Positions 1 through 52,735 of a stretch of DNA of 52,735 bases are shown here, piece after piece. The notes beneath the pieces are model-generated. The model did no database searches, was not told the origin of the DNA, and worked only from the letters and a program-made list of their open reading frames with translations. A program made the translations under genes and the position numbers. Source of the DNA: a phage; the sequence record PZ662386.1. The stretch is one strand, 5' to 3'. How positions within the stretch are numbered: the stretch's first letter is position 1; the number at the start of each line of letters is the position of its first letter.

Positions 1-31
1 ATCTGGCCTCCTATCTTATTCGGAGTCGCTT

Positions 32-217
32 ATGCGCACAATACAATGTCCCAACTGCCATTATGAAATTGCAGAAGATGATTTCATAACGCAGCAATGT
101 CCTATCTGTGATTCATATATGCCGCTAAACCGCCTGTATTTAAAGGCCGATTCTGGTTTAGGCAGCATCATTCGCATCAATCCCGTGCAAACTCAGCCAT
201 TAGTGGATTGTGATTAA
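32..217 (+). CDS. small zinc-ribbon protein, function unknown
   Basis: 61-aa ORF with two CxxC pairs (CPNCH...CPICD). Confidence 0.35.
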   Translation: MRTIQCPNCHYEIAEDDFITQQCPICDSYMPLNRLYLKADSGLGSIIRINPVQTQPLVDCD

Positions 218-236
218 AAACAAAGAGAACGAATCA

Positions 237-2255
237 ATGTCAAAGACTGATGACCTCGGACCGGAGTTTAATGATACAGTAGCCTCGTATCTTGCCAAGC
301 ACTACGGTGACGTATTAAAAGTCTCAAGAGAAAGATTCTGTATTCTATCTTTGCCATTGCTCCGTCGATATATTTCAGAAAATACTGCAATAGTTGACAG
401 CTATGAAGAACAAATTCAAGCAGAGTTAGAAGGCCAGGGTCTTGAAAACGATGCTGTATTGCGTTCCGTTTTCAGAGCACAACTTGAGCGTCTTCGCTCT
501 GGCGACAAGAAAGACTCAACTGCCTATGCAGATGAGTTGAAGAAAGGTATTCAAGCAGGTGTTACTGACCGTGTTGCAGGTTCCACATTGGAGGAGCCAA
601 ACTCGGAGCATGATAACACCGATGAACTTGTAGACAAGATTCTGCATGACCCACATAACGTGGACCCAACTGTAATCCCTGCCAAGGTTGCAGAACGTGT
701 TCGCAAAATCTTGATGAAAAGTTTCGAAGCCTTTGGTAAATGGCAGTTCCATATTCAAATGGGATTTCCATTTCAAGCACAAGACTTTCACGATGTGATA
801 TTCAATGTTGGTCAGAAGGTTGTTGATGGTGAGATTGACCGCTTAATAGTGACCATTCCTCCACGACACTCTAAGACTCAGCTTATGAGTATTGCATTGC
901 CCTTGTATTCATTTTGCCACAATGAATCAAGCCATAACATTATCACCTCGTATGCAGAAGACGTTGTTCTTGAATCGAGCGGTTACATCCGTGCTGTAAT
1001 GATGGACCCACTATTTCAACGCATATTCCCGAAGGTGAGAATCGACCCTAACAAACGTTCTCTTGAACGCTGGGGTACAACCAAAGCTGGAGTTATGCAC
1101 GCAGTACCTACTGGTGGTAAGCTAACTGGTAAAGGTGCTGGACTTCTTGTTGCAAAATACTCCGGCTGTTTCGTGGTGGATGACGTTATCAAACCGAAAG
1201 ATGCCTACTCTGACACAGTTCGAGCAGAAATCAACGACCGATTCGATAACACCTTTATGTCACGTCTTGCCAACGATGGTTGCATAACTGATTCATACGG
1301 AAACCAAATTAAGTGTGCCCGTACACCAATGGTTATCATCATGCAGCGAGTTCATGACCAGGATTTAGTTGGTTACATACTCCGTGGTGGCTCTTCTGAC
1401 AAATACCATTATCTCAATATCCCAGCGATTATTGAGAAAGGAGTTGGAAGTGCTGAATGGTATGATAAGTTAATCAAGAAGCAGAACTACACTCACGCTA
1501 TTCCCATTCTGTACAATTTGAACAGGAAGGAAGAGAAGTCTGCATTATGGCCTTCACGTAAGAGTTTAGAATCTCTGGAGGCGATGAAAGAGTCTAACCC
1601 ATACACATACAATTCACAGTATGCTGGCGACCCATCTGCACAAGGCCACGGCCTTATCAAAGAAGATTGGTGGCAAGAGTATGAGCCAGACGTTTTCGAC
1701 AGAAGTCGCGTAGTCAGAAGTTTTATCACAGCGGATACGGCATCAACTGCCAAATCCTATTCTGATTATTCGGTCCTTAAGCATTGGGGCGTGACTAAAG
1801 AGCGTGATGTTTATTGTTTAGATATTATGCTCGGTAAGTTTGAAACTCCAGAACTCAAGACTGCTATTATCGACTTCTGGAACAAATGCAACAAGTTGGA
1901 CTTGAAATGTGTAGGTTGTATTCCTCGTGCATTGTACATGGAAGACAAGTCTGCTGGACAATTCTTGAACCAACAATTTATTAGAGATGGGAGTGTCCGA
2001 GTTTTACCGCTGCCTCGTGATGGCATTAATGGTAATGACAAGGTAACTCGATTCCTTAACGCAATCCCATATTTCTCGCAAAAGAGAATATTCTTCCCTG
2101 CTGGTCATGAACACATTGACCACGTTAGACGTGAAATACTTGGATTCACTTCTTTGGGTAGTGGTACTGGACACGACGATTGCGTCGATAACGTTTCAGA
2201 TATGGTTGCAATCGAATTCTCTGGCCCAAGTGCCAACTACTCCGCATGGATGTAA
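237..2255 (+). CDS. terL: terminase large subunit
   Basis: P-loop-like IPPRHSKTQ, Walker B-like FVVDDV, C-terminal nuclease-like ITADTA and GHDDCVDNVSD motifs; sits before portal; alternative GTG start at 210. Confidence 0.85.
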   Translation: MSKTDDLGPEFNDTVASYLAKHYGDVLKVSRERFCILSLPLLRRYISENTAIVDSYEEQIQAELEGQGLENDAVLRSVFRAQLERLRSGDKKDSTAYADELKKGIQAGVTDRVAGSTLEEPNSEHDNTDELVDKILHDPHNVDPTVIPAKVAERVRKILMKSFEAFGKWQFHIQMGFPFQAQDFHDVIFNVGQKVVDGEIDRLIVTIPPRHSKTQLMSIALPLYSFCHNESSHNIITSYAEDVVLESSGYIRAVMMDPLFQRIFPKVRIDPNKRSLERWGTTKAGVMHAVPTGGKLTGKGAGLLVAKYSGCFVVDDVIKPKDAYSDTVRAEINDRFDNTFMSRLANDGCITDSYGNQIKCARTPMVIIMQRVHDQDLVGYILRGGSSDKYHYLNIPAIIEKGVGSAEWYDKLIKKQNYTHAIPILYNLNRKEEKSALWPSRKSLESLEAMKESNPYTYNSQYAGDPSAQGHGLIKEDWWQEYEPDVFDRSRVVRSFITADTASTAKSYSDYSVLKHWGVTKERDVYCLDIMLGKFETPELKTAIIDFWNKCNKLDLKCVGCIPRALYMEDKSAGQFLNQQFIRDGSVRVLPLPRDGINGNDKVTRFLNAIPYFSQKRIFFPAGHEHIDHVRREILGFTSLGSGTGHDDCVDNVSDMVAIEFSGPSANYSAWM

Positions 2256-2257
2256 AT

Positions 2258-2470
2258 ATGGCGGTTATCACTCGATTAGATGCCCGCTCACGCAAGAACA
2301 ACTCCTTCCAGATTCAAGATTTGGAAGGAAACATTTTATGTGTGATTGAGGCAGTTTCTACCACAGAGAGCGACTGTGTTAAGTTAAAGCACGAGTCAAA
2401 TCTGCGACTCCACACCTCCGACAACATTCAAATTGTTAAGGGTAATGGAACTATTCTAAGGAAGAAATAA
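2258..2470 (+). CDS. small head-tail joining protein (lambda gpW-like position)
   Basis: 70-aa ORF between terminase and portal, start and stop coupled by overlap (TAATG with portal); call by position only. Confidence 0.35.
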   Translation: MAVITRLDARSRKNNSFQIQDLEGNILCVIEAVSTTESDCVKLKHESNLRLHTSDNIQIVKGNGTILRKK

Positions 2471-3786
2471 TGACTTCCAAGAAGAAAAACAATCTTTCTG
2501 TTAAAGTTGCAGATGGGTTAGAAAACCTTGTAACAGGGTTGGGCGGTCAGGCAGATAAGTCCACCTTTAACCAGTGGACTTTCTCAAACAAGAACGCGAA
2601 CTATCGCGAACTTATGAACCGCTTCCGTGAGGATTGGGTGGCACAGAAGGTGTGTACCGTTATTCCTCAAGATATGACGCGTAAGTGGCGACATATTGAT
2701 AGTGAAGAAGGACGCAAAGCGGATAAGAAACTTCGTATTCGTAAGCTGTTCCGTGAAGCATATCAATGGGCCAGATTATATGGGACTTCATTTGTTCTGC
2801 TCGACCTAAAAGGTACGGGCAAACTTGATACACCATTGCGACTGGATAACTTGAAGACTGGATGTATTAAATCCATGAGAGTTATTGACCGCTCACGCTT
2901 ATTTGCCGCAGGGACTATGGTTCTGGACCCTTTGAGTCCTCACTATGGTTTGCCAGAGTATTACACTTTGGCTGGGTATCCCGGCTATATCCATTACACT
3001 CGTTTCCTCCGGTTCGAGGGTACTGAACTGCCGCTGTTCGAATTCCAACGTAACATGTGGTATTCTGATTCGGTACTTATTCCACTGCTGAAAACGATTG
3101 ACCAATTCTATACAACTGCTGCTGCTGCTGCCAGCCTTGCCCAAGAAGCCACCATTGATGTGGTAACTGTTGAAGGTCTACAATCGCTGCTTACATCACC
3201 AGAAGGTGAAGCTGCTGTGATGAAGCGCTTCAAACTTATGAAGCTGGCAAAGAGTATTTATAACGTCTTAATTCTCGACAATACTGAGAAGTATGACACC
3301 AAGTCAATTGCACTATCTGGTGTGAAAGATTTGATTTGGGAATACTTGAAGATAGTTGCTGCCGCAGTTGGTATTCCGGCTACACGTTTCCTTTCTGCAT
3401 CTCCGGACGGTATGAACGCTACGGGCGAATCTGACCTCGTAAACTATATCGACTTGTTGACTGGCTTGCAGACTTCTGTGTTCGACCCTCGTTTAGATGT
3501 GGTAGACAAGATTGTCCAAGCGCACTTTGGCATTGAAGAATATAACTACGAATGGTTAGACATCTTCCCTGAATCCAATGTTGAGAAAGCGAAGCGAGCT
3601 AAAGATTTGGCATTTGCTGTTGACCTGCTGGTTAACAACGGTACTATTACTACCGAAGTTGCAAACGAAGTCATGTTCCATTCGGGCGTGTTCGGAACTT
3701 GTGACCTTGGCAAACCAAATCCTAATCCACCTAACATCCAAAAGGGTAACGCAAGTGAAGCAAAACCAAAACCTGGTTCAGCTTAA
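2470..3786 (+). CDS. portal protein
   Basis: 438-aa ORF directly after terminase, RBS GGAAG, size and position typical of portal. Confidence 0.7.
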   Translation: MTSKKKNNLSVKVADGLENLVTGLGGQADKSTFNQWTFSNKNANYRELMNRFREDWVAQKVCTVIPQDMTRKWRHIDSEEGRKADKKLRIRKLFREAYQWARLYGTSFVLLDLKGTGKLDTPLRLDNLKTGCIKSMRVIDRSRLFAAGTMVLDPLSPHYGLPEYYTLAGYPGYIHYTRFLRFEGTELPLFEFQRNMWYSDSVLIPLLKTIDQFYTTAAAAASLAQEATIDVVTVEGLQSLLTSPEGEAAVMKRFKLMKLAKSIYNVLILDNTEKYDTKSIALSGVKDLIWEYLKIVAAAVGIPATRFLSASPDGMNATGESDLVNYIDLLTGLQTSVFDPRLDVVDKIVQAHFGIEEYNYEWLDIFPESNVEKAKRAKDLAFAVDLLVNNGTITTEVANEVMFHSGVFGTCDLGKPNPNPPNIQKGNASEAKPKPGSA

Positions 3787-4819
3787 CGACGAAGATACCG
3801 TGAATGAAGTAGTTTTGTTGAACGACAAGGCTACTTTAACGACCCGTCGTTTACGTGACTCTGGCGAAATGATTGCAGAATGCACCATCGCTCGTACTGG
3901 CATTATGCTGTACAAGGCAAAAGAGCTTGGTGAAATTGCAAAACATCTGGACCCAGAATCTATTTGCCGTGTTCGTACCAAGCCGGAAGTATTATTTGAC
4001 GAAGCAACTATTGAAGGCTGTCGTTCAATTCCGGTTACTATCGGCCATCCGAAAAATGATGTTAACATCAAGAACAACAAAGAACTCCAGAAAGGGTTCA
4101 TCGAAGGGCGTCCGGTTGCAGACGGTTCTTTCTTGGCTGCATCAATCGTTTTGAATGACGAGCAAGCTATTCGATTAGTTGATTCTGGTGTTGACCAAAT
4201 CTCCTTGGGCCATAATGCTGAACTGGCTGTATCAGAAGATGATGAAGCTGACTTCGATAAAGTTCGCATTATCCCTAACCATGCTGCAATTGTTGTTCGT
4301 GGTCGTGCTCAAACTACCCGCATTGGTGACTCTGGTGAAGAGATTGCCATTGTTGATAAGGCAACCTTTGACGTTGTTGAAGCAGAGCGTGATGCAGCGC
4401 TTGACAAGATTAGCGCCCTTGAGCAGAAACTTGCTGATGCAGAAACTGCACGACTATCCGATGAAGCTATTCAGGCTGAGGTAGACAAACGTGTGGTTGC
4501 TCGTACAGCGCTGCTTGTTGATGTGGCACGTCTTGGCGACGAGTTCTCCAACCTCGATTTCTCCGGCAAAACCGATGCAGAAATTAAGTTGGCTGTAGTT
4601 AATAAATTGCATGACAAGGATTTCAGCGATAAGAGCGAAGACTATATCTCCGCCCGTTTCGATGCGGCTCTTGAAGATTGCGATTCCATTACTTTGGGAG
4701 ATGCCCTGAATCAGTCTATGCAATTCTCTGCTAAGAAAGATTCAGAAGCTCGCAAACCTAAAGTTTCTATTTCCGAAGAAGCTAACAAACGTCGTTTAGA
4801 ACGCTTCAACTCTTTATAA
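3755..4819 (+). CDS. prohead protease / scaffolding protein (putative)
   Basis: Position between portal and capsid genes; C-terminal coiled-coil (ERDAALDKISALEQKLADAE); likely GTG start at 3755 with AGGG RBS; the ORF-track start at 3578 lies inside portal. Confidence 0.5.
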   Translation: MKQNQNLVQLNDEDTVNEVVLLNDKATLTTRRLRDSGEMIAECTIARTGIMLYKAKELGEIAKHLDPESICRVRTKPEVLFDEATIEGCRSIPVTIGHPKNDVNIKNNKELQKGFIEGRPVADGSFLAASIVLNDEQAIRLVDSGVDQISLGHNAELAVSEDDEADFDKVRIIPNHAAIVVRGRAQTTRIGDSGEEIAIVDKATFDVVEAERDAALDKISALEQKLADAETARLSDEAIQAEVDKRVVARTALLVDVARLGDEFSNLDFSGKTDAEIKLAVVNKLHDKDFSDKSEDYISARFDAALEDCDSITLGDALNQSMQFSAKKDSEARKPKVSISEEANKRRLERFNSL

Positions 4820-4828
4820 GGTAAGACA

Positions 4829-5302
4829 ATGCCAAAGCAAGATTGGTCTATTAATACTGGTGAAGCATATGCAGGTGAACAATATGGCCTGGCTACCACC
4901 AACTCCCAGCGCCTGACTTACGTTGCCGAAGAAGAAATGGCAAACTTTGGTCTGGCTGTTGTTCAGGGCACGGCCTCTAATCAGGTTAAACCTGGTATTG
5001 AAGCAGACGGCACTGTTCTGGGCATCACCATGCGCCAGATTAACATCGAATCTGCTACCCGTCCTGGCGACGGCACTGTTGCTATCAAAGTTGGCTGGCC
5101 TCTGGGCGTTATGCTGTCTGGCCCAATCATGGTCAAACTGGTAACTGCAATCACCGATAAAGACATTGGCGTATCTGCCACTGGTCAATTCGGTGGCGTT
5201 GGTGCTGGCTATACTAAAGCAACCAACCTGACTGCCCTGCGTTATCCGGCTGCTGCTGGTGATGTTGTTCCAGTCATGATTAACGTAGTCCCAAAGCCGT
5301 AA
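4829..5302 (+). CDS. head decoration protein (putative, lambda gpD position)
   Basis: 157-aa ORF immediately upstream of major capsid gene, strong RBS AAGGTAAG, highly biased codon usage. Confidence 0.45.
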   Translation: MPKQDWSINTGEAYAGEQYGLATTNSQRLTYVAEEEMANFGLAVVQGTASNQVKPGIEADGTVLGITMRQINIESATRPGDGTVAIKVGWPLGVMLSGPIMVKLVTAITDKDIGVSATGQFGGVGAGYTKATNLTALRYPAAAGDVVPVMINVVPKP

Positions 5303-5595
5303 CGCCACCTCCAGCTCCTACGGTGTCTGCTGTAGCAGGGACTGTAACTGCGGACGCATCTGCCTCTGATGCCACTGTAACTGTGGACAAGCTATTTAAG
5401 TTTGAGAACTCCGCAGCAACAGATTACAACTTCGCCGTTACTCCTGCTGTAGCTGGTGTTTCTGTGGCGGCAAACGGCACTGTGACTGTACTCAATGCAA
5501 CGACTACAGCCACTTCTGCGACAATCAAGGCAACAAATAAAACAGCATCTGGCGTAACTGCAACCAAAGAAATTACCATTACGCCGAAGGCTTAA
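5284..5595 (+). CDS. Ig-like (Big_2-like) C-terminal extension reachable by -1 frameshift from decoration gene
   Basis: -1 frame opens right after a stop at 5281-5283; slippery heptamer C_CCA_AAG at 5290-5296; Pro-rich linker TPPPAPT then Thr/Val/Ala-rich Ig-like sequence. Confidence 0.45.
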   Translation, partial: RSPKAVTPPPAPTVSAVAGTVTADASASDATVTVDKLFKFENSAATDYNFAVTPAVAGVSVAANGTVTVLNATTTATSATIKATNKTASGVTATKEITITPKA

Positions 5596-5603
5596 GTTGC
5601 ACT

Positions 5604-5624
5604 GGCGCAATTAATAGTTGCGCC
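5604..5624 (+). other. perfect 7-bp stem-loop (GGCGCAA / TTGCGCC) between decoration and capsid genes
   Basis: Inverted repeat with 7-nt loop seen directly; no T-run follows, so possibly a processing or stability element. Confidence 0.3.
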
Positions 5625-5650
5625 TCACCAAACAATATGGATTAAATTAC

Positions 5651-6658
5651 ATGCCAAAGATGATTAAACTGGCGGACGGTTCTGAATTCGAACTGAACGA
5701 CGCTATCACCCGTATTCAGGATTCTGGCACTGTTGTCCTGAATGACGACGATGCAGTATTCTTTCAACGCCAGCTTGAGTACATTGAAGCTAAAACTTAT
5801 GACACCCTGTATCCAGAATTGGAAGCTCGTGCAGCTTTCGGTGTGGATACTACTGGTGGTGCTGGCGTAAACACTCTGACCTACCGTTCTTACAACCATG
5901 TTGGTAAAGCACAGGTAATTAACGCTCGTGCAACCGACCTGCCGAAGTCCAGCATTTCTGGTAAAGAATACAGTATCCCTGTTAAATCTGTTGGTACTGC
6001 ATTCGACTACGATATTGATGAAGTGGCATCCGCTGCTGTTACTGGCCTCCCGCTGGAAACTCGTAAAGCAAATGCTGCTATTCGTGGTTATGAGCAGTAT
6101 GTTAACTCTGCTGCATGGTACGGCGATAAAGCTAACGGATTTGTTGGCTTCTTCGAAAACCCAGACATCACCAAAGCAACTGTTGCTCAGGGTGCTGGCG
6201 GTTCTACCAAGTGGGCCGAGAAGACCCCGACCGAAGTTATTGCTGACCTGACTGCTGCTGTGTCTGCAATGTATGCTTCTACTCTGAAAATCATGCGCCC
6301 AGACGAAATCTGGATGCCTGTTGAGCATGAGCAGTACATCTTCAACACTGCACGTTCTGAGCAGTCTGATAAGACGATTGGTCAATTCTTCATTGACAAC
6401 AACCAGTTCATCAACTCCCGTGACAAAATCAAGGGTCTGAACGCAATCAAAGGCCACGGCGATGCTGGTTCCGATTGCTTCGTCGTTGTTTGCCGCAATG
6501 CAATGGGCAACCGTACTTTCCGTCTGCGTGAACCTCTGCCGCTGACCTGGCAACCAGTACAGCTTCATGGTCTGGTTTATGAAGTTCCTGGCCGTGGTCG
6601 TTTCGCTGGCTTCCAAGCGATGTATCCGGCAGCAATCTCCATCAACTCCGGCATCTGA
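5651..6658 (+). CDS. major capsid protein (lambda gpE-like)
   Basis: 335-aa ORF after scaffold and decoration genes, very biased high-expression codon usage; alternative upstream start at 5618. Confidence 0.75.
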   Translation: MPKMIKLADGSEFELNDAITRIQDSGTVVLNDDDAVFFQRQLEYIEAKTYDTLYPELEARAAFGVDTTGGAGVNTLTYRSYNHVGKAQVINARATDLPKSSISGKEYSIPVKSVGTAFDYDIDEVASAAVTGLPLETRKANAAIRGYEQYVNSAAWYGDKANGFVGFFENPDITKATVAQGAGGSTKWAEKTPTEVIADLTAAVSAMYASTLKIMRPDEIWMPVEHEQYIFNTARSEQSDKTIGQFFIDNNQFINSRDKIKGLNAIKGHGDAGSDCFVVVCRNAMGNRTFRLREPLPLTWQPVQLHGLVYEVPGRGRFAGFQAMYPAAISINSGI

Positions 6659-6664
6659 TAAATA

Positions 6665-6684
6665 GGGCGGGAATATTCTCGCCC
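6665..6684 (+). terminator. stem-loop after capsid gene (possible attenuator/terminator)
   Basis: GGGCGGG...CTCGCCC hairpin 7 nt after the capsid stop; weak T-run. Confidence 0.3.
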
Positions 6685-6704
6685 ATAACTTAAGAGAAAT
6701 AGTA

Positions 6705-7145
6705 ATGCAGATTAAGAACAACGAATCACGCAACCTTCAATTCTTCTTCTATAAGAAGGGAAAGTCTGGCAAATCTGAACTGGACTTTGTTCACATTCCT
6801 GGTGGCGCAACTGTAGAAATCGACGATGAAATCTACAAATCTCTTACGGCATCTCTGACGGAAGTTGAAGAACTGCGCGAAGAAGTGGTTCCGCTTGATG
6901 ACGAGAATATCGGTGCTTCTGTTAAGACCGGTAAAGAAGCTCTTGTCATTAAAGAGTATTACAGCACTGGCAAAACTCGCAAAGTCAACCTGGTTAAAGA
7001 AGCAATCAAAGCTGGTTCTCTTACCATTGTTGAACGTGTGAAAGTTGGTATGCCTGACATTGATGCTATTCTGACTAAGAATGGTATTGATATTAAGGGT
7101 ATGCCAGAAGACGTTAAACTGGCACTCTACGATAAGTTGGCGTAA
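6705..7145 (+). CDS. hypothetical head-associated protein
   Basis: 146-aa ORF with RBS AAGAGAAAT; position between capsid and connector genes. Confidence 0.5.
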   Translation: MQIKNNESRNLQFFFYKKGKSGKSELDFVHIPGGATVEIDDEIYKSLTASLTEVEELREEVVPLDDENIGASVKTGKEALVIKEYYSTGKTRKVNLVKEAIKAGSLTIVERVKVGMPDIDAILTKNGIDIKGMPEDVKLALYDKLA

Positions 7146-7535
7146 ATGATAACACTGACCGATTTGGTTAAACGTTATCCGGCAATGGCTGACATGACTC
7201 CTGAGCGTTTTGATATTTTAGTTGAAGATGCAAAACTTATCATGGGGACAATCGAATCGCGTTGGTGTGGGTTTTATAACCCAGCTATGGCATCACTTAT
7301 AGCGCATTGGTCTGCAACAATTGACGACTTAATGCCTGGTGATGCCGCAATGCCAGCTATGCCTGTTAGTCGTACCGATGTGGACGATGTTCAGGTAGAG
7401 TTTAGCGACCGAATCATTTCAACAATTCCTTATGTTGAAGCTGATTTCATGTCTACTGTGTACGGTCAACGTTACTTGCAATGGCGGCGAATGGCATTTG
7501 CTGGGCCGAGGGTTAGCCCTGGGTCGCAGTTTTGA
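7146..7535 (+). CDS. head-tail connector / adaptor (putative)
   Basis: 129-aa ORF in the head-tail joining block; call by position. Confidence 0.4.
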   Translation: MITLTDLVKRYPAMADMTPERFDILVEDAKLIMGTIESRWCGFYNPAMASLIAHWSATIDDLMPGDAAMPAMPVSRTDVDDVQVEFSDRIISTIPYVEADFMSTVYGQRYLQWRRMAFAGPRVSPGSQF

Positions 7536-7894
7536 TTAACCAACGTCGAGCATTTAACCGCTACACAACCACTCGTATGTATCTTGAGGTATATCAAGAA
7601 GGTTACTACGATGACAAAAATAATTGGGTTGGTGATTCATATGCTCCAAAGAAACCCATCCGATGTACTCCCATACCTTATGGTGACAGGGATTCTGGCG
7701 TAAGCGGCCAATCGCTTAAAGCTACAGAAGTCGGAGAGCGCCAACCTGCATTCATGCAAGTACATTCCCGAACTGAAATGCCGATGAAGTCTATCCTAAC
7801 TATCTACGGCCTTCGTTATAAAGTTATTTCTGTTTCAGACTACAAGGCAGCTGGATTCTTTGAAGTCATTGCTGCTAAGGAGCTAGAGAAATGA
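7532..7894 (+). CDS. hypothetical head-tail joining protein
   Basis: 120-aa ORF overlapping neighbours by 4 nt; TTG start. Confidence 0.4.
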   Translation: MINQRRAFNRYTTTRMYLEVYQEGYYDDKNNWVGDSYAPKKPIRCTPIPYGDRDSGVSGQSLKATEVGERQPAFMQVHSRTEMPMKSILTIYGLRYKVISVSDYKAAGFFEVIAAKELEK

Positions 7895-8403
7895 TTTATG
7901 ATGAAGATATTCAGGCGATGAAGGATATTGTGGACGTCTGTGTTGGCGTCCCACGCTTCTCTTATGAGATGCAGATAAACGCACCTCGACCATCTGATAA
8001 CTATGCCGCAATAAAATGTGTGTCGTCAGTTAATCCAGGCTTTGATGAAACTCGAATCGAAGTACGCGATGGTGAGGAGGTATTTGTTACGAGAGGGATT
8101 CGAATCTTAACTTTCTATATTCTCTTCTCACGTCGTGGGAGTGAATATGTTAAGTTTGATAATTCCTTCTTCCGTCCAGATGTTCAGGCCATGCTTAAGA
8201 GCAAAGGCTTTGCGACACTTGACAAAAATCCACTGAATCTTGCCTCGTTAACTCTTGAGACGAATTGGGAATTCCGAGAAGGAATCCAAATCAAATTCAA
8301 TGTTCTACGTGAAGACGTAATGAGCATTGGAACAATGTCTGACGCCAGTGTTGGCGGCAAATTCTACGACGGTGGTGAACCCATCCTAATTAAGGGAATC
8401 TAA
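7891..8403 (+). CDS. neck / tail completion protein (putative)
   Basis: 170-aa ORF with RBS AAGGAG, immediately before sheath gene. Confidence 0.4.
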   Translation: MIYDEDIQAMKDIVDVCVGVPRFSYEMQINAPRPSDNYAAIKCVSSVNPGFDETRIEVRDGEEVFVTRGIRILTFYILFSRRGSEYVKFDNSFFRPDVQAMLKSKGFATLDKNPLNLASLTLETNWEFREGIQIKFNVLREDVMSIGTMSDASVGGKFYDGGEPILIKGI

Positions 8404-9852
8404 ATGGCAATTCCAATTTCCGACATCATCCAGGTCAACATTGCGGTAAGTCCTAACGCTGTTGCCGTGGAAGGTTTTGGTCCTCTTCTGTTTCTGAGCA
8501 AGGAGTTTACTCCAGCCCCAGGCGAAGCTGTTCCTGTTCGTCAATATACCAGCATGGCTGCTGTATCTGCTGATTTCCCATCTGGTGAAATTTATCAAGC
8601 TGCTCTGGCATGGTATTCTCAGAAACCAACTCCAAAGTATTTCCTCGTAGGTGCTATCACCCATGAAGATGTTACTCTGGCAACTCCTGGTACTGTAACC
8701 GCATCTTCTGCTGCGACTCTGGAAACCATTACTGCGTTAACTAATGGTGTTCTGTCTATCAATATTAACGGCGTTGATAAGTCTACTGCACCAATCAACT
8801 TCTCGTCCGCAGACGATTTTGCTGCTGCTGCATCAATGCTTAATGCTGCATTTGTTGCTGCCGACATTCCTGCAACTGTTACGCAGACCACAGGCACTTT
8901 CAAAATCACTACCAACGAAACTGGCGTAAATTCCATCATTGGTAACGTGTACGGTTCTGCTGCTGCGGCATTTAAACTTGACTCTGCTTCAAGCCCTGTG
9001 CATGTTCAAGGTACTGATGAAGTATCTATCGGCACCGACTTGAATGCAATCTTGAACTCTACGTTCGACTTCTTCTTTGTTGCTATTGACCGCAAATACC
9101 GTGGCAGTGCTGAGGGTAATAACCAGATGACTGTTGCCAAGTGGGCAGAAGCAAACGGCAAAGTATTTGGTTGGGCTGATAGCGACCCGCAGATTCTGGT
9201 TCCTGGTGCTGAATCTAGCTTTAAGCGTGCCAAAGAGCAGAACCTCCAACGCACTCTGTTGGTGTATGATGCGTCTGATAATGGCGACGAGTATCCAGAA
9301 GTTTCTATCCTGGGTCGTGCATCGACCGTCAACTTCAACGTTGCAAACTCTTCGCTCGTTCTGGCATTTAAACAAGGTCCAGCTATCAAGACTGCTGACT
9401 TGTCCCCGAACCAGCTTGCTGCACTTGAGCGTGTGAACGGTAACGCATTCATCAACGTTGGCGGGAACACTATGTTCTACAACGGCAAGATGGCTGACGG
9501 CACTTGGTTCGATACCGTGCAGGGCGTTTCTTGGTTAACCTCCAAGATTCGTGCTAACGTGTTCAACCTGTTCTACACCTCCACTACCAAGATTCCTTGG
9601 ACGGACACTGGTGTTGCACTGGTGAACCAGCAAGTAACCCTGGCTCTGGAACTGGCAGTGACAAATGGTCTGATTGCCCCAGGTTACGACAATGAAGGCA
9701 ACTTCTATCCAGATGGCTACAAAGTCTTGTCTACCGACTTGGCTCTGATGCAATCTCAGAAAGGTGCTCGTATCTGGGAAGGCACTTCCTTCATTGCAAT
9801 TGGCTCTGGCGCATTGCAGGGTGCAGTTATCTCTGGCAACTTCGTTCAGTAA
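8404..9852 (+). CDS. tail sheath protein
   Basis: 482-aa ORF followed by 151-aa tube gene and frameshifted chaperone; size and order typical of contractile tails. Confidence 0.65.
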   Translation: MAIPISDIIQVNIAVSPNAVAVEGFGPLLFLSKEFTPAPGEAVPVRQYTSMAAVSADFPSGEIYQAALAWYSQKPTPKYFLVGAITHEDVTLATPGTVTASSAATLETITALTNGVLSININGVDKSTAPINFSSADDFAAAASMLNAAFVAADIPATVTQTTGTFKITTNETGVNSIIGNVYGSAAAAFKLDSASSPVHVQGTDEVSIGTDLNAILNSTFDFFFVAIDRKYRGSAEGNNQMTVAKWAEANGKVFGWADSDPQILVPGAESSFKRAKEQNLQRTLLVYDASDNGDEYPEVSILGRASTVNFNVANSSLVLAFKQGPAIKTADLSPNQLAALERVNGNAFINVGGNTMFYNGKMADGTWFDTVQGVSWLTSKIRANVFNLFYTSTTKIPWTDTGVALVNQQVTLALELAVTNGLIAPGYDNEGNFYPDGYKVLSTDLALMQSQKGARIWEGTSFIAIGSGALQGAVISGNFVQ

Positions 9853-9862
9853 GGTGCGATAA

Positions 9863-10318
9863 GTGAAACAATATTCTTTCTATAATACCGACCTCATTAT
9901 CGACGGTGCTCGTGTAGATGGTTTTACCTCTGGTAACTCTATCATCACTGCTCGTCGTAACGCACCTCAACACCTGCCTGTTATTGACGCGTATGGTAAG
10001 TTGGCTGTAGCTACTACGGCTGACTTATCTGGTACTATTACCTTCCCGCTTCTGCAAACCGCAGACTGGAACGAAATCCTGTACAGCCGTGCTCAGTTAT
10101 CTCAGGCAACTGGTCTGTCTGGCAACAAATCTCTGTGGCAACCGCTCCAGATTCAGATTGTTGACAAGATGGGTGATGTGCTGGTCAACGGTGTAAACGG
10201 CGCTATCTTGCAGCAACCTGCAATTCAGCGTGGTGTGTCCTTCACGTCTAACGTGTGGTCTATCTTTGTAGAGCGCCTCCAGATTAAGACTGGCTCTTAT
10301 CCGGAAATTGGCGTTTAA
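9863..10318 (+). CDS. tail tube protein
   Basis: 151-aa ORF after sheath, GTG start with AAGGTG RBS. Confidence 0.6.
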   Translation: MKQYSFYNTDLIIDGARVDGFTSGNSIITARRNAPQHLPVIDAYGKLAVATTADLSGTITFPLLQTADWNEILYSRAQLSQATGLSGNKSLWQPLQIQIVDKMGDVLVNGVNGAILQQPAIQRGVSFTSNVWSIFVERLQIKTGSYPEIGV

Positions 10319-10329
10319 TTGGAGTAAGT

Positions 10330-10788
10330 ATGGCTTGTGAATTGCTTCAACGTGAATTCACAAACTCCAAAGGCGAAACAGTGTTAGTCGTTGTTCGACA
10401 ATTGTCGGCTTCGGCTGCACTGTCTCTTCACGCGGAGTTGGTAAGCAAGTTAGGCTCACGAGTATTTCCATTCATCGAAGGTAAATATAACTTCGCTGAT
10501 ATTATATACTTGATGCAGCAAGTAGAGCATACCGTATTCACAGAGTTGTTTAAGCGTGTTATCAGCATGCACTCGTCCATAGATGGACAAGAAATCAAAC
10601 CTGCATTATATGATATGCAGTTTAATGGCGAATTGATGTTGTCTTGCCATGTCTTTGCTTTCGTGCTCGAAGCAAACTTCCTTGATTTTTTCAAGCAAGG
10701 GCTCGAAATCAACGAACAGAGACGATTGGAGGCGGAGGAAGCATCCAAGCTGGCAGAGCAGAAGAATTCGAGTCCGGAGACAGTTTAG
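10330..10788 (+). CDS. tail assembly chaperone (short form)
   Basis: 152-aa ORF between tube and tape measure; contains slippery TTTTTTC. Confidence 0.6.
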   Translation: MACELLQREFTNSKGETVLVVVRQLSASAALSLHAELVSKLGSRVFPFIEGKYNFADIIYLMQQVEHTVFTELFKRVISMHSSIDGQEIKPALYDMQFNGELMLSCHVFAFVLEANFLDFFKQGLEINEQRRLEAEEASKLAEQKNSSPETV

Positions 10789-10964
10789 TATCCCTGTTCC
10801 CCGACATAAAATATTTTCTGCATCGTCCTATAATCGAAGACAGTTCTCTCTGCAAGTTACGTGAATTGCAAGATGGAACCTATTCGATTATGGACTTATT
10901 GCTATTCCACGACATTCTCGATTTGCGTAAGAAACTCGAACCAGTAGATGAAGACAATGGCTAA
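10686..10964 (+). CDS. tail assembly chaperone -1 frameshift extension (long form)
   Basis: -1 frame is open from the slippery heptamer T_TTT_TTC (10686-10692), directly after a -1-frame stop (10683-10685), to 10964, overlapping the tape-measure start. Confidence 0.5.
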   Translation, partial: FFQARARNQRTETIGGGGSIQAGRAEEFESGDSLVSLFPDIKYFLHRPIIEDSSLCKLRELQDGTYSIMDLLLFHDILDLRKKLEPVDEDNG

Positions 10965-13900
10965 TCAAAAAGATTTAATGAAGTTGGGCGTTAATGAATT
11001 AATTGCATTAGGCTCTCAAAGCGGTCTGACTTTCCATGCTGGTATGAAGAAGTCGCACATGGTTCAACAACTTAGTGCGAGCGCTGCTTCGGGATGGCTG
11101 GATACAAATGCAGAATTAATGGGTGGGTCATTTGAAGATGACAGTTTAATTACTGAATCTTTGGGTGACTCTTCCATGATTTCAGACGCTGCCCACATTG
11201 CACAAGTGCTTTCAAGTGCTGGCTACACAGAAGCATTTCATGCAGCAATGAATGGCCCATCACACCATGTAGAAGCTGTTCACGCATACATGGAAAGGCT
11301 TGGCGTTAGCACAGATGATGTGTGGATGCACATGCCAAAGCCAAATCCGAACCTGCCGCAAGGTAGCTTCAACATGCTTAATGCCTATATGCGAGATACT
11401 TTGCAAGGGCATCAAGATATTATGCCAGAAATCCCAGGTCATTATGCTGGTGATATTATGGCTGAATACTCCACCAACCGTGGAAACATTGCTGACTCCT
11501 ACAACTACATGGCTCACATGTATGTTGACCGTGAGCAATACAGCAATCATGAACAATACGCAAGAGACATTAGTCGAGTTGCCAAACGTCTGGAACGAGA
11601 GTTACCCTCAGCCTTTAAGGAAGTTGGGTATACATCCGCATCTAATGTAGGAAATAAATCGGCCCCACATATTTCTTACATGGATACACTCCCTCAAATT
11701 GGTTCTCCTTCAATTGTTTCCGGCATTGCACATCCTCGTGCACCTCTTAACGCATCTGGACTTCCTCTTGGTTCTTATGGTTCTGGCATAAATCCAGAAT
11801 ACTCCCTCACTGCATCACTAACTGGTGGCACAGGTTGGAGCGAACCAAGCAAGGCTTTGTATTCTTCTATTAGTGAAGCTGTTAAATCTGCTGCCAAAGT
11901 CTATTCTGGCCCCAAAGGGATGCTGAATACTCGTCACGAAGTATCTGACCGTGACATGATTATGGATAGTGCAACACGCTACACGGATTTGGAAGAAGCC
12001 CGAAGCGGATACGAAAACCTTCGTTCTGAACTTGCAGATGAGCCAGCTTATTCTGCATCAAGTGTTCGAGCTATTCTCGAAAACACTTACGATAAAATGG
12101 ATGCCGAACCTATCAGCATTCCGAAGATGAAGGGAGCTTCACAGCGAGTCGATAAAGATTCGCGGTCAACATCTACAGATTTTACAGCACAACTTGGAGA
12201 GGCCACCAATTGGAACTCTGCAAGAATGCGTCGCGAGGAACTTGCGATTGCAAATATGGATAGTGCTGGATTCCGTGATGTATCAGACTATGGTACAGGA
12301 CGTTCCGAGTCCCCCGTCCGATTCCATGACTTAGAACAGGGTAGCCAAGAGTGGCTGGACTTCCGTAAAAATTATGACATAACTGGCTCAACTGTTGGAA
12401 CCTTCTTAGGAAACAACCCTTACACCCGACCTTGGGCTGGGATGATTGATAAGATTGGTCTATCTCGTAGTAAGGAGCACAGCGATTTCACCAAAAAGAT
12501 GTTCGCTGATGGTCACAGGACGGAAGAAGAAGCACGCGCTCGTGTTGGTAAGGAATTTGGATTCGATATCAAACAAACTGGCGCTATAACAAATGACAAC
12601 TATCCCGCCTTCATGTATTCTCCTGATGGTCTTATTGGGGATGATGCCATTTGGGAGCACAAGAATCCGCAAAGGGCTGGTAAGTTTGCTGACCTTCTTA
12701 AAGGCGACCATCCAGACTACATGGACCAAATTCAATTTGGTTTGCACGTTTCTGGTCGTTCTCGTGCTTTGTTCTCACAAACCATCAACGACGAAACACG
12801 TTCACAATGGATTGAGAAGGACGAAGGATGGTACGAAAGAAACCGAAATCGCCTTGATTCTGTGCTTGGCCGTCTTGATGCTGGGCGAGAGTTTGTTAGA
12901 AACAATGCTGGATTAGAACGAGAAGAGCTAATTGCTGGTGCAAGAAGTGCAATGACTGGTGATGGAATCTGGAAAGATATTCGTCAAAGGTCTACTCGTG
13001 GTTATTCTGCTGCTGCGGGTACTCCAGAAGACCCGTTTATTGGTTCACGTTCTTCGTACAATCCGACACCATCTTACTCCGACTACCAACCAAACTTTGT
13101 AATGCACGAGCAAAACTTTCCTGCAACCACTGGAAATGGTGACACCGGAAATGACTCGATGGCATTGTCTGTTAAGAAGGGTATTCTTGCTGCTCAGGAA
13201 GAAAACAGGCAGAAGGGTATTGGTGCAGATGCAGACTTTGATGGCAAAGCCGATTCAATGGGCTGGAACCGTGAAAGATTTGATGCTGCCAATGGCGGTG
13301 GATATTCTGGAGGTGGTGGTGGTGGTCGTGGCGGCAACTTCACAAGTGGTGGCAACTACTACGATGACTACGGTCGCATGGGTGGTTCGTTAGCTGCTGG
13401 CATTGCTGGTGGCAGTATTGGTTCAGCAACCAACGGAGTTATGCAAGCATTGATGGCAACTCCTGCTGGACGTATGGCTGCTGTAGGCATTGGTGCTATT
13501 CAGATTGGCAATGAAGCTGCTGAATACATGAATGACTTTATCGGCAACTCGCTTGATGCTGGTGTGATAAATCCTAATGAATACTCCTCTATGTCGCAAG
13601 GCTTGGAGATGTTGGGACTCAACTCACAACAAGCGGCACGTCTGAATCAAACCACACATAGTGCCTACAACACCATGCTTAACGGCGACCCCAGCGCCGC
13701 TGTGAACATCGTTCGCGGCAGTAGGGGATTGCTCACCATAGGTGATATTCGTGCGACAGGCGGCGACCCTGTGGCCCTGGCTCGCATCATGCAGGAAAGG
13801 GGCAAGGAGCGTGGCTGGAGTCAGGCCCGTATCGCAGGTGCTGCCGAAATGGCTGGCCTACAGGGTATGGCGAGAGCATACGACCGCACGGAATACAGCC

Positions 13901-14676
13901 ATGAGCAAGCTGGCTCGGTGGTAGAAGCGGGTAGAAACTCCGACTTTGCCGAAGGTATGGCCCAATCGGAAATGTTGCAGGGAAGCCGCGCACGGATGCT
14001 GCCGAGCTATAACGTGCCACAAAGTGTCTTATCTAATGGTGCTCCAATCTTCGAAGCTGGAAGTGCTGCACTTGACGGTGCTCGTACTGGATACAATCAG
14101 GCTCGTGAATTTGCTGGAAGTGTTTATGACTTTATCGCTCAGGAAGAATCCGGTGGTCGTGAATACAACAAGGATGGTTCTCGTGTAATAAGTCGCACTG
14201 GTGCTCGTGGGATAATGCAGATTCTACCTTCGACTGCCCGTGACCCAGGATTTGGAATCAGGCCGTCTGATGGAACTCCGGAAGATGATGCACGAGTTGG
14301 TCGTGAATACTATGACGCAATGTACAAGCGTTATGGCGACCACGAGAAGGCAATGGCTGCTTACACCGATGGTCCTGGCACTGTTGACAAAGCTGTTGAT
14401 AAGAATGGGTTGGATTGGCTTACTGCTGTTCCTGCACAGGCACAGAATCGCGTCAAAGCATTCCGTGAATGGTCCAAGTCTTCTAAATCTTTGGAAGAAG
14501 GTGCTACAGGGTTTACTCGCAATGGAATGTCATACGGTCAAACCCAAACTGTTGTTAATGTTAAGATTGATGCTAAGGTCAACAACCAGACTGCTTCTGC
14601 TACAGTTGCAATTCCTGGTGGTCAGACTGTGACTCAACAAATGAACATGAACAACGGTGCGCAACAAAGACGTTAA
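10948..14676 (+). CDS. tape-measure-position protein with lambda-exonuclease/YqaJ-like nuclease domain and C-terminal SLT lytic transglycosylase domain
   Basis: Follows the frameshifted chaperone; motifs QGSQEWLDFRKNYDITGS and SPDGLIGDDAIWEHKNP (lambda exo type), Gly-rich linker, SLT-like EESGG...GARGIMQI; Rho_N-like N-terminus. Confidence 0.7.
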   Translation: MKTMANQKDLMKLGVNELIALGSQSGLTFHAGMKKSHMVQQLSASAASGWLDTNAELMGGSFEDDSLITESLGDSSMISDAAHIAQVLSSAGYTEAFHAAMNGPSHHVEAVHAYMERLGVSTDDVWMHMPKPNPNLPQGSFNMLNAYMRDTLQGHQDIMPEIPGHYAGDIMAEYSTNRGNIADSYNYMAHMYVDREQYSNHEQYARDISRVAKRLERELPSAFKEVGYTSASNVGNKSAPHISYMDTLPQIGSPSIVSGIAHPRAPLNASGLPLGSYGSGINPEYSLTASLTGGTGWSEPSKALYSSISEAVKSAAKVYSGPKGMLNTRHEVSDRDMIMDSATRYTDLEEARSGYENLRSELADEPAYSASSVRAILENTYDKMDAEPISIPKMKGASQRVDKDSRSTSTDFTAQLGEATNWNSARMRREELAIANMDSAGFRDVSDYGTGRSESPVRFHDLEQGSQEWLDFRKNYDITGSTVGTFLGNNPYTRPWAGMIDKIGLSRSKEHSDFTKKMFADGHRTEEEARARVGKEFGFDIKQTGAITNDNYPAFMYSPDGLIGDDAIWEHKNPQRAGKFADLLKGDHPDYMDQIQFGLHVSGRSRALFSQTINDETRSQWIEKDEGWYERNRNRLDSVLGRLDAGREFVRNNAGLEREELIAGARSAMTGDGIWKDIRQRSTRGYSAAAGTPEDPFIGSRSSYNPTPSYSDYQPNFVMHEQNFPATTGNGDTGNDSMALSVKKGILAAQEENRQKGIGADADFDGKADSMGWNRERFDAANGGGYSGGGGGGRGGNFTSGGNYYDDYGRMGGSLAAGIAGGSIGSATNGVMQALMATPAGRMAAVGIGAIQIGNEAAEYMNDFIGNSLDAGVINPNEYSSMSQGLEMLGLNSQQAARLNQTTHSAYNTMLNGDPSAAVNIVRGSRGLLTIGDIRATGGDPVALARIMQERGKERGWSQARIAGAAEMAGLQGMARAYDRTEYSHEQAGSVVEAGRNSDFAEGMAQSEMLQGSRARMLPSYNVPQSVLSNGAPIFEAGSAALDGARTGYNQAREFAGSVYDFIAQEESGGREYNKDGSRVISRTGARGIMQILPSTARDPGFGIRPSDGTPEDDARVGREYYDAMYKRYGDHEKAMAAYTDGPGTVDKAVDKNGLDWLTAVPAQAQNRVKAFREWSKSSKSLEEGATGFTRNGMSYGQTQTVVNVKIDAKVNNQTASATVAIPGGQTVTQQMNMNNGAQQRR

Positions 14677-14681
14677 TGAGT

Positions 14682-14697
14682 TGGGGAGAAATCCCCA
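14682..14697 (+). other. stem-loop with GAAA tetraloop after tape-measure gene
   Basis: TGGGGA GAAA TCCCCA perfect hairpin. Confidence 0.3.
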
Positions 14698-14707
14698 GCT
14701 TACTTTA

Positions 14708-14725
14708 ACATTAGTTGAATATGTA
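14708..14725 (+). promoter_or_regulatory. degenerate copy of the conserved promoter-like motif
   Basis: ACATTAGTTGaATaTGtA matches the ACATTAGTTGGATGTGAA family in its 5' half; 24 nt upstream of the next gene. Confidence 0.25.
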
Positions 14726-14748
14726 TTAATTTCAATAGGTATATTGCA

Positions 14749-15858
14749 ATGCCGTGGCTACGCAGAGTTGAGGTAATAGTTTCACGTAAAGAAGACCCAA
14801 GCATTCGAACAATATTTAAATCACATCGTATTGATTTTGAAGTTCGTTCTACTGTTGGGTGGCCCGCCGATACAGCAAACATAACTCTGTTTAACTTGTC
14901 ATTAGAAGAAGTTAAGTTCCTCCAGGACAAGACCTACGGAGATATGTATATTGAAATTCGTGCAGGGTATGCAGAAGATGAGCGTTCGGACTCTGGTGGT
15001 GGAACCTCTAGTGGCGGTGTTAAGAAGTTTGGTCAAAAGGCCGAACAGAGCGACCGCGTAACAGTGTCTACATCACTACCAACCATCTTCTCTGGGATTA
15101 TTACAAACGCAGTTGGCTACAGAAAGCCTCCTGAACATGTAACACAATTGTTTTGTATTTCCAAGGCATATGGTGCATCCACTGATTTCAAACAGTTGAC
15201 TGCAATCAAGCCTGGAACCAAGCTCATTGATGCAATGCGCTCAATGTGTTCTGACTATGGATTCAATACCATCTCCACATTTGGTGTTGAAGATTCGGTC
15301 CTTGAAACAGTGATGCCTCGTGGGCGTGTGTTCCATGACACATTCTTAAACGAATTTCGTAACATGCTTGGCGAATACAATTTGTTGTACACTGTTACAA
15401 CTGGTGAAGTGCAAATCTTCCCAGATACCTTTGGTGATAAAGATGCTGTAAACAGAATGTCTAAAGACAGAGAGCCAGTCCAGCTGGATGAAGACTCTGT
15501 TATTGGCAACCCTGTTGCTGGAATCTGCACCTACACTTTAAATACATTCCTAAACCCATCTTTCCAACCAGGTATGATTCTTGATGTATCTCCTTTGCTC
15601 GGTAAGAAGTTGCTTGCTAACGGTGTAACTTCTGTCAATGGTGAAGGTATTGTTCTTAACACTGACCAGTCTGTATTCCGTTGGGCTGTGGAAGACAAAT
15701 ACTTCATCATGGAAGTTGTGCATAGAGGTTCAACTCACACAACCATTTATCAAACATCAATCACTGCAATCTTGGGTGGCAACACAATGATGGGTGGTAA
15801 GGAAGCTGCGTGGCAGGAAATGTATGCTAACAGTGGAATGGCAATGGAGTCATTTTAA
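14749..15858 (+). CDS. baseplate / tail protein (putative)
   Basis: 369-aa ORF directly after tape measure; Gly-rich segment; call by position. Confidence 0.45.
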   Translation: MPWLRRVEVIVSRKEDPSIRTIFKSHRIDFEVRSTVGWPADTANITLFNLSLEEVKFLQDKTYGDMYIEIRAGYAEDERSDSGGGTSSGGVKKFGQKAEQSDRVTVSTSLPTIFSGIITNAVGYRKPPEHVTQLFCISKAYGASTDFKQLTAIKPGTKLIDAMRSMCSDYGFNTISTFGVEDSVLETVMPRGRVFHDTFLNEFRNMLGEYNLLYTVTTGEVQIFPDTFGDKDAVNRMSKDREPVQLDEDSVIGNPVAGICTYTLNTFLNPSFQPGMILDVSPLLGKKLLANGVTSVNGEGIVLNTDQSVFRWAVEDKYFIMEVVHRGSTHTTIYQTSITAILGGNTMMGGKEAAWQEMYANSGMAMESF

Positions 15859-16745
15859 TGTCTATCTTTGATACCGACCTCATTGGTGGTGTGTCCTCTG
15901 GATTGAAGAATTTCAGCTACGGGCATCATCCATCTATTGTTATGTGGTCCAATGGACCTGCATCTCAGAAAGAAGAGGAGTCAGGACTGTTTGGTGGGTT
16001 TGCGAAATCTCTTGAGAGCTTGCCTATTGTTGGTGAATCTGCCGTCGAAAGTTTTAACTCCTTTAAATTCGATGCTATGGTTAGTGAAGAACACGCATCG
16101 GAAACAACTGTAACCAAGTTCCCCGTTAGTTCTGGGTTCCTGGTTAGCGACCATGTTATTAACCAGAACAGGGTACTTAAGTTAACCGCTGTTGCTGTCA
16201 ACATGCAGAACTCCTCCATGTGGACTGCATCTGTACAAGGTTTGTCTGTTGCTTCTGGTGCAATCTTCAATAGTCCGGTTATCCCAATTCTTGGTGGCAT
16301 TGCTGGTGGCGTTGCTTCTGCATTTGAAACAAGCAACCGAATCCAGTCTACCTACGATTTGTTTAACAGCTTCCGTGTTACGGGGCAGAAGTTATACATC
16401 TCCACCATTCTGGGGCCTTATTTGAATTGCGTAGTAACCTCAATCAAAACCAAACATGATAAAATGTCTTCTGCAATGTTGGCAGTTGAAATTATGTTTG
16501 AGGAATTGCAGACAGTTGATGAAGATGCTCTTGCCAGCGAAGCTCGTAAAGCAATGGAATCAATGTCTGACTACTCTGAATTTGCAAAGGTTGCTCAAAG
16601 TTTGGGGATGGGTGTTCTTGGAGGTGTTCCGCTTCCTGGACTTGGTGCTCTTGGCACCCTTCCGACCAAACAGTTATCCAACTTGAAAGGTAAGTTGAGT
16701 AAGCTGGCTTCTCCACTTTCTTCTATCAAGGGGCGTATCCTATGA
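15858..16745 (+). CDS. baseplate protein (putative)
   Basis: 295-aa ORF in baseplate block, start overlaps upstream stop. Confidence 0.4.
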   Translation: MSIFDTDLIGGVSSGLKNFSYGHHPSIVMWSNGPASQKEEESGLFGGFAKSLESLPIVGESAVESFNSFKFDAMVSEEHASETTVTKFPVSSGFLVSDHVINQNRVLKLTAVAVNMQNSSMWTASVQGLSVASGAIFNSPVIPILGGIAGGVASAFETSNRIQSTYDLFNSFRVTGQKLYISTILGPYLNCVVTSIKTKHDKMSSAMLAVEIMFEELQTVDEDALASEARKAMESMSDYSEFAKVAQSLGMGVLGGVPLPGLGALGTLPTKQLSNLKGKLSKLASPLSSIKGRIL

Positions 16746-17104
16746 TTGAGCAGGAACATCAAGCTCTAAAGCAAATTGCCGAACTTCTGCCAACCGGATA
16801 TGTGAAGAGTGTGCCTTACAGCATAAGGAAGGATGTATCGTTTGAGTTTAATGGTGTGACAGTTAAAATGTCTGCACTGTACTTAAACGAACCTCTAAAC
16901 TGCTACATGTTTGACTTGGCGTGGGGAGCTACGAATAAAATATTCGGAATCCCTATTCGATGCGGTATTGATATTCTTAAGCAATACAAGACTCCGCTTC
17001 CAAACATGTATGCAGCTAACACAGTATTCCCTGGTGAAGAAATAACAAGCTACCGACAACTCTACCTATTCATTATTGACGAGAGTGTACTCGAACGTGG
17101 CTAG
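16742..17104 (+). CDS. hypothetical tail protein
   Basis: 120-aa ORF, overlap-coupled. Confidence 0.4.
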   Translation: MIEQEHQALKQIAELLPTGYVKSVPYSIRKDVSFEFNGVTVKMSALYLNEPLNCYMFDLAWGATNKIFGIPIRCGIDILKQYKTPLPNMYAANTVFPGEEITSYRQLYLFIIDESVLERG

Positions 17105-17891
17105 TCATAACAATAACCAAAATGCCCCCGATATTAACACAAGTTATCCAGGGCACATTTACAACTTCGATGAAGCAACCCAAACTTGTGAGGTCCAGCT
17201 TGCAATCGAAAACCTGTTTGTGGGTTATGCCGAAGCCTACACCTTGCAGCCAAAACAAAGGTTGCAGGGTGTTCCTGTGCAGTTTATCCAGGGTGGCGGT
17301 TGGAGTTTAACTCATCCGGTTCCAGATGGTACTCCATGCTACGTCCATTTCTCCCAACGAGGAATAGACCATTGGCTGTCAGAGAACAAGAGCAGTGCTG
17401 GCTTAGTAAACGGGCGACCTGCCCCAGAGTTCAGCCAGCTGTTCTCCCATAATGCTGCCGTATGTACTATCGGGACTCAACCTTTGACCAAAGTTATTCC
17501 AGGATTTAATGGTGGAGTAACAGAACTGCGCAACGCAGATAGGAGCCAAAGACTAACACTGCACGGTGATGGCTTAATTGAAATCATCACTGGTGCTGCG
17601 AAGATTCAAATCACAAAAGATTCGGAGATTCTGGTTGAAGTTACGTCGCAAGCTACAGTTAAAGCGCCGCAGATTACATTGGATGGCGATACGACCGTTA
17701 CAAAATCCTTAACAGTGATGGGCGGCATGGCTGTATCTGGAACCAAAGATGGCTCCACTGCAACGTTCACTGGCGACTTTAAGATGGATGGTAACATGGT
17801 TCAAACTGGTTCCCTCACTCTTAATGGTATTAAGGTTGATGGTCACACTCACACTAACCCAGAAGGCGGCGATGTTGGGCCGATGAAATAA
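17076..17891 (+). CDS. baseplate central spike protein (gpV-like)
   Basis: C-terminal GIKVDGHTHTNPEGGD with HxH motif typical of spike tips; non-ATG start (TTG 17076, or GTG 17085/17097). Confidence 0.55.
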   Translation: MTRVYSNVASHNNNQNAPDINTSYPGHIYNFDEATQTCEVQLAIENLFVGYAEAYTLQPKQRLQGVPVQFIQGGGWSLTHPVPDGTPCYVHFSQRGIDHWLSENKSSAGLVNGRPAPEFSQLFSHNAAVCTIGTQPLTKVIPGFNGGVTELRNADRSQRLTLHGDGLIEIITGAAKIQITKDSEILVEVTSQATVKAPQITLDGDTTVTKSLTVMGGMAVSGTKDGSTATFTGDFKMDGNMVQTGSLTLNGIKVDGHTHTNPEGGDVGPMK

Positions 17892-18262
17892 TGGCTGGAA
17901 ATTTAGCTCTTGATTCAAACCACGACATTATTATCGGTCGTGGAACAACTCGTATTTCAGGTGCTGCTCAAGTCGCTCAATTGGTTAAGTGCAGGTTGCT
18001 GACAATCTTCGGAGAATGGAAGCTCGACAATTCGTTGGGCTTGCCGTGGTTCGAAGCAATCTTCACAAAGCAAGTACGTCCCTCGGATATTGAGGCAGCA
18101 ATAGCCAACATTATCCGTGGAACTGCTGGTGTCCAGCAACTTATATCCATAGATATTGATGCAGACTACCGAGCAAGAAGCCTTGGAATCTCCTTTACTG
18201 CATTGTCTGATTATGGCAACATCACGGAATTCTTAACATGGCAACAATCAAATACGGCGTAA
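17891..18262 (+). CDS. baseplate protein (gpW / gp25-like)
   Basis: 123-aa ORF immediately after the spike gene; size and position. Confidence 0.5.
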   Translation: MAGNLALDSNHDIIIGRGTTRISGAAQVAQLVKCRLLTIFGEWKLDNSLGLPWFEAIFTKQVRPSDIEAAIANIIRGTAGVQQLISIDIDADYRARSLGISFTALSDYGNITEFLTWQQSNTA

Positions 18263-19395
18263 CAGAGAACGGTTTTGTTCGCAAGCCTGTGGCCGACGTT
18301 GTATCAAGTCTTAATAACAAATTCATTGCTGCATTTGGTTCCAACTTTGATATAAGTCCGGAATCTCCTGACGGGCAATATATTGGAATTATGGCCGATG
18401 AAATCGCCTCGTGCTGGGAACAGGCTGAACAAGTATTTAACGCATTCCGTCCAGGTGCTGTATCAGGAATTGGGCTAGACAACGTTTGTGAATTAACAAA
18501 TACTGTTCGATATGTTGACAAGCCTTCTCAAGCAACAGTCTTGTGCGATGGTGATATGGGAACTACTGTTCCTGCTGGTTCTATCGTAACGGATGGCACC
18601 ATGCGCTTTATTCTCGACACAGATGTAACACTTCCAGGTGACGTAACTGTTATTGCAGAGGAGCCTGGTGAGTATTATGTCGCACCGAGAACCATCAACC
18701 AAATCGTAACTCCAGTTGCCGGATGGAATTCTGTAATTAACGAAACAGTTGGCGAGACTGGTATTAACTATGAATCAGACCCACAACTCCGAGCACGTCG
18801 AGAAAAGACTACGGCAGTCAGCAGCACAGCCACAGTCGAAGCCATCTATGCTTCACTCGCTGACCTCGATATTGATTACATTCGTGTTCGTGATAATGAT
18901 ACCGGCTCTCCTATTGGCAATCAGCCTTCGGGCACTGTATTTGTTGTAGTTGATGGCGGTACGAGCAATGATATTGCCCGTCGAATCTACAATGCCAAAA
19001 CTGGCGGAGTTCCGACATATGGCGATATCACAATTACTGTAGCAGACTCGAAAGGCTACCCACACGATATTCATTTCAGCCGACCAACTTACACCGACAT
19101 TTATGTCAAAGGTACATTCCGTCGTCGTGCAAATGCCAACATAAGTTCGAACGATGCTATTCGTCAGCTTACAGATGCAACCATTGAATATCTCAACTCC
19201 CTGCAACCAGGGCAGAGTGTGGTATGGTCCAACATGTTTGCCCCTATCATGGCTGCAACACAGTATCTTGAAATTGATTCGCTGTTTATTGGTATTGCAC
19301 CAAACCCAACTGGCATAGCAACGATAGAATTGGATATCGACAAACGTGCTCGCGGGGTTGCTGCTAACATAACTTACACTGATGTGACGGTATAA
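18238..19395 (+). CDS. baseplate J-like protein
   Basis: 385-aa ORF following gpW-like gene; size and order. Confidence 0.5.
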   Translation: MATIKYGVTENGFVRKPVADVVSSLNNKFIAAFGSNFDISPESPDGQYIGIMADEIASCWEQAEQVFNAFRPGAVSGIGLDNVCELTNTVRYVDKPSQATVLCDGDMGTTVPAGSIVTDGTMRFILDTDVTLPGDVTVIAEEPGEYYVAPRTINQIVTPVAGWNSVINETVGETGINYESDPQLRARREKTTAVSSTATVEAIYASLADLDIDYIRVRDNDTGSPIGNQPSGTVFVVVDGGTSNDIARRIYNAKTGGVPTYGDITITVADSKGYPHDIHFSRPTYTDIYVKGTFRRRANANISSNDAIRQLTDATIEYLNSLQPGQSVVWSNMFAPIMAATQYLEIDSLFIGIAPNPTGIATIELDIDKRARGVAANITYTDVTV

Positions 19396-19396
19396 T

Positions 19397-20038
19397 ATGG
19401 CTGGTAAACATGGCTTAGATATGCTGCTTTCACAGTATGCACTATCGCCAAACCTTCGTAAGTATATTTCAATCTTCTTAGAAGAGTTTGCAGAAGTTAA
19501 ACAGGCCATGACTGACTCAGTTAAGTACAGATACTTAGCAGATTCGTTCGGAGTCATGGTTGACGACCTTGCGTATATTGTGGGAGCTTCTCGTGTAATA
19601 CAAGGTGCTGCGGCACTTGGGTACTTTGGCTTCTACGCCAACCCAGGTGCATTTCCTGCTGGCGATGACAACGACCCAGGTATTGGTGGTATTCTGAAAT
19701 CAGATTACGACAAAGACTCTGGGGACTTTGTTCGAACAGACGGGCAGTTAAAGGATGCAATACGTGCCCGAATCATTAAGATAACTGGCAACTGCACCAT
19801 TGAACAGCTTATCATGTATATTGAGTTGGTCGTAGGAAGGGAACTGAAACTCCAAATCGTAGAAGGGTTTCAGACAATGGACTACATTATTCATGAAGAG
19901 TTGTCTGTGGCTGAGAAAGTTCTCATGGCCTACATGCTCCCGAACTTTAAGCCTGTTGGAGTTAAGATTACCCTAAGAGATACTAAAGGTAACATTGCTC
20001 TGGTTTATGGTTCCAAAGATTATCCTCCGGAGAAATAA
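19397..20038 (+). CDS. baseplate / tail-fibre-associated protein (putative)
   Basis: 213-aa ORF in baseplate block. Confidence 0.4.
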   Translation: MAGKHGLDMLLSQYALSPNLRKYISIFLEEFAEVKQAMTDSVKYRYLADSFGVMVDDLAYIVGASRVIQGAAALGYFGFYANPGAFPAGDDNDPGIGGILKSDYDKDSGDFVRTDGQLKDAIRARIIKITGNCTIEQLIMYIELVVGRELKLQIVEGFQTMDYIIHEELSVAEKVLMAYMLPNFKPVGVKITLRDTKGNIALVYGSKDYPPEK

Positions 20039-21183
20039 TGACTCAACGTCTTAAGTTTAATTTTCCCTGGGCGCAAGATGGCGAAGTTAAAGACCCGGAC
20101 TTGGATACCACTGCGCCAAGTTTTATCGAAAACAGGTACGCCAATCTGGGCTGGGAAGCTGAAAAGCCTCCCAATGAATGGCAGAACTTCTTATCTCAAA
20201 TTAGTGATTTGAAGATTATATCTCTGCTGTTCAGTGGCATTGCTGAGTTTGATTCAAGTGTGACTTATCAAGTTGGTGCAGTATCTTCCCTCAATGGTGT
20301 TGTTCGTGTATACACACCCACAGGTTGGGAAGAAGTGATGGACCTCAAGAGGGTTGACTACCTTAATGACGTCAGTAACTTGAAGTCCCTCTACGATAAT
20401 CACTTGGCTGCAACCAATCCACATAAAGAAACTGTGGATACCATCACAGATAAAACTTATAGCAAAACTGATATAGATGATGCCTTTGGAAGCCCCACAG
20501 ACCCAAGGACCATAGTGTATCATAAGCTACAAACTGGTCGCGTACACCAAGAAACTCCACAACAGCTTGGAACTCTTCCAACATCCGGTGGCAAGTTTTC
20601 CGGACCTGTGTCACTGTTGAGTGGTATGAAGTTTGGAACAAACATCACAATTCAAATGAACCCAGGAAATGGGAGAATTGAGATGCGAGCAGGTAATAGG
20701 ATTCTATCCATTGATGCACTTGGCAATGTTCTGTGGAGCATAGTTGGTGGTGCGGAATATCCAGTGATGACAGAACTGAATTACTCAGAATTTCAGATTC
20801 GCTGGGGAAACAGGTTTGCACTTCCTACACCATATTTGCAAATGGACTTTGCGAGAAGCATTAATGATGGTTCATCTGTTCGTGACTGGACAATAACAAC
20901 CACAGGAACACCAGTGTTTCACCCTAGCGGTGGGTTGAAGATAGATGACAACACTGTCACGTTTTCCGGATTTAATATCACTATTCCGACAACCATAGTT
21001 GCACTCACCAGAAACTCTGCTGGCGCACTTGGGAGGGGCAACTCAGATGCTCCATCTGGAGGATATACGAGCCTAAACACCCTGCTTACAAACTTGGGTG
21101 TATCAGATGCTGCATACATTGTCAGTATTACTTGTTACCCAACACTTACCGCTTATCAGAAATCAATGTTAGTGAGGCCATAA
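20038..21183 (+). CDS. tail fibre / baseplate protein (putative)
   Basis: 381-aa ORF, RBS GGAGAAA. Confidence 0.4.
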   Translation: MTQRLKFNFPWAQDGEVKDPDLDTTAPSFIENRYANLGWEAEKPPNEWQNFLSQISDLKIISLLFSGIAEFDSSVTYQVGAVSSLNGVVRVYTPTGWEEVMDLKRVDYLNDVSNLKSLYDNHLAATNPHKETVDTITDKTYSKTDIDDAFGSPTDPRTIVYHKLQTGRVHQETPQQLGTLPTSGGKFSGPVSLLSGMKFGTNITIQMNPGNGRIEMRAGNRILSIDALGNVLWSIVGGAEYPVMTELNYSEFQIRWGNRFALPTPYLQMDFARSINDGSSVRDWTITTTGTPVFHPSGGLKIDDNTVTFSGFNITIPTTIVALTRNSAGALGRGNSDAPSGGYTSLNTLLTNLGVSDAAYIVSITCYPTLTAYQKSMLVRP

Positions 21184-22568
21184 TGGCAATTCGTCCTAAA
21201 CTGAACCGAGTCTGGACTTCAAACAACTCTGTCGCAAGACGTGACCCAGGGGATGAAAAATATCTCAAGGGTTGGGTTGCAGAGATTCCGACCTATCAGG
21301 TTCTTAACTACCTGCAATACAAGATTGACACCACAATGCTTGCACAAGCAGAGCGTGGAATCTTTGAGTGGGGAAATGATGTAAGTTATGGCGTTGGTAG
21401 TTTGGCTTGGGACGAAACAGACAAGACTATTTATGTTTGTACTGTCACCAGCCCTAACAAAACACTACGCCCAAGTGCAAACTCTGCACAATGGAGTCCA
21501 AGCTCCATCCAAGTTTCTCGTGTAAATTATGACTCAATTGTGGCAGCAATCAATGCACACATTGCAGACATAACTTCAAACCCGCACAAAGTAACTGCTG
21601 CACAAATTGGTGCATACAACAAGTCCGAACTTGATTCGATTGTTGCCAACTATCGTGCAATGGTACAGGCACACGTAACGGACTACAACAACCCGCACCA
21701 ACTTACTGCAACTCAGGTTGGTGCTGTTCCTGTAACTGGTGGCGCATATACTGGTGAAGTTACTTTCACAACTGTGTACCTAAATGATTCCAAAACTGCA
21801 CAGATTGTAAATGACGGTGGATTGTATCTTCGTAATGGAAGCTACTACCTTGGAATCAATGGAACCACAGGAAATCCAGAGGCAGGCACTGCTGCAAGTA
21901 AGTCGCGTATTGTAACGGAACTAAACTTCCCAGATGTTAAGGCAGCACAAGAGCCTGGGTATGCTCACCTGGAACCAACATTCCAAATGAACTTTATAAA
22001 CTCACTTAACATAGTGAGGGGTTCTGGAACAGTGTCTTCTACAGAAGGCATGGATATTCGATACGACCAAGCTAATGGTGGTGTGTTCCTGTTTGACCAG
22101 GGTGGCATTGGACATTCGATAAGCGGTAGCGACGAACTTGTAGCAACTGGTGAAAACGTGCCATTTACGATTGCATTTGACTACTACCCAAACAATCCGA
22201 TAGATTCAACATCCTGGCAGTTTACTCTGGGATTACTTGGGTATAAGGTATTGTTCCGAGTAAACAACAACATGTACCTAGAGATTAGGAACTCTTCTGG
22301 CTCTAACGTGCAAAGATGTGCCAACTCTTATGTTGTAACGCCATATACTTGGAACAGGATTGTTGCAACACATGACGGGACCACATACCGCCTTTATGTA
22401 AATGGTGTGCAGATTGCCGAAGAAGCTGGCGGATTTGCAACGCACAACAACTCTGCCAGTCGTAAGTTCTTTATGAACCTTGCTGCAAATGTCCAGAAAG
22501 CTGTCAGGTTCCGCGGATTTAGGCTCTGGCCGTACTCGCTCAGTGCCAAGCAAGTTTCAACTTTATAG
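21183..22568 (+). CDS. tail fibre protein with NPH-type fibre repeats and lectin-like C-terminal domain
   Basis: Repeats NPHKVTAAQIGA and NPHQLTATQVGA; C-terminal jelly-roll-like segment; ATG at 21183 with GTGAGG RBS (ORF-track start 21132 overlaps upstream gene). Confidence 0.65.
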   Translation: MAIRPKLNRVWTSNNSVARRDPGDEKYLKGWVAEIPTYQVLNYLQYKIDTTMLAQAERGIFEWGNDVSYGVGSLAWDETDKTIYVCTVTSPNKTLRPSANSAQWSPSSIQVSRVNYDSIVAAINAHIADITSNPHKVTAAQIGAYNKSELDSIVANYRAMVQAHVTDYNNPHQLTATQVGAVPVTGGAYTGEVTFTTVYLNDSKTAQIVNDGGLYLRNGSYYLGINGTTGNPEAGTAASKSRIVTELNFPDVKAAQEPGYAHLEPTFQMNFINSLNIVRGSGTVSSTEGMDIRYDQANGGVFLFDQGGIGHSISGSDELVATGENVPFTIAFDYYPNNPIDSTSWQFTLGLLGYKVLFRVNNNMYLEIRNSSGSNVQRCANSYVVTPYTWNRIVATHDGTTYRLYVNGVQIAEEAGGFATHNNSASRKFFMNLAANVQKAVRFRGFRLWPYSLSAKQVSTL

Positions 22569-22576
22569 GATTCAAA

Positions 22577-23617
22577 ATGGCTAAAGGTTATTCTTTAGAT
22601 GCACTAGTCAATGAGCACTACATGAAGTCTCGTACCAGCCTGGAGACTACAAACTTGAACACCCTCACGGGAATGGATAGCGTTGGTGTGTATTACCAAA
22701 ACTTCGATGGCTACGCCTCGACTGCAAACAGTTATCCAGCAGGTGCTCAGGCAGGAACCCTTGAGGTGTTGCCACACAATGCCAACAAATATGGCAGGGT
22801 GTTACAACGGTATACAACATATGGCACACTACGTTGTTGGATTCGTAGCCAGGGCTATGCCACAGAGAATGATGCGTTTACTCCGTGGACAGAGCTAATT
22901 AATGCCAACAACATCTACAATGCCATCTACCCAATCGGTATTGTCGTCCTGTTTGATAATGCCACCAACCCAAACAATGCCTTCACTGGAACTGTGTGGG
23001 AACAAGTCGTCGATGGTCGTGTCGCTCGTGCTGCAACTGGTCCGGAAGCTGGCACGGCTGATGGTCAGATTGGTTCGGTAGCTGGGTCTGATACTTGCAC
23101 TATTTCTGTGGCTAACATGCCAGGCCATACGCACGGAATGCAAAACCACACCCACGGTATTGCAGCCCACTCGCACACGATGGCCCACACTCACACCATC
23201 AACCACGACCACGGTGCTGTAACAACAAGTTCCAGCGGTGCTCATACACACTCCGTGTCCGGCACTGCTGCGAGTAATGGCAAACACACGCACACAGCCG
23301 GAACTGGCTACACTGGTGCAGGTAACTACATTGGTGCAGGTACTGGTACTGGCTTAGGTACGATGACCACAAACTCCGCAGGTGCGCATACTCACTCAGT
23401 GAGTGGAACTGCTGAGTCTTCTGGCGCTCATACGCACTCTGTAGACTTGCCAAACTTCACTGGTACAAGTGGTGGTTCTAGTGCAGGTAACACTGGTGGC
23501 ACTGCCCTGACCACTGGTGGCCCTAACAGTAACGAAACAACCTCAACTGGCAGTGGGACCGCACTCAATGTGCGCAACTCTTCACACTATTACGCCTTCT
23601 GGAAACGGGTGGCTTAA
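22577..23617 (+). CDS. tail fibre / receptor-binding protein with His-x-His repeats
   Basis: Repeated GAHTHSVSGTA units and HTHGMQNHTHGIAAHSH tract; Gly/Thr-rich. Confidence 0.6.
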   Translation: MAKGYSLDALVNEHYMKSRTSLETTNLNTLTGMDSVGVYYQNFDGYASTANSYPAGAQAGTLEVLPHNANKYGRVLQRYTTYGTLRCWIRSQGYATENDAFTPWTELINANNIYNAIYPIGIVVLFDNATNPNNAFTGTVWEQVVDGRVARAATGPEAGTADGQIGSVAGSDTCTISVANMPGHTHGMQNHTHGIAAHSHTMAHTHTINHDHGAVTTSSSGAHTHSVSGTAASNGKHTHTAGTGYTGAGNYIGAGTGTGLGTMTTNSAGAHTHSVSGTAESSGAHTHSVDLPNFTGTSGGSSAGNTGGTALTTGGPNSNETTSTGSGTALNVRNSSHYYAFWKRVA

Positions 23618-23625
23618 GGAAAACA

Positions 23626-23967
23626 ATGGAACGATTATCCATTCAGATGTTTGTGGACCTAATGCACCAATATGGCGTATGGCATGGATTGCTGGCTGGC
23701 CTGACGGCTTTAATCCGTGGGGCATACGAGAGTGAGGGTTTAAGCAAAGCGTTGCTGGATGCGACGCTATGCAGCCTAATCGGCCTGTTTGCATTTCAGG
23801 TCGCTGGCACATTTGAGACTTTCACGACTAACGTCACTATGCAGCTAGTATTGGCTATCGTGATTGGTGTCATCGGTGCAAACCTCATTATCACAACTGT
23901 CAGGGAAAGTTTCTCTGGCGCAATCAAACAACTTAATCCTTTGACGTGGTTCAAGAAGGCACGATGA
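23626..23967 (+). CDS. holin (lambda S-like)
   Basis: 113 aa, 2-3 predicted TM helices; segment LIRGAYESEGLSKALLDATLCSLIGLF resembles lambda S; immediately before endolysin. Confidence 0.7.
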   Translation: MERLSIQMFVDLMHQYGVWHGLLAGLTALIRGAYESEGLSKALLDATLCSLIGLFAFQVAGTFETFTTNVTMQLVLAIVIGVIGANLIITTVRESFSGAIKQLNPLTWFKKAR

Positions 23968-23984
23968 AATGATAAGGAACTCGA

Positions 23985-24539
23985 ATGCTATCATTCAAAG
24001 TTCTTGCACTTCTGACAGCTTTAGTTCACATCAACGCCCCAGCTTCGGTTGGGGCAGTGAATTCTGCTATTACAGATTTTGCAAGTCATTCTTATTTAAA
24101 TGGAAGTCTGAAACTATCTTCTTCACAACGCAAAGAGCTAGAATGCTATACTAAAGTTATCTGGTATGAAGCTCGCGGAGAAGACAAACATGGAAAGATT
24201 CTGGTAGCTAATGTCGTCCGTAATAGAACAGAGTTCGGGAAGCCATTCGCTAACACCGTTTGTGATGTTGTCTATCAACGCAATCAATTTGCATGGACAC
24301 GAGAAGCAAAGAAGAAGAATGCTCAATGGAAGCATGTAGCAAAGATTAATTATGCCACAGAACAACAACAAGTTCTGGACACCATTAATGTTGCAATCTC
24401 TTTTGTATTATTTAATCAACCCTCTGTCACCAAAGCAACCCACTTTTGTACAGCATCGGAGAAGTGCAACTTCAAGAATGTTAAAGGTTTGGGACGTTAT
24501 GGTGGCCATAAATTCTATGAGTATCTAGGAAATCTGTAA
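23985..24539 (+). CDS. endolysin, SleB-like cell-wall hydrolase with N-terminal signal peptide
   Basis: N-terminal hydrophobic signal ([18 protein letters not shown]); SleB/Hydrolase_2-like [29 protein letters not shown]. Confidence 0.75.
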
Positions 24540-25639
24540 TGGCTTACACTACCTTTTCACAAACCAAGAATAACCAACTATTAGAACCAATGTTCTTTGG
24601 TCAGAACGTTAACGTTGCTCGATATGACCAACAGAAGTACAGCATCTTCGAGAAGTTAATCGAGAAGCAGTTATCTTTCTTTTGGCGACCTGAAGAGGTT
24701 GATGTTAGCCAGGACCGAATTGACTATGCTGGTCTGCCTGAATGCGAGAAGCACATCTTTACCAGCAATTTACGATACCAAATCCTGCTTGATTCCATTC
24801 AAGGACGTGGACCAACCACAGTTTTGCTGCCAATTGTGAGCATTCCTGAACTGGAAACTTGGATTGAAACTTGGTCATTCTCGGAGACAATTCACTCCCG
24901 TTCTTACACACATATTATTCGTAATATTGTTACAGACCCGAGTGTCATTTTCGACGAAATTGTGGAGAATGAGCATATTAAAATGCGTGCAATCGGCATA
25001 TCCCAATATTATGACGAACTTCAACACCTAACTTCCATGTGGCATCTGCATGAAGATGAAGTAGACCTTCGTGAGCTTAAGAAGAAGCTATATTTATGCC
25101 TCATGTCCATTAATGCACTGGAAGCAATCCGCTTTTATGTCAGCTTTGCTTGCTCATTTGCCTTCGCTGAACGCAAGTTAATGGAAGGAAATGCCAAGAT
25201 TATTCGCTTAATTGCTCGTGATGAAGCACTCCATTTGACTGGAACTCAACACATGTTGAATCTTCTTGCAAGCGGGGTTGATGACCCAGAAATGGCCGAA
25301 ATTGCCAAAGAATGCCGTCAAGAATGCCAAATAATGTTCGAAAATGTGGCCCAACAAGAGAAAGATTGGGCTGATTATTTGTTCAAAGATGGCTCAATGA
25401 TTGGCTTAAATAAGCAAATTCTGTGCGGATATGTCGAATATATCACAAATATTCGTATGCAAGCAGTTGGATTGGATGCTCCATTCAAAGGTGCCACTAA
25501 CCCGATTCCTTGGATTAACGCATGGTTGAATTCGGATGCTGTACAAGTTGCTCCACAGGAAACGGAGATTAGTTCGTACCTTGTCGGGCAGATTGACTCC
25601 GAAGTTGACACCAATGCTCTAGGCGGATTTGAACTATGA
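24539..25639 (+). CDS. nrdB: ribonucleotide reductase small subunit (class I beta)
   Basis: Iron-ligand motifs [16 protein letters not shown] and [13 protein letters not shown]; 366 aa. Confidence 0.9.
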
Positions 25640-25814
25640 TTGGATATGGTGAAGGCTGACGTTTGTCAGTTAATATGCGAGAAGAGATTCGATGCGTTAT
25701 CGTCGTTTCTCTTTGAGCTAGAATAAAACAAGTAAATTAAATATTTATTATTCCCAATATTGCTACAATATTGAGAGCAATATTAGGAATGCGTAAAGTT
25801 AAAACCAAATGGTA

Positions 25815-25871
25815 CATGGTCGGTCAACTGTACCTGGATAGAAATTCGTTCATGGTCGGTCAGCTGTATCT
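25815..25871 (+). repeat. two copies of a 21-bp direct repeat
   Basis: CATGGTCGGTCAACTGTACCT and CATGGTCGGTCAGCTGTATCT 36 bp apart. Confidence 0.6.
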
Positions 25872-25962
25872 CGCCGAAATTTGTTCGAACAGTTGTCTGA
25901 CTATGAAATAATTTTTTTTTTATAATTTTTTTTTTTATTTTCAATATTGCTACAGAATTAAT

Positions 25963-26040
25963 GAGACTAGAATTCGTAACAAAGCTACGAGACTCGAATT
26001 GTTACGATATTAACGAGACTCAATCTGTGACAATATTATA
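25963..26040 (+). repeat. three tandem 26-bp iteron-like repeats (GAGACT-NGAAT core)
   Basis: GAGACT at 25963, 25989, 26015 with 26-bp period; adjacent poly-T tracts at 25911-25943. Confidence 0.55.
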
Positions 26041-26218
26041 ATCTTATTTTTGGGCCAGCGGGGAGGGGAAGCCCAACGTCCTATCGGACTTAAAATACGG
26101 TCCCTACTCCAACTTTTTCCTACAGCCTATCGGCTTTCAAACAACACCAAGTTAGGCGCTTCGCTTATGGGTCAAGGTCAAAGTCTCCGTGCTGTTGTAA
26201 CAATGGCACAGGTTTGTG

Positions 26219-26236
26219 ATATTAGTTGGACGTGAA
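26219..26236 (+). promoter_or_regulatory. conserved promoter-like motif (candidate phage-RNAP promoter)
   Basis: ATATTAGTTGGACGTGAA, member of the ACATTAGTTGGATGTGAA family; 67 nt upstream of RNAP gene. Confidence 0.4.
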
Positions 26237-26302
26237 TTGTGTAATGGCTACGCTATTATAATCCGTTTCAGTTAAATCATACACAATCTTGGAGACTTAC
26301 AA

Positions 26303-28243
26303 ATGACTACTATCACCACTCAAACTATCAAATCCGTTGTTCCTGCTATCACTGCTCTGGTATACCGTGCCAAAGAGAAACAGAACTATATGCAGCCTCA
26401 GACTTGTGCTATTGCTGCCTTAGCCATCTTCAAGATGATGACGTCTTTCACTCGTGATGACGTTGTTCCTGCCATCGCGATGGTTGAACTGGCTTCTGCT
26501 TCTATTGCTGATGCCAACCGTTATAACAACGATTTGAAAGCAATGCACTATGTTGACCCAGCTATCAACCTCATTGGTCTGGCTAAGCACTTTGGCTTCA
26601 TCACCATGAACGAAGACAAGTCATTCCAACAGACTGACACATGGGTTGAACTGGTTACAACCAAAGACACCGCAGTGCCATTCACTGAGCGTGTTACATC
26701 TGAATCTCGTCGCAAGCCTTTCGTTAAAGGTGGCAAGGTTAAGCCATCTAAGACTCTGAAAGCTGCAATCGAATTCCTGCAAGATACTGAGTACCATGTG
26801 GAGACTGAGATGGTTCGCATCATCCAGTCCATGCTTGAGCAACGTACTTATGGTGGCTTGCAGATGCCAGAAGCAATCCAGACTGAACTCCATGTTTGGA
26901 ACAATGCTGTAGCAATGATGAATCAGGACACACTGTATTCTGACTACTTTGCTGATAACCGTGGTCGCCTGTATCATGTAGCATGTGCTGGTCCTAACCC
27001 ACAATCATCTGACTTTGCTCGTTGCTTGTATTCTCACAATGTTGAGAACATCGTTAAGAAGTTTAACGAAGATGGTTCTACTACCATTGCATACAATATG
27101 TTCATGGCAGAACTGGAAGACATTTCTGGTGGTGAATGGTGCACTGCTAAGCGTTTGACTTATGTTGCTCAGAATCCTGCTGGTTCACTTGCTCGCATGA
27201 TGAACATGCCTAAAGCTGAACGTCCTTCTAAGCCATTCACTTATGTTCGTCTGGCTCTGGATTGGTTCAAGTTTGAGACTACAGGTGAATGCGATTCTCG
27301 TGTAGGCTTTGGCTTAGATGCTAAATGCTCTGGTACTCAATATCTGGCATTCATTGCTGGCAATATGGAAATGGCTCGTGCAACAGGTCTGGTTGATTCT
27401 GAGACTAAAGCATCTGACCCATACCAGTTGAGTCTTCGTGAACTGTTGAAGCTGCTGGACAAGTCTTCAATGAAGCCATCTCCTGAAATCATGGAAGAGT
27501 TCTTGAATCCGAAAGCTGGTCGTAAGTTTATCAAAACTCCGTACATGGCTATTCAATACGGTGGTGGTAAAGCTGCATTAACTGGTTCTTCTGACTTCAT
27601 TAGCTACATGACAGAAGCTCTCCAGATTCCAGTTGAGAAAGCTGAGGCATTTGCTGAACTGTGTGTGGAAGCAATCCATAACGCATTGGGTGCCAAGATT
27701 AACATGTTCATCGAGAAAGCTGCTGATGCTGCATACAACCGTTGTGTTGAACTCAACAAAGAGTACATCACATACCGTCACACTGACGGTCAGGTTGTAA
27801 TGAAGCCTTGCTTCCCATCCCGTGAAATCTGTGAGGCATTCAGCATTCGTGTTGACTCTCAAACTCGTGTTATCTTTGGTCAGATTCAGGAGAATAAGCC
27901 TTGGACCATTCGTGAATCCAATCCAACTAAAGAAGAATTCAAGCGTACTTTCGTTGTTAACTACATTCAAGGTATTGACGCACTGGTTGCTCGTACTGTT
28001 GCAGTTAAAGCTAAAGAAGCTGGCCTTCGTGGTTTCACTTCAATCCATGATTGTTTCCGTTGCTGTTTGGCAGATGCTCCACGTATGATGGAAGTTATTC
28101 GTGCAGCATATGTTGAAATCTTTGTAACCAACAATCAATTCGAGAATCTGTCTAAGCAACTCGGTGGCATTCAGATGTATCATGAGAACATCGTAACCGA
28201 AGAGCTTCTGATGAGCGAACACGCTTACTACTTCTGTCAATAA
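26303..28243 (+). CDS. single-subunit RNA polymerase (T7-like, compact)
   Basis: T7 RNAP-like motifs DNRGRLY...NPQ, DAKCSGTQY, KTPYMAIQYGGG, SIHDCF; only 646 aa. Confidence 0.8.
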   Translation: MTTITTQTIKSVVPAITALVYRAKEKQNYMQPQTCAIAALAIFKMMTSFTRDDVVPAIAMVELASASIADANRYNNDLKAMHYVDPAINLIGLAKHFGFITMNEDKSFQQTDTWVELVTTKDTAVPFTERVTSESRRKPFVKGGKVKPSKTLKAAIEFLQDTEYHVETEMVRIIQSMLEQRTYGGLQMPEAIQTELHVWNNAVAMMNQDTLYSDYFADNRGRLYHVACAGPNPQSSDFARCLYSHNVENIVKKFNEDGSTTIAYNMFMAELEDISGGEWCTAKRLTYVAQNPAGSLARMMNMPKAERPSKPFTYVRLALDWFKFETTGECDSRVGFGLDAKCSGTQYLAFIAGNMEMARATGLVDSETKASDPYQLSLRELLKLLDKSSMKPSPEIMEEFLNPKAGRKFIKTPYMAIQYGGGKAALTGSSDFISYMTEALQIPVEKAEAFAELCVEAIHNALGAKINMFIEKAADAAYNRCVELNKEYITYRHTDGQVVMKPCFPSREICEAFSIRVDSQTRVIFGQIQENKPWTIRESNPTKEEFKRTFVVNYIQGIDALVARTVAVKAKEAGLRGFTSIHDCFRCCLADAPRMMEVIRAAYVEIFVTNNQFENLSKQLGGIQMYHENIVTEELLMSEHAYYFCQ

Positions 28244-28250
28244 GAGAAAC

Positions 28251-28294
28251 AGGGCTGTCATCGAAAGGTGATGGCCCTTTCTTTATTCTTTATT
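28251..28294 (+). terminator. rho-independent terminator after RNAP gene
   Basis: Imperfect GC stem (AGGGC...GATGGCCC) followed by TTTCTTTATTCTTTATT. Confidence 0.55.
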
Positions 28295-28334
28295 AAATAA
28301 ATCCTTTAATTCCCAATATTCGGACAATATTGTT

Positions 28335-29235
28335 GCATGTAATATTGTCCCGATATTCGACATTAGTTGGATGTGAAGTAAAAGAATACGGAGAAATATT
28401 CCGCATGTCATGTTGAATCATTCTAGAAACATTCAGCATGTCAGCTTTGAGTTACAGTGTTGTAATGATGTGGCAATCATTGAACTCCCTGGGAAGGCCA
28501 CCTACAGTTCCAGCAACCATGACACAGAGTAGGAATATCTATCCGAAACTTTGACTTCATCTGTAGCATGTTCAATTGCTCCAATATTGTTCCTTCTCCT
28601 ATTATCAAGGCCCACCCACAAGCCGGGAGATAACTTTAGCAAGACTGGAACTTTTGGACATGCTTCTTTCTTTCAATCAGAATTCGAAAGAAGAGAAGAA
28701 GTCGGACTAAGCCTCTCGTTTGCACGCAGAAGCCGCCCCGATTTTGAGCAACAAATATTGTGACAATTGCGTCGCAGTATGGCATGTAAATATTGCTACA
28801 AATTGGCATGTTGGAATGTGGCAGAATTGTTAGAGGACTAATCACCTCGAAGATACAATCGTCTACCAATCTGGCATGTTAATTTTGTAACAGTATTTGT
28901 GCCAATTTCGCATGTAATAGCTGTATCAGTAGTGACCCAATATTCTTGCAACCCGCATGAATACTGGCTTCCAGCCAAGCGAAGGCTTTATCATCGCATG
29001 TAATATTGTGACAATATTGGGATAAAACCCTTTATTTAAATCATTTAGTTTATTAATTAAATGGTCGGTTTTCTGTACATAGGTATTTAGCTGTTTGTGC
29101 CAAATACAAACAAGTTGGCTGCTTCTACAGAACTCCAGTGCTATAAATGTTCGTGCCAATCTGCTGCGATTTATCTCATTTGGCGGGGTAATATTGTATT
29201 AGATTGGCATGTCATTCTTTCGATTAGTTGCATGT
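28335..29235 (+). repeat. array of about 12 degenerate GCATGT(A)A(T)ATTG-type repeats
   Basis: GCATGT at 28335, 28403, 28436, 28566, 28782, 28806, 28874, 28910, 28996, 29207, 29230 plus a GCATGA variant at 28955; interspersed CAATATTG palindromes. Confidence 0.6.
28360..28377 (+). promoter_or_regulatory. conserved promoter-like motif
   Basis: ACATTAGTTGGATGTGAA exact consensus copy. Confidence 0.4.
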
Positions 29236-29238
29236 GAA
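29221..29238 (+). promoter_or_regulatory. conserved promoter-like motif (variant)
   Basis: CGATTAGTTGCATGTGAA; about 180 nt upstream of the first early ORF. Confidence 0.35.
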
Positions 29239-29419
29239 TAAGACCAAATCTCTGTAAATTCTGTGACAGATTTTAGAGAGATTATGTCTCCAAGCTAATC
29301 ATTGTAGTTCTTCGGCACTTAATGTGTCACATACTCCCTACAACTTTAAGGTGGATTGAGGTAAGACAAGACCTCCACAATCGTTCTGTAGGGAGTTTTC
29401 TTTAACTTGGGAGAATAAA

Positions 29420-29668
29420 ATGGATACTGTGACTAAAGCTGCTTACTTTAAAGACTTGTCAGATGGTCAAATATTTTCTATTCGCTCTGTAAAGTGGATT
29501 AAAGTAAATGAATCAGACAAGTACAATGCTGTAAAGTTCTTTGATTCAAGCAAGGCATGTACTTTTAGTGACAATATTGTTGTAAATATTGAAGTCGAAT
29601 TAGAGCCAGATGATTCAAATGATGAAATCATTCTGCGTAAAACTGTTGGATACACTAAAGGATTCTGA
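29420..29668 (+). CDS. hypothetical early protein
   Basis: 82-aa ORF with RBS; first of a tightly packed, overlap-coupled early gene block. Confidence 0.5.
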   Translation: MDTVTKAAYFKDLSDGQIFSIRSVKWIKVNESDKYNAVKFFDSSKACTFSDNIVVNIEVELEPDDSNDEIILRKTVGYTKGF

Positions 29669-29669
29669 A

Positions 29670-29900
29670 ATGGATTATGCACTGTATCACTATATAAGCA
29701 GGACTGGGCTTGTTCGTCACGCTTTGGTTAACATTAAAACCAAAGACATACTGTTGGCTGGCTTGTCAATTTACGAAAACAATTTAGTATGGAAACGTGT
29801 TGTACATCCTGGACATGTTTGGGATGTAATTCAGTCTGACAAATACCACAAAATTGTTGCAATGGCTAACCGACCAGAGCACATCAAGCCGAGGAAATAA
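29670..29900 (+). CDS. hypothetical early protein
   Basis: ATG at 29670 with AAAGGA RBS; the ORF-track start 29610 overlaps the upstream gene. Confidence 0.45.
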   Translation: MDYALYHYISRTGLVRHALVNIKTKDILLAGLSIYENNLVWKRVVHPGHVWDVIQSDKYHKIVAMANRPEHIKPRK

Positions 29901-29902
29901 TC

Positions 29903-30091
29903 ATGGACTTCATCGTCTACTTTAAGTTAAATGGTGTAGAGCAAAGATTGTACTTCAATTCCTTACTTCGTTTGCAACAGTGGGCGGAGAAGTTTATTGG
30001 TTACGACTTTGAATACATCAACGCATGTACACCTGACGAACATGAGGAAATCGTGTTCAGTTCATTAAGCCAAATTCTGGAGGCCAAGTGA
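29903..30091 (+). CDS. hypothetical early protein
   Basis: 62-aa ORF with GAGGAAA RBS. Confidence 0.45.
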   Translation: MDFIVYFKLNGVEQRLYFNSLLRLQQWAEKFIGYDFEYINACTPDEHEEIVFSSLSQILEAK

Positions 30092-30354
30092 CACAGTTTA
30101 AATTGAAGCCTGACTTAATCGAGCTGGCCTCCTATGAAGAAAAGATTGAATTCATCCAAGAACGTTTGGTTGTCAACTACGGTGGTTGGATTGATGTTTC
30201 TACAAATGAGTTAGTGATTCGTATCAAGAAAGAGTTTGGTATTGAAATCACTAACAAACAGTTTTATGAAGATGTTCTCACAGATAAAGTTATCCGAGGC
30301 ATTACAAACAATTTCATGTCTAGTTTTATGGAAGGTGGGCCACGTTTAAAATGA
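30088..30354 (+). CDS. hypothetical early protein
   Basis: 88-aa ORF, GTG start with GGAGG RBS. Confidence 0.45.
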   Translation: MTQFKLKPDLIELASYEEKIEFIQERLVVNYGGWIDVSTNELVIRIKKEFGIEITNKQFYEDVLTDKVIRGITNNFMSSFMEGGPRLK

Positions 30355-30515
30355 AATTATCTCATTTCAAATCTTTTAAATCTTGCGTCTACGCTGCCGC
30401 CTATGGCAGCTCAAACAAACGCTTGAAGAAAATGGCTAAAGAGGCCAATCCACGTATGCCTGCTCGTGAAGTGGCAAGACGTATTAAATCAATTTACGAA
30501 TATTTGGAGTATTAA
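30351..30515 (+). CDS. small basic protein (54 aa)
   Basis: ATGA overlap with upstream stop; below the 60-aa ORF-track cutoff. Confidence 0.35.
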   Translation: MKLSHFKSFKSCVYAAAYGSSNKRLKKMAKEANPRMPAREVARRIKSIYEYLEY

Positions 30516-30698
30516 GTGAATTATGAGAATCTGCTATTAAGAACTAGTGGTGGGATGCTCATACTGACCACACCCGAGTTTCATTTCACAAGGGTATACT
30601 CCGAAGAATTTAAATCCTGGTTCCCAGCAAATCTAAAAACACGATGGCTTAAAGATTGTGTGCTTGTTGGGAAGAATGTAAAGCTAAGGAGTAAATAA
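30516..30698 (+). CDS. hypothetical early protein
   Basis: 60-aa ORF, GTG start with GGAG RBS. Confidence 0.4.
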   Translation: MNYENLLLRTSGGMLILTTPEFHFTRVYSEEFKSWFPANLKTRWLKDCVLVGKNVKLRSK

Positions 30699-30871
30699 TG
30701 AACGACCAGCAATTCAACACATTCATGCAGCAAATTAATCATCAAGAACTGATGGATGCCATTAAAGGCAAGAAGCCAGTCGAACGTCAATATCGTAAAA
30801 TTGATAATTATATGCCAACAATCATTGCATGTGTTGGTGTTGCTATTGTTCTCTACTTCCTGGTGAAATAA
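30698..30871 (+). CDS. small membrane protein (57 aa, C-terminal TM helix)
   Basis: Strong RBS AAGGAG; hydrophobic C-terminus IIACVGVAIVLYFLV; TAATG coupling. Confidence 0.4.
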   Translation: MNDQQFNTFMQQINHQELMDAIKGKKPVERQYRKIDNYMPTIIACVGVAIVLYFLVK

Positions 30872-30957
30872 TGTCGATTGCTAAGAAACTGTTATTCTGT
30901 ATCGTAATGTTCCCTATGGTGCTGCTCGTTGTGGGCAGCTTCATGTACTTAAACTAA
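30871..30957 (+). CDS. hydrophobic micro-peptide (28 aa)
   Basis: TAATG-coupled; almost entirely hydrophobic (LLFCIVMFPMVLLVVGSF). Confidence 0.3.
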   Translation: MSIAKKLLFCIVMFPMVLLVVGSFMYLN

Positions 30958-30966
30958 GGTAATTAA

Positions 30967-31275
30967 ATGGCTTCTTTACTCGAATTCTCAAATATTGCAA
31001 ATGTTGCTAAGAATTCTATTCCGGAAAATCCGGACGTAATTGCGTACATGCGTGTTGATGTAAGTTTGTTAGCTTTTGTAATGGACCACATCAACCTTGT
31101 TGAAGCGCAGTTATCTCAGTCTTACGAAACAGTTGACACTCTTCGTGGACTTCGTACAGCAGAGCAACAGGCTTATGCTGACCTCATGGAGCAAAAGAAC
31201 AAGCTCCAGGAACAACTGGCAGATGCGCTTCAACAAATTGAAGACATGAAGCCACCAGCAGAGTCAACCGAATAA
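30967..31275 (+). CDS. hypothetical coiled-coil protein
   Basis: 102-aa ORF with RBS; C-terminal heptad-like Gln/Leu-rich segment. Confidence 0.45.
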   Translation: MASLLEFSNIANVAKNSIPENPDVIAYMRVDVSLLAFVMDHINLVEAQLSQSYETVDTLRGLRTAEQQAYADLMEQKNKLQEQLADALQQIEDMKPPAESTE

Positions 31276-31293
31276 TCAAACTTAGGAGTTATT

Positions 31294-31554
31294 ATGGCTA
31301 CCAAAACAGGCATGATGATTGTCCCAAGCCGTAATAACTCTTTAAGCGGCTTTACACCATATAAAATCTACGAAGTTATTTCTGGCACTGGTGAAGCAAA
31401 CCTGTCAGAAGTTGCTTTGAAGTTGGGCCGTATGGTCCACTCCGAAATCTCCTGTAACGTAGTTGATGATGAAGGTAAAATCCGTTTTGTAACAATGGAT
31501 TTCTTTCGTGAATTTAACCTAAAATCTGAATTAGGAGTTCTGTACCATGAATGA
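31294..31554 (+). CDS. hypothetical early protein
   Basis: 86-aa ORF, RBS AGGAG. Confidence 0.45.
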   Translation: MATKTGMMIVPSRNNSLSGFTPYKIYEVISGTGEANLSEVALKLGRMVHSEISCNVVDDEGKIRFVTMDFFREFNLKSELGVLYHE

Positions 31555-31729
31555 GGACGATGTTGTTTGCCCGAAGTGTGGCAGCAATAACATAGACCAT
31601 GTAGCACACGAAGCAGTGGGAATGTACGGTCCCGTAGTTCTGGACAGTGCATTCTGTATAGATTGTGGTTTAAACATTTATCGTGGAAAACTTATAGACA
31701 ATAGTGGGAATATCCCGCCAAAAGGATAA
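31547..31729 (+). CDS. small zinc-ribbon protein
   Basis: CPKCG...CIDCG in 60 aa. Confidence 0.4.
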   Translation: MNEDDVVCPKCGSNNIDHVAHEAVGMYGPVVLDSAFCIDCGLNIYRGKLIDNSGNIPPKG

Positions 31730-31731
31730 TC

Positions 31732-31959
31732 ATGAAATTTAAATGTGTTGCTTCAACCAAAGATTATGTTCCAGTTGGCTTCATCGTTGAAGGTGAAGCT
31801 ATCTCACCTTTGGAATTTAAAGTGACCAAATCGGCTGAGAATGTTTCTCCAGCATTTCGTAAAGGCGCTGTAGTGCCTATGAATGGTGCATTCTGGACAT
31901 GGCAGCGTGACCATGAAGCAGAATTTGCAGATATTTGTGAACAAGGTTTATTGCAATGA
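31732..31959 (+). CDS. small protein, paralog family member 1 (KFKCV family)
   Basis: N-terminal MKFKCV and C-terminal W-x-W motif shared with the next two genes. Confidence 0.5.
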   Translation: MKFKCVASTKDYVPVGFIVEGEAISPLEFKVTKSAENVSPAFRKGAVVPMNGAFWTWQRDHEAEFADICEQGLLQ

Positions 31960-32186
31960 CAAAGTTTAAATGCGTGAAATCAACATCTTCATCTGAACAC
32001 TCTCCGAAAGTTGGTGACGTGATTGAGGGAAGGATTATGCACGTAGAGCGAAGAGGCAAAATTGAGCCTCGCATAATCATCTCAAAAGACAGTGACCGTA
32101 AAGATGCCAATGGCATTCCATACTTCGATGAAGGAGAAAATATTCCTTTAGAGGGTGGAATCTGGTCCTGGGAAGAAGTTAAGTAA
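31956..32186 (+). CDS. small protein, paralog family member 2
   Basis: MTKFKCVKS...GIWSWEEVK; ATGA-coupled. Confidence 0.5.
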   Translation: MTKFKCVKSTSSSEHSPKVGDVIEGRIMHVERRGKIEPRIIISKDSDRKDANGIPYFDEGENIPLEGGIWSWEEVK

Positions 32187-32249
32187 TTTCCTCAACCACT
32201 TTTGTAATGAGAGTGGTTGCTGAATATTAATCAACTTGGAGTGCATGAA

Positions 32250-32450
32250 ATGGCCAAATTCAAATGTGTAAAAGGTTTTGAATACGTTCCAGAAGGAACA
32301 ATTCTCGAGGGTATCCAAATAAAGGACAGACTCATACTGACCAAGCCATCTGAACTTCTTGGGATTGACGGAAATCCGAGGTTCCGTGAAGGTGACGACT
32401 TACCAATGGTAGGTAATTTATGGGTTTGGGAGGAGTTAAAGAGCAAATGA
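32250..32450 (+). CDS. small protein, paralog family member 3
   Basis: MAKFKCVKG...NLWVWEELK; ATG at 32250 with GGAG RBS. Confidence 0.5.
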   Translation: MAKFKCVKGFEYVPEGTILEGIQIKDRLILTKPSELLGIDGNPRFREGDDLPMVGNLWVWEELKSK

Positions 32451-32737
32451 AACAGCGTACTCGTTTACAACGTGACCCAGCCACAGGTCGCATGTTGCCA
32501 GCATATTTGAAAGTTGGTGACTTAGTTTATACTAAAGATTATGCATTTGATATTTGTCCAAACAAAGTTTATGTTGTTCTTGCCACCAGCTTGTCAAAAC
32601 CTAAAGTGCTATTTGGCGCACTTGAGCCAATTCAGTTAACCGGAACTCAGTTTGTCATTAAAGATGACTCTGGCCTTACGCGCATCTTCAGTCTTGAAGG
32701 TGGATTATCCAAGTGGGAGAAGGTGAAACGTGGGTAA
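32447..32737 (+). CDS. hypothetical early protein
   Basis: ATG at 32447 with GGAGGAG RBS; ATGA coupling. Confidence 0.45.
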   Translation: MKQRTRLQRDPATGRMLPAYLKVGDLVYTKDYAFDICPNKVYVVLATSLSKPKVLFGALEPIQLTGTQFVIKDDSGLTRIFSLEGGLSKWEKVKRG

Positions 32738-32963
32738 GAATTATATCGAAATGTTTAAGCGATTGTCTATAAATGGGCAGGAGTTCTTGTTAAACGATGT
32801 AAGACAAGATATTGAATTGTCTGACAAGTATTCTTATTTTGCCCAAAAGACAATTGTGAAGTGGACATTCTCTTACGTGTCCGCCAGTATTCCAGTAGAA
32901 ACGCTTGTAATTAGCGGTTCTGGTGATTCAGTTTTAGCAGCTTTGGAGAAACTAAAGCAATGA
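32730..32963 (+). CDS. hypothetical early protein
   Basis: 77-aa ORF, GTG start. Confidence 0.4.
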   Translation: MGKNYIEMFKRLSINGQEFLLNDVRQDIELSDKYSYFAQKTIVKWTFSYVSASIPVETLVISGSGDSVLAALEKLKQ

Positions 32964-33247
32964 ACAAGAATTCAATCTTACGTTATGTTGGTAAAACAAA
33001 TTACAGCTTTACCTACGGTAAGAAGTACAAAATCGTCGCAGGTCGTGGTGACGGGGTTCCTCGCAACAACGGTACACTCGGTGCGTATATTCAATCTCCT
33101 TTGGGTTTTGTCGTTAATGACGATAACCGCAATTTATGTTATCGTACATTCTCCGATAATTGGGAACTTGTGAAAGATTCTGGTGAAGTTAGTTGGTATA
33201 AACCTGAATCAAACGTGGACCCAATTCCAATTTCAAAGGTGATGTGA
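32960..33247 (+). CDS. hypothetical early protein
   Basis: 95-aa ORF, overlap-coupled. Confidence 0.4.
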   Translation: MNKNSILRYVGKTNYSFTYGKKYKIVAGRGDGVPRNNGTLGAYIQSPLGFVVNDDNRNLCYRTFSDNWELVKDSGEVSWYKPESNVDPIPISKVM

Positions 33248-33477
33248 TGAACTGGGTTATGAAAGATATTGTAGTACCTTTCGTACTAATGTTGCTGTCT
33301 GTTCTGGTTGTCATTGGACTGCCTACATATTTTGTATACAAATATGAATGCAAAACCTTTGCAGAATTGCAGCAAGCAGAGTTCAAATACACAATCAATG
33401 GTAGTTGCTACATTAAATCACCAAGCGGTGAGTGGATTACCAAAGATATGTGGTACTTTGACAAACTGACTCGTTAA
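33244..33477 (+). CDS. small membrane protein
   Basis: N-terminal TM helix (IVVPFVLMLLSVLVVIGL). Confidence 0.4.
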   Translation: MMNWVMKDIVVPFVLMLLSVLVVIGLPTYFVYKYECKTFAELQQAEFKYTINGSCYIKSPSGEWITKDMWYFDKLTR

Positions 33478-33519
33478 ATTAACAATGGGCATCTCTTGTA
33501 GGTGTCCATGATTAATCTA

Positions 33520-33537
33520 ACATTAGTTGGATGTGAG
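33520..33537 (+). promoter_or_regulatory. conserved promoter-like motif
   Basis: ACATTAGTTGGATGTGAG; 71 nt upstream of the SSB-tail gene. Confidence 0.4.
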
Positions 33538-33608
33538 GGACAAAGCTATTCCGTGGTTAGCAATGTCACTGAAACTTAAACTGTAATTAACTTAAGAGAA
33601 TCTTAATC

Positions 33609-33965
33609 ATGGCACAATATTCAGATGTAAACACTGGCATCATCGGTCCTAACGGCTTCAAGAAAGACCCAAAACATCCTGACATTCGTGGACGTATTAA
33701 CGTTGACGGAATCTGGTATTGGGTGTCTGGTTGGAACAAGCAAGCAAATGGCAATGAATTTACCTCGCTGGCACTCACCATTATGACCCAAGAGCAGGTT
33801 GATGAAATGATGCGTAAGCGTGAAGAGAAAGCTAAAGCCAAAGCTCAACCTCAAGCCGCTGCACAACAGCAACAGCAACGTCAGCAACCTTCTGCTGCAC
33901 AGCAACAGCAGGGTAATTACAATCCGAACGAGCCGAAAGACTTCGACGACGACATTCCATTCTAA
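33609..33965 (+). CDS. small protein with bacterial SSB-type C-terminal tail (DFDDDIPF)
   Basis: Last 8 residues DFDDDIPF preceded by a Gln/Ala/Pro-rich linker; N-terminal ~75 aa possibly a small OB-like domain. Confidence 0.6.
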   Translation: MAQYSDVNTGIIGPNGFKKDPKHPDIRGRINVDGIWYWVSGWNKQANGNEFTSLALTIMTQEQVDEMMRKREEKAKAKAQPQAAAQQQQQRQQPSAAQQQQGNYNPNEPKDFDDDIPF

Positions 33966-34087
33966 TTGGGGATGCCCTATGAAAATTCTATGTTTTATAG
34001 GGCTACATAATTGGGAAATTTCACATGAAAACGATTATGTAACCTTTTGGGTTTGTAGGCATTGTTCAGCAATGCGTGAGGAATATC

Positions 34088-34984
34088 ATGGCAACTAACG
34101 TTATTGAAATACCTGCCAACTTAGTCAAAACTGGCGACGTTGTAATTCATGAAGGTAAAGAGTATCTGATTGGGTATGTCTTCAGAATGGGTGTAGTTCA
34201 ACTGCAATATTCTGGTGGATGTTTCAATTTTGAGTGGGACCAGGCAGTCAAAATCTTGGATAAACGTCCTACTACAGACTCCTTTGCAAAACCGGGAGCA
34301 ACAACACGCGCAGTATTGGCAAGTCAAGTTCGACCCGGCAACACCTTATCTTATGGAATCAGGCTCTTTAAGATAAAGGAAGTTAAAGACCTGGGGGAAA
34401 GTGAGGTTCGCTTAATCCACGAAATAGGATACTTTGACTTTTTACACAACCGCGTAGTCCATATTGTTAACGAGCAACCAGCTTTGGAAACTCCAACAAT
34501 GGCATTCAACACTGAGATAAAGCCAGTGTTCCTTCCTTACGAGGGAGCAGTGAAACCATTCTCAGATGAAGAAGATGTTAAAGGTGCTGATGTTGAAGTT
34601 GGCGATGTTATCCGGTACAAGGGTAATTGGGCAACTGTTACAAACACGTACAAGCATCCAAACTCGCCATACAATAAAGTCAATATTGACTACGATGGTG
34701 TAAAAGGTTTGCAAGTGCGCCTGACACTAACTGGAACTTATTCGAGAAAGGTAAGAGCAGTAATGGAAACATTAAATATTCAAAATGCAATCGAAGCACA
34801 ACGTATTCTTCTGCAAAAGCTGGAGCAAATGCTTGATTTAACCCAGCTTCCCCCAACAGAAGATGGCAAGATGGCAATTGGCAATGCATCAATTCGTGTG
34901 GACAAGGCAACAGTTGTTAAGGCCGCACGCGATGAAATGAAAGCTGCCGCAAACAAATCAGCAGAGCTTATCAAGAAGCTGTAA
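34088..34984 (+). CDS. hypothetical protein (298 aa)
   Basis: ATG at 34088 with GAGGAA RBS; no motif recognised. Confidence 0.5.
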   Translation: MATNVIEIPANLVKTGDVVIHEGKEYLIGYVFRMGVVQLQYSGGCFNFEWDQAVKILDKRPTTDSFAKPGATTRAVLASQVRPGNTLSYGIRLFKIKEVKDLGESEVRLIHEIGYFDFLHNRVVHIVNEQPALETPTMAFNTEIKPVFLPYEGAVKPFSDEEDVKGADVEVGDVIRYKGNWATVTNTYKHPNSPYNKVNIDYDGVKGLQVRLTLTGTYSRKVRAVMETLNIQNAIEAQRILLQKLEQMLDLTQLPPTEDGKMAIGNASIRVDKATVVKAARDEMKAAANKSAELIKKL

Positions 34985-35031
34985 TTAACAGAGGTCATTC
35001 CACTTCGAGTGGCCTCGATTAATTATCAGAG

Positions 35032-35301
35032 GTGCCTATGGAAGTATGGTTTGAAAGATACATTTACAAACATGGTGTGCGAGGTAAATCAAGATACTCA
35101 GTAACATTCCTTACGGTGAGGGTGACAAAGGCTGTTCGCTCAAGCAAGGCCTACTATGTCAGAGAGAGGCTGCGTAAAGCTACCATAACAGTTGTCCCGA
35201 AATACATGAAGAATGGCAGGAAATATGAAAACTCTGGGGTTTTAGCACGCTCAGAGAACTATGCACTTAATCTGTTTAAGGAAGTATATAATGAAGTTTA
35301 A
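35032..35301 (+). CDS. hypothetical basic protein
   Basis: 89-aa Lys/Arg-rich ORF with RBS. Confidence 0.4.
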   Translation: MPMEVWFERYIYKHGVRGKSRYSVTFLTVRVTKAVRSSKAYYVRERLRKATITVVPKYMKNGRKYENSGVLARSENYALNLFKEVYNEV

Positions 35302-35644
35302 GTATATTGTAACCTACGTCATAGCACTAATTGTTTTCGGCGTCTTAACCTTTAAATCTGAAGCCAAACAGGTTAAATTTGGTTGCGACGGCTTTGATGT
35401 AACTTTGGACCAGTTTGAAAACAGACCTATTGTAGCATCAATCACATTTGAGCCAGGTACTTGGGTCGAAGTTCCGGAAAGTGGGGATTCAAACACCATT
35501 CACCTATTCAATATAGTCAATAGTAAACTTGCAGTTATGGGTATGGACCATCATGGCTCACTATTTCTGCAAATTTATCGCGATTATGACTTCTATCAGG
35601 CCCACCAGCCTCAACACAGTTTAAGATGTTTGGAGAGAAAATGA
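35291..35644 (+). CDS. hypothetical secreted/membrane protein
   Basis: N-terminal signal/TM segment (IVTYVIALIVFGVLTF); RBS AAGGAAG. Confidence 0.45.
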   Translation: MKFKYIVTYVIALIVFGVLTFKSEAKQVKFGCDGFDVTLDQFENRPIVASITFEPGTWVEVPESGDSNTIHLFNIVNSKLAVMGMDHHGSLFLQIYRDYDFYQAHQPQHSLRCLERK

Positions 35645-35874
35645 CGTCATCCGAATTTACCATTGATGGAGTACCGTACTTACTTGAATCCAGTTGCGAA
35701 TATCGTCACTGGTCAGTAATTCGCGACCGAGTAGTCAAATTCTTGGAGCGAGTAGGGAAAGATGCAGCTATTCTGACTACAGCCACAGTAGAAGGGACAA
35801 CCGAAATCAATCGGGAGCTTGTATCTTTTAAATTAACCATCAACCCAACAGGAAATCCATTCCGTGAAAGTTGA
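35641..35874 (+). CDS. hypothetical protein
   Basis: ATGA-coupled 77-aa ORF. Confidence 0.4.
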   Translation: MTSSEFTIDGVPYLLESSCEYRHWSVIRDRVVKFLERVGKDAAILTTATVEGTTEINRELVSFKLTINPTGNPFRES

Positions 35875-36133
35875 AGAACTGGCTGACCAACTTAAGGCAG
35901 CAAAACGAGAGTCTGCAAATCAATCAGAACGCGTTGCAAAACTGAAAGGGCAAGGCTCAACGTCTGAAGAAATCCAGTTATTTACAGATAATGTCTGGTT
36001 TTCAATGAATCGTGCACAATTTATCGAGATTCAGGAAGAACGTCTTACTGAACTGGAGAAGCGTGTAGAAACACTTGAGAGCTTGCTTGTAACACTGCAA
36101 GAAACTCTGGACCAGGAACTGAAAAATGTCTAA
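35864..36133 (+). CDS. hypothetical coiled-coil protein
   Basis: 89-aa ORF, GTG start. Confidence 0.4.
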   Translation: MKVEELADQLKAAKRESANQSERVAKLKGQGSTSEEIQLFTDNVWFSMNRAQFIEIQEERLTELEKRVETLESLLVTLQETLDQELKNV

Positions 36134-36542
36134 CGTTAAGCTGGGCCAACGCTCCCTTGACCGACTCAAAGGTGTAAATCCTTCATTGGTGGCAGTTTTC
36201 AAGCGTGCATGTGAAACAATGCCGTTTGATGTAACTGTTCTTGAAGGATTGCGTACTTATGAGCGTCAACAAGAGCTTTTAAAGCAAGGTGCAACCAAAG
36301 TTTCAGTTAGCCGACACATGTCAGGCAATGCTTTAGACATTGCACCATATCCGATTGACTGGAATGACCTCGAACGATTCAAAGTTTTAGCTCATCATAT
36401 ATTCAAAGCTGCAAAAGAGCTTGGAATTACCATTCGTTGGGGTGGGAACTGGAGCCGTATTGATGAAAATCAGCCGTATCCACCACTTGCACCAGGTAAG
36501 AAGAAGCTGATTGATATGCCGCACTTTGAACTTCCAGCATAA
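36126..36542 (+). CDS. peptidase M15 family peptidoglycan hydrolase (VanY / L-Ala-D-Glu peptidase-like)
   Basis: Zinc-ligand pattern SRHMSGNALD ... DMPHFE. Confidence 0.65.
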   Translation: MSNVKLGQRSLDRLKGVNPSLVAVFKRACETMPFDVTVLEGLRTYERQQELLKQGATKVSVSRHMSGNALDIAPYPIDWNDLERFKVLAHHIFKAAKELGITIRWGGNWSRIDENQPYPPLAPGKKKLIDMPHFELPA

Positions 36543-36550
36543 ATTCATCA

Positions 36551-36841
36551 ATGGAGCATCCGATGGAATATCAGGAGATACCGAAAGAGTTAGAGCGTAT
36601 GCAATCTCGCACATCTCGTGCAGAGGCAGAACTCCACCAGCATTTGTCAAACTATGTGCACGATTCCCGAAAACTTAGGTCCGAAATTGCGGTTGATGGT
36701 TGTTGCTATCTAGTAACATACGACGAGAAGACCGCCATCTTAGACGTATTAGTAAAGAGTGGAAAAGAGCGAATCGAACAGCTCAAAATCCTTAATGCGG
36801 AACTTCAAGGTATGTGGGAGAAACTCAATGCAAAACGATAA
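36551..36841 (+). CDS. hypothetical protein
   Basis: 96-aa ORF. Confidence 0.4.
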   Translation: MEHPMEYQEIPKELERMQSRTSRAEAELHQHLSNYVHDSRKLRSEIAVDGCCYLVTYDEKTAILDVLVKSGKERIEQLKILNAELQGMWEKLNAKR

Positions 36842-37388
36842 CATTACTCAAGCAGTAGAACAGCTTAAGTCCTGGCGTAGAGATGAAACCTTATTGGTTC
36901 GTTTCTACACAGACGTCTACAAAGGCGAAAGCAGTTCTGAATTTGTAGATGCGTGGATTGATGGCCTGTCTTGGCGTCACTATGATTTCGACATGCGGGA
37001 TTATTTGCATGAAGAATACGGCATTGAATATCCTGAAACTGGTACATACGACATTCTGGAATCAAGCGAAGAAGACGTTACAGAAGTTTGCTTTGCTAAC
37101 GGCCTGTTCAGCATTCGTAAGTACGATAAGTTCAATGAACTGCTCGTTGACACCGACTTGGATGTAATTCTTGCTGCATTCCGTAGTGGTGATATCGATA
37201 TTTTCACTGTAGACGATTTGAATGACAAGGTTGTTTGCCGATGTGATTCAATTGCGGATTATTTCCAGCAATATGATGGCATAGAAGTTCCAGACCATCT
37301 TCGTCCATATATTGATTGGGATGCAGTTGCAAGAGATTACGGAAGCGATTACACTTTCTCCGAAGGGATACTATTCTCAAATGCGTGA
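36828..37388 (+). CDS. hypothetical strongly acidic protein
   Basis: ATG at 36828 with GGGAGA RBS; Asp/Glu-rich throughout. Confidence 0.45.
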   Translation: MQNDNITQAVEQLKSWRRDETLLVRFYTDVYKGESSSEFVDAWIDGLSWRHYDFDMRDYLHEEYGIEYPETGTYDILESSEEDVTEVCFANGLFSIRKYDKFNELLVDTDLDVILAAFRSGDIDIFTVDDLNDKVVCRCDSIADYFQQYDGIEVPDHLRPYIDWDAVARDYGSDYTFSEGILFSNA

Positions 37389-37620
37389 TTTAAATATTGC
37401 TGAACTTGAGGCGGGATTGATTGTTCACCACCAGCCTCGAAACACTTTCTATCGTATTCTTGGGCCTACAAAGATTAAAACTCACTGCGGAAGTTGGGTG
37501 GATGGGTTTGCTTACCAAGAGGTGAAGAAGTACGGGGACCATACTTTCTTAAGTATTGATTCCTCTACTATCTACACACGACCGAAAGAGCTATTCGACT
37601 CAGACTGGAAAACACTATAG
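37381..37620 (+). CDS. hypothetical protein
   Basis: 79-aa ORF from ATG 37381 overlapping upstream stop. Confidence 0.35.
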   Translation: MRDLNIAELEAGLIVHHQPRNTFYRILGPTKIKTHCGSWVDGFAYQEVKKYGDHTFLSIDSSTIYTRPKELFDSDWKTL

Positions 37621-37689
37621 TTCCAGGCGGGTTTCTTCGAAGTGCCAAGCGGGTTTTGTACTCGCATTGGCCTTCGGCTTTAGTCTGAA

Positions 37690-37707
37690 ACATTAGTGGG
37701 ATTTGAT
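37690..37707 (+). promoter_or_regulatory. conserved promoter-like motif (variant)
   Basis: ACATTAGTGGGATTTGAT preceded by TCTGAAAC, as in other copies. Confidence 0.35.
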
Positions 37708-37830
37708 TCTGACCACTTAGGGAAGAAAGGCATTATACACTTGTCGCCAAACGGGTGTCAAGCACTTTCTTCATTTATTTTAATTTATTCTTATTATTCT
37801 TTTTGTTTGGAATATTGGAATAATTCTGAA

Positions 37831-37848
37831 ACATTAATTGGAATTGAA
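37831..37848 (+). promoter_or_regulatory. conserved promoter-like motif (variant)
   Basis: ACATTAATTGGAATTGAA preceded by TTCTGAAAC. Confidence 0.35.
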
Positions 37849-38002
37849 TTAGTGTAATTCTGTCTGTACTCTTTTCCACTAGCAATTGTAGAGGGAGTCC
37901 ACTGCAATAAGCGCAGCCTCAAACAACCAAGTCTGGACAACTTGGGAAGAGAGTACAGCACAAAATTACATTAGTTTGAATTGAAACAACATCAGATAAG
38001 AG

Positions 38003-38067
38003 CTTTGTAACTAGGTAGTCCGTCTGGTACCAAGACGTGTGAGAACGTTCGATTCGTTCTACAAAGC
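38003..38067 (+). ncRNA. tRNA-like element lacking a canonical D-arm
   Basis: Perfect 7-bp acceptor-like stem CTTTGTA/TACAAAG, 5-bp hairpin with 7-nt loop (CGTCT GGTACCA AGACG), and T-arm GAACG TTCGATT CGTTC. Confidence 0.3.
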
Positions 38068-38618
38068 TCTTTTCGATGGAATGTTTCCATCATATACATT
38101 TAACTTTTAACATAGGCCAAAGGGCCGGAATACTTATCCACAGAAAGCTATTCACTTGTTATAGGCGATGTATTGGGATGAATTGGAACTAAATAAGCAA
38201 GCTGTTAGGGCTGAATAATTAGAGGGTTATGCCTCATGCTTATGTTAGTCATTCGAAAATAGGTTTGTGCCACAAGCTGCTGGTGCTCTGAGGAAGTCGG
38301 ACAAACAGGGCTTAGAGTGGCATAATCCGCACAAAACCGCGCCACCAGCTATGCCAAAGCAGGTGGATTGGGTGAATGTATTGGGAAGGGTTGCAAAGCC
38401 TCTGTGACACGCCTGAGCCGCAAGGCGACGACACTCATGTGATTAGCGTATCGCACCCTAACGGGAGTAACCCTTCGCCAATGCAGTTATCCAGAATTGA
38501 CACAAACGGTAGGCAGTGGCCCGATTTTCGGCCTTCCTGCGCTACCCTGTGGCCTGTTCCTGGGCCAAAAGATGAGAAGAGAAGTCACAAACACTGAATC
38601 GAAAATTGGAGAGTTCCT

Positions 38619-38939
38619 ATGATTCGCAAGCATTCTGCTAAAGTTTTGACGTTGAGAAATGTACTAATGTTCCCTTCAAGTGGGGAAGGAGAGGAAGAAA
38701 CAATCCACTTCGTTCTCGTTGGTGGGCGTTGGTACTATAACGGCACCAATTCTTTCCACGTAAGTCTGTCGGAGAAAGATGGATTCTGGAAGCACACCTT
38801 TAAGGAGTTGCTTGAAAGCAGTGCCAACTACACCCTTGCCGAAGTTAAGAAATATTTCTACTGCGGCCCAAACAAGTCCATGCAAATCGCAACTCGCAAT
38901 TGGACAACAAACCAACCGATTTACGGAGTTCCATTTTGA
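38619..38939 (+). CDS. hypothetical protein
   Basis: 106-aa ORF with GGAGAG RBS. Confidence 0.45.
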   Translation: MIRKHSAKVLTLRNVLMFPSSGEGEEETIHFVLVGGRWYYNGTNSFHVSLSEKDGFWKHTFKELLESSANYTLAEVKKYFYCGPNKSMQIATRNWTTNQPIYGVPF

Positions 38940-39226
38940 ACTTACAAGACAAATCTAAAGAAGAGTTGATTGAGATTATTCAGAAAGAGCACGAACTCGC
39001 TGGCATCACAATTAACTTTGAACTCCAGGCAATGCAAGCTGTTGCTTTGGGTCACGGTCTAATGGCTACACTCATTCATGCCAAGAATGTGTTGGGCGTT
39101 AACGACGAAAAATACCAAATTCTGGAGAAAGCTGCGCAAGGGCGGATTTCGCAGTGCTTGGTGACATTAGTTGATTTGGGAATCGACGCAGAAACTGCGA
39201 ACAAACGTATCCTACAAGGCCACTAA
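38900..39226 (+). CDS. hypothetical protein
   Basis: 108-aa ORF; start uncertain (ATG 38900 or TTG 38933 with GGAG RBS). Confidence 0.4.
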   Translation: MDNKPTDLRSSILNLQDKSKEELIEIIQKEHELAGITINFELQAMQAVALGHGLMATLIHAKNVLGVNDEKYQILEKAAQGRISQCLVTLVDLGIDAETANKRILQGH

Positions 39227-39227
39227 A

Positions 39228-39902
39228 ATGTCTTATCATGATGATGACAAAGAGATTGCACTATCAACGTGTAAGCAATGGCTCAATGATAATGATGCCG
39301 TCTATCTTGCCAAGGAAGATGTTATCATTATGTGGGTCCATTTTAATCCAGAATCGAAGCGCGGTGAGTGGCAACGCTACAAGATGAAAGAGGCTTGCCG
39401 CATAATTAAAGCCACACGCGCTGGCTTCTCTGCTATGAAGTACATCAAGCCAGAGATGCTAATGCTTGCTGCACAGGAAGAAGAACGTGCATATAAGCAA
39501 GCTGTTAAATCTCGTTCAACTGTTCCTCCAGAGTTCTTTAATTTGGAGCGCGCTGGACACTTCAACAATTTAGAAATGTTGACACTGTGCCTGTTGCAAG
39601 AATTAGTTGGAAGAGGACAAAACATTGAAGCTGTTTGTCTTGGAGAACTCATGAAAGAGTTGTTCTCGGCAAAGGGCTTTGCTGTGCCAAACCGAACTTT
39701 ACGCTGGAAATTGTTGCGAGCAGTCGCGCAAGAAGCTGGTGTAGTTGTTCGTGACAGAACAAACCGACTCACTGTAACTGGAGTTGGGCGTTTTGTAGCA
39801 ATCCAGATTGAGGGTTATGACGAATCAATCATCACTGAACTCACTGTCGCTGAGACAAAGGATTTAGTAAATAAAACACTAGAACGATTCAATAGATATT
39901 GA
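39228..39902 (+). CDS. hypothetical protein (224 aa)
   Basis: ATG at 39228 just after upstream stop; no motif recognised. Confidence 0.45.
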   Translation: MSYHDDDKEIALSTCKQWLNDNDAVYLAKEDVIIMWVHFNPESKRGEWQRYKMKEACRIIKATRAGFSAMKYIKPEMLMLAAQEEERAYKQAVKSRSTVPPEFFNLERAGHFNNLEMLTLCLLQELVGRGQNIEAVCLGELMKELFSAKGFAVPNRTLRWKLLRAVAQEAGVVVRDRTNRLTVTGVGRFVAIQIEGYDESIITELTVAETKDLVNKTLERFNRY

Positions 39903-39931
39903 GTCGTTTGACGAATCAGAGCAGTTCTGAA

Positions 39932-39949
39932 ACATTAGTTGGATGTGGA
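39932..39949 (+). promoter_or_regulatory. conserved promoter-like motif
   Basis: ACATTAGTTGGATGTGGA preceded by TTCTGAAAC; 77 nt upstream of the acidic-protein gene. Confidence 0.4.
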
Positions 39950-40025
39950 AAGAGAAAGGCTCTTTAATTTTATCTAAGTCACGTCACCGTGGCGTGCAAA
40001 ACTATTCAATATAAGGTATATACAA

Positions 40026-40364
40026 ATGGCTAAGATTGTAACCGTAACTCAGTACGAAGCTAACGATGGTTCACTGTTCCTGACCGAAGCAGAGTGTAAT
40101 GCACATGACTTCAAACTGGAAAACGGTGCTAAAATTGAGAAAGCTGCCGAAGCGTACCTGAACACCGTTGGCGCTATCGACCGTTCTCGCTCCATGCAGA
40201 AGAACACCATCGAGCAGTTCCTGGCATTCTACCTGCCGTGGGTTGAAGCTGGTGAGCCGGAAGTTGAGCGTACTAAGTTTGATACTCCGAAAGAAGCTAA
40301 AGTTGCTGACGCAGGTGTTGCCGAAGCTGCCGAAGCTGCTGTTGAAGAAGCTCCGGTATTCTAA
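40026..40364 (+). CDS. small acidic protein with high-expression codon usage
   Basis: 112 aa, Glu/Asp/Ala-rich C-terminus; first gene after a promoter-like motif. Confidence 0.5.
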   Translation: MAKIVTVTQYEANDGSLFLTEAECNAHDFKLENGAKIEKAAEAYLNTVGAIDRSRSMQKNTIEQFLAFYLPWVEAGEPEVERTKFDTPKEAKVADAGVAEAAEAAVEEAPVF

Positions 40365-41268
40365 GGTGCCAATGGCAAACTTGAGAGACTAAGCTAAATC
40401 GATCTGGCATGCACTGGAATATTTCCGGTGCTGCCTTGAACCCACTCCAGAGTGAGTGAGTGGGCTTCAATGAGCATTCTTGTGATTAGAGTTGGGAGGT
40501 AGGCCGATGCCCAAGCTCATGGCCCAGGCAAGAGTGTTCATTGAAGTAGTTTTCTGAGTCTTACGACGGGCCTAAACTGCCTGAAGTTATTGCGACTGTT
40601 TTATTCATTTAAAATAAATGCAAATGATTCTGAAATGCGAGTTGCGGCTTAATTAAATTTAAGTCCTCTCCGTGGTCTTCCAATCCCACGTAACCAAATT
40701 TGGCGCATTGTGGCTTCGAGATGTGATTAATAAATCGGAGCAATAATTAATTTGTATTCTGCGATGCAATGCAGGCTTAAGTCCCCAGTGCGCGTGGGGA
40801 TGTGACAGAGTACAAACTTAATTATGCAGTTGGATATTTCTAGAGGACGGACGAGCACACTGGAATGTCTTCAATTGGTTTAGTGTGAGAAGCTGTGCCA
40901 ATATGAAACGTAACTCCTTGGGGAAGTGCTCCTCTGGATTTCCCTCCACACAGGAATCTCAAGCCTGTGGCAGCGACTTCGAAGCTGCACTGCGTAACCT
41001 AAATTCACCCTAAAGTGAGTTGCCCTGAGTATGGAAATAAACTGCTCATAACCGATGGTATCTACAAAGGTAGATTAAATCAGGTTGCCTGTTGGTACTT
41101 GGGTTCAACACCTGCTTGCACTCGCAAAGTAGTGCCTCGTACCTGAGATGAAGTGAGTCGGGACCATCAATCCCACGTTATGTCAAAACACAGTAGGCGA
41201 CTCACGGATTCTACAAGCCTCGCAGTTCGGGAAAACCTGCGTTATCAAAACCCCCCCCACTCATATTT

Positions 41269-41361
41269 GGACGAGTAGCTCAGAAGGTCTGCTCCAGAGC
41301 TTAGTCAGGTAGAGCAATCTGTTCGACAGATGTGTCGTTGGTTCGAATCCAACCTCGTCCA
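41269..41361 (+). tRNA. tRNA-like gene, non-canonical (93 nt; possible UCG anticodon)
   Basis: Perfect 7-bp acceptor stem GGACGAG/CTCGTCC, TAGCTCAG...AGGTAGAGC D-arm interrupted by ~23 nt, canonical T-arm GTTGG TTCGAAT CCAAC; anticodon arm ambiguous. Confidence 0.4.
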
Positions 41362-41394
41362 CCTACTTTAATAATCCGCAACACTGGAGTCCTT

Positions 41395-41535
41395 ATGGAT
41401 TTTGATGCACTTGATAACTTAGACTTCGGTGCTGCCGAAGAAGCAATTGAAGAACTTAAGAAGAAGCAGGACGAAGAAGCAATCGTTCCTGGTGAGGGCG
41501 ATAACGACTGCTCAAGCGGTGCTTGCGCCATCTAA
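41395..41535 (+). CDS. small acidic protein
   Basis: 46-aa ORF with GGAG RBS immediately after the tRNA-like element. Confidence 0.3.
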   Translation: MDFDALDNLDFGAAEEAIEELKKKQDEEAIVPGEGDNDCSSGACAI

Positions 41536-41543
41536 GGTGATTT

Positions 41544-41780
41544 ATGCAACAGCTTAAATCAATAGTTCTTGGCGTCCTGACTGCATTTGGTATTCTAATT
41601 GCAGTGTTCCTCAAAGGCAAAAGCTCAGGCAAAGCCGAGGAGCGTCAGGAAGCCACAGAGAAGCAACTAGATTCATTAAAAGAATCTATCGAGATTAAAT
41701 CGCATGTTCAGAAAGAAGTGTCTAGCAGTTCTGATAGCAATGTCGATAGTGAGTTGCTCTCAAAGTGGGTTCGTAAGTGA
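41544..41780 (+). CDS. i-spanin-like protein (Rz-like)
   Basis: N-terminal TM helix then charged coiled-coil region; the lipoprotein ORF is embedded in its 3' end. Confidence 0.45.
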   Translation: MQQLKSIVLGVLTAFGILIAVFLKGKSSGKAEERQEATEKQLDSLKESIEIKSHVQKEVSSSSDSNVDSELLSKWVRK

Positions 41781-41913
41781 TTATTGCTTAATTGCACAAC
41801 CAATCTATTTGGATATTGCAGAAGTGAAAATCTTATCACGCGAAACCAAAACACAGATTTTAGTCCACAATGAAACGTGGGCACAAAAGTGTTCTCAACT
41901 TACCCGACAGTGA
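41704..41913 (+). CDS. o-spanin-like lipoprotein (Rz1-like)
   Basis: Signal peptide with lipobox-like IVSC; overlaps the 3' end of the upstream gene in another frame. Confidence 0.45.
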   Translation: MFRKKCLAVLIAMSIVSCSQSGFVSDYCLIAQPIYLDIAEVKILSRETKTQILVHNETWAQKCSQLTRQ

Positions 41914-42290
41914 GTGAACAAATGCTCGCCAACGCATTTCATTTGGCAGTCCGGTACGGGACTTTAAACACACGTATATCATAGTCGAGGGAGTGTGCGA
42001 CTTTAAATAACGAGACTCTAGCAACTTGTTGCGATGGTGGTGTAAGCCCACGCGTTTGGAAGCAGGACTCCAACTCAAACAAACCTGCAAATTGCTCTGG
42101 GCATAACAATTGAAATTGCTGCCTCGCATTGAACGCGAGAAAGTTCAGGTAGTCACTTCCTAGAACAGTGGCCGGGAACAGACCTAGACAAAGTGCTTGA
42201 GAACGTTAGCTCTGTCTTGCCAGCATTAATGGCACGTTGGCCGCGTAAAGGCCACAGCGTCTGACCAACGTATCGGTCAACTAATTCAAT

Positions 42291-42358
42291 GGGATTTTCG
42301 TATGTACGGGCTTGACCGTGGTGAAACGACCTGACTGGTTCGATTCCAGTAAATCCCC
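42291..42358 (+). ncRNA. tRNA-like element (68 nt, truncated cloverleaf)
   Basis: Perfect 7-bp acceptor-like stem GGGATTT/AAATCCC, T-arm ACTGG TTCGATT CCAGT, one internal hairpin. Confidence 0.3.
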
Positions 42359-42474
42359 CGAACAATGGATTCGTAGAGTTAATGAAACCTGCACAACGGG
42401 CTAGGTGAAACATCTGAGGCCGACCGTGTAATTGTGAACGTGGAGTTCACCGAATCCACCAAATCAATGGGCTA

Positions 42475-42541
42475 GTGCAAATGTCAGTCACTAGAAGATG
42501 TGTTGCAAAACGTCTTCCATGATGTGCAAAGTGTCAGTCAC
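42475..42541 (+). repeat. direct repeat GTGCAAA(T/GT)GTCAGTCAC x2
   Basis: Copies at 42475-42491 and 42524-42541; flanked by repeated CCACCAAAT. Confidence 0.5.
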
Positions 42542-42967
42542 GTGCCCACCAAATACGGAGACGCTCGAACTTCCAACCACCGCTGGGGAAGTAGAAGTTT
42601 GTAGAACTCCGCCATTTTCCTAACAGTTATGCCTCTGTTCAAAAGGCTCATGTAAGCGTCTGGCATACCGTAGCGATACGGCTTAGTTGCGCTGATTGTG
42701 ATGTGTCGAAAGAAAGTTCAGGCTTTCGTTTGAGTTCCTCCTCATCTCGAAGTTAGCTGTATTCAAAATACAGACTATGTTCCTATTCACATGAAATATG
42801 CAAGTCAGGGTTCTTAATGTTCAAACATGATGCGAGCATTAAGCGGGTTTATACTTTCCCCGATGGTCCCCATAAACAAGGTTGATTCACTTGGGCGGTT
42901 CGAATCAAATTTAATAAGTGTTTTGTAATAGTCAGGGCACTTACTTAAATTTTAACTGGAGAGAAAC

Positions 42968-43198
42968 ATGAAAACTGCTGAAATTGCCGAAGAGATTTAC
43001 AAGGCCGTAATAGCCAGCCAAATTACAAGTGAAGTTCTGCACATGAATATTGAAGAAGTTCGCAATGCCTTTGGTGGTTTTGCAATCTTGTCAATAGAAG
43101 CTGCGGAAGCACTGACAAGCACGTACAATCAACGCGAATATGAAAAGCGTTCTGTACTAAATGCGTCGATGAAAGAAATTCAGGCGTCATTAAAATAA
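42968..43198 (+). CDS. hypothetical protein
   Basis: 76-aa ORF with GGAGAG RBS, first gene of replication block. Confidence 0.45.
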   Translation: MKTAEIAEEIYKAVIASQITSEVLHMNIEEVRNAFGGFAILSIEAAEALTSTYNQREYEKRSVLNASMKEIQASLK

Positions 43199-43253
43199 TA
43201 CCATTATCATGGTGCGGAGCTAATTATCTCCCACCATATGAACCGGAGAGCAA

Positions 43254-43904
43254 ATGATTACTGCAACACTCGTTGACCACATGGGCAGCGACCTTACAAC
43301 TGTTAATGCTGCACGAGCTTCTTATGGTGCAGAGTCCCACGAGATGACATTGCGCGACGAAAAGCTCATTGAATTTCTCGCAAGGCATAAGCACAATACA
43401 CCTTTTGCCCATGCGTATGTAACATTACGCTGCACTGCACCAATCTTTGTTGCACGCCAACTTGGTAAGCACCAGGTGGGCTTTCGTTGGAACGAAGTTA
43501 GCCGTCGTTACAAAGATGGCGAAGCAATCGAAATTGAATGCTTTGTACCTGATGTGGTGTTTGGTCGTCCTGAAAAGTTGATGACTCAGACTGCACAACC
43601 ATTGCCACAGGATTTTGCTGACGATATTCACTATCGCATGGAAAGCCACAACAAGGCTTGCATTGCAGAATATGAAACGTTAATTGGTTTGGGGATTGCT
43701 CCAGAGCAAGCCCGAATGGTGTTGCCACAATCCATGATGACTACATGGATTTGGACTGGCTCTTTACTGGGCTGGGCCAACATGTACAAGCAACGCTCTA
43801 CAGAGCACGCCCAATATGAGGCACGTTTGTTTGCAAAAGAAGTCAATAAAATTATGTCAGAGTTGTTTCCTGTTTGCTGGGAGGCACTCATTAAACAGGA
43901 ATAA
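43254..43904 (+). CDS. ThyX-like flavin-dependent thymidylate synthase homolog (divergent motif)
   Basis: ThyX-like core FVARQLGKHQVGFRWNEVSRRY, with the canonical RHR apparently replaced by KHQ. Confidence 0.55.
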   Translation: MITATLVDHMGSDLTTVNAARASYGAESHEMTLRDEKLIEFLARHKHNTPFAHAYVTLRCTAPIFVARQLGKHQVGFRWNEVSRRYKDGEAIEIECFVPDVVFGRPEKLMTQTAQPLPQDFADDIHYRMESHNKACIAEYETLIGLGIAPEQARMVLPQSMMTTWIWTGSLLGWANMYKQRSTEHAQYEARLFAKEVNKIMSELFPVCWEALIKQE

Positions 43905-45671
43905 ATGATGAACGTTAAGCAATGTGTGGCTAAGATTAAGCACGATGTACCAGACTGTAAATCCACATCTGGCAAGTCTTTACAGGTTTGGTTGAATGTC
44001 GATGAAGCTGGTAATAAGAATTTTTCTGGTTACTGTTTTGCATGTGGCGTTCTAGTACCAAATCCTTATGGCAATAATCCGGAGAACATTCCAGAGATTA
44101 AAGTCAAAACTCCTGAAGAAATTCAGGAAGAAGTTGATGAAATCACTGCTTGTCCTCCGTTTGATTTAACCCATCGCAGCATTGAGCCAGAATTTTGGAA
44201 AGCTGCTGGTGTTCGACTTCTGTATTCAGAGTATGATGGAAAGACTCCAAATGCTCTGGCACATGGCTACACCAAAAATGGTAAACTTGTTCGTTGGAAG
44301 ATTAAACTTCTGAACAAGAAGGTTATGTGGTCAGTTGGCGACACCCAGGGTAACGACCCTTACAACTGGATGGCTGCAAAAGCAATTGGCGGTAAGACAC
44401 TGTTCATCACAGAAGGTGAAGAAGACTGTATCGCATTGCGCCAAATCCTCAAAACTATGAACCGTGGTGGTGCATACGAAGATTTGGATTTTGCTGTAAT
44501 TAGTTTGAGTGACGGAAGTGATTCCGTACACAAATGTTTGTCACCAGTTGCAGAAGAAATTAAGCAACGTTGGGAACAGGTTGTTATCGTATTTGATGAT
44601 GATGAACCTGGACGTAAAGCTGCAAAAGAAGCGTGTCGATTGTTGCCTGGCGCAATGATTGCAACACTTCCAGCTAACGATGCCAACGATTGTTTGAAGC
44701 GTGGCTTGCTCAAAGCTACTCAATCTGCTGTTGTGTTTCGTGCTGCTCGACCTTTGCCAACTGCCCTTGTCGATAAAAAGCTTCTTATGGAAGAACTGGA
44801 CGATGAAGTTGAGCAAGGTGTTGACTACCCTTGGACGCGAATGACTGAGCTAATGTTTGGTCAACGTCGTGCTGAGGTAATCACAATTGGTGGTGCAGAA
44901 GGTGGCGGTAAGACTACTATGTCTCGCCAGATTGTACACCACAACATTGTCCAGCATGATTGGGGAGTGTTCACAGCGTACATGGAAGAGCCTCCATCCG
45001 AAACATTACGCCGTATGGCTGGCCTTAATGACAACTTGCCATATTGGGAGCCTGCGTTCACTCGCGAAGACCCTCGATATGATGAAGCGAAGTTCCGTCA
45101 AACTGCTGCGAAGATGCTTCGTAACATGGAGATTTGGGACCGCAAGCAAGCTGGAGAAGACCCTTATGAAACCTGGGATGGGTTAAAGACGATTCTTCGT
45201 CAGATTGGACCAGACATTGATATGTTTGTCCTTGATAACTTAACCTACTTATCGGAAGGGATTTCTGCCTCAGAGAAGAACGACTTCTTAGGTAAGCTGT
45301 ATGCAGATATTACTAAGCTGGCAGACCAATATCAGTTCCATGTAAATATCTTGTCGCACCTTAACCCTGTGGCAAAAGGTCAACGACCTCATGAGGATGG
45401 TGGACGTATTAAGAAGTCAGACTTTACTGGCTCCCGTGCTGCTGCTAAATATTCTCATGGCATGTTCGGCTTTGAGCGTAATAGCCAGGCAGTTGACCCA
45501 AACTGTTCTATCATTCGTTCCATTAAGGCTCGTAAGAGTGGTAAAACAGAAGGCTTCAAGACATACTACGACACCGAATCCGGTCGAATCATCCAACGTT
45601 CTTGGGATGACTCACTGTTCGAAACCAAAGAGATTGTTCAACTCACTAAGAAGAACGGTCCACACCAATAA
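43905..45671 (+). CDS. primase-helicase (T7 gp4-like)
   Basis: N-terminal Cys zinc motif, TOPRIM (ITEGEEDCIAL, VFDDDEPGRKA), Walker A GGAEGGGKTT, Walker B MFVLDNLT. Confidence 0.85.
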   Translation: MMNVKQCVAKIKHDVPDCKSTSGKSLQVWLNVDEAGNKNFSGYCFACGVLVPNPYGNNPENIPEIKVKTPEEIQEEVDEITACPPFDLTHRSIEPEFWKAAGVRLLYSEYDGKTPNALAHGYTKNGKLVRWKIKLLNKKVMWSVGDTQGNDPYNWMAAKAIGGKTLFITEGEEDCIALRQILKTMNRGGAYEDLDFAVISLSDGSDSVHKCLSPVAEEIKQRWEQVVIVFDDDEPGRKAAKEACRLLPGAMIATLPANDANDCLKRGLLKATQSAVVFRAARPLPTALVDKKLLMEELDDEVEQGVDYPWTRMTELMFGQRRAEVITIGGAEGGGKTTMSRQIVHHNIVQHDWGVFTAYMEEPPSETLRRMAGLNDNLPYWEPAFTREDPRYDEAKFRQTAAKMLRNMEIWDRKQAGEDPYETWDGLKTILRQIGPDIDMFVLDNLTYLSEGISASEKNDFLGKLYADITKLADQYQFHVNILSHLNPVAKGQRPHEDGGRIKKSDFTGSRAAAKYSHGMFGFERNSQAVDPNCSIIRSIKARKSGKTEGFKTYYDTESGRIIQRSWDDSLFETKEIVQLTKKNGPHQ

Positions 45672-45736
45672 CAGAGCTGCTACGCTGCATGGTTCGCCCA
45701 CCAGCGTAGCCCTCACCAATCCATTGGAGCCATACT

Positions 45737-47671
45737 GTGTTGTATCCTTGGGAAAATATGTACGCCAGTGACATTGAAACAACTGGCCTGTTGGAGCAAA
45801 TGCGCAAGCAAGCTGCACCACGTCTTCACAACATCGGGCATATTGATGTTCTAACTCGTGAAGAAACTGTAATAGAGTGGACCGACAGAAAGTCTATCCA
45901 GGCATTTCTGGATACAGGCCCGACACTAATCATGCACAACGGCGCAACCTTTGACTTCGAAGCACTGAGGTTCCTGGGCTACGACGTTTCAAAATGTACC
46001 TTAATTGATACTTTGTTTATCAGTTGGTATCTGCAACCTCGTCGTGTTAAGCACGGCTTAGAAGGTTACGGCGAAGAGTTTGGTGTGCCAAAACCGGTCA
46101 TTGAAGATTGGGAAAATCAAACTCAAGAAGAGTACAACCATCGTGTGATGGAAGACTGCAAGATTCAGTTGAAGCTGTGGGAACAGCAATACATTCAACT
46201 CTTGAAGATTTATAAATCTCCTGGCGAAGTTAAACGCTTCGTTGAGTACCTGATGACAAAAGCTCGTCAGCAAGTTATTCAACAACGTACTCGCTGGAAG
46301 TTGAACATTGAGAAGGCATTGGCATTTAAGGCCAAGCTGGAGCCAATGATTAAAGAGAAGACGGACGCATTGGAAGCATCAATGCCGCGTGTTCCAGAGT
46401 ATGTTATCAAAACCCGTCCAGCTAAATGCCACAAGATGAATGGGCAACTGTCTGCCACTGGAATTAAGTGGAAGGCTATTTGTGATGCGAACGGCTTGGA
46501 CTGGAAAGACCCAGACCTGGCTATAAAAGTTCTTAAAGGTTACAAGAAGCCTAATGCTGGTTCACATGTTCAAATCAAAGATTGGTTGTTCAGCCTAGGT
46601 TGGGAACCAGAAACCTTTAAGTTTGACCGCAACAAGGAAACAGGTGAAACTCGCCAGATTCCACAAATCACTGTGAAGGATGAAGATGGCAATCCTGAAA
46701 TATGTCCGAGCTTGCATAAGCTGGCGGAAAGAAACCCCGACTCTGGTATTCAACATCTTATTGGGATGGGCGTGTATAAACACCGTCTGTCTGTTGTTAA
46801 TGGCTTCCTTCGCGACGTCGATGAAGATGGGTTCCTTACTGCACGATGTGGTGGCCTTACCAATACTTTACGCCTTAAACATCGCGAACTTGTTAACCTC
46901 CCTTCTATTCGTGTATTTGGCGGTGAAGAACTGCGTTCAATGTTGGAAGCGTGGCGTGAAGACTACGAACAGTTAGGCTCTGACTTATGCTCTCTGGAAG
47001 ACCGCTGTAAGCACCACTTCCAGTGGATGTATGACCCTGAATACGTTAAGAAGCAGCTGGCACCAGACTACGATGCTCACCTTGCAATCGGCGTAATTGG
47101 TGGATTTATTACAGAACAGGAATCTCAGGACCACAAGGACGGGATTAAGAAGTGTAAACAACGTCCAATGTTTAAGACCACAAACTATGCTTGTCAGTAT
47201 GGTGCTGGTGTACCAACTGTAGCTCGTTCTGCTGGCTGTGACCAGACTACTGCTGCACGACTGCATAAAGCATATTGGGACTTGAACTGGTCTATTAAAG
47301 AGATTGCTGCAAACACCAAAGTTATCACAGTTGATGGTCAGATGTGGCAACAGAATCCAGTAAACAAATTCTGGTATTCATTGCGTACAGAGAAAGACCG
47401 CTTCTCCACATTGTGTCAGGGTACTGGTGCATATGTGTTTGATGTTTGGTGTAACAACATCATTGCAATTTGTAATGAACGTTGGGGCTGTGACCCACTT
47501 CTGTCCGGACAATTCCACGATGAATTGATTCTCCAAGTTAAGAAAGGTTTCCGTGATTTGTGGACGGACTTGCTTAATGAGGCAATGGACCGAACCAACA
47601 AAGAACTTAAACTTAACCGTGATTGTGCATGTGATGTGCAGTTCGGTGATAACTACGCGGAGATTCACTAA
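45737..47671 (+). CDS. DNA polymerase, family A, with 3'-5' exonuclease domain
   Basis: Exo motifs DIETTGL and HNGATFDFEAL; Pol motif B KTTNYACQYG; motif C QFHDELIL; GTG start. Confidence 0.85.
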   Translation: MLYPWENMYASDIETTGLLEQMRKQAAPRLHNIGHIDVLTREETVIEWTDRKSIQAFLDTGPTLIMHNGATFDFEALRFLGYDVSKCTLIDTLFISWYLQPRRVKHGLEGYGEEFGVPKPVIEDWENQTQEEYNHRVMEDCKIQLKLWEQQYIQLLKIYKSPGEVKRFVEYLMTKARQQVIQQRTRWKLNIEKALAFKAKLEPMIKEKTDALEASMPRVPEYVIKTRPAKCHKMNGQLSATGIKWKAICDANGLDWKDPDLAIKVLKGYKKPNAGSHVQIKDWLFSLGWEPETFKFDRNKETGETRQIPQITVKDEDGNPEICPSLHKLAERNPDSGIQHLIGMGVYKHRLSVVNGFLRDVDEDGFLTARCGGLTNTLRLKHRELVNLPSIRVFGGEELRSMLEAWREDYEQLGSDLCSLEDRCKHHFQWMYDPEYVKKQLAPDYDAHLAIGVIGGFITEQESQDHKDGIKKCKQRPMFKTTNYACQYGAGVPTVARSAGCDQTTAARLHKAYWDLNWSIKEIAANTKVITVDGQMWQQNPVNKFWYSLRTEKDRFSTLCQGTGAYVFDVWCNNIIAICNERWGCDPLLSGQFHDELILQVKKGFRDLWTDLLNEAMDRTNKELKLNRDCACDVQFGDNYAEIH

Positions 47672-47916
47672 TGCGTGTTTTGGCTCTATACGACCGACAT
47701 GAACAGAAGATTCACCAAGCTGCTGGCGATGTGCCAGCTACACAACTGGCGCTGTCTGCAATTGAGATGAACGCCTTGGCATTATTTGGAAGTGGTTTTG
47801 ATGACAACGAAGTCTACAAAACTGCAATCACTGCTCTGAAAGAATCGAAAGATTTCTCAGATACACAATCTATCCTGTCCGACCTGGACATTGACTCTCA
47901 CATTATTGAAATTTAA
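47671..47916 (+). CDS. hypothetical protein
   Basis: 81-aa ORF coupled to the polymerase stop. Confidence 0.4.
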   Translation: MRVLALYDRHEQKIHQAAGDVPATQLALSAIEMNALALFGSGFDDNEVYKTAITALKESKDFSDTQSILSDLDIDSHIIEI

Positions 47917-47927
47917 AGGTACTCAAA

Positions 47928-48794
47928 ATGGCATTTGCTGCTCCTACACTGGCCTCGAACAAGACTCCTTCTGCTGCACCATTACTGGAAGCGGGTGGTT
48001 ATCCTGCTCGTGTTTGCCGTATTATCGACCTGGGCTTACAGCCTGGTTCTGCTAAATATCCTACTCCGTCCCTGAAACTTCTGGTTACTTTCGAACTGCT
48101 CGACGAGTACATGAAAGAGGTTGACAGTGAAGGTAAAATGGTCATGGTTCAAGACCCAGACGAAGATGACGGCATCATGATGGCGAAGAATCTTGAAGAC
48201 AAGCCGCGTTGGTTTGACTTTGAGTTTACCTATAATGCTGATGGCTTCATGGGTGAGAACTCCCACATCTACAAATTCGCTAAGGCGATTGATGCACTGG
48301 AAGTTAAACCTAATCTGGAACAAGGCATTCAGGGCCATCCTGCCAAGAACCTGCCGGATTGGTTGGGCGAACCTCTGATTGTTGGTATTGTTCAGTATAC
48401 CAAGCAGTCCGGTAAGAATGCTGGCCAGGTTGCGAACAAAGTTGCTACCTTCTCTCCGATGAAATCCAAAGAGAAGAAGGAAGCTAAAGCACTGGTTAAC
48501 CCTACTGTCTTCTTCGACATGTCTGAGCCGGACCTGGAAGTATTCAACAAACTGCCAGGTGGCGAATCTCCTTATGCAATCAAGAACCGTATTACTTCCG
48601 GTGTTGATTTCTACAAGACTAAGCTGTCTGCACTGTTAGGCGGTAAACCTGCCGATGAAGGCGCTGTGCCGAATCAGGCTTCTGATGAAGAAGTTGATGC
48701 AGCTATGAAAGCTGAACTGGAAGCACAGGCTGCTGCAAAAGCACAGCGTGAAGCAGAAGGTGGTGCTGCTGGCGGTACGGGTATGCCGTTCTAA
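47928..48794 (+). CDS. putative ssDNA-binding protein (T7 gp2.5-like role)
   Basis: Strongly biased codon usage, acidic C-terminal region ending in Phe (GTGMPF); position inside replication module. Confidence 0.35.
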   Translation: MAFAAPTLASNKTPSAAPLLEAGGYPARVCRIIDLGLQPGSAKYPTPSLKLLVTFELLDEYMKEVDSEGKMVMVQDPDEDDGIMMAKNLEDKPRWFDFEFTYNADGFMGENSHIYKFAKAIDALEVKPNLEQGIQGHPAKNLPDWLGEPLIVGIVQYTKQSGKNAGQVANKVATFSPMKSKEKKEAKALVNPTVFFDMSEPDLEVFNKLPGGESPYAIKNRITSGVDFYKTKLSALLGGKPADEGAVPNQASDEEVDAAMKAELEAQAAAKAQREAEGGAAGGTGMPF

Positions 48795-48802
48795 TTATAA
48801 AT

Positions 48803-49864
48803 ATGGCTCCTTCGGGAGCCTTTAATTTGGAGCTTACCAAAGTGAGTAAGAAACGAGTTTTGTTGCTGGTAGACGGCGACATGGTTGCATTCAGTCACTG
48901 TGCTGCTGAGGAATACGGCAAAGATTCAGAAGATATTAACTTTGCTAAGATTCAAATGTCAATGGATTCCAAGATGGAATTCCTTGCGAAACGTGTAGGA
49001 GCTACAGAAGTAGTTACCTGCATTTCACCATCCAAAACATTCCGTAACGTTCTTGCCGAGAATTACAAAGGCAATCGTGATGATGTTTGGCGACCAGAAA
49101 ACTTGAAGAATGCGAAAGCACATCTTATGGTTGCCTGGAATGGCGTATGGATGAAAGGTCTGGAAGCAGATGACCTCCTTGCTGTATTTGCACGTCATGA
49201 ATATGAAATGACAATGGGTAAACGTAATGAGATTAAGAGCCTCAAGCGCATTGGTCCTTGCACATATGATGAAGTATGGATTGCGTCGTTGGACAAAGAC
49301 TTGCGACAAATCGGTCAGAACGGTAGTGTTGGCCCAGTAATTAAACATTACCAATGGGAACGAGAAACCCAGGGTATTGGTGAGAAGGTTGTAACTCCGA
49401 AGGATTACGGCGAACTCAGATTAATCATCAAGGACAATGGCAAGTCGAAGAAGAAAGAAGTTAAAGGCAATGGCCCTAAATTCTTCTTGCATCAGTTGCT
49501 TATTGGCGACTCAACGGATAACGTCATGGGTTGCGGAGTTCTTGAAGAAAGAATTTACAAAACTGGTGCCAAAGCTGGAGAAACTTATTTCCGTCGTGAT
49601 GGCATTGGTGCAGTTGCTTCATTCGAAATGCTGGATGGCACAACATCCTATGCAGAAGGTTTGAAGAAAGTTATTGGTGCATATATTGTGCGCTTCGGAG
49701 ATGGTTGGGAACAAGAGCTGCTCAAAGTGGGCCGTCTTGTTTACATGCACCATCAAATTGAAAAGGGTAATTGTGTTCGCTTGTGGCATTACAAGAACAT
49801 TAACGAATACTTTGACCTTAAAGAGAATCGTATCCTCACTCAAGAAGAGTACCTCCAGAAATAA
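48803..49864 (+). CDS. 5'-3' exonuclease / flap endonuclease (T7 gp6-like)
   Basis: LLLVDGDMVAFSHCAAEE resembles T7 gp6 VMDGDWLVFQAMSAAE; true start may be GTG 48842 with GGAG RBS. Confidence 0.65.
   Translation: MAPSGAFNLELTKVSKKRVLLLVDGDMVAFSHCAAEEYGKDSEDINFAKIQMSMDSKMEFLAKRVGATEVVTCISPSKTFRNVLAENYKGNRDDVWRPENLKNAKAHLMVAWNGVWMKGLEADDLLAVFARHEYEMTMGKRNEIKSLKRIGPCTYDEVWIASLDKDLRQIGQNGSVGPVIKHYQWERETQGIGEKVVTPKDYGELRLIIKDNGKSKKKEVKGNGPKFFLHQLLIGDSTDNVMGCGVLEERIYKTGAKAGETYFRRDGIGAVASFEMLDGTTSYAEGLKKVIGAYIVRFGDGWEQELLKVGRLVYMHHQIEKGNCVRLWHYKNINEYFDLKENRILTQEEYLQK
48805..48828 (+). terminator. UUCG-tetraloop hairpin plus T-rich run
   Basis: GGCTCC TTCG GGAGCC followed by TTTAATTT; overlaps the first codons of the next ORF. 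Confidence 0.4.
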
Positions 49865-49875
49865 TTGGAGTTGGA

Positions 49876-50400
49876 ATGGCTTACGGTTATTGTGGAACGG
49901 AAGCCAAGTTTGTATCTTGGCTCCAATCTGCTATTCGAAGTGTTTGGTCTAAACACCCAAGCAAACTCGCGCTGATACAATCTCGACGCATTGCATTGAA
50001 GGTCGGCGACTCAAAGAAACCAATCTTCCACATTCAGTGCTACCATTGCAAGAAGTTGTATAAGCTCAAAGAGATTGAAGTAAACCACAAAGTTCAAGTT
50101 GGTGGCCTCCTCAAATTGGAAGACCTGCACCGCTTTGTGGACAACCTTCTACTGGTTCAGCCAGAAGATTTGGAATTGCTGTGTAAAGATTGTCACGGCA
50201 TTATTACATACATGGAACGATATGGCGTATCACGACGTGATGCAGTCATTGAGAAGAAGTGTATTGCATTTGCCAAATTATCTGACGAAGAGCAAATTGC
50301 CAAGTGCAATCTTGCTAAAATAGAGCCAGTTCCTAAAACCAAAATCGGACGCAAGAACGCTGTTCGAGAATACCTGAGAAAGAATCTTAATGTCTATTAA
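49876..50400 (+). CDS. HNH-family endonuclease (possible endonuclease VII-like resolvase)
   Basis: CYHCKK ... EVNHK ... CKDCHG zinc/HNH pattern. Confidence 0.45.
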   Translation: MAYGYCGTEAKFVSWLQSAIRSVWSKHPSKLALIQSRRIALKVGDSKKPIFHIQCYHCKKLYKLKEIEVNHKVQVGGLLKLEDLHRFVDNLLLVQPEDLELLCKDCHGIITYMERYGVSRRDAVIEKKCIAFAKLSDEEQIAKCNLAKIEPVPKTKIGRKNAVREYLRKNLNVY

Positions 50401-51145
50401 GCTCCTCGATGATGGTACAAGATATACAAAGGCTCACGCACATGATTATGAAGACCCAGAATGTCAAATCAAAGGACGCTGTGAACTCTTCATCAAGATT
50501 GACGGAATTCGAGCTATCCGTAATAAATCAGGTGGTGTCTGGAGTCGTAATTCCAAACCCTTACCTCATTTGGACCACTTACAGTTTAGAGATGCTGAAA
50601 TATTCCGTAATAGTTGGAATGAGACTTCTAGCATCCTCGGACGTATTGACCCGCCAAGCATCCCACTAACCCAAGACAATGTGTATGAGTTGAGTGATGG
50701 TGCTGTTGACCCACGACTGTACATCGGCTGGTGCAAAGACCCAAGCAATGAAAACCTTAAGGCATTGATGGATAAATATCTGGCGCTTGGTCATGAAGGT
50801 ATCATTGTCCGTGATGCAAAAGGTAAATGGTGGAAGATTGTACCATATAAATATGCCGATGTGAAGATTACTGGTATGAAAGAAGGTACTGGTGCTCTTA
50901 AAGGTATGTGTGGTTCTATCTCTTCGAACTACGGCAGTGCTGGTTCAATGGTGAAAGATTGCCTGGCAGACCACGGTATTCCAGAATCTAACACATTGAT
51001 TCGTAAGTGGTTGTGGGAACATCGCCACGAACTAATTGGTTCGATTATGCAAGTTCGATATCGTGAGAAGACAGAAGCTGGTAAGTTCCGGTTCCCGTCA
51101 CTCGTTCGTTTACGTGCAGACAAAAGTGAGGAAAGTTTTGATTAA
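50390..51145 (+). CDS. ATP-dependent DNA ligase (compact)
   Basis: Motif I KIDGIR, motif IV-like EGIIVRD, motif V-like WWKIVPYK. Confidence 0.6.
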   Translation: MSIKLLDDGTRYTKAHAHDYEDPECQIKGRCELFIKIDGIRAIRNKSGGVWSRNSKPLPHLDHLQFRDAEIFRNSWNETSSILGRIDPPSIPLTQDNVYELSDGAVDPRLYIGWCKDPSNENLKALMDKYLALGHEGIIVRDAKGKWWKIVPYKYADVKITGMKEGTGALKGMCGSISSNYGSAGSMVKDCLADHGIPESNTLIRKWLWEHRHELIGSIMQVRYREKTEAGKFRFPSLVRLRADKSEESFD

Positions 51146-51764
51146 GCGATTAGCTGTTATTCTTAATGGACCTCCTGGCTGCGGTAAAGACACCATTGCA
51201 AATAAGATTGTTGCTGCCGAGGAACCATACTTTCTCGGTAAGCGCAAGTTCATTAAACACCAGTTTAAGGATGCACTGTATGAGCATACTGCCAAACACT
51301 TTCAAGTTGATGTGGACAAGTTTATCCACTACGCTTCGGACCGTGACCTCAAAGACTCTATCTCCCTTGCAGGTCTTGGTGGCAGAACACCTCGTCAGGC
51401 TCTTATTCACGTTAGTGAAGACGTGTATAAGCCTCGCCACGGACAAGACTACTTCGGTAAGGTTGAAGCTGCTCGTGTTAAAGAACTCGCGGGGCGTATG
51501 GGTGGCATTATTAATGTCATTTATCCCGATGGCGGTTTTGGTGATGAAGTCGTTGCCATTGAGTCTGCTTATGATTTTGTCCTCGTTGTGCGTTTGCATC
51601 GTGATGGTTTTGATTTCACGGGCGATTCTCGCAGATACATCAACCTCCCAGACACACCTACCCGCGTAACAGTGGACGAACATTTAGTTGATGGTAAAGT
51701 GGGTGATTCTGTATTCAAAGTGTTCAACTGGATTGAACGCGTAACTTATCAAGTAGAGAAATAA
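51138..51764 (+). CDS. P-loop nucleotide kinase (dNMP kinase-like)
   Basis: Walker A NGPPGCGKDT; TTG start with GAGGAAAG RBS (ORF-track start 51036 lies inside ligase). Confidence 0.5.
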   Translation: MIKRLAVILNGPPGCGKDTIANKIVAAEEPYFLGKRKFIKHQFKDALYEHTAKHFQVDVDKFIHYASDRDLKDSISLAGLGGRTPRQALIHVSEDVYKPRHGQDYFGKVEAARVKELAGRMGGIINVIYPDGGFGDEVVAIESAYDFVLVVRLHRDGFDFTGDSRRYINLPDTPTRVTVDEHLVDGKVGDSVFKVFNWIERVTYQVEK

Positions 51765-51766
51765 TC

Positions 51767-52363
51767 ATGTCTTGTATGACCCAAGTTGTTGCAGTTAAAC
51801 GAGTGCATCCTAATGCGAAATTACCTGTGTACGCTACTGTTGGCGCTGCTGCTGCTGACGTTTGCACTATCTCCGATAGCACTGTTGTTATCAATCCCGG
51901 CTGCTCTGTTGTTTTCGATACTGGCCTCCAATTCGAGATTCCAACTGGATACGAACTCAAAGTACATAGCCGTTCTGGTCATGGCTTTAAGTCTGGCATT
52001 CGCCTGGCAAACTGCACAGGAATTCTGGACTCCGATTATCGTGGCAATCTTATGGTTAAGTTGCACAACGATTCGGACACAGCCTTTGTGGTTCAGCCAG
52101 GTGAACGTATTTGTCAAGTGCAAGTTAGTAAAGCTACTCAACACCATTTCGTCGAAGTTGACCGCTTGAATGCAACTGGTCGTGGCGAAGGTGGGTTTGG
52201 CTCAACTGGTCGTGTAGAACTTGGTCAGTACGAAAGACCACATATTCCTGACGGTTCACACTCACACAGCATCTCTGTTGCTGGCGATGGTGGTGTGAAA
52301 GTGTCTTTGCCAGGAACTGTTGAAATCGGTGCCCACACTCACGGGGCCGAACGTTACAAATAA
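51767..52363 (+). CDS. dut: dUTPase with C-terminal extension
   Basis: All five dUTPase motifs (RSG, GILDSDYRGNL, ERICQ, RGEGGFGSTGR) plus ~45 extra C-terminal residues containing SHSHS and AHTHG. Confidence 0.85.
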   Translation: MSCMTQVVAVKRVHPNAKLPVYATVGAAAADVCTISDSTVVINPGCSVVFDTGLQFEIPTGYELKVHSRSGHGFKSGIRLANCTGILDSDYRGNLMVKLHNDSDTAFVVQPGERICQVQVSKATQHHFVEVDRLNATGRGEGGFGSTGRVELGQYERPHIPDGSHSHSISVAGDGGVKVSLPGTVEIGAHTHGAERYK

Positions 52364-52381
52364 ATCTGGAACCTATCTGAA

Positions 52382-52711
52382 ATGAAACTGTCCTCACCTG
52401 TTGTAGTAAATAACCGCAAAGTTAAATTTGCATATCTCAAGTCTAATGTCACCTCTACTGGTGGCGGGACTTATCTCACCCGTGCACTTGCAGTTCGCAA
52501 CGAAACAGGTGCGGATGTTATCGTTTTCATGCTTCCTCATGGTGAAAACACAATCAAGAACGTCGAACGTATCAAGCGTGGGCGCGAAGATTTAATGTCG
52601 GCTGTCAAGCCGCTGATACTGCCATTTAAGATTGTGGTGGTTGTTGGTTCTACCCAAGCATATCTTGAAGATTTCTATAAAGATATGGCCTGGAGCGATA
52701 TTAAATATTAA
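52382..52711 (+). CDS. hypothetical protein
   Basis: 109-aa ORF after dUTPase; followed by AGGGAGG RBS for a gene beyond the window. Confidence 0.45.
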   Translation: MKLSSPVVVNNRKVKFAYLKSNVTSTGGGTYLTRALAVRNETGADVIVFMLPHGENTIKNVERIKRGREDLMSAVKPLILPFKIVVVVGSTQAYLEDFYKDMAWSDIKY

Positions 52712-52735
52712 GCGACACGCATAATTAGGGAGGCT

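What the first reader, a model, noticed from the sequence alone, without database searches (positions are those of the whole stretch)
36126..36542. Second peptidoglycan hydrolase (M15 peptidase) in the early region, and a dispersed lysis system
Besides the holin and signal-peptide SleB-like endolysin at 23626-24539, an M15-type zinc peptidase (SRHMSGNALD...DMPHFE) lies among early genes with no holin nearby. The Rz/Rz1-like overlapping pair is about 17 kb away (41544-41913). A second, early-expressed wall hydrolase could be a virion-associated entry enzyme or an alternative lysin.
Basis: partly seen in the sequence, partly recalled or inferred. Interest (0 to 1): 0.4.

Follow-up and report, generated by a model that had tools for sequence, protein, structure and literature searches.

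The report
Second, cytoplasmic endolysin of a chasevirus
The gene is a real T5-type zinc peptidase that cuts bacterial cell-wall peptides, but it is already annotated as an endolysin in near-identical E. coli phages, so the finding is correct and largely ordinary.

Summary
The window is a nearly complete, circularly permuted genome of a Carltongylesvirus (Chaseviridae, about 94% nt identity to phage ST32).

ORF 36126-36542 (+, 138 aa) is real. It is an M15C L-alanyl-D-glutamate peptidase with an intact H64/D71/D130/H133 site, and a confident model matches ChiX, EndoRB49, LysECD7 and EndoT5. It has no signal peptide or membrane segment. It lies in a phage-RNA-polymerase ("middle") transcription unit with SSB and an ArdA-like gene.

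The holin, the signal-peptide SleB-like hydrolase and the overlapping spanin pair are also confirmed.

A virion/entry role is unlikely, because the 1242-aa tape-measure-like protein already carries an SLT domain.

Most likely the M15 is a soluble, holin-dependent endolysin that acts together with the Sec-exported SleB-like enzyme. Sister genera keep holin+SleB but fill the early/middle region with other signal-less peptidases: CHAP/TIGR02594 in PM1 (same SSB-ArdA slot) and M15_3 in Myduc (just upstream of SSB). A second enzyme therefore seems to be selected for.

The same pairing occurs in T5-like phages and in Certrevirus and has been remarked on in print.

ST32's identical-length protein (99.3% identical) is already annotated "endolysin". 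No experiment assigns roles to the two enzymes. Low novelty, modest interest.

The parts
36126..36542 (+). M15C (Peptidase_M15_4) L-alanyl-D-glutamate peptidase, 138 aa, soluble, pI 9.5. Predicted zinc ligands H64, D71 and H133; catalytic D130; conserved W109.
36453..36512 (+). Variable loop (residues 110-129) between W109 and the D130-x-x-H133 motif, at the position of the Ca2+-binding loop of EndoT5. Here it is Pro/Lys-rich and 6 aa longer than in the GJ1/Mangalitsa allele. The C-terminal half of the gene is mosaic.
   Evidence: Ca-loop position from PMC10487532
33520..33536 (+). Perfect match to the phage-RNA-polymerase promoter consensus. Presumed start of the transcription unit holding SSB, the M15 gene and the ArdA-like gene.
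   Evidence: 9 matches in the window against 0.19 expected
33609..33965 (+). Single-stranded-DNA-binding protein, first gene of the unit
34991..35016 (+). Terminator-like hairpin inside the unit (possible attenuation upstream of the M15 gene)
   Evidence: a terminator is annotated at the equivalent place in SA91KD
35291..35644 (+). Protein of unknown function with one N-terminal membrane or signal segment (PHROG 35432), three genes upstream of the M15 gene
35864..36133 (+). 89-aa acidic coiled-coil-like ORF whose stop overlaps the M15 start codon
36551..36841 (+). 96-aa ORF of unknown function directly downstream
36828..37388 (+). ArdA-like anti-restriction protein (PHROG 14321, E=1e-50)
37621..37690 (+). 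Stable hairpin (-29.1 kcal/mol, z = -3.7) ending the unit, followed by three phage promoters (37690, 37831, 37968)
   Evidence: a terminator is annotated at the equivalent place in SA91KD
23626..23967 (+). Class I holin of the lambda S family (Phage_holin_3_1). Strongly hydrophobic windows near residues 39-61 and 65-96 here; the Myduc homologue is annotated as having three TMDs.
23985..24539 (+). SleB-like (Hydrolase_2) cell-wall hydrolase, 184 aa, with an N-terminal Sec signal sequence (conserved A-x-A|S) and the EARGE catalytic motif
41544..41780 (+). i-spanin (N-terminal membrane segment, PHROG 1026)
41704..41913 (+). o-spanin (lipobox IVSC, PHROG 1275), overlapping the i-spanin gene in another frame
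14125..14406 (+). SLT lytic-transglycosylase domain (aa 1060-1153) of the 1242-aa tape-measure-like protein 10948-14676: the likely virion-borne wall-piercing enzyme

Best explanation
The ORF encodes a soluble zinc metallopeptidase of subfamily M15C. [quoted passage not shown]

Proposed mechanism:
1. The gene is transcribed by the phage's own RNA polymerase from the promoter at 33520, together with SSB and an anti-restriction gene.
2. The protein accumulates harmlessly in the cytoplasm, because it has no export signal.
3. It reaches the wall only when the late, lambda-S-type class I holin (23626-23967) permeabilises the inner membrane.
4. There it cleaves stem peptides, while the Sec-exported SleB-like enzyme (23985-24539) attacks the wall from the periplasm.
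5. The spanin pair (41544-41913) then disrupts the outer membrane.

Shown here: family, fold, intact catalytic residues, absence of a signal, promoter context, conservation, and replacement by analogous enzymes in sister genera. Inferred: bond specificity, holin dependence, timing, and the division of labour with the SleB-like enzyme.
For: Family and fold:
- Pfam, PHROG and PDB sequence matches.
- AlphaFold model with pLDDT 92.7. Top Foldseek hits are ChiX 5opz, EndoRB49 23ri, LysECD7 8q2g and EndoT5 2mxz, all probability 1.00.

Active site:
- H64, D71, D130 and H133 are invariant in 27 homologues of 53-86% identity.
- They align with the H-x6-D and D-x-x-H residues of EndoT5 and of the RB49-type Phi1 protein; W109 aligns with the conserved Trp (residue roles from PMC10487532).

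Location and expression:
- No 19-residue window exceeds 1.03 on the Kyte-Doolittle scale, so the protein is predicted cytoplasmic.
- The phage promoter lies upstream.

Selection:
- dN/dS is about 0.09 against SA91KD, though only 8 substitutions are involved.
- The organism tallies for the M15 and SleB-like searches match: 38 Escherichia, 22 Erwinia, 8 Yersinia and 2 Pantoea records in each, and the accessions listed in both tables coincide.
- Where the M15C gene is absent, another signal-less peptidase of a family used as an endolysin elsewhere is encoded in the early/middle region. PM1/PP101/Okapia carry a CHAP/TIGR02594 hydrolase in the same SSB-to-ArdA slot. Myduc carries a Peptidase_M15_3 just upstream of its SSB gene. 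All keep holin+SleB.

Holin type: it belongs to the large-hole lambda S family (hole size from my own knowledge of lambda S105), which suits release of a cytoplasmic enzyme.

Precedent: in T5 the homologous enzyme sits directly behind the holin.
Against: - No experiment on this protein or on any chasevirus orthologue was found.
- The gene is not next to the holin, whereas the SleB-like gene is. The literature calls holin plus 'SAR endolysin' the lysis module of this phage group (PMC6989608), so the M15 could be dispensable.
- Promoter and terminator assignments rest on consensus matches only.
- The dN/dS estimate rests on very few substitutions.
Confidence: 0.6

Rival explanations
1. Redundant back-up lysin. 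The exported SleB-like enzyme with the adjacent holin does essentially all the lysis, and the M15 peptidase contributes little under laboratory conditions. For example, it might matter only on hosts or growth states whose wall resists the SleB-like enzyme.
For: - The holin and SleB-like genes are adjacent and very conserved: 97-100% aa identity in 28 of the 81 matching records, which include GenBank/RefSeq duplicates.
- Published descriptions treat that pair as the lysis module.
- The M15 is more variable and mosaic: two alleles, with the C-terminal half only 49% identical between phages whose N-terminal halves are identical.
Against: - The early/middle region is never left without such an enzyme in the genomes examined. 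A non-homologous (PM1) or distantly related (Myduc) peptidase replaces the M15C rather than the gene being lost.
- Catalytic residues are invariant.
- The same two-enzyme pairing recurs in T5-like phages and Certrevirus.
Confidence: 0.2
2. Cytoplasmic host-takeover role. Made from mid-infection without an export signal, the peptidase cleaves cytoplasmic L-Ala-D-Glu-containing molecules (UDP-MurNAc-peptides, recycled muropeptides). It thereby shuts down wall synthesis or recycling long before lysis.
For: - It is expressed with SSB and the anti-restriction gene rather than with late genes.
- It has no signal sequence.
- The substrate bond exists in cytoplasmic precursors (established peptidoglycan biochemistry, my own knowledge).
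Against: - No evidence of such activity exists for any M15C endolysin.
- T4 e and T7 gp3.5 are also made before late genes without such a role (my own knowledge).
- Cytological profiling of a Carltongylesvirus reported no single cell-wall-inhibitor-like signature (PMC13340011).
Confidence: 0.07
3. Virion-associated entry enzyme, packaged with the particle to open the wall locally during DNA injection.
For: Only that it lies far from the holin and is expressed before late genes. The PHROG name of the PM1 replacement ('baseplate hub subunit and tail lysozyme') superficially suggests a tail enzyme.
Against: - The tape-measure-like protein already has an SLT domain.
- The gene is outside the structural module.
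- It is a bare catalytic domain with no structural or attachment domain.
- It is not in the 4HA13 virion table.
- Homologues in T5 and RB49 are proven or accepted endolysins.
- The PM1 protein is a free-standing 158-aa CHAP domain, whose close relatives sit next to holin or Rz genes in other phages.
Confidence: 0.05
4. Analogue of T7 lysozyme (gp3.5). In a phage that encodes a T7-like RNA polymerase, a wall hydrolase encoded among middle genes mainly binds and down-regulates the phage polymerase, with lysis as a side job.
For: There is a positional analogy. Chaseviruses encode a single-subunit RNA polymerase, and the hydrolase lies in the DNA-metabolism/middle region, as T7 gene 3.5 does (my own knowledge).
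Against: - The fold is different: LAS/M15, not Amidase_2.
- The enzyme is replaced by an unrelated CHAP fold in PM1, which could hardly keep a specific polymerase-binding surface.
- The C-terminal half is freely swapped between phages whose other genes are similar.
Confidence: 0.04

Closest known systems
Phage T5 endolysin EndoT5 (L-alanyl-D-glutamate peptidase, MEROPS M15C; PDB 2mxz/8p3a)
   Same: - Same fold and the same four catalytic or zinc-binding residues, plus the conserved Trp.
- Similar size, about 137 aa.
- No signal peptide.
- The T5 group also carries a separate signal-peptide SleB-like protein elsewhere in the genome.
   Different: - About 39% identity.
- The T5 gene directly follows its holin, whereas here the holin is followed by the SleB-like gene.
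- The T5 Ca2+-binding loop motif (DWNASGD...) is replaced by a Pro/Lys-rich loop, so Ca2+ regulation is not expected (inference).
EndoRB49 / EndoRB43 / LysECD7 (M15C endolysins of T4-like phages; PDB 23ri, 8q2g)
   Same: - Best sequence matches among solved structures, E about 1e-23.
- Single-domain globular enzymes.
- Encoded away from the holin and spanin genes, as in T4-type genomes (PMC6139136).
   Different: These have a short connection between the conserved Trp and the D-x-x-H motif, whereas this protein has a 20-residue loop.
ST32 gp24 / phiEcoM-GJ1 gp21 (annotated endolysins of Carltongylesvirus)
   Same: - Orthologues. ST32 is 99.3% identical over 138 aa at the same genomic position.
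- Both were already included in a published M15C alignment (PMC10487532).
   Different: The GJ1/Mangalitsa allele is 131-132 aa with a different C-terminal half. None has been tested experimentally as far as the searched literature shows.
Serratia marcescens ChiX (L-Ala-D-Glu endopeptidase of the ChiW/X/Y/Z secretion system; PDB 5opz)
   Same: Best structural match, TM 0.74-0.77. It is a cytoplasmic M15C enzyme released by a holin-like protein.
   Different: ChiX is a bacterial chromosomal gene used for non-lytic chitinase secretion, not phage lysis (my own knowledge).
Certrevirus CB7 lysis genes (PMC7344957)
   Same: - A signal-peptide SleB-like protein lies next to a holin candidate, with a T5-like M15 peptidase elsewhere and spanins elsewhere.
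- The M15 is swapped for a hydrolase of another family in other members of the genus.
   Different: It is an unrelated 140-kb myovirus lineage, and its holin candidate is a two-TMD class II type.
Dispersed lysis genes of T4 (e, t, pseT.2/3) and T7 (3.5, 17.5, 18.5/18.7)
   Same: Endolysin, holin and spanins are encoded far apart, and the endolysin is made before late genes (for T4; T7 from my own knowledge).
   Different: Those phages have one dedicated soluble endolysin, whereas this phage has two free wall hydrolases plus a tail-borne SLT domain.

Membership tests
MEROPS M15C / Pfam Peptidase_M15_4 (LAS-fold L-alanyl-D-glutamate peptidases) | Sequence match above the curated family threshold | tested here: met
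   PF13539 scores 36.1 bits against a cut-off of 25; PHROG 465 E=3.3e-54.
MEROPS M15C / Pfam Peptidase_M15_4 (LAS-fold L-alanyl-D-glutamate peptidases) | LAS fold | tested here: met
   The model has pLDDT 92.7. Foldseek probability is 1.00 to 5opz, 23ri, 8q2g, 2mxz and 2vo9.
MEROPS M15C / Pfam Peptidase_M15_4 (LAS-fold L-alanyl-D-glutamate peptidases) | Zinc ligands H-x6-D and the C-terminal H, plus the catalytic D of the D-x-x-H motif | tested here: met
   H64, D71, D130 and H133 are invariant in 27 homologues and align with the EndoT5 residues (roles).
MEROPS M15C / Pfam Peptidase_M15_4 (LAS-fold L-alanyl-D-glutamate peptidases) | Conserved Trp next to the active site (W114 in T5, W109 in RB49) | tested here: met
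   W109 is invariant in alignment A3 and at least 90% conserved in A1.
MEROPS M15C / Pfam Peptidase_M15_4 (LAS-fold L-alanyl-D-glutamate peptidases) | Three-dimensional zinc-ligand geometry and actual Zn2+ binding | not testable with these tools
   Model coordinates are not exposed. This needs metal analysis or a crystal structure.
MEROPS M15C / Pfam Peptidase_M15_4 (LAS-fold L-alanyl-D-glutamate peptidases) | [quoted passage not shown] | not testable with these tools
   Requires muropeptide analysis of digested sacculi.
Canonical (holin-dependent, cytoplasmic) endolysin | No signal peptide, SAR or membrane domain | tested here: met
   The maximum 19-residue hydropathy is 1.03, with no hydrophobic segment.
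Canonical (holin-dependent, cytoplasmic) endolysin | A holin able to release folded cytoplasmic protein is encoded by the same phage | tested here: met
   Phage_holin_3_1 (lambda S family) scores 33.2 bits against a cut-off of 23.8. The Myduc homologue is annotated 'class I, three TMDs'. Hole size itself was not tested.
Canonical (holin-dependent, cytoplasmic) endolysin | Required for, or contributing to, host lysis | not testable with these tools
   Needs a knock-out or amber mutant and lysis curves.
EndoT5-type Ca2+-activated subgroup | Acidic Ca2+-binding loop (DWNxxGD...) after the conserved Trp | tested here: not met
   The loop here is NWSRIDENQPYPPLAPGKKK. The T5-like motif is present only in more distant homologues such as P0104-P0120.
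Virion-associated peptidoglycan hydrolase | Encoded in the structural module and/or fused to a structural (tape measure, hub, spike) domain | tested here: not met
   It is a stand-alone 138-aa domain in the SSB/ArdA unit. The SLT domain of the 1242-aa tail protein fills that role.
Virion-associated peptidoglycan hydrolase | Detected in purified virions | not tested
   There are no data for this phage. The 4HA13 table of proteins with at least 50% coverage lacks it.
T7 lysozyme (gp3.5) type RNA-polymerase regulator | Amidase_2 / PGRP fold that binds the phage RNA polymerase | tested here: not met
   The fold is LAS/M15, with no Amidase_2 match. Polymerase binding was not testable.

The most novel reading that the evidence does not exclude
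The two enzymes form an obligate two-key lysis device that has evolved repeatedly.
- The SleB-like enzyme is exported by Sec with a cleavable signal. It sits latent in the periplasm because, like Bacillus SleB, it works poorly on normal peptide-bearing, cross-linked glycan.
- The holin-released cytoplasmic peptidase (M15C here, CHAP in PM1, M15_3 in Myduc) de-crosslinks or trims the stem peptides. It thereby both times and licenses the glycan cleavage.

This would explain three things: why a Sec-secreted wall hydrolase is not prematurely lethal, why a second enzyme is always encoded, and why the pairing recurs in Chaseviridae, T5-like phages and Certrevirus with the gene next to the holin swapped.
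Probability: 0.15. Interest if true: 0.5.

Novelty: already known. Interest (0 to 1): 0.2.

Why it matters
The gene itself adds nothing new. It is an orthologue (99.3% identical) of a protein already annotated as an endolysin and already used in a published M15C alignment.

What may be worth a small experiment is the pattern around it. Every Cleopatravirinae genome examined keeps three things: a holin, a Sec-exported SleB-like enzyme, and an interchangeable signal-less peptidase. The same pair occurs in T5-like phages and in Certrevirus.

Nobody has shown which enzyme does what, or how a secreted wall hydrolase is kept from killing the cell early. An answer would refine the holin-endolysin-spanin model for Gram-negative hosts. 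It would also guide the choice of enzyme pairs for enzybiotic use.

Tried and rejected
- The Pantoea phage PA1 paper ('Chaseviridae' endolysin plus helper protein) looked relevant, but its endolysin is a 217-aa lysozyme-like protein related to FelixO1/rV5-type phages. It is not a homologue of either enzyme here.
- Aeromonas phages with about 51% identical M15 (for example 14AhydR10PP) were checked as possible Nefertitivirinae. The genome has an integrase and P2-like tail genes and is unrelated. Whether Nefertitivirinae carry these enzymes remains untested.
- The original phiEcoM-GJ1 genome paper (PMC2223254) is not held, so its proteomics could not be checked.
- The Mangalitsa and Myduc announcements say nothing about lysis genes.
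- The Carltongylesvirus 'Tiny' cytology paper has no data on wall hydrolases or transcript timing.
- Rfam at gathering thresholds found nothing in the window, and ARAGORN found no tRNA.
- A sigma-70 promoter scan of 25.5-43 kb gave fewer hits than shuffled sequence (28 against 36.8), so it says nothing about host-polymerase transcription of the M15 gene.
- The weak Pfam hit to His_biosynth (E=0.018) is chance. It probably explains the odd 'imidazoleglycerol phosphate synthase' label in phage SKA49.
Full report
**What the window is.**
- A 3-kb stretch around the finding matches Escherichia phage ST32, EcoM1, SA91KD, DE15 and about 40 other records at 85-95% nucleotide identity.
- These are classified as Chaseviridae, Cleopatravirinae, Carltongylesvirus: small myoviruses that encode a T7-like single-subunit RNA polymerase.
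- All large ORFs are on the + strand.
- The window is a circular permutation of the published gene order. It starts at the terminase, runs through the head and tail genes to holin, SleB-like hydrolase and RNR beta subunit (24539-25639), then continues with the RNA polymerase (26303-28243), small genes, SSB, the M15 gene, an ArdA-like gene, the spanins and the replication genes.
- In the physical genome, which is linear with terminal repeats of about 3 kb, the M15 gene is about 10 kb from the left end and holin/SleB are at the right end.

**The observation.**
- ORF 36126-36542 (+, ATG, 138 aa) is present, and both quoted motifs are there.
- It matches Pfam Peptidase_M15_4 above the curated cut-off and PHROG 465 'endolysin' at E=3e-54.
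- It matches the sequences of four solved M15C enzymes at E=5e-24 to 9e-18: 23ri (EndoRB49), 8q2g (LysECD7), 2mxz (EndoT5) and 5opz (Serratia ChiX); names.
- An AlphaFold model built on 27 homologues is confident (mean pLDDT 92.7, pTM 0.86). Its best PDB neighbours are exactly these proteins, followed by the Listeria Ply500 and Bacillus LysB4 L-Ala-D-Glu peptidase domains and then VanXY/LdcB enzymes.
- H64, D71, D130 and H133 are invariant across homologues down to 53% identity. They align with the H-x6-D and D-x-x-H residues of EndoT5 and of the RB49-type Phi1 protein. W109 aligns with the tryptophan shown to be critical in EndoT5 and EndoRB49 (PMC10487532).
- I could not measure ligand distances because model coordinates are not exposed.
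- The protein has no hydrophobic segment (maximum 19-residue hydropathy 1.03) and is basic, pI 9.5.

- 23626-23967 is a lambda-S-family holin: Phage_holin_3_1 at 33.2 bits, PHROG 126. It has strongly hydrophobic segments. The Myduc homologue is annotated 'class I, three TMDs'.
- 23985-24539 is a Hydrolase_2/SleB-like protein, with the EARGE motif aligned to the Bacillus SleB catalytic domain.
- 41544-41780 and 41704-41913 are an overlapping i-/o-spanin pair (PHROG 1026 and 1275). The first has an N-terminal membrane segment and the second an IVSC lipobox. The phiEcoM-GJ1 pair is already listed in the spanin census (PMC6139136).

**Transcription context.**
- SA91KD carries annotated phage-polymerase promoters, and their consensus is ACATTAGTTGGATGTGA.
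- It occurs nine times on the + strand of the window, against 0.19 expected: at 14708, 26219, 28360, 29221, 33520, 37690, 37831, 37968 and 39932.
- The M15 gene therefore lies in a unit that starts at 33520 (a perfect match). The unit contains SSB, several small ORFs, M15 and the ArdA-like gene. It ends at a stable hairpin (37621-37690, -29.1 kcal/mol, z = -3.7), just before the next promoter cluster.
- A terminator-like hairpin at 34991-35016 may attenuate transcription upstream.
- Host-type promoter matches and a strong terminator bracket only the RNA polymerase gene.
- The gene is thus better described as 'middle' than 'early'. This is inference from consensus matches.
- The holin and SleB-like genes lie downstream of the promoter at 14708, with the baseplate and fibre genes.

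**Is it a virion enzyme?** Probably not.
- The 1242-aa tape-measure-like protein (10948-14676) carries an SLT lytic-transglycosylase domain at residues 1060-1153. That is the usual place for a wall-piercing activity.
- The M15 protein is a bare catalytic domain encoded outside the structural module.
- The published table of 4HA13 virion proteins lists neither hydrolase. The table shows only proteins with at least 50% coverage, and it includes SSB, so it is weak evidence.

**Comparative evidence that a second enzyme is wanted.**
- Searches with M15 and with SleB-like against 50,697 phage records give matching organism tallies: 38 Escherichia, 22 Erwinia, 8 Yersinia and 2 Pantoea records in each. 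The accessions listed in both tables coincide.
- Pectobacterium phage PM1 (Suwonvirus) has the SleB-like gene but no M15 (tblastn best E=3.2). In the same slot, between SSB and the anti-restriction gene, it encodes a 158-aa CHAP/TIGR02594 hydrolase. PP101 and Okapia have the same protein. Its relatives sit beside holin or Rz genes in other phages.
- Proteus phage Myduc (Myducvirus) has a 121-aa Peptidase_M15_3 protein in its early/middle region, just upstream of its SSB gene. It is only 29% identical over 72 residues to the window protein. Myduc has holin plus SleB-like at the right end.
- So three different signal-less stem-peptide-type hydrolases occupy this part of the genome, while holin and SleB-like stay put. 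This argues for selection on the activity and against a fold-specific moonlighting role such as T7-lysozyme-like binding of the RNA polymerase.
- dN/dS against SA91KD is low for all three genes (0.09, 0.14 and 0.02), but few substitutions are involved.

**The SleB-like partner.**
- Some records call it a 'SAR endolysin' (Mangalitsa, DE15, 4HA13), and so does PMC6989608. Myduc's annotators wrote 'No TMD - endolysin (not SAR)'.
- The alignment of 21 homologues shows a short basic N-terminus, a hydrophobic core of 10-13 residues and a conserved A-x-A|S site. The most distant members have only MKKFMCLLFLLFSFQ|S. Myduc has MHYFRAILLSILLTFGASVHA|E. The T5-group homologue has MKAALLLIAALTYSFNSHA|T.
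- This looks like an ordinary cleavable Sec signal. In the window protein the uncharged stretch is 20 residues with hydropathy 1.64, so SAR behaviour cannot be excluded. Either way it is exported without the holin.
- How a secreted wall hydrolase is kept from acting early is unknown. The CB7 authors report that their homologue is toxic when expressed in E. coli.

**The same pairing elsewhere.**
- T5-like phages carry the M15C endolysin directly behind the holin and a signal-peptide SleB-like protein tens of kb away. For example, MK907271.1 and PP738782.1 appear in both hit lists. This was noted for Salmonella phages, with the remark that it is unknown which enzyme is used (PMC11180984).
- In Certrevirus CB7 the SleB-like gene overlaps a holin candidate. 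A T5-like M15 peptidase lies elsewhere and is replaced by a lysozyme-like enzyme in other members of the genus (PMC7344957).
- Neither the two-enzyme arrangement nor the dispersal of lysis genes (as in T4 and T7) is new.

**Best explanation and its limits.**
- I read the ORF as a functional, soluble, holin-dependent L-Ala-D-Glu endopeptidase made from the middle transcription unit. It would act at lysis together with the exported SleB-like enzyme and the spanins (confidence 0.6).
- Shown: family, fold, catalytic residues, lack of export signal, promoter context, conservation and analogous replacement.
- Inferred: bond specificity, holin dependence, timing, and whether it is the main or an auxiliary lysin.
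- Rivals: a dispensable back-up (0.2), a cytoplasmic role on wall precursors (0.07), a virion enzyme (0.05) and a T7-lysozyme-like regulator (0.04).

**Novelty and score.**
- ST32 gp24 is 99.3% identical and annotated 'endolysin'. The GJ1 and ST32 proteins appear in a published M15C alignment. Both hydrolases are annotated in several records.
- I found no experimental work on either chasevirus enzyme.
- The finding is correct but already known. Interest is 0.2.
- The most novel reading not excluded is an obligate two-key device. In it the holin-released peptidase licenses a pre-exported, latent SleB-like glycan-cleaving enzyme, and the device has evolved repeatedly in three phage lineages (probability about 0.15).

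Noticed in passing
window 10948-14676 (aa 468-604 = nt 12349-12759; aa 1060-1153 = nt 14125-14406): The 1242-aa tape-measure-like protein (annotated 'tail fiber' in ST32 and SA91KD) has an SLT lytic-transglycosylase domain. Unexpectedly, it also has a YqaJ-like viral recombinase/exonuclease domain (E=4e-13) in its middle.
   Followed up: partly
window 36126-36542; alignment A1: The M15 gene is mosaic. The Mangalitsa protein is 100% identical over residues 1-85 but only 49% over 86-138. Some metagenomic homologues show the reverse, 61-65% against 83-85%. The breakpoint precedes the loop that is the Ca2+-binding loop in EndoT5. Two alleles circulate, of 138 aa and 131-132 aa.
   Followed up: partly
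L004 (PM1) 8426-8902; L006 (Myduc) 8689-9054: Sister genera replace the M15C gene with a CHAP/TIGR02594 hydrolase (PM1, PP101, Okapia; same SSB-ArdA slot) or a Peptidase_M15_3 protein (Myduc; just upstream of SSB). Both keep holin plus SleB-like.
   Followed up: yes
window 23985-24080; A2; L007 2418-2963; L005 2932-3381: The SleB-like protein's N-terminus looks like a cleavable Sec signal (conserved A-x-A|S) rather than a SAR domain. Public records disagree: 'SAR endolysin' in Mangalitsa, DE15 and 4HA13, against 'not SAR' in Myduc.
   Followed up: partly
window 35291-35644: A conserved protein of unknown function (PHROG 35432) has one N-terminal membrane or signal segment and a C-terminal domain of about 95 aa. 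It lies three genes upstream of the M15 gene. That architecture is seen in some antiholins and exclusion proteins, but there is no homology evidence.
   Followed up: no
window 26219-26235, and 37690, 37831, 37968: A phage-polymerase promoter match (2 mismatches) sits just upstream of the RNA polymerase gene itself, next to host-type promoter matches at 25897-26039. Three promoter matches are also clustered within 300 bp after the M15 unit.
   Followed up: no
window 41298-41353 and 40400-41300: ARAGORN finds no tRNA, although ST32 is described with a tRNA-Arg and a tRNA-Arg is annotated under the GJ1 match to this region. Rfam gives only a sub-threshold tRNA match (27.9 bits against 29; model positions 9-63) just upstream of the spanins. 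About 0.9 kb before it has no + strand ORF of at least 60 aa, and 40300-43300 as a whole is about 92-96% conserved in relatives.
   Followed up: partly
records OL741059.1 (SKA49) and PP952070.1 ('Staphylococcus phage Pel53'): SKA49 labels the M15 orthologue 'imidazoleglycerol phosphate synthase', probably from a chance His_biosynth hit (E=0.018 here). A record named as a Staphylococcus hyicus phage is 97% identical to these coliphage proteins, so its host label looks doubtful.
   Followed up: no
L008 839-1905; L005 2932-3381; T5-like phages carry the mirror-image arrangement: the M15C endolysin directly behind the holin, and a signal-peptide SleB-like protein far away among early genes. Certrevirus CB7 has the chasevirus-like arrangement.
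   Followed up: partly

What the first reader, a model, noticed from the sequence alone, without database searches (positions are those of the whole stretch)
37621..38618. Second ORF-poor block with two promoter-like motifs, a long inverted repeat and a GC-rich segment
Two promoter-like copies (37690, 37831) are followed by an AT-rich tract and a ~25-bp-arm imperfect inverted repeat (about 37851-37875 pairing with 37950-37975). A tRNA-like element follows at 38003-38067, then a GC-rich segment (38230-38600) whose only ORF (38376-38597) has no RBS. This looks like a promoter-driven structured RNA rather than coding sequence.
Basis: seen in the sequence. Interest (0 to 1): 0.45.

Follow-up and report, generated by a model that had tools for sequence, protein, structure and literature searches.

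The report
Structured non-coding RNA block in Chaseviridae phage
This 1-kb gene-free stretch of an E. coli phage (Carltongylesvirus, family Chaseviridae) holds a terminator-like hairpin, three phage-promoter copies and a leftward host-type promoter. It is transcribed into a conserved, highly folded non-coding RNA with a tRNA-like piece that matches no catalogued RNA family and whose function is unknown.

Summary
**Observation:** confirmed. **Interpretation** (promoter-driven structured RNA, not coding): supported.

- **Context.** The window is a Carltongylesvirus genome. The 37621-38618 gap is kept in all ~50 relatives and, as a ~0.75-1.1-kb gap at the same place, in five other Chaseviridae lineages. 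It is more conserved than the flanking genes.
- **Signals at the 5' end.** A terminator-like hairpin; phage promoters at 37690 and 37831 (phiEcoM-GJ1 "promoters 4 and 5") plus a degenerate third at 37968; the genome's only perfect sigma-70 promoter, on the minus strand; an AT-rich tract.
- **The RNA.** The + strand RNA folds into three long helices:
  - LS1, ~31 bp;
  - LS2, ~20 bp, enclosing a D-arm-less tRNA-like element;
  - LS3, ~25 bp.
- **Support for the folds.** LS2 and LS3 pass formal covariation tests. LS1 is supported by different stem sequences around a conserved interior. Each helix encloses an interior that differs between phages.
- **Not coding.** ORF 38376-38597 is broken in 11 of 18 relatives.
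- **Not a known family.** Rfam and ARAGORN find nothing.
- **Likely mechanism (inferred).** A transcription switch point plus a processed leader or ncRNA precursor. A T7-like replication origin role for the promoter/AT-rich part is possible. Function is untested.

The parts
37637..37677 (+). Terminator-like hairpin just after the stop codon (37618-37620) of the last gene upstream, followed by CUUUAGU.
   Evidence: Folds within 37621-37730. The homologous site is annotated as a rho-independent terminator in SA91KD. The U-tract is weak and termination is untested.
37684..37706 (+). Phage-RNA-polymerase promoter P1 (core ACATTAGTGGGA, 37690-37701).
   Evidence: Exact motif match. Equals 'putative phage promoter 4' of phiEcoM-GJ1 and a promoter feature in SA91KD. 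The core is shared by about 8 + strand copies in the genome, those inspected lying just upstream of genes or in ORF-poor stretches.
37731..37761 (-). Perfect sigma-70 promoter on the minus strand: TTGACA-N18-TATAAT(G). It points leftward, against all genes. Its spacer holds a small inverted repeat.
   Evidence: 12 of 12 consensus matches. It is the only such site in the genome, with 0.01 expected. The -35 and -10 hexamers and the 18-bp spacing are kept in 4HA13, phiA050, Faunus and PP101 while the spacer sequence changes. The spacer is shortened in SSEM1 and Y2.
37766..37824 (.). AT-rich tract with GGAATA/GAATAA repeats in both orientations, between P1 and P2.
   Evidence: GC 0.325. Densest cluster of these hexamers in the genome, though only 5 copies. 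More copies occur at the same place in Faunus and 4HA13.
37825..37847 (+). Phage promoter P2 (core ACATTAATTGGA, 37831-37842).
   Evidence: Equals GJ1 'promoter 5'. This core plus the upstream GGAATATTGGAATAAT is the island best conserved across genera, at about 86%.
37846..37977 (+). LS1: a ~31-bp helix (arms 37846-37877 and 37945-37977) enclosing a conserved interior (37878-37944). The interior reads GGAGUCCAC, then a hairpin, then a hairpin with loop CUGGACA; this could form a pseudoknot (GUCCA with UGGAC).
   Evidence: z = -6.4; rank 1 of 2630 windows. The closing helix has a different sequence in TH25/L026, TH26, SSEM1 and phiA050, yet the interior is conserved and both inner hairpins covary. 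The module is absent in GJ1, TH24 and TH37 and is replaced by a small ORF in other phages.
37962..37984 (+). Third promoter copy P2' (core ACATTAGTTTGA, 37968-37979), degenerate in this phage. It overlaps the 3' arm of LS1.
   Evidence: One mismatch to the core. Relatives have the intact CATTAGTTGGAATTGAA here.
37990..38078 (+). LS2: a ~20-bp helix (37990-38009 with 38060-38078) enclosing a D-arm-less tRNA-like element (38003-38067). The element has an anticodon-like hairpin at 38021-38037 and a T-arm at 38043-38059.
   Evidence: 18 pairs, 92.5% paired, 13 pairs changed on both sides, 0 of 500 shuffles. The T-stem covaries: GAACG/CGTTC, GAATG/CATTC, ACAGG/CCTGT. The interior differs between phages. 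Not called by ARAGORN or Rfam.
38075..38091 (+). Small hairpin GATGGAA-TGT-TTCCATC. Its first 4 nt can alternatively extend LS2.
   Evidence: Folds in every variant. Compensated in SSEM1/Y2 (GATAGC...GCTATC) and PP101 (GGCAGCA...TGCTGTC). The CATC:GATG pairing is seen.
38188..38249 (+). S2: a closing stem with two small hairpins (AGC-UGUUAGG-GCU and GAGG-N6-CCUC) joined by GAAUAAUUA.
   Evidence: Fold (z = -2.35). The sequence AAGCTGNTAGGGCTGA is kept in 4HA13, phiA050, SSEM1 and Y2; a second variant occurs in Faunus and PP101, and a more diverged form in TH37, TH26 and GJ1. Stems appear compensated by eye. No formal pair count was made.
38262..38328 (+). Helix GGUUUGUGCCAC/GUGGCAUAAUCC enclosing the conserved loop CUGAGGAAGUCGG.
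   Evidence: Predicted, but thermodynamically unremarkable (z = -0.9). The stem ends appear compensated in phiA050 and Faunus by eye. This is the weakest of the proposed helices.
38369..38493 (+). LS3: a ~25-bp helix (38369-38394 with 38467-38493) enclosing a hypervariable interior (38395-38466) that exists in at least 5 versions among close relatives.
   Evidence: Covariation test. G.U pairs are fixed at three positions. Energy is -54.7 kcal/mol on the + strand against -43.9 on the minus strand. Every interior version still folds inside the same helix. The region 38212-38478 is replaced in GJ1 by an HNH endonuclease gene.
38503..38567 (+). Invariant CAAAC(G), then hairpin A (38508-38546) and hairpin B (38550-38567).
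   Evidence: The same arrangement is found in all 24 distinct sequences from six lineages, with different stem sequences. At the base of hairpin A, 4 of 5 pairs are compensated.
38584..38618 (+). Conserved GUCACA...AAAUUGGAGAG leader end, with the ribosome-binding site (38608-38613) for the gene starting at 38619.
   Evidence: Conserved across genera. No terminator-like site was found between LS2 and the gene, so P2 transcripts should run into it.

Best explanation
The block marks the end of the upstream (putative early) gene cluster of a Chaseviridae phage and the start of phage-polymerase transcription. It is also the template for a long, folded non-coding RNA.

**Shown**
- The upstream genes end at a terminator-like hairpin.
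- Three copies of the family's phage-RNA-polymerase promoter follow. The third is weakened in this phage.
- A consensus host promoter points backwards.
- From P2, about 780 nt of non-coding + strand RNA precede the next gene.
- That RNA is built from modules:
  - three long helices (LS1 ~31 bp, LS2 ~20 bp, LS3 ~25 bp), each formed by sequences flanking an interior;
  - the interiors are a possible pseudoknot, a D-arm-less tRNA-like element, and a set of variable hairpins;
  - smaller conserved hairpins follow, ending at the ribosome-binding site of gene 38619.
- The helices are maintained by compensatory changes, while the interiors are swapped between phages by recombination at the repeated promoter sequences.

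**Inferred**
- Helices of 20 bp or more, made by flanking sequences, are the architecture that RNase III uses to cut out rRNAs and to process T7 mRNAs.
- The coaxial acceptor/T-arm stack is the minimal shape that RNase P recognises.
- The most likely mechanism is therefore this: the phage polymerase makes a precursor that host RNases cut into stable small RNAs and a defined, stabilised 5' end for the downstream mRNA.
- The backward sigma-70 promoter would oppose or pair with read-through early transcripts.

What the released RNAs do is unknown.
For: - **Promoters.**
- **Sigma-70 site.** Unique in the genome and conserved in four other lineages.
- **Non-coding.**
- **Conservation above the flanks.**
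- **Covariation.** LS3 and LS2. For LS1, different stems enclose a conserved interior. The 3' hairpins recur in all six lineages.
- **Strand.** Fixed G.U pairs and + strand energies.
- **Stability outliers.** LS1 and LS3 rank 1 and 6 of 2630 genome windows.
- **Read-through.** No terminator-like site before gene 38619.
- **Cassette exchange at promoter repeats.**
- **T7 precedent.** That T7 places RNase III sites just downstream of several of its own promoters rests on my own knowledge, not on a paper read here.
Against: - There are no transcript, cleavage or phenotype data. Processing by RNase III or RNase P is inferred from shape only.
- phiEcoM-GJ1, a viable phage, has lost LS1, and an endonuclease gene replaces much of the region that includes the LS3 5' strand. 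Individual modules are therefore dispensable, at least in the laboratory.
- Several modules are absent or replaced in other relatives.
- P2' is mutated in this phage.
- Part of the RNA (38262-38362) is not unusually stable.
- The alignments for the distant genera were partly anchored by hand.
Confidence: 0.55

Rival explanations
1. The 5' part (37684-37847) is the phage's primary replication origin, of the T7 type. Transcripts from the tandem phage promoters would open the AT-rich, repeat-bearing tract and prime DNA synthesis. The backward sigma-70 promoter would help start the other direction. This does not exclude the RNA explanation for the rest of the block.
For: - Two phage promoters lie 141 bp apart and flank the AT-rich tract with GGAATA repeats.
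- This is the best-conserved part of the block: 96-98% within the genus, with an island at about 86% across genera.
- It lies downstream of the ArdA-containing gene cluster and about 5 kb upstream of thyX and the large ORFs beyond it.
- T7 replication starts at the promoters phi1.1A and phi1.1B, and every T7 origin needs a T7-polymerase promoter (PMC8373140).
Against: - Nothing was tested.
- There are only 5 repeat copies, and no origin-binding protein is known.
- The same promoter occurs at about 8 places in the genome.
- This reading does not explain the covarying RNA helices downstream.
Confidence: 0.3
2. The modules are trans-acting small RNAs rather than a leader. In this reading the tRNA-like element and the other interiors act on the host, for example as mimics or decoys of tRNA for host translation factors, tRNA-modifying or tRNA-cleaving enzymes, or RNA-sensing defence systems.
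For: - The T-loop and the GG-containing D-like segment are conserved while the anticodon-like arm varies between phages.
- The LS3 interior is hypervariable among near-identical phages.
- Two neighbouring gene-free blocks carry a tmRNA-like tag, a tRNA-shaped gene and another tRNA-like element.
- An anti-restriction gene (ardA) lies just upstream.
Against: - No target is known.
- The variable interiors showed no resemblance by eye to the E. coli or Yersinia CRISPR repeats as I recall them.
- The anticodon-like loops are not canonical.
- The modules are dispensable in some phages.
Confidence: 0.2
3. The block is a hyperplastic region: a dump of promoter-flanked cassettes and decayed tRNA genes with no function of its own beyond the promoters.
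For: - Cassette gain, loss and replacement occur at promoter repeats.
- A homing endonuclease gene is inserted in GJ1.
- The arrangement resembles the PeSL cassettes of T4-type phages (PMC2839356).
Against: - The block is more conserved than the flanking genes.
- Helices are kept by compensatory change across six lineages.
- The interior of LS1 is conserved while its stems change.
Confidence: 0.08
4. The block hides small protein-coding genes, such as ORF 38376-38597 or the ORFs that some relatives' records annotate inside it.
For: Several records annotate 30-90-aa ORFs inside the block.
Against: - Those calls differ from record to record.
- ORF 38376-38597 is broken in 11 of 18 relatives.
- There is no codon periodicity in any ORF tested.
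- The only conserved small gene, a 58-61-aa zinc-ribbon protein, belongs to an alternative cassette that is absent from this window.
Confidence: 0.03

Closest known systems
T7 promoter, RNase III site and primary-origin region (phi1.1A/phi1.1B, R1.1)
   Same: - The phage encodes a single-subunit T7-like RNA polymerase (ICTV profile).
- Tandem phage promoters sit downstream of the upstream gene cluster next to an AT-rich tract.
- A long hairpin begins directly downstream of a promoter.
- In T7 the phi1.1A/B promoters are the primary origin (PMC8373140).
   Different: - There is no sequence similarity.
- The non-coding RNA here is about 780 nt long and multi-domain, whereas T7 has single hairpins.
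- It includes a tRNA-like element and exchangeable interiors.
- Neither cleavage nor origin activity has been shown.
RNase III excision stems of rRNA operons
   Same: Sequences on either side of an interior pair to form a helix of 20 bp or more. This holds for LS1, LS2 and LS3.
   Different: - The interiors are 50-75 nt, not rRNAs.
- No cleavage data exist.
- The comparison rests on general knowledge of RNase III, not on a test made here.
tRNA-like non-coding RNAs (bacterial and phage YrlA/Y-RNA-like RNAs, T4 stable RNAs C and D, mascRNA)
   Same: A long stem formed by the 5' and 3' ends, carrying a T-arm with a canonical T-loop and a GG-containing D-like segment. It is not a decoding tRNA.
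   Different: - No Rfam hit to any of these families at E<=10.
- No ro/rsr gene was noticed among the neighbouring genes examined.
- The D-arm is missing altogether.
- These comparisons are recalled from memory, not tested beyond Rfam.
PeSL mobile regulatory cassettes of T4-type phages (PMC2839356, PMC4122927)
   Same: Repeated promoter-containing sequences flank variable cassettes, and recombination between them explains insertions, deletions and swaps between close relatives.
   Different: - The repeat here is the phage-polymerase promoter, not a host early promoter plus terminator stem-loop.
- The cassettes include RNA modules, not only ORFs.
Large phage-associated structured RNAs (ROOL, GOLLD)
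   Same: Several hundred nucleotides of conserved, covarying non-coding RNA in a phage genome, next to tRNA-like sequences, with unknown function.
   Different: - No match to either Rfam model.
- Different hosts and no sequence relation.
- This RNA is contiguous with a downstream mRNA.

Membership tests
tRNA | Recognised by tRNA detectors (ARAGORN; Rfam RF00005). | tested here: not met
   ARAGORN finds 0 genes in the window. Rfam gives no tRNA hit in 37500-38750 at E<=10, nor in 7 homologous loci at E<=5. ARAGORN calls appear only at an 80% threshold, with poor cloverleaves in a different register.
tRNA | Cloverleaf with a D-arm and a 7-nt anticodon loop carrying U33. | tested here: not met
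   Only 11 nt lie between the acceptor strand and the anticodon-like stem, against about 19 in a tRNA. The loop is GGUACCA, with G at position 33 (sequence; fold).
tRNA | 7-bp acceptor stem stacked on a 5-bp T-stem with a UUCRANN T-loop. | tested here: met
   CTTTGTA/TACAAAG and GAACG-TTCGATT-CGTTC. The T-stem covaries between variants.
Any Rfam 15 family | Score at or above the gathering threshold. | tested here: not met
   0 matches in the whole window. Only chance-level hits at E about 8-9 in the block.
Chaseviridae (phiEcoM-GJ1-type) phage promoter | Match to the repeated motif ACATTAGTTGGA(T/A)(G/T)TGA on the coding strand, outside ORFs. | tested here: met
   Positions equal the GJ1 promoters 4 and 5 and the SA91KD promoter features.
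Chaseviridae (phiEcoM-GJ1-type) phage promoter | Transcription initiation by the phage RNA polymerase. | not testable with these tools
   The ICTV profile states that the family's promoters have not yet been identified experimentally.
Sigma-70 promoter (minus strand, 37761..37731) | -35 TTGACA, a 16-18-bp spacer, -10 TATAAT. | tested here: met
   12 of 12 matches with an 18-bp spacer. Unique in the genome. Conserved in four other lineages. Activity was not testable.
RNase III processing site | About 20 bp or more of near-continuous double-stranded RNA. | tested here: met
   LS1 ~31 bp, LS2 ~20 bp, LS3 ~25 bp.
RNase III processing site | Cleavage by RNase III in vivo or in vitro. | not testable with these tools
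   No data.
T7-type primary origin | Phage-polymerase promoter(s) adjacent to an AT-rich region. | tested here: met
   P1 and P2 flank a tract of 0.325 GC.
T7-type primary origin | Site of first DNA synthesis, dependent on transcription. | not testable with these tools
   No data.
Protein-coding gene | Reading frame kept in relatives, with substitutions concentrated at third codon positions. | tested here: not met
tmRNA (considered for the S2 motif GGGCUGA...) | tRNA-like domain plus a tag reading frame. | tested here: not met
   ARAGORN in tmRNA mode finds nothing in the block, even at an 80% threshold. No Rfam tmRNA hit.
PeSL-like mobile regulatory cassette | Repeated regulatory sequence flanking cassettes that differ between close relatives. 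| tested here: met
   The slot between P2 and P2' holds LS1, a zinc-ribbon ORF, or nothing.
PeSL-like mobile regulatory cassette | Composite promoter plus terminator stem-loop in each repeat. | tested here: inconclusive
   The repeats here are promoter cores only. LS1's arms partly overlap them.

The most novel reading that the evidence does not exclude
The block is a polycistronic precursor of several trans-acting small RNAs: a tRNA mimic, a pseudoknotted RNA and a hypervariable hairpin RNA. Each would be cut out of an rRNA-style processing stem. It would belong to a roughly 3-kb suite of RNAs resembling parts of the translation apparatus (tRNA-like, tmRNA-like) that Chaseviridae place between their upstream (putative early) gene cluster and thyX. 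The suite would be used to manipulate host translation or to decoy tRNA- or RNA-targeting defence systems.
Probability: 0.2. Interest if true: 0.8.

Novelty: new variant of a known kind. Interest (0 to 1): 0.58.

Why it matters
- **Experimental access.** Chaseviridae are common E. coli, Yersinia, Erwinia and Pectobacterium phages, are used in biocontrol work, and grow on laboratory E. coli strains. If the RNA is real, it is a large covarying phage RNA that can be studied in a tractable host.
- **Promoters.** The ICTV profile says the family's promoters are unidentified. This block gives a conserved promoter core, ACATTAGTTGGA, in several genera, and a concrete place to map transcription starts.
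- **Gene finding.** Several database records annotate spurious small ORFs across the block. The evidence here says they are not genes.
- **A design principle.** The arrangement of a conserved closing helix around an exchangeable interior may be how phages carry and swap small RNAs.
- **Limits.** The promoters were already annotated, the function is unknown and nothing is shown experimentally. The finding is a well-supported lead, not a mechanism.

Tried and rejected
- **RNase P RNA.** GAGGAAGUCGG (38289-38299) recalls conserved region I of RNase P RNA, and ACAAAC(G) is invariant. However, no Rfam RNase P model hits at E<=10, and the only candidate partner strand I found is not kept in TH37.
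- **tmRNA, one- or two-piece.** I considered this for the S2 motif (GGGCUGA...) together with the upstream T-arm. The strands cannot pair, and ARAGORN and Rfam are negative.
- **Group I intron or split tRNA.**
  - The flanking ORFs differ between phages, so they cannot be exons.
  - ARAGORN's intron-containing calls appear only at an 80% threshold and are inconsistent.
- **CRISPR-repeat mimic in the variable interiors.** No resemblance by eye to the I-E or I-F repeats as I recall them. This was not tested formally.
- **Metagenome scan.** A degenerate S2 pattern returned 120 loci, of which only one (L110) was a true homologue.
- **IMG/VR scans.** These added only L026, L027 and L196. The motifs appear restricted to Chaseviridae.
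- **DNA inverted-repeat search over the genome.** It cannot see G.U-rich helices such as LS3, so I replaced it with a folding scan.
- **Consensus folding of the 3' domain across genera.** It recovered only the base of hairpin A, because the upper parts do not align.
- **Literature.** The phiEcoM-GJ1 genome paper is not held in the library. The family papers that I could read do not mention this region.
Full report
**What the window is.** BLAST of 37300-38900 against phage records finds 47 records, nearly all Carltongylesvirus (Chaseviridae, Cleopatravirinae). Examples are vB_EcoM_JL1, DE15, ST32, SA91KD, phiEcoM-GJ1 and the Yersinia PYps phages. The larger ORFs are nearly all on the + strand, as reported for relatives. 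In the records that are carefully annotated, the finding's interval is a gene-free gap of about 1 kb. It lies between a small gene that follows ardA and the next small gene.

**Checking the observation.**
- The promoter-like motif TCTGAAACATTARTKGGA is exact at 37684, 37825 and 39926. With up to 3 mismatches there are 4 hits against 0.21 expected.
- The two copies in the block sit at the positions annotated as 'putative phage promoter 4 and 5' in phiEcoM-GJ1 and as promoters in SA91KD.
- The shorter core ACATTAGTTGGA, with at most 1 mismatch, occurs 8 times, always on the + strand; the contexts inspected lie just upstream of genes or in ORF-poor stretches. One copy is a degenerate third copy at 37968.
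- The AT-rich tract (GC 0.325-0.35) and the GC-rich segment (0.485-0.535) are real.
- The inverted repeat is a ~31-bp helix, 37846-37877 with 37945-37977. Its z-score is -6.4. It is the most stable of 2630 sliding windows in the genome after correction for composition.
- The 'tRNA-like element' has an acceptor-like stem and a canonical T-arm at 38043-38059. It lacks a D-arm and U33, and neither ARAGORN nor Rfam calls it.

**The block is not coding.** The homologue of ORF 38376-38597 contains stops or frameshifts in 11 of 18 relatives. Variable sites fall 36/29/36 over the codon positions, and the other ORFs in the block behave the same way. The small ORFs that some records annotate here differ from record to record.

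**It is under selection at the nucleotide level.**
- In TH24, TH26, TH37, MLP1 and PYps3T the upstream gene is 73-75% identical to the window. The downstream gene is 69-78% identical in TH24, TH26 and TH37, and about 85% in MLP1 and PYps3T.
- In the same phages the block is 96-98% identical in its first 228 nt (TH26 86% in a single match spanning the whole block) and 82-92% in its last 550-650 nt.
- A gap of about 0.75-1.1 kb sits at the same place in 4HA13 (Sabourvirus), Faunus, SSEM1 and Y2 (Loessnervirus), PP101 (Suwonvirus) and Aeromonas phage phiA050.
- Islands of 75-93% nucleotide identity survive there, although the neighbouring ArdA protein is only 31-39% identical (27% in PP101).

**Anatomy of the 5' part.**
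- A hairpin at 37637-37677 follows the stop codon. Its homologue is annotated as a terminator in SA91KD.
- P1 comes next.
- On the minus strand lies TTGACA-N18-TATAATG (37761..37731). It is a 12/12 sigma-70 consensus and the only one in the genome, with 0.01 expected.
- Both hexamers and the 18-bp spacing are kept in 4HA13, phiA050, Faunus and PP101, while the spacer, which holds a small inverted repeat, changes. In SSEM1 and Y2 the spacer is 10 bp shorter.
- I take this site to be a real host-polymerase promoter that fires leftward, against the genes. Its role is unknown.
- Between it and P2 lies the AT-rich tract with GGAATA/GAATAA repeats in both orientations. Faunus and 4HA13 have more copies.

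**Anatomy of the RNA.** Three long helices dominate. Each is made by sequences that flank an interior.

*LS1 (37846-37977).*
- The closing helix has quite different sequences in TH25/L026, TH26, SSEM1 and phiA050.
- The interior is conserved: GGAGUCCAC, then a hairpin, then a hairpin with loop YUGGACA.
- Both inner hairpins covary.
- GUCCA and UGGAC could pair as a pseudoknot. Both are invariant, so this cannot be tested by covariation.

*LS2 (37990-38078).*
- I took fixed-length flanks anchored on the invariant CATC and GATG from 14 distinct sequences.
- Of 18 pairs, 92.5% of cells are paired and 13 pairs are changed on both sides.
- None of 500 shuffles reaches this, and slid controls give 40-47% paired.
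- The interior is the tRNA-like element. It exists in at least four versions.
- All versions keep a T-arm with a UUCGANN loop and a GGUAG-like segment. They differ in the other hairpin.
- In phiA050 (and, at the matching place, SSEM1) the interior of the corresponding helix is instead the LS1-type module.

*LS3 (38369-38493).*
- There are 25 pairs, 91% paired over 17 sequences from six lineages, with 13 pairs changed on both sides.
- 0 of 500 shuffles reach the observed paired fraction or covariation score (2 of 500 for the count of pairs changed on both sides); slid controls give 40-46% paired.
- Three positions are G.U in 11-14 of the 17 sequences.
- The helix is 11 kcal/mol more stable on the + strand than on the minus strand. 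The RNA is therefore the strand the promoters read.
- The interior (38395-38466) exists in at least five versions among near-identical phages, and every version still folds inside the helix.

*Smaller elements.*
- The hairpin at 38075-38091 is compensated in SSEM1/Y2 and PP101.
- The S2 motif at 38188-38249 is the best sequence anchor across genera.
- A weaker helix lies at 38262-38328.
- After an invariant CAAAC(G) come two hairpins, present in all 24 distinct sequences with different stems.
- The RNA ends in the conserved ribosome-binding region of gene 38619. No terminator-like site lies before it.

**Modularity.**
- The slot between P2 and P2' holds LS1 in this phage and in JL1, ST32, SA91KD, TH25 and TH26.
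- In Mangalitsa, PO103-1, Ecp_YSF, PYps16N and Faunus it holds a conserved 58-61-aa zinc-ribbon ORF.
- In GJ1, TH24 and TH37 it holds nothing.
- The junctions lie in the repeated promoter sequence. This resembles the promoter-flanked cassettes (PeSLs) of T4-type phages (PMC2839356).
- In GJ1, 38212-38478 is replaced by an ORF annotated 'SbcC'. It has a CxxC...HH...H pattern that looks HNH-like by eye and matches an endonuclease PHROG, with no Pfam hit; a homing endonuclease is my inference. Parts of the RNA are therefore dispensable for growth.

**Known families.**
- Rfam 15 gives nothing at gathering thresholds in the window.
- It gives nothing meaningful at E<=10 in the block or at E<=5 in seven homologous loci.
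- The family papers I could read do not mention the region: the ICTV profile and the 4HA13, ST32 and PYps papers. The ICTV profile says the family's promoters are not yet identified.
- The phiEcoM-GJ1 genome paper is not held.

**Mechanism.**
- *Shown:* promoter motifs, a non-coding state, conservation, and + strand RNA helices with covariation.
- *Inferred:* helices of 20 bp or more made by flanking sequences are what RNase III cuts in rRNA precursors and T7 mRNAs, and an acceptor/T-arm stack is what RNase P recognises (both from general knowledge).
- I therefore think the phage polymerase makes a precursor from P2 (and from P2' in relatives). Host RNases would cut it into stable small RNAs plus a defined 5' end for the downstream mRNA.
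- The promoter/AT-rich part also looks like the T7 primary origin, where the phi1.1A/B promoters start replication (PMC8373140). This could hold at the same time.
- Whether the excised RNAs act in trans is open. The neighbouring gene-free blocks, which carry a tmRNA-like tag and further tRNA-like elements, make that reading worth testing.

**Verdict.** The promoters were already annotated. The structured RNA matches no Rfam family and is not mentioned in the family papers I could read. Its function is unknown.

Noticed in passing
window 40357-40743 (tag reading frame 40620-40652): A tmRNA-like element sits in the next gene-free block.
- The mini reading frame GCA AAT GAT TCT GAA ATG CGA GTT GCG GCT TAA gives ANDSEMRVAA*; as I recall it, the E. 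coli tag is ANDENYALAA.
- It is kept as ANDNEMRAAA* in SSEM1 and Y2 and as ANDSEMRMVA* in Faunus, with synonymous changes.
- Rfam gives weak hits to permuted and alpha tmRNA (E = 0.09-0.15).
- ARAGORN calls a permuted tmRNA only at an 80% threshold.
- This may be a phage-encoded two-piece tmRNA. The tRNA-like domain is unconvincing and has no G3.U70.
   Followed up: partly
window 41270-41362: A tRNA-shaped gene with an extra ~18 nt in the D-arm region. It has a canonical T-arm and the acceptor GGACGAG/CTCGTCC. The default ARAGORN run misses it, and Rfam tRNA scores 27.9 bits against a 29-bit threshold. It corresponds by position to the 95-bp 'tRNA-Arg' reported for ST32 and phiEcoM-GJ1. About 870 nt of gene-free, strongly folding sequence precede it; window 40401-40540 ranks 2 of 2630 for stability.
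   Followed up: partly
window 42291-42357, inside the gene-free stretch 41790-42960: Another tRNA-like element: acceptor GGGAUUU/AAAUCCC, T-arm ACTGG-TTCGATT-CCAGT, and a non-canonical middle. Rfam gives only a weak tRNA-Sec hit, E = 2.2. This is a third ~1.2-kb block with no + strand ORF of 70 aa or more, upstream of the 76-aa ORF at 42968 and thyX.
   Followed up: no
L004 (phiEcoM-GJ1) 1800-2201, replacing window 38212-38478: The ORF annotated 'putative exonuclease SbcC' has a CxxC...HH...H pattern that looks HNH-like by eye and matches an endonuclease PHROG (no Pfam hit); likely a homing endonuclease inserted into the non-coding RNA region.
   Followed up: partly
L002 2044-2220 (Mangalitsa_027) and homologues in PO103-1, Ecp_YSF, PYps16N and Faunus: A conserved 58-61-aa zinc-ribbon protein (CxxC...CPxC). 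Its ATG lies within a few bases downstream of the promoter core, so it is nearly leaderless. It occupies the slot that holds the LS1 hairpin in this window.
   Followed up: partly
window 25746-25790, 28307-28365, 28936-29021: Repeated palindromic elements built on ATTCCCAATATTG / CAATATTGGG in other gene-poor regions. The copy at 28307-28365 ends in a phage-promoter core at 28360. These may be binding sites for a regulator.
   Followed up: no
Hits H67 (PP952070.1) and H79 (PP763568.1): 'Staphylococcus phage Pel53' carries this block at 93% identity to an E. coli Carltongylesvirus. This suggests a wrong host label or contamination in that record. Aeromonas phage phiA050 is an unclassified relative that keeps the same block architecture.
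   Followed up: no
window 37619-37656: Direct repeat AGTTCCAGGCGGGTTT / AGTGCCAAGCGGGTTT, 22 nt apart, at the start of the block. TTCCAAGC-type copies are kept in 4HA13, Faunus and PP101. It is either part of the terminator region or a protein-binding site.
   Followed up: no

What the first reader, a model, noticed from the sequence alone, without database searches (positions are those of the whole stretch)
38003..42358. Three non-canonical tRNA-like elements with perfect acceptor stems and canonical T-arms
Elements at 41269-41361, 42291-42358 and 38003-38067 each pair a perfect 7-bp acceptor-type helix directly with a 5-bp stem carrying a TTCGAAT or TTCGATT loop. Their central regions do not fold into a standard cloverleaf: the first has a ~23-nt insertion in a TAGCTCAG...AGGTAGAGC D-arm, the others lack a clear D-arm. 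They could be unusual functional tRNAs, tRNA-derived regulatory RNAs, processing signals or decayed tRNA genes.
Basis: seen in the sequence. Interest (0 to 1): 0.6.

Follow-up and report, generated by a model that had tools for sequence, protein, structure and literature searches.

The report
tRNA-shaped RNA cassettes in phage
A phiEcoM-GJ1-like coliphage carries at least four small RNA genes that keep the acceptor end and corner of a tRNA but have no usable anticodon arm, so they probably act as tRNA-shaped processing and stability modules, not decoders, and they lie next to an undescribed tmRNA-like tag RNA.

Summary
The window has exactly three sites with a 7-bp acceptor helix stacked on a 5-bp stem bearing a TTCGAAT or TTCGATT loop. 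All are on the coding strand in non-coding gaps, and simulated sequence gives 0.24 such sites.

The window is a Carltongylesvirus (Chaseviridae).

- **E1 (41269-41361):** this is the gene published as "tRNA-Arg" in phiEcoM-GJ1 and ST32. It is a tRNA-Arg(UCG)-like sequence with a 21-24-nt insertion in the D region and a 15-nt anticodon arm.
- **E2 (42291-42357):** it has no anticodon arm.
- **E3 (38003-38066):** it has a stub D arm and a central hairpin that is swapped between close relatives.

Related phage genera carry at least five more families of this kind. Their acceptor and T stems covary, while their centres are hypervariable. Each element is present or absent as a precise cassette among genomes more than 90% identical.

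I also found a fourth, CCA-ended element (42367-42461). At 40583-40741 there is a tmRNA-like tag RNA (ANDSEMRVAA*) with two covarying pseudoknots and no tRNA-like domain. It occurs in more than 100 phage contigs and is absent from Rfam.

My best reading is tRNA-derived, non-decoding modules that are processed by host tRNA enzymes. No RNA-level data exist.

The parts
38003..38067 (+). E3: 64-nt tRNA-shaped element. It has a 7-bp acceptor (CTTTGTA/TACAAAG), an 11-nt D region with GG and at most a 3-bp stem, a central hairpin CGTCT-GGTACCA-AGACG, a 5-nt linker and a T arm GAACG-TTCGATT-CGTTC. No CCA is encoded.
   Evidence: In alignment A4 the acceptor and T stems are 100% paired with 3 compensatory pairs. 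The central hairpin is swapped in SA91KD/ST32/Mangalitsa (GCGGCCGC apex) and in 4HA13 (GGCGCC apex). E3 is absent from MLP1, with the breakpoint at its 3' end.
41269..41363 (+). E1: 92-nt tRNA-Arg(UCG)-like element. It has acceptor GGACGAG/CTCGTCC, a D arm carrying a 21-24-nt insertion or partial duplication (TAGCTCAGAAGGT...AGCTTAGTCAGGTAGAGC), a 15-nt hairpin ATCTG-TTCGA-CAGAT, variable loop GTGTC, T arm GTTGG-TTCGAAT-CCAAC, discriminator A and CC.
   Evidence: The homologue is annotated 'tRNA-Arg, may contain an intron' in NC_010106 and 'tRNA-Arg of 95 bp' in ST32. ARAGORN calls Leu(cag) in GJ1 and Ser(gct) in SA91KD. E1 is absent from PYps3T.
42291..42358 (+). E2: 67-nt tRNA-shaped element without an anticodon arm. 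It has acceptor GGGATTT/AAATCCC, a D-like stem TCGT/ACGA closing ATGTA-[hairpin CGG-GCTTGA-CCG]-TGGTGAA, a 4-nt linker and T arm ACTGG-TTCGATT-CCAGT.
   Evidence: Homologues in Y2, SSEM1, Calisson and Faunus have covarying stems. E2 is a precise 76-nt indel relative to GJ1, SA91KD and MLP1, flanked by CAATGG.
42367..42461 (+). E4 (not in the finding): CCA-ended minihelix-type element. It has acceptor GGATTCG/CGAATCC, a conserved TAGAGTTAATGAAACC, a variable centre containing GGTGAAAC, and hairpin GTGAAC-GTGGA-GTTCAC stacked on the acceptor, followed by A-CCA.
   Evidence: It is conserved in three genera with a compensatory acceptor change (GGAGTCG/CGACTCC), and NCCA is encoded in 8 of 8 copies.
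40583..40741 (+). tmRNA-like tag RNA core. It holds the resume-codon context AAAUAAAU, the tag frame 40620-40652 (GCA AAT GAT TCT GAA ATG CGA GTT GCG GCT TAA = ANDSEMRVAA*) and two H-type pseudoknots. The first pairs 40671-75 with 40686-90 and 40680-83 with 40700-03. The second pairs 40704-08 with 40721-25 and 40713-19 with 40735-41. No tRNA-like domain is attached.
41208..41253 (+). Conserved hairpin motif (TTCTACAAGCCT-CGCAG-loop-CTGCG-TTATCAAAACC) that ends 15 nt before E1.
   Evidence: It is 78-89% identical in nine other Chaseviridae loci. In Faunus, 4HA13 and UViG_47563 it sits about 13 nt upstream of another tRNA-shaped element (FB family).
37826..37842 (+). Phage-RNA-polymerase promoter (CTGAAACATTAATTGGA) about 160 nt upstream of E3. 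Further copies lie at 37685-37701 and 39927-39943; the last of these drives the transcript that contains the tag RNA and E1.
   Evidence: 6 matches against 0.19 expected. The consensus comes from the promoters annotated in phiEcoM-GJ1 and SA91KD.

Best explanation
The three elements, plus a fourth at 42367-42461, are tRNA-gene-derived cassettes in the phage's non-coding RNA island. They have kept only the parts of a tRNA that the host tRNA-maturation machinery reads: the 12-bp acceptor/T coaxial helix, the T loop, a GG-containing D region and often an encoded CC(A).

They are transcribed on the coding strand from the phage-polymerase promoters, as parts of long transcripts. RNase P cuts at their 5' ends. 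Trimming and CCA repair define their 3' ends. This releases compact, nuclease-resistant tRNA-shaped RNAs. It also sets the ends of the flanking RNAs: the tmRNA-like tag RNA, other structured modules and the small mRNAs.

They do not decode codons. The centre of each molecule is free to vary and may carry a small payload hairpin.

Shown: the architecture, the covariation of the scaffold, the hypervariable or missing anticodon region, cassette-type presence and absence, the strand and the promoters.

Inferred: transcription, RNase P and 3' processing, stability, and any downstream role.
For: **The motif is real and rare.** It occurs 3 times against 0.24 expected, all on the + strand and all in non-coding gaps.

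**The scaffold is under selection.**
- In E3 the acceptor and T stems are 100% paired with 3 compensatory pairs, and the slid controls give none.
- The E2 acceptor differs completely between the window, Y2/SSEM1 and Faunus, yet it is always paired. The D-like stem changes TCGT/ACGA to CCGT/ACGG to CCAT/ATGG.
- Family FA shows three compensatory acceptor changes. E4 shows one.

**The decoding parts are not under selection.**
- E2 has no anticodon arm.
- The E3 hairpin is swapped wholesale among genomes more than 90% identical.
- E1 has a 15-nt arm. Its insertion exists in three versions. The loop differs in TH26, reading TAAGA.
- No single deletion turns E2 or E3 into a callable tRNA.

**Encoded 3' ends are common.** CCA or CC follows E4 (8 of 8 copies), FB and most E1 copies.

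**The elements behave as cassettes.** E2 is a 76-nt indel with CAATGG repeats. E1 is missing from PYps3T and E3 from MLP1, with breakpoints at the element borders.

**The context fits a tRNA island.** Relatives carry canonical tRNA-Cys (PM1, UViG_47563) or tRNA-Arg(CCU) (Myduc, UViG_2816). Myduc has a CDS annotated as a CCA-adding nucleotidyltransferase in this same region. Phage promoters lie upstream on the same strand.
Against: No RNA-level evidence is available. I found no RNA-seq, northern or end-mapping data for any Chaseviridae phage.

A pure processing role does not explain why Faunus has four such elements in tandem with nothing between them. It also does not explain why the elements are individually dispensable.

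E3 starts with C1 and has no CCA, which is less favourable for bacterial RNase P.

E1 could still be a working tRNA. CGA is used at 7.2 per 1000 codons in the phage ORFs, which from my memory is about twice the E. coli value. E1 homologues also pass the Rfam tRNA threshold.

Folding energies are not exceptional.
Confidence: 0.45

Rival explanations
1. E1 is a working elongator tRNA-Arg(UCG) that tolerates a hairpin inserted in its D loop and supplements decoding of CGA. E2 and E3 are something else.
For: - Deleting 20-22 nt yields tRNA-Arg(tcg) in 205 deletion variants.
- Full-length Rfam tRNA scores of 41.5-45.6 bits in TH26, GJ1 and SA91KD, with the insertion placed in the D loop.
- tRNAscan-SE calls it tRNA-Arg in published genomes.
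- CCA is encoded in GJ1, ST32, TH26, Mangalitsa and UViG_7747.
- CGA makes up 15% of Arg codons in the phage ORFs.
Against: - The anticodon arm is 15 nt, not 17: either a 5-nt loop, or a 4-bp stem with a G32-C38 closing pair.
- ARAGORN reads Leu(cag) or Ser(gct) in relatives and nothing in the window.
- The loop is TAAGA in TH26, although that record is flagged UNVERIFIED.
- Position 20 is U, whereas A20 is the main ArgRS identity element in E. coli (from my own knowledge).
- The insertion differs among three variants.
- E1 is deleted in PYps3T.
Confidence: 0.2
2. The elements are tRNA-shaped decoys or sponges. They bind host proteins that recognise the tRNA body, such as anti-phage tRNA nucleases, SmpB, EF-Tu, synthetases or the CCA enzyme, and so protect real tRNAs or disable a host pathway.
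For: - The scaffold is conserved and the anticodon is dispensable.
- Several different families occur per genome with rapid cassette turnover, as expected for counter-defence genes.
- E3 resembles a capped tmRNA tRNA-like domain: a D loop without a real stem, then a helix, then a T arm.
- Phage tRNAs are known to counter tRNA-targeting defences (PMC10264068, listed).
Against: The known anticodon nucleases read the anticodon loop, which these elements lack. No G3-U70 pair or other identity set is conserved. There are no binding data. No tmRNA model hit covers E1-E3.
Confidence: 0.15
3. The elements are decaying tRNA pseudogenes with no present function. They are kept only because the genomes are young and closely related.
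For: - E1 looks like a tRNA damaged by an internal partial duplication (GCTCAG direct repeat) and a shortened anticodon arm.
- All three elements are dispensable in some close relative.
- E2 and E3 score at background on covariance models.
Against: - Compensatory changes keep the acceptor, T and D-like stems paired between genera whose sequences are otherwise unalignable.
- No stem-breaking substitutions occur in 19 E3 pairs apart from the weak stems.
- The T loop and GG are retained in every copy.
- CCA is retained in 8 of 8 E4 copies.
Confidence: 0.1
4. The tRNA-shaped RNAs are the missing tRNA-like half of the neighbouring tag RNA. Together they would form a phage-encoded split (two-piece) tmRNA.
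For: - The tag RNA has a tmRNA-type tag frame and two covarying pseudoknots but no acceptor or T arm of its own.
- In each of the five relatives examined that carry the tag (Y2, Faunus, Fifi44, SSEM1, UViG_31418), and in the window, a tRNA-shaped element follows it within 220-650 nt.
- Several of these elements end in CCA.
Against: - Each tRNA-shaped element closes its own acceptor stem and central arm, so no strand is left free to pair with the tag RNA.
- None has G3-U70.
- Most of the more than 100 tag elements in other phages have no such neighbour within 600 nt.
- A candidate pairing between E4 and the invariant GUGAUUAAUAA loop does not covary (sequence inspection).
Confidence: 0.06

Closest known systems
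The 'tRNA-Arg' annotated in phiEcoM-GJ1, ST32, Tiny and other Carltongylesvirus genomes
   Same: E1 is this gene. The position is the same, and the sequence is about 90-100% identical outside the D insertion.
   Different: The published label comes from tRNAscan-SE alone. The window copy is called by neither ARAGORN nor Rfam at threshold. ARAGORN gives other identities in relatives. The anticodon arm is 2 nt short, and the D region carries a variable 21-24-nt insertion.
Phage tRNA islands (for example T4 and T5), including the T4 'species 1 and 2' stable tRNA-like RNAs of unknown function
   Same: Both are clusters of small RNA genes on one strand in a gene-poor region, variable between relatives, with tRNA-like ends. 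The T4 comparison rests on my memory of the 1970s literature. I did not test it here.
   Different: In this phage most members have lost the anticodon arm, while their acceptor and T stems still covary. In the genomes I examined, canonical tRNAs survive only in some genera (PM1, Myduc).
tRNA-like domain (TLD) of tmRNA
   Same: E3, and the 65-nt elements of SSEM1 and Calisson, have a 7-bp acceptor, a D region with GG but no real stem, a helix in place of the anticodon arm, and a T arm. A tmRNA-like tag RNA lies in the same island.
   Different: There is no G3-U70 pair, no link to the tag RNA and no Rfam tmRNA hit on the elements. The helix is capped.
tRNA-like processing signals and scaffolds (mitochondrial tRNA punctuation, the MALAT1 mascRNA, engineered tRNA scaffolds for RNA expression)
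   Same: A tRNA-shaped module whose job is to be cut out by RNase P and 3' enzymes, which defines the ends of neighbouring RNAs and stabilises itself. The decoding parts are dispensable.
   Different: Such a use has not, to my knowledge, been shown for a bacteriophage. Processing was not testable with these tools.
D-arm-lacking or armless mitochondrial tRNAs
   Same: Truncated D region (E3) or missing arm (E2), with the acceptor and T stems retained.
   Different: Mitochondrial tRNAs keep a 7-nt anticodon loop with U33 and do decode. E2 has no such arm, and the E3 loop is GGUACCA and is not conserved.

Membership tests
Canonical elongator tRNA (Rfam RF00005 / ARAGORN) | 7-bp acceptor stem stacked on a 5-bp T stem with a 7-nt T loop (TTCRANY) | tested here: met
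   All three elements meet it.
Canonical elongator tRNA (Rfam RF00005 / ARAGORN) | 5-bp anticodon stem with a 7-nt loop, U33 and purine 37 | tested here: not met
   E1 has a 15-nt arm. E2 has a 4-nt linker instead of an arm. The E3 loop is GGUACCA, with G33 and C37, and is replaced in relatives.
Canonical elongator tRNA (Rfam RF00005 / ARAGORN) | D arm: 3-4-bp stem with an 8-11-nt loop containing G18 G19 | tested here: inconclusive
   E1 has a good D arm (GCTT-AGTCAGGTA-GAGC) but 21-24 extra nt. E2 has a 4-bp stem with a hairpin inserted before GGTGAA. E3 has GG but only a 2-3-bp stem, which is unpaired in 3 of 5 sequences.
Canonical elongator tRNA (Rfam RF00005 / ARAGORN) | Score at or above the curated threshold (29 bits), or an ARAGORN call at default settings | tested here: not met
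   In the window: ARAGORN calls nothing, Rfam gathering gives nothing, E1 scores 27.9 bits and E2 and E3 are at background. E1 homologues in relatives do pass, at 41.5-45.6 bits.
Canonical elongator tRNA (Rfam RF00005 / ARAGORN) | Aminoacylation and use on the ribosome | not testable with these tools
   This needs acid-gel northern blots and in vitro charging.
tmRNA tRNA-like domain | G3-U70 pair in the acceptor stem (AlaRS identity) | tested here: not met
   The third pair is A-U in E1, G-C in E2, U-A in E3 and A-U in E4. No family in relatives has G-U at that position.
tmRNA tRNA-like domain | Acceptor and T arm joined through helix P2 to the tag-encoding domain, in one piece or two base-paired pieces | tested here: not met
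   Each element is a closed unit. The tag RNA core (40583-40741) has no acceptor or T arm. A 7-bp closure seen in Y2 (L003:5776-6171) is not conserved in SSEM1.
tmRNA (whole molecule), for the neighbouring tag RNA | Resume codon GCA plus a short tag frame ending in hydrophobic-Ala-Ala and a stop, followed by pseudoknots | tested here: met
   The frame ANDSEMRVAA* is kept in 19 tag variants. Three pseudoknot stems are at least 98% paired, with several pair types, in 104 distinct sequences. Caveat: the search pattern fixed the frame length and the last codon.
tmRNA (whole molecule), for the neighbouring tag RNA | Match to a tmRNA covariance model or an ARAGORN tmRNA call | tested here: not met
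   Rfam gives only sub-threshold local hits: tmRNA_permuted 20.8 bits (cut-off 47) and alpha_tmRNA 14.9 bits. ARAGORN finds it only at a relaxed threshold, with an implausible tRNA domain.
Bacterial Y RNA (YrlA) tRNA-like module | tRNA-like module whose acceptor-like stem is closed, with the ends forming the Ro-binding stem; Rfam match | tested here: not met
   The topology is the opposite: the acceptor is open and the central arm is closed. No Rfam hit at E<=10.
RNase P / tRNA-type processing signal | Cleavage by RNase P at the base of a 12-bp acceptor/T helix | not testable with these tools
   The structural requirement (7+5 bp, with RCC(A) in E1 and E4) is present. Cleavage itself needs an experiment.

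The most novel reading that the evidence does not exclude
The non-coding island encodes a phage-run, split version of the trans-translation apparatus. One part is a tag RNA that has the messenger half of tmRNA (ANDSEMRVAA* and two pseudoknots) but no tRNA half. The other part is a set of CCA-ended or TLD-like tRNA-shaped RNAs. These would either supply the tRNA half in trans or soak up SmpB, EF-Tu and synthetases, letting the phage retarget or shut down host ribosome rescue.
Probability: 0.07. Interest if true: 0.9.

Novelty: new variant of a known kind. Interest (0 to 1): 0.6.

Why it matters
Phage tRNA genes are usually explained by codon supply or, more recently, by escape from tRNA-cleaving defences. 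Here a whole family of lytic enterobacterial phages keeps tRNA-shaped RNAs whose scaffolds are under selection but which cannot decode. That points to a third use of the tRNA fold in phages: processing, stability or mimicry.

It also shows that the routine "one tRNA-Arg" line in Chaseviridae genome papers rests on a non-canonical gene.

The same island holds an unannotated tmRNA-like tag RNA. It is present in more than 100 viral contigs, and 86 complete E. coli genomes carry at least 80% of a related prophage-type copy. If it is functional, it opens a testable link between phages and ribosome rescue.

Tried and rejected
- **Relaxed ARAGORN modes** (introns, low thresholds, mitochondrial). These gave only inconsistent calls for E1 (Thr with intron, 4-base anticodon) and many obvious false positives.
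- **One-piece tmRNA ending at the E1 T arm.** I considered a molecule running from a second GGACGAG at 40849 to 41363, as ARAGORN proposes at a relaxed threshold. I rejected it because the real tag frame lies upstream of 40849 and the frame ARAGORN proposes is not tmRNA-like.
- **Acceptor/T closure around the tag RNA.** I looked in 111 homologous loci. It is present by chance level only, and the Y2 case is not shared by SSEM1.
- **Dropping the T-loop requirement to find more elements.** This gave 49 and 36 hits against about 30 in shuffles, so it is not specific. Only E4 was kept, on comparative grounds.
- **Self-complementary apex sequences.** Examples are UGGUACCA, UGCGGCCGCA, CGGCGCCG, UGUGCGCACA, UGCGUACGCA and UUUGUCGACAAA, which might be kissing-dimer sites. 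They recur in 8 of 21 elements, but each is only weakly significant (p 0.02-0.2) and they are absent from E1 and from the window's E2. I leave this as a lead.
- **MAFFT alignment of the E2 family.** It misaligned the 5' halves, so I compared stems by hand.
- **Pfam scan of the ten neighbouring ORFs.** Nothing RNA-related turned up.
- **Literature searches** for phage tmRNA-like RNAs, for the tag peptides and for Chaseviridae transcriptomes. These found nothing relevant.
- **No covariance model of my own** was built.

Full report
**What the window is.** Every long ORF is on the + strand. The region 37600-43300 is 90-97% identical to Escherichia phages of the phiEcoM-GJ1 group (Chaseviridae, Carltongylesvirus), with weaker matches to Erwinia, Pantoea, Pectobacterium, Proteus and Aeromonas relatives. 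These phages encode their own T7-like RNA polymerase. Its promoter consensus, taken from the phiEcoM-GJ1 and SA91KD annotation, matches at 37685, 37826 and 39927 on the + strand. The three elements lie in non-coding stretches of about 1 kb: roughly 37620-38619, 40364-41396 and 41900-43254.

**Checking the observation.** My scan looked for a 5-bp stem, a TTCRANN loop and a directly stacked 7-bp acceptor. It finds exactly three sites in the window, all on the + strand. Simulated sequences average 0.24 sites and never reach three. ARAGORN at default calls no tRNA and Rfam at gathering thresholds reports nothing. With permissive thresholds, E1 scores 27.9 bits on the tRNA model, where the cut-off is 29. 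E2 scores 18.8 bits on tRNA-Sec at E=5. E3 matches nothing. Folding-energy z-scores are ordinary. It is far above chance because of its architecture, not its stability.

**E1 (41269-41361).**
- It is the gene annotated "tRNA-Arg, may contain an intron" in phiEcoM-GJ1 and "tRNA-Arg of 95 bp" in ST32. It is presumably also the single tRNA-Arg reported for phage Tiny, although I did not compare that sequence.
- Deleting 20-22 nt just after position 8-9 makes ARAGORN call a canonical tRNA-Arg(tcg).
- Infernal aligns the near-identical TH26 copy full-length at 41.5 bits, with a 24-nt insertion in the D loop. GJ1 and SA91KD score 41.8 and 45.6 bits. The window copy is reported only as a 27.9-bit local hit, apparently a heuristic effect.
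- The gene is nevertheless odd. The putative anticodon arm is 15 nt (ATCTG-TTCGA-CAGAT).
- The inserted segment looks like a partial duplication of the D arm flanked by GCTCAG/GCTTAG. It exists in three versions: window type, GJ1/ST32 type, and SA91KD with a 6-nt deletion.
- ARAGORN reads Leu(cag) in GJ1 and Ser(gct) in SA91KD.
- The loop is TAAGA in the (unverified) TH26 record.
- The whole element is missing from Yersinia phage PYps3T.
- CGA makes up 15% of Arg codons in the phage, so a UCG-anticodon tRNA would have something to do. I keep that as a rival explanation.

**E2 (42291-42357).**
- It has acceptor GGGATTT/AAATCCC. A 4-bp stem TCGT/ACGA encloses ATGTA, a small hairpin and TGGTGAA. 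A 4-nt linker and the T arm follow. There is no anticodon arm.
- The same design recurs in Erwinia phages Y2 and Calisson, Pantoea phage SSEM1 and Erwinia phage Faunus, with the motifs YCGTATGTR ... GGTGAAACGR.
- In those phages the acceptor sequences are entirely different but still paired. The D-like and T stems covary, the inserted hairpin has a different size, and in Y2 and SSEM1 a mini-hairpin sits where an anticodon arm would be.
- Within Carltongylesvirus, E2 is a clean 76-nt insertion. It is present in the window and in phage flopper and absent from GJ1, SA91KD and MLP1. It is bounded by the repeat CAATGG.
- Its T arm is identical to that of the canonical tRNA-Cys(GCA) of Pectobacterium phage PM1 and of a metagenomic relative, which sit at the syntenic position upstream of the thymidylate synthase gene.

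**E3 (38003-38066).**
- It has a 7-bp acceptor and an 11-nt D region with GG and at most three weak pairs. A central hairpin, a 5-nt linker and a T arm follow.
- In a five-sequence alignment the acceptor and T stems are paired in every cell, with three compensatory pairs. Sliding the partners gives none. The D and central stems are not maintained.
- The central hairpin is simply different in SA91KD/ST32/Mangalitsa and in 4HA13.
- E3 has no encoded CCA, starts with C or U, lies about 160 nt downstream of a phage promoter, and is absent from MLP1 with a breakpoint exactly at its 3' end.

**A wider set of tRNA-shaped elements.**
- Scanning about 20 Chaseviridae loci shows more families that ARAGORN does not call at default. 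Family FA occurs in Y2, Faunus and UViG_31418. It has a normal D arm and a central arm of 23-51 nt.
- Family FB occurs in Faunus, 4HA13 and UViG_47563.
- A 103-nt Faunus element has an extended arm ending in a Phe-like loop.
- There are also 65-nt and 74-nt elements in SSEM1 and Calisson.
- Faunus carries four such elements in tandem. The Faunus FA copy just passes the Rfam tRNA threshold at 31.1 bits.
- In every family the acceptor and T stems are intact and covary, while the centre varies in length and sequence.
- Directly after E2 I found a fourth window element, E4 (42367-42461). It has acceptor GGATTCG/CGAATCC and a conserved UAGAGUUAAUGAAACC. A variable centre and a plain hairpin stacked on the acceptor follow, ending in A-CCA.
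- E4 is conserved in three genera, with a compensatory acceptor change and NCCA in all eight copies examined.
- Some relatives have ordinary tRNAs in the same island. Proteus phage Myduc has a CDS annotated as a CCA-adding nucleotidyltransferase there.

**How I read it.** The parts that are conserved and covary are those read by RNase P, the 3' trimming and CCA enzymes, EF-Tu and some synthetases. The parts needed for decoding are missing, shortened or freely exchanged. The elements sit on the transcribed strand, downstream of phage promoters, among other structured non-coding modules. They come and go as cassettes. My best explanation (confidence 0.45) is that they are tRNA-derived modules which the host tRNA-maturation system cuts out. 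This yields stable tRNA-shaped RNAs and defines the ends of neighbouring RNAs. All steps after the DNA sequence are inferred.

The rivals are:
- a working tRNA-Arg, for E1 only (0.2);
- decoys for tRNA-binding host factors (0.15);
- inert pseudogenes (0.1), which the compensatory changes disfavour;
- the tRNA half of a split tmRNA (0.06).

**The neighbouring tag RNA.**
- Weak Rfam hits to tmRNA models led me to 40583-40741. The context AAAUAAAU is followed by GCA AAU GAU UCU GAA AUG CGA GUU GCG GCU UAA (ANDSEMRVAA*), at 40620-40652.
- The segment is conserved in Erwinia and Pantoea relatives. It is also conserved in unrelated Klebsiella phages Magnus (Ackermannviridae) and VLCpiS13b, with tags such as ANDNEMRAAA, ANDDVVLMAA and ANEEVYLAVA.
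- In 104 distinct sequences three stems are at least 98% paired, with two or three pair types each. Together with a fourth, length-variable stem they form two H-type pseudoknots after the stop codon.
- No acceptor or T arm closes the molecule.
- Rfam has no family for it. PGAP leaves it unannotated in E. coli, where 86 of 5426 complete genomes carry at least 80% of a related copy.
- The tag strings occur in no paper of the searchable library.
- Caveat: the search pattern fixed the frame length, the first three codons and the last codon. Only the internal codons and the pseudoknots are independent evidence.
- I could not establish how a tmRNA messenger domain without a tRNA domain would work. 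The split-system idea is stated as the novel case, at low probability.

**Verdict.** Its interpretation is partly right. E1 is already in the literature, under a questionable label. E2, E3 and the newly noted E4 belong to a previously undescribed set of covarying, non-decoding tRNA-shaped cassettes in Chaseviridae. I rate the finding as a new variant of a known kind, with interest 0.6. Much of that interest comes from the comparative pattern and from the tag RNA next door.

Noticed in passing
window 40583-40741 (tag frame 40620-40652): A tmRNA-like RNA without a tRNA-like domain. It has resume codon GCA, the 10-codon tag ANDSEMRVAA plus a stop, and two covarying pseudoknots. Homologues occur in Chaseviridae, Ackermannviridae, other Klebsiella and E. 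coli (pro)phages and more than 100 IMG/VR contigs. It is absent from Rfam, unannotated by PGAP, and the tag strings are not in the searchable literature.
   Followed up: partly
window 42367-42461: A fourth tRNA-like element (E4) directly after E2. It has a 7-bp acceptor GGATTCG/CGAATCC, a plain 6-bp hairpin instead of a T arm, and an encoded A-CCA. It is conserved across three genera with a compensatory acceptor change.
   Followed up: partly
window 42285-42290, 42361-42366 and 42466-42471: The short repeat (AAT)CAATGG marks the junctions of the E2 and E4 cassettes. GJ1 has E4 only, flopper has E2 only, and the window has both. This suggests cassette exchange by recombination at the repeat. 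The 5' end of E2 (GGGATTTTCGTA) also resembles that of E4 (GGATTCGTA).
   Followed up: partly
window 41208-41253: A hairpin motif TTCTACAAGCCT-CGCAG-(loop)-CTGCG-TTATCAAAACC, 78-89% identical in nine other Chaseviridae loci. In the window and in three other phages it ends 13-15 nt before a tRNA-shaped element. It may be a promoter, a terminator or a processing site.
   Followed up: no
window 40494-40535, 40845-40935 and 40440-40475; also L003, L005, L006 and L007 around their tag elements: Other structured-looking modules recur in the relatives but in a different order relative to the tag RNA, so the island is modular. Examples are GGGAGGTAGGCCGATGCCC...GGCCCAGG, GGACG..GCACAC...GGAAGTGC, and CCCACTC...GAGTGGGCTTCAATGA.
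   Followed up: no
window 40849-40855: A second copy of GGACGAG, 420 nt upstream of E1, could also pair with the E1 3' acceptor strand. It is conserved in close relatives. ARAGORN at a relaxed threshold builds a 515-nt 'tmRNA' from it, which I judged spurious.
   Followed up: partly
window 37761-37732, minus strand: A perfect sigma-70 consensus promoter (TTGACA, 18 nt, TATAAT) points leftwards, antisense to all genes. It lies between the two phage promoters that precede E3.
   Followed up: no
central hairpins of E3 (window 38024-38031), L002:907-969, L144:2810-2873, L003:6355-6465, L007:8146-8219 and L005:6908-7012: The apex of the variable hairpin is often an 8-12-nt perfect GC-rich palindrome: TGGTACCA, TGCGGCCGCA, CGGCGCCG, TGCGTACGCA, TTTGTCGACAAA. 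These could support kissing-loop dimers. Each is only weakly significant on its own.
   Followed up: partly
L141 (Proteus phage Myduc) 7592-8161 and 6615-6690: This Chaseviridae relative has a CDS annotated as a CCA-adding nucleotidyltransferase where the window has thymidylate synthase. It also has a canonical tRNA-Arg(CCU).
   Followed up: no
L008 (Klebsiella phage Magnus) 4805-5019 and 2600-5600: There is an Rfam hit to sRNA STnc100 (52.9 bits). A 2.5-kb stretch annotated only with 30-50-codon ORFs lies between the tag RNA and two tRNAs, and is probably another non-coding RNA island.
   Followed up: no
window 28243-29420 and 25639-26303: Two further gaps of about 0.7-1.2 kb contain no convincing ORF. 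I did not examine them beyond the whole-window Rfam and ARAGORN scans, which found nothing.
   Followed up: no

What the first reader, a model, noticed from the sequence alone, without database searches (positions are those of the whole stretch)
40365..42967. 2.6-kb ORF-poor, structure-rich region between early genes and the replication module
In a tightly packed genome this stretch has only tiny ORFs (a spanin-like pair and a 46-aa acidic ORF). It holds two tRNA-like elements, several strong hairpins (40442-40478, TCCCCA GTGCGCG TGGGGA near 40780, 42435-42451, 42474-42496), the 11-nt motif CAATCCCACGT at 40684 and 41168, a C8 tract at 41251-41258, and direct repeats at 42475-42541. It may encode stable RNAs, contain physical genome ends, or be a processing/regulatory hub.
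Basis: seen in the sequence. Interest (0 to 1): 0.5.

Follow-up and report, generated by a model that had tools for sequence, protein, structure and literature searches.

The report
Phage RNA island with tmRNA-like tag template
The gene-poor stretch is a cluster of structured RNA genes whose best-defined member looks like the message half of the bacterial ribosome-rescue RNA (tmRNA) but lacks its tRNA half, a widespread and unannotated phage element that may let phages tamper with ribosome rescue.

Summary
The window is a phiEcoM-GJ1-like phage (Chaseviridae). The ORF-poor stretch is real and conserved across the family, but it is neither a genome end nor decayed protein genes. It is a mosaic of structured-RNA modules around a real spanin pair.

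The main result lies at 40546-40741, a tmRNA-like module. It has a conserved leader and an AU-rich spacer with U(-5)A(-4). A GCA "resume" codon opens a 10-codon SsrA-type tag, ANDSEMRVAA, whose stop sits in a hairpin. Two pseudoknots follow, both supported by covariation.

The same module occurs in over 117 viral contigs: Chaseviridae, Ackermannviridae, Klebsiella phages and lambdoid prophages. It is found in 473 of 5426 complete E. coli genomes and was unannotated in the twelve E. coli records listed. The tag is always 10 codons and evolves mostly synonymously.

No tRNA-like domain of tmRNA type was found. ARAGORN calls no tmRNA, and Rfam scores fall below threshold.

The leader is complementary to the host ssrA tag codons 3-6 and tracks the host (Erwinia versus E. 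coli).

My best reading is a TLD-less tag template that acts through host trans-translation. The two "tRNA-like elements" are dispensable cassettes, probably processing or decoy elements. The mechanism is inferred, not shown.

The parts
40465..40546 (+). Long stem (40465-40482 pairs with 40529-40546, 16 of 18 pairs) directly upstream of the leader. It sits where the 'Ha' helix precedes the module in other phage lineages.
   Evidence: Inverted repeat found. Ha-type helix upstream of the leader in other lineages.
40546..40554 (+). Leader GUAGUUUUC, the conserved single-stranded 5' element of the module. It is a perfect complement of E. coli ssrA nt 99-107 (tag codons GAA AAC UAC).
   Evidence: Alignment A2 shows GTTTTC invariant or nearly so in 40 sequences. 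It is the longest module-to-ssrA complement in 9 of 10 lineages, and Erwinia phages match Erwinia ssrA better (11 nt, p 0.015-0.035).
40600..40619 (+). Hairpin UUUAUU / AAUAAA plus the AU-rich spacer ending ...UAAAU before the resume codon. It replaces pseudoknot PK1 of the commoner variant and keeps U(-5)A(-4).
   Evidence: Sequence. The same 'type B' hairpin, with a C-G to U-A change, is seen in L013, L068, L071 and the Erwinia phages.
40620..40652 (+). Tag reading frame GCA AAT GAT TCT GAA ATG CGA GTT GCG GCT TAA, encoding ANDSEMRVAA*. It is SsrA-type, with no start codon or Shine-Dalgarno sequence.
   Evidence: Weak Rfam tmRNA-model matches to this stretch. All 117 homologues carry 10 codons plus a stop. 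There are 35 nucleotide versions and 21 peptides; single-nucleotide neighbours are 12 synonymous to 6 nonsynonymous against 22.9% expected; other frames carry stops in 29 of 35. 4HA13 encodes the same peptide with 4 synonymous changes.
40648..40663 (+). H5-like hairpin (CUUAA / UUAAG) that holds the stop codon.
   Evidence: Sequence. The outer helix covaries in other lineages: CUGA/UCAG, CUGG/CCAG, AAAG/CUUU.
40671..40703 (+). Pseudoknot PK2. Stem 1 is 40671-75 with 40686-90. Loop CCAA 40680-83 pairs with UUGG 40700-03. It contains the first CAATCCCACGT copy.
   Evidence: the count of structure pairs on A2: stem 1 is 99% paired with 3 covarying pairs; stem 2 is 100% paired with 3 covarying pairs (CCGA/UCGG, CCAG/CUGG, CCAA/UUGG, UCGA/UCGA).
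40706..40741 (+). Pseudoknot PK3. CAU 40706-08 pairs with AUG 40721-23. GCUUCGA 40713-19 pairs with UCGGAGC 40735-41. The invariant loop UGAUUAAUAA lies at 40724-33.
   Evidence: Pair 207/229 in A2 reads CG 20, UA 12, GC 8. Stem 2 has at least 10 covarying versions. TGTGATTAATAA is invariant in the 40 A2 sequences, three of which were not selected with the search pattern; for the other loci it was part of that pattern.
40782..40800 (+). Hairpin UCCCCA-GUGCGCG-UGGGGA. It may be a remnant of the anticodon-arm-like hairpin (loop UGGACGCGCGG) of the mini tRNA-like that follows the module in Erwinia phages.
   Evidence: Fold (z -1.5). Comparison with L128 1633-1699 and L002 2760-2834. This link is an inference.
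40822..40997 (+). Multibranched structured RNA domain. Helices: 40822-30 with 40989-97, 40831-34 with 40945-48, 40839-47 with 40930-38, 40874-77 with 40899-902.
   Evidence: RNAalifold on the window plus 9 relatives gives 0 unpaired cells in the 9-bp helices, with wobble and compensatory changes. The domain is absent from SA91KD.
41015..41205 (+). Conserved RNA block. It contains hairpin 41060-65/41070-75 (AUCUAC/GUAGAU, UUCCAC/GUGGAA, CCCAU/GUGGG), the invariant stretch 41098-41150, and stem 41153-60/41198-205, which carries the second CAATCCCACGT copy.
   Evidence: The block is conserved in PM1, SNUABM27, Faunus and Calisson. ORF frames are not conserved.
41269..41364 (+). tRNA-like element 1. 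It has acceptor, T-arm and anticodon-like arm, with a 21-nt insertion before the D-arm. It is annotated in GJ1 as 'tRNA-Arg, may contain an intron'.
   Evidence: z -2.4. It is absent from PYps4T, the anticodon loop differs in Bp7, and SA91KD has a 6-nt deletion.
41395..41535 (+). 46-aa acidic ORF. It is conserved at 94-96% identity in relatives and its function is unknown.
   Evidence: Annotated as a CDS in Bp10, ST32, MLP1, PYps4T and SA91KD. No PHROG match.
41544..41913 (+). Overlapping i-spanin (41544-41780) and o-spanin (41704-41913) genes.
   Evidence: PHROG 1026 and 1275, Rz-like spanin. Annotation in GJ1 and 4HA13.
41914..42287 (+). Noncoding stretch holding short blocks that are nearly invariant across genera (41980-42018, 42088-42125, 42144-42233). 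Function unknown.
   Evidence: The blocks are not repeated elsewhere in the window.
42288..42365 (+). tRNA-like element 2, a 78-nt presence/absence cassette. The mini tRNA-like spans 42291-42357, with a 7-bp acceptor, two small hairpins, a T-arm and no anticodon arm.
   Evidence: A precise indel present only in the window and PO103-1 among 10 relatives. Fold.
42366..42907 (+). Noncoding stretch with conserved blocks 42355-42553 (holding the direct repeats) and 42626-42902, several covarying hairpins, and a window-specific insert at about 42552-42610.
42908..42950 (+). Terminator-like hairpin followed by a T-run, just before the replication module (gp32 homologue starts at 42968).
   Evidence: -12.6 kcal/mol, z -4.5, 0 of 200 shuffles as stable.

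Best explanation
The 2.6-kb stretch is an island of RNA genes. It is probably transcribed as part of the unit that starts at the phage-RNAP promoter at 39930 and ends at the hairpin at 42908-42950, and it is interrupted only by a small acidic ORF and the spanin pair.

Its core member, at 40546-40741, is a roughly 200-nt RNA that has the mRNA-like half of a tmRNA but no tRNA-like domain. Its parts, in order, are a single-stranded leader, a hairpin or pseudoknot, the U(-5)A(-4) frame-setting spacer, a GCA resume codon, a 10-codon degradation-type tag (ANDSEMRVAA), a stop codon in a hairpin, and two pseudoknots.

Most likely mechanism (inferred). The RNA is cut out of the long transcript at the flanking stem and tRNA-like structures. 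Its leader anneals to codons 3-6 of the tag frame of the host's own tmRNA. The host frame becomes double-stranded, and the phage frame is presented to the SmpB-tmRNA-ribosome complex next to it. Stalled ribosomes would then be rescued with a phage-specified tag instead of ANDENYALAA. At the least, host tagging would be blocked.

The tRNA-like elements and other structured blocks are interchangeable cassettes. They probably serve as RNase P / RNase Z processing signals or as decoys. They are not functional tRNAs.

What is shown:
- the anatomy;
- the covariation;
- coding-type selection on the tag;
- the wide distribution;
- the absence of a recognisable TLD;
- the host-matched complementarity.

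What is inferred:
- transcription;
- processing;
- pairing with host tmRNA;
- use as a template.
For: - **Identity of the phage and conservation of the layout.**
- **Shared module.** A 130-150-nt segment is 72-86% identical in Erwinia and Pantoea Chaseviridae, Ackermannviridae and a 48-kb Klebsiella phage, all unannotated.
- **Distribution.** The lambdoid version is in 473 of 5426 complete E. coli genomes, with no annotated feature under the match in the twelve records listed. It lies between Q and the holin.
- **Tag.** It is always 10 codons from GCA to a stop, starts A-N-D/E, and ends AA, VA or DA. There are 35 nucleotide versions for 21 peptides. Single-nucleotide neighbours split 12 synonymous to 6 nonsynonymous against 22.9% expected. 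The other frames are closed in 29 of 35.
- **Structure.** 89.4% of cells are paired against 79.6% when shuffled. There are 129 double-change cells against 37.6. Slid controls give 11-34.
- **tmRNA models.** Rfam tmRNA models pick out exactly this stretch, but weakly.
- **No TLD.** ARAGORN calls no tmRNA in the window or in 117 loci. My acceptor/T-arm scan found no G3:U70 acceptor associated with the module.
- **Leader complementarity.** Its position is the same in 9 of 10 lineages. Erwinia phages match Erwinia ssrA ACGAAAACUUC over 11 nt and E. coli ssrA over only 9. E. coli phages do the reverse.
- **Cassette behaviour of the tRNA-likes.**
- **Helices elsewhere in the island.**
Against: - No expression data were available.
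- Trans-translation needs an aminoacylated tRNA-like domain and none was found. No precedent is known to me for a template supplied in trans by annealing to tmRNA.
- The complementarity is short. In the window's own clade it is only 9 nt, which is not significant alone (p about 0.15-0.19). The host-specific change rests on essentially one position and a few related lineages.
- The module has no significant primary-sequence similarity to E. coli ssrA.
- PK1 has little covariation and is replaced by a hairpin in the window.
- The IMG/VR loci were collected with a pattern taken from the module's most conserved part, so the diversity sampled is biased.
- A TLD partner could exist that my simple scans cannot recognise.
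Confidence: 0.5

Rival explanations
1. The module is a decoy or antisense inhibitor of trans-translation and is never translated. It would mimic the body of tmRNA to soak up tmRNA-binding factors (ribosomal protein S1, RNase R, ribosomes), and/or its leader would block or destabilise host tmRNA. The result would be that phage or host proteins on stalled ribosomes are not tagged for degradation.
For: - No TLD was found.
- The leader is complementary to host tag codons in a host-matched way.
- There is a precedent of the mirror kind: mycobacteriophage DS6A carries a TLD-only ssrA, thought to titrate SmpB (PMC4131195).
Against: A pure mimic or antisense RNA would not need these features:
- a frame of exactly 10 sense codons in all 117 copies;
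- an excess of synonymous change;
- interchangeable stop codons TAA, TAG and TGA;
- the conserved U(-5)A(-4) frame-setting spacer.
Confidence: 0.25
2. The module is the coding piece of a phage-encoded two-piece tmRNA. Its acceptor piece would be one of the neighbouring anticodon-less tRNA-like RNAs. Candidates are the Hb- and Ha-type or Ackermannviridae 150-nt tRNA-likes with D-arm, T-arm and long variable arm, the 63-71-nt tRNA-like after the module in Erwinia phages, or tRNA-like 1 or 2 in the window. That piece would be charged by a host synthetase that does not read the anticodon.
For: - In the lineages examined in detail the module is followed by a tRNA or tRNA-like, 3-600 nt downstream.
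- Several of these lack an anticodon loop and end in NCCA (L031 ACCA, L028 UCCA, L002 CCCA).
- Two-piece tmRNAs exist in bacteria and marine phages (PMC9004378).
Against: - No tRNA-like is common to all module-bearing phages. In the window's clade, tRNA-like 1 is missing in PYps4T and tRNA-like 2 is missing in 8 of 9 relatives, while the module is at least 97% conserved.
- No G3:U70 was found.
- No conserved pairing between the module and any tRNA-like was found. A proposed closing helix (Ha 3' strand with the next Ha 5' strand) fails in L079.
Confidence: 0.12
3. The region is an evolutionary graveyard. It would hold decaying tRNA and tmRNA genes and degraded protein genes with no present function, retained only because deletions have not yet removed them.
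For: - tRNA-like 1 carries an insertion and scores below the tRNA thresholds.
- Cassettes come and go between close relatives.
- The ORF annotated as gp30 in GJ1 is disrupted in the window.
Against: - The module is 97-100% identical among relatives that are about 90% identical overall.
- It is shared across four unrelated phage groups.
- It shows compensatory base changes and synonymous-biased tag evolution.
- Other blocks are nearly invariant across genera.
- Phage genomes are under strong pressure for compactness.
Confidence: 0.08
4. The region holds the physical genome ends or a packaging site.
For: Only the lack of genes and the presence of repeats and hairpins.
Against: - The homologous stretch is internal, at 13.5-16.0 kb, in the deposited linear GJ1 genome.
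- The blocks are shuffled between genera, which is unlike a pac or cos site.
- The content is explained by RNA genes.
Confidence: 0.02

Closest known systems
Bacterial tmRNA (SsrA; Rfam RF00023) and its mRNA-like domain
   Same: - A GCA resume codon preceded by an AU-rich spacer with U(-5)A(-4).
- A 10-codon tag starting AND and ending in small hydrophobic residues plus Ala.
- A stop codon in a hairpin (H5).
- Pseudoknots on both sides.
- Rfam tmRNA models align to the tag stretch.
   Different: - No acceptor stem, T-arm, G3:U70 or CCA frames the module.
- Scores are far below the gathering thresholds (9.9-27 bits against 47-50).
- It has two downstream pseudoknots instead of three.
- It has no significant primary-sequence similarity to E. 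coli ssrA.
- It carries a conserved 5' leader complementary to the host's own tag codons.
Two-piece (circularly permuted) tmRNAs of Alpha- and Betaproteobacteria, cyanobacteria and marine phages (for example phage Melnitz; PMC9004378)
   Same: The coding part is a separate RNA from the acceptor part. These also occur in phages. The best weak Rfam match of the module is to the tmRNA_permuted model.
   Different: In those, the coding piece still starts with the 5' acceptor strand and pairs with an acceptor piece encoded just upstream, and ARAGORN recognises them. Here no acceptor piece or pairing partner could be identified.
Mycobacteriophage DS6A 'TLD-only' ssrA (Hudson, Lau and Williams 2014, PMC4131195)
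   Same: A phage carries only one half of a tmRNA, presumably to interfere with host trans-translation.
   Different: It is the opposite half: DS6A keeps the tRNA-like domain, whereas this element keeps the tag template and pseudoknots. The hosts differ too, Actinobacteria against Enterobacterales.
Phage tRNA-region stable RNAs and large phage ncRNAs next to tRNA genes (T4 species 1 and 2 RNAs; GOLLD and ROOL). This comparison is from my own knowledge.
   Same: ORF-free, structure-rich stretches adjacent to tRNA genes in phages, probably matured by the tRNA-processing enzymes.
   Different: There was no Rfam match to GOLLD or ROOL. The modules here are short, shuffled cassettes rather than one large RNA.
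Prophage sRNAs of the PR' 'moron' site between Q and the lysis genes (AgvB, StxS, STnc100/PasD; PMC4104026 and bioRxiv 10.64898/2026.05.13.724894)
   Same: The lambdoid copies of the module lie in exactly this Q-to-holin gap. An STnc100 match lies in the same noncoding region of Klebsiella phage Magnus.
   Different: Those are Hfq-dependent base-pairing sRNAs without a tag frame. None of their Rfam models matches the module.

Membership tests
tmRNA (SsrA) | tRNA-like domain: 5' and 3' ends form a 7-bp acceptor stem with G3:U70, a T-arm and 3' NCCA | tested here: not met
   ARAGORN finds no tmRNA in the window, in 5 annotated phage loci or in 117 IMG/VR loci. My acceptor/T-arm scan found only ordinary tRNAs and tRNA-likes, with no G3:U70 acceptor associated with the module. 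A 377-nt spanning pairing in Ackermannviridae is better explained by a local tRNA-like.
tmRNA (SsrA) | Internal tag reading frame that begins at a sense (usually GCA) resume codon without start signals and ends at a stop codon, encoding a proteolysis-type tag | tested here: met
   40620-40652 encodes ANDSEMRVAA*. All 117 homologues have 10 codons. Change is biased to synonymous sites and the other frames are closed.
tmRNA (SsrA) | Frame-setting upstream sequence (U85 A86 in E. coli, at -5 and -4). The defining role of these bases is from my knowledge of the tmRNA literature. | tested here: met
   TAAAT precedes GCA. The A at -4 and the A at -3 are invariant, and the T at -5 is nearly so, in 40 aligned sequences.
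tmRNA (SsrA) | Pseudoknot PK1 just upstream of the resume codon | tested here: inconclusive
   A PK1-like fold is possible in the commoner variant, but it is only 83% paired with one-sided changes. The window and several other lineages have a simple hairpin instead.
tmRNA (SsrA) | Stop codon in helix 5, followed by pseudoknots | tested here: met
   H5 outer helix, PK2 and PK3 all covary.
tmRNA (SsrA) | Reaches the Rfam gathering score of a tmRNA family | tested here: not met
   Window: tmRNA_permuted 20.8 against 47 bits and alpha_tmRNA 14.9 against 50 bits. L005: 27.1 against 47 and RF00023 9.9 against 47.
Two-piece tmRNA | A separate acceptor piece (T-arm, 3' acceptor strand, CCA) that pairs with the 5' end of the coding piece | tested here: not met
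   No tRNA-like is shared by all module-bearing phages and no conserved intermolecular pairing was found.
tRNA (for the two tRNA-like elements) | Cloverleaf with a 7-nt anticodon loop, recognised by ARAGORN or at the Rfam gathering score | tested here: not met
   ARAGORN finds 0 in the window. Rfam tRNA gives a partial match of 27.9 bits against 29 for element 1, which has a 21-nt insertion before the D-arm. Element 2 has no anticodon arm.
Trans-translation template (function, not family) | The tag is added to nascent chains in an SmpB- and tmRNA-dependent way | not testable with these tools
   This needs proteomics or reporter assays in infected cells.

The most novel reading that the evidence does not exclude
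Enterobacterial phages of at least four unrelated groups carry a TLD-less 'tag cassette' RNA. It would dock by its leader onto the tag codons of the host's tmRNA and substitute its own reading frame. The phage, not the cell, would then decide what is appended to proteins released from stalled ribosomes. That would be a viral hijack of trans-translation by template replacement.
Probability: 0.3. Interest if true: 0.9.

Novelty: new variant of a known kind. Interest (0 to 1): 0.78.

Why it matters
tmRNA-SmpB is the universal bacterial ribosome-rescue system. A tmRNA is defined by the union of a tRNA-like and an mRNA-like domain.

This element keeps only the message half. It is nevertheless conserved, structured, evolving as a coding sequence, and spread through Chaseviridae, Ackermannviridae, Klebsiella phages and lambdoid prophages of pathogenic E. 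coli. That implies either a new way of feeding a template into trans-translation or a new class of viral inhibitor of it.

It would also matter in three practical ways:
- It would give a function to conserved "empty" DNA between Q and the lysis genes of lambdoid prophages, and to the tRNA regions of several phage families.
- It would explain why annotation pipelines leave these regions blank.
- It would offer a directly testable system: the phage tag is a ready-made mass-spectrometry signature.

It also warns that tRNA calls in these regions, such as "tRNA-Arg with intron" and "tRNA-Ser(gga)", are probably not tRNAs.

Tried and rejected
1. **Ordinary phage tmRNA.** Rejected: no TLD was found by ARAGORN or by my scan.
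2. **Closing P2-like helix.** I tested whether the Ha 3' strand upstream pairs with the Ha 5' strand downstream of the module. Rejected because in L079 each Ha pairs locally, with covariation, and the cross pairing is impossible.
3. **A 377-nt acceptor pairing spanning the module in Ackermannviridae** (GCUGUUU with AAACGGC-UCCA). Rejected: GCUGUUU belongs to a covarying local hairpin, and AAACGGC pairs with a local GCCGUU of a 150-nt tRNA-like.
4. **Sequence homology of parts of the module to E. coli ssrA.** The candidates were TLD 5'-like CUGAGUCUUACGACGGG, PK4-like GUUAG...CUGAC, and T-arm-like GCGGGUUUUUAG. None beats shuffles (p > 0.08).
5. **tRNA-like 1 as the TLD partner.** Rejected: it is absent from PYps4T. 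A 10-bp pairing between 40540-49 and 41363-72 is at chance level.
6. **RNAduplex of whole RNAs.** Uninformative; it gives full-length spurious duplexes.
7. **The near-invariant short blocks as repeated promoters.** They have no other copies in the window, and the phage promoter motif ACATTAGTTGGATGTGA is absent from the region.
8. **GJ1 gp30-like ORF as a degraded protein gene.** Its frames are not conserved.
9. **blastn of the window module against E. coli genomes.** No match; only the lambdoid version is found there.
10. **Literature.** No paper holds any of six tag peptides searched, including the window's and the four commonest, and none describes a TLD-less tmRNA-like phage RNA. The library lacks most subscription journals, so prior description cannot be excluded.


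Full report
**What the window is.** The 2.6-kb query matches 82 phage records. Thirty-six cover at least 80% of it at about 90% identity, all phiEcoM-GJ1-like phages of E. coli and Yersinia (Chaseviridae, Carltongylesvirus). In GJ1 the stretch lies at 13.5-16.0 kb of the linear genome. There it is annotated with two hypothetical proteins, a "tRNA-Arg, may contain an intron" and an Rz-like spanin. Other genera of the family (Loessnervirus, Faunusvirus, Sabourvirus, Suwonvirus) share one layout:
- a gp29-like gene;
- about 1 kb without convincing genes;
- small ORFs and spanins;
- about 1 kb without genes;
- a gp32-like gene, thyX and primase/helicase.

So the gap is a conserved property of the family.

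**Checking the observation.**
- The ORF list confirms the absence of long ORFs.
- The spanin pair is real (PHROG Rz-like spanin, E 3.6e-20 and 3.6e-17). The 46-aa acidic ORF has no family.
- Both tRNA-like elements exist, but ARAGORN calls nothing in the window. Rfam gives 27.9 bits for the first against a threshold of 29; the second scores only 18.8 bits against the tRNA-Sec model (threshold 47).
- The listed hairpins fold but are unremarkable (z -1.5 to -1.9). The terminator-like hairpin at 42908-42950 is the exception (z -4.5).
- The duplicated 11-mer is at chance frequency by my estimate.

**The key finding.** An E-value Rfam scan gave weak hits of two tmRNA models at 40545-40707. Read in the aligned frame, 40620-40652 is GCA AAT GAT TCT GAA ATG CGA GTT GCG GCT TAA, which encodes ANDSEMRVAA*. 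This is an SsrA-type tag; E. coli's is ANDENYALAA.

The spread listing of the BLAST ranking showed that window 40592-40742 is the only part of the region conserved outside Carltongylesvirus. It is 86% identical in Erwinia phages. It is 71-85% identical in Ackermannviridae (PC3, Magnus) and in a 48-kb Klebsiella phage. In each case it sits in unannotated DNA near tRNA genes.

Of these, 117 carry the tag frame about 95 nt upstream. There are 19 peptides, all of 10 residues, all starting A-N(K)-D/E. A lambdoid version lies between the Q antiterminator/PR'-tR' and the holin. It is present in 473 of 5426 complete E. coli genomes, 252 places on chromosomes and 264 on plasmids, with no annotated feature under the match in the twelve records listed.

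**Anatomy and support.** Alignment of 40 diverse copies (A2) and explicit pair counts support a defined fold.
- 89.4% of cells are paired against 79.6% in shuffles.
- 129 cells have changes on both sides against 37.6.
- Slid controls give 11-34.
- PK2 stem 1, PK2 stem 2 (loop CCGA/UCGG, CCAG/CUGG, CCAA/UUGG, UCGA/UCGA), PK3 stem 1 (CAX/YUG) and PK3 stem 2 each show several compensatory variants.
- PK1 is weakly supported. It is replaced by a hairpin in the window and some other lineages.
- The spacer TAAAT before GCA keeps U(-5)A(-4).

The tag evolves like a coding sequence.
- There are 35 nucleotide versions for 21 peptides.
- Single-nucleotide neighbours are 12 synonymous to 6 nonsynonymous, against 22.9% expected.
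- Stop codons TAA, TAG and TGA interchange.
- The other two frames are closed in 29 of 35.
- The window and phage 4HA13 encode the same peptide through four synonymous differences.

**What is missing.** No tRNA-like domain frames the module.
- ARAGORN finds no tmRNA anywhere.
- No Rfam tmRNA family reaches threshold.
- My scan for acceptor plus T-arm found only ordinary tRNAs and odd tRNA-likes, with no G3:U70 acceptor associated with the module.
- In Klebsiella phage VLCpiS13b-like genomes a sigma-70 promoter (TTGACA-17-TAGATT) sits about 10 nt before the leader. No 5' acceptor strand can be encoded there.
- The module has no significant primary similarity to E. coli ssrA.

In the strict sense, then, it is not a tmRNA. 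An exhaustive 2014 survey found phage ssrA only in mycobacteriophages and Bacillus phage G, plus a TLD-only gene in DS6A (PMC4131195). Later ARAGORN surveys found tmRNAs in 2.3% of phages (PMC9004378). ARAGORN does not see this element. I found none of six of its tags, including the window's, in the searchable literature.

**Neighbours.** Upstream, the module is preceded either by a promoter or by a long stem. That stem is the "Ha" helix in other lineages and 40465-82/40529-46 in the window. Downstream, it is followed by a tRNA or a tRNA-like in the lineages I examined in detail:
- tRNA-Asn after 16 nt in L040;
- a 63-nt mini tRNA-like after 13 nt in Erwinia phage Calisson;
- a 150-nt anticodon-less tRNA-like ending UCCA in Ackermannviridae;
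- Ha- and Hb-framed tRNA-likes with D-arm, T-arm and large anticodon-arm insertions in lambdoid and Klebsiella phages.

This fits release of the module by the tRNA-processing enzymes, which is an inference. I could not show that any of these is an acceptor partner. None is universal. In the window's own clade, tRNA-like 1 is missing from PYps4T. tRNA-like 2 is a precise 78-nt indel present in only one of nine relatives. The module itself stays 97-100% identical.

**The leader.** The 5' leader (A/U)AGUUUUCG(U) is nearly invariant. That holds even in lineages lacking the PK1 sequence it might otherwise pair with. In 9 of 10 lineages it is the longest perfect complement between the module and the host ssrA. 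It always targets tag codons 3-6.
- Lambdoid UAGUUUUCGUC matches E. coli over 11 nt (p = 0.005).
- The window's GUAGUUUUC matches E. coli over 9 nt (p about 0.19).
- Erwinia phages have GAAGUUUUCGU. This matches Erwinia piriflorinigrans ssrA ACGAAAACUUC (tag ANDENFAPAALAA) over 11 nt (p 0.015-0.035), but E. coli ssrA over only 9.

The A/U switch follows the host's Tyr-to-Phe codon. This is suggestive, not conclusive.

**The rest of the island.** Between genera only short blocks are conserved, and their order is shuffled. Among ten close relatives the region is a mosaic of 40-190-nt insertions and deletions, some flanked by short direct repeats. Many helices keep pairing through wobble or compensatory changes. 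Examples are the 9-bp long-range helices 40822-30/40989-97 and 40839-47/40930-38, with no unpaired cell, and hairpin 41060-75 with three compensatory pairs. The ORF annotated as gp30 in GJ1 is not conserved as a frame. No phage-RNAP promoter motif lies inside the region; the nearest is at 39930.

**Interpretation.** The evidence is strong that this is an RNA-gene island. Its core is a conserved, structured RNA bearing a tag reading frame and derived from or convergent on the mRNA-like half of tmRNA. How it works is inferred.

The frame shows coding-type selection and keeps the SmpB-type frame-setting context. I therefore think it is read during trans-translation. The only universal TLD in the infected cell is the host's. 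So I favour docking on host tmRNA through the leader, with replacement or blocking of the host frame. A pure decoy/antisense role and a phage two-piece tmRNA with an unrecognised acceptor piece remain live alternatives.

Noticed in passing
L018 (IMG/VR prophage) and L259 = E. coli O26:H11 11368, 3283438-3290893: In lambdoid prophages the module sits in the 1.07-kb unannotated gap between the Q antiterminator/PR'-tR' and the holin, which is the 'moron' site where stx genes and known prophage sRNAs lie. About half of the E. coli places (264 of 516) are on plasmids, perhaps phage-plasmids.
   Followed up: partly
L005, L013, L018, L031, L045, L079, L080 and others (flanks of the module): Two conserved helices frame highly variable inserts and recur like cassette boundaries: 'Ha' (GGUAAGAGCAUU...AGUGCUCUUUCC) and 'Hb' (GUUGUGGUG...CACCACAAC). 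In subsets of loci they are the acceptor stems of tRNA-like RNAs with D-arm, T-arm, long variable arm and a 40-55-nt insertion in place of the anticodon loop. Their CA-rich strands (CACAACA) resemble GcvB target sites, as far as I recall.
   Followed up: partly
L004 (Klebsiella phage Magnus) 4305-4519: An Rfam STnc100 match above the gathering score (52.9 bits) lies in the same 3-kb noncoding tRNA region of an Ackermannviridae phage. STnc100 is otherwise known from Salmonella and E. coli prophages.
   Followed up: no
window 41300-41315 against Bp7 (L131): The anticodon-like loop of tRNA-like 1 reads GUUCGAC in the window and most relatives. It reads GUUAGGC in Bp7, where the anticodon position changes UCG to UAG and position 37 changes A to G on an otherwise identical body. 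This is odd for a real tRNA and compatible with a decoy.
   Followed up: no
Relatives at window position 40805 (Bp7, Bp10) and 41370 (TH23): Bp7 and Bp10 carry a 116-nt insertion flanked by a 13-nt direct repeat, CAGAGTACAAACT. TH23 carries a 76-nt insertion that is another mini tRNA-like (GCCAAU...T-arm...AUUGGC). The cassettes seem to move by short-repeat recombination or an unknown mobility mechanism.
   Followed up: partly
window 14706, 28358, 33518, 37688, 37829, 39598, 39930: There are matches to the GJ1 'putative phage promoter' motif ACATTAGTTGGATGTGA, all on the + strand. None lies between 39930 and 43675.
   Followed up: partly
window 43254-45671 against GJ1 (L001 4927-5370) and SA91KD: GJ1 has an HNH endonuclease gene between thyX and the primase/helicase gene, and SA91KD carries one just after its gp32-like gene. 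In the window the two genes abut (43904/43905).
   Followed up: no
L027 (53-kb metagenomic viral contig): This Chaseviridae-like contig carries a module whose tag, ANDNYALAAA with a UGA stop, is the closest to host-type tags. Its H5 region has a 13-nt complement to E. coli ssrA nt 233-245 (p = 0.01).
   Followed up: no
window 42968-42980: The start of the gp32-like gene (CAUGAAAACUGCU) is complementary over 10 bp, one of them G-U, to the module leader AGUAGUUUUC. This may be chance.
   Followed up: no
L002 2760-2834 and L128 1633-1699: The Erwinia-phage element annotated 'tRNA-Ser(gga)' is a 63-71-nt tRNA-like. Its 'anticodon' loop is a conserved 11-nt UGGACGCGCGG on covarying stems (CAGG/CCUG against UUGAG/CUCAA). 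It is not a tRNA.
   Followed up: partly
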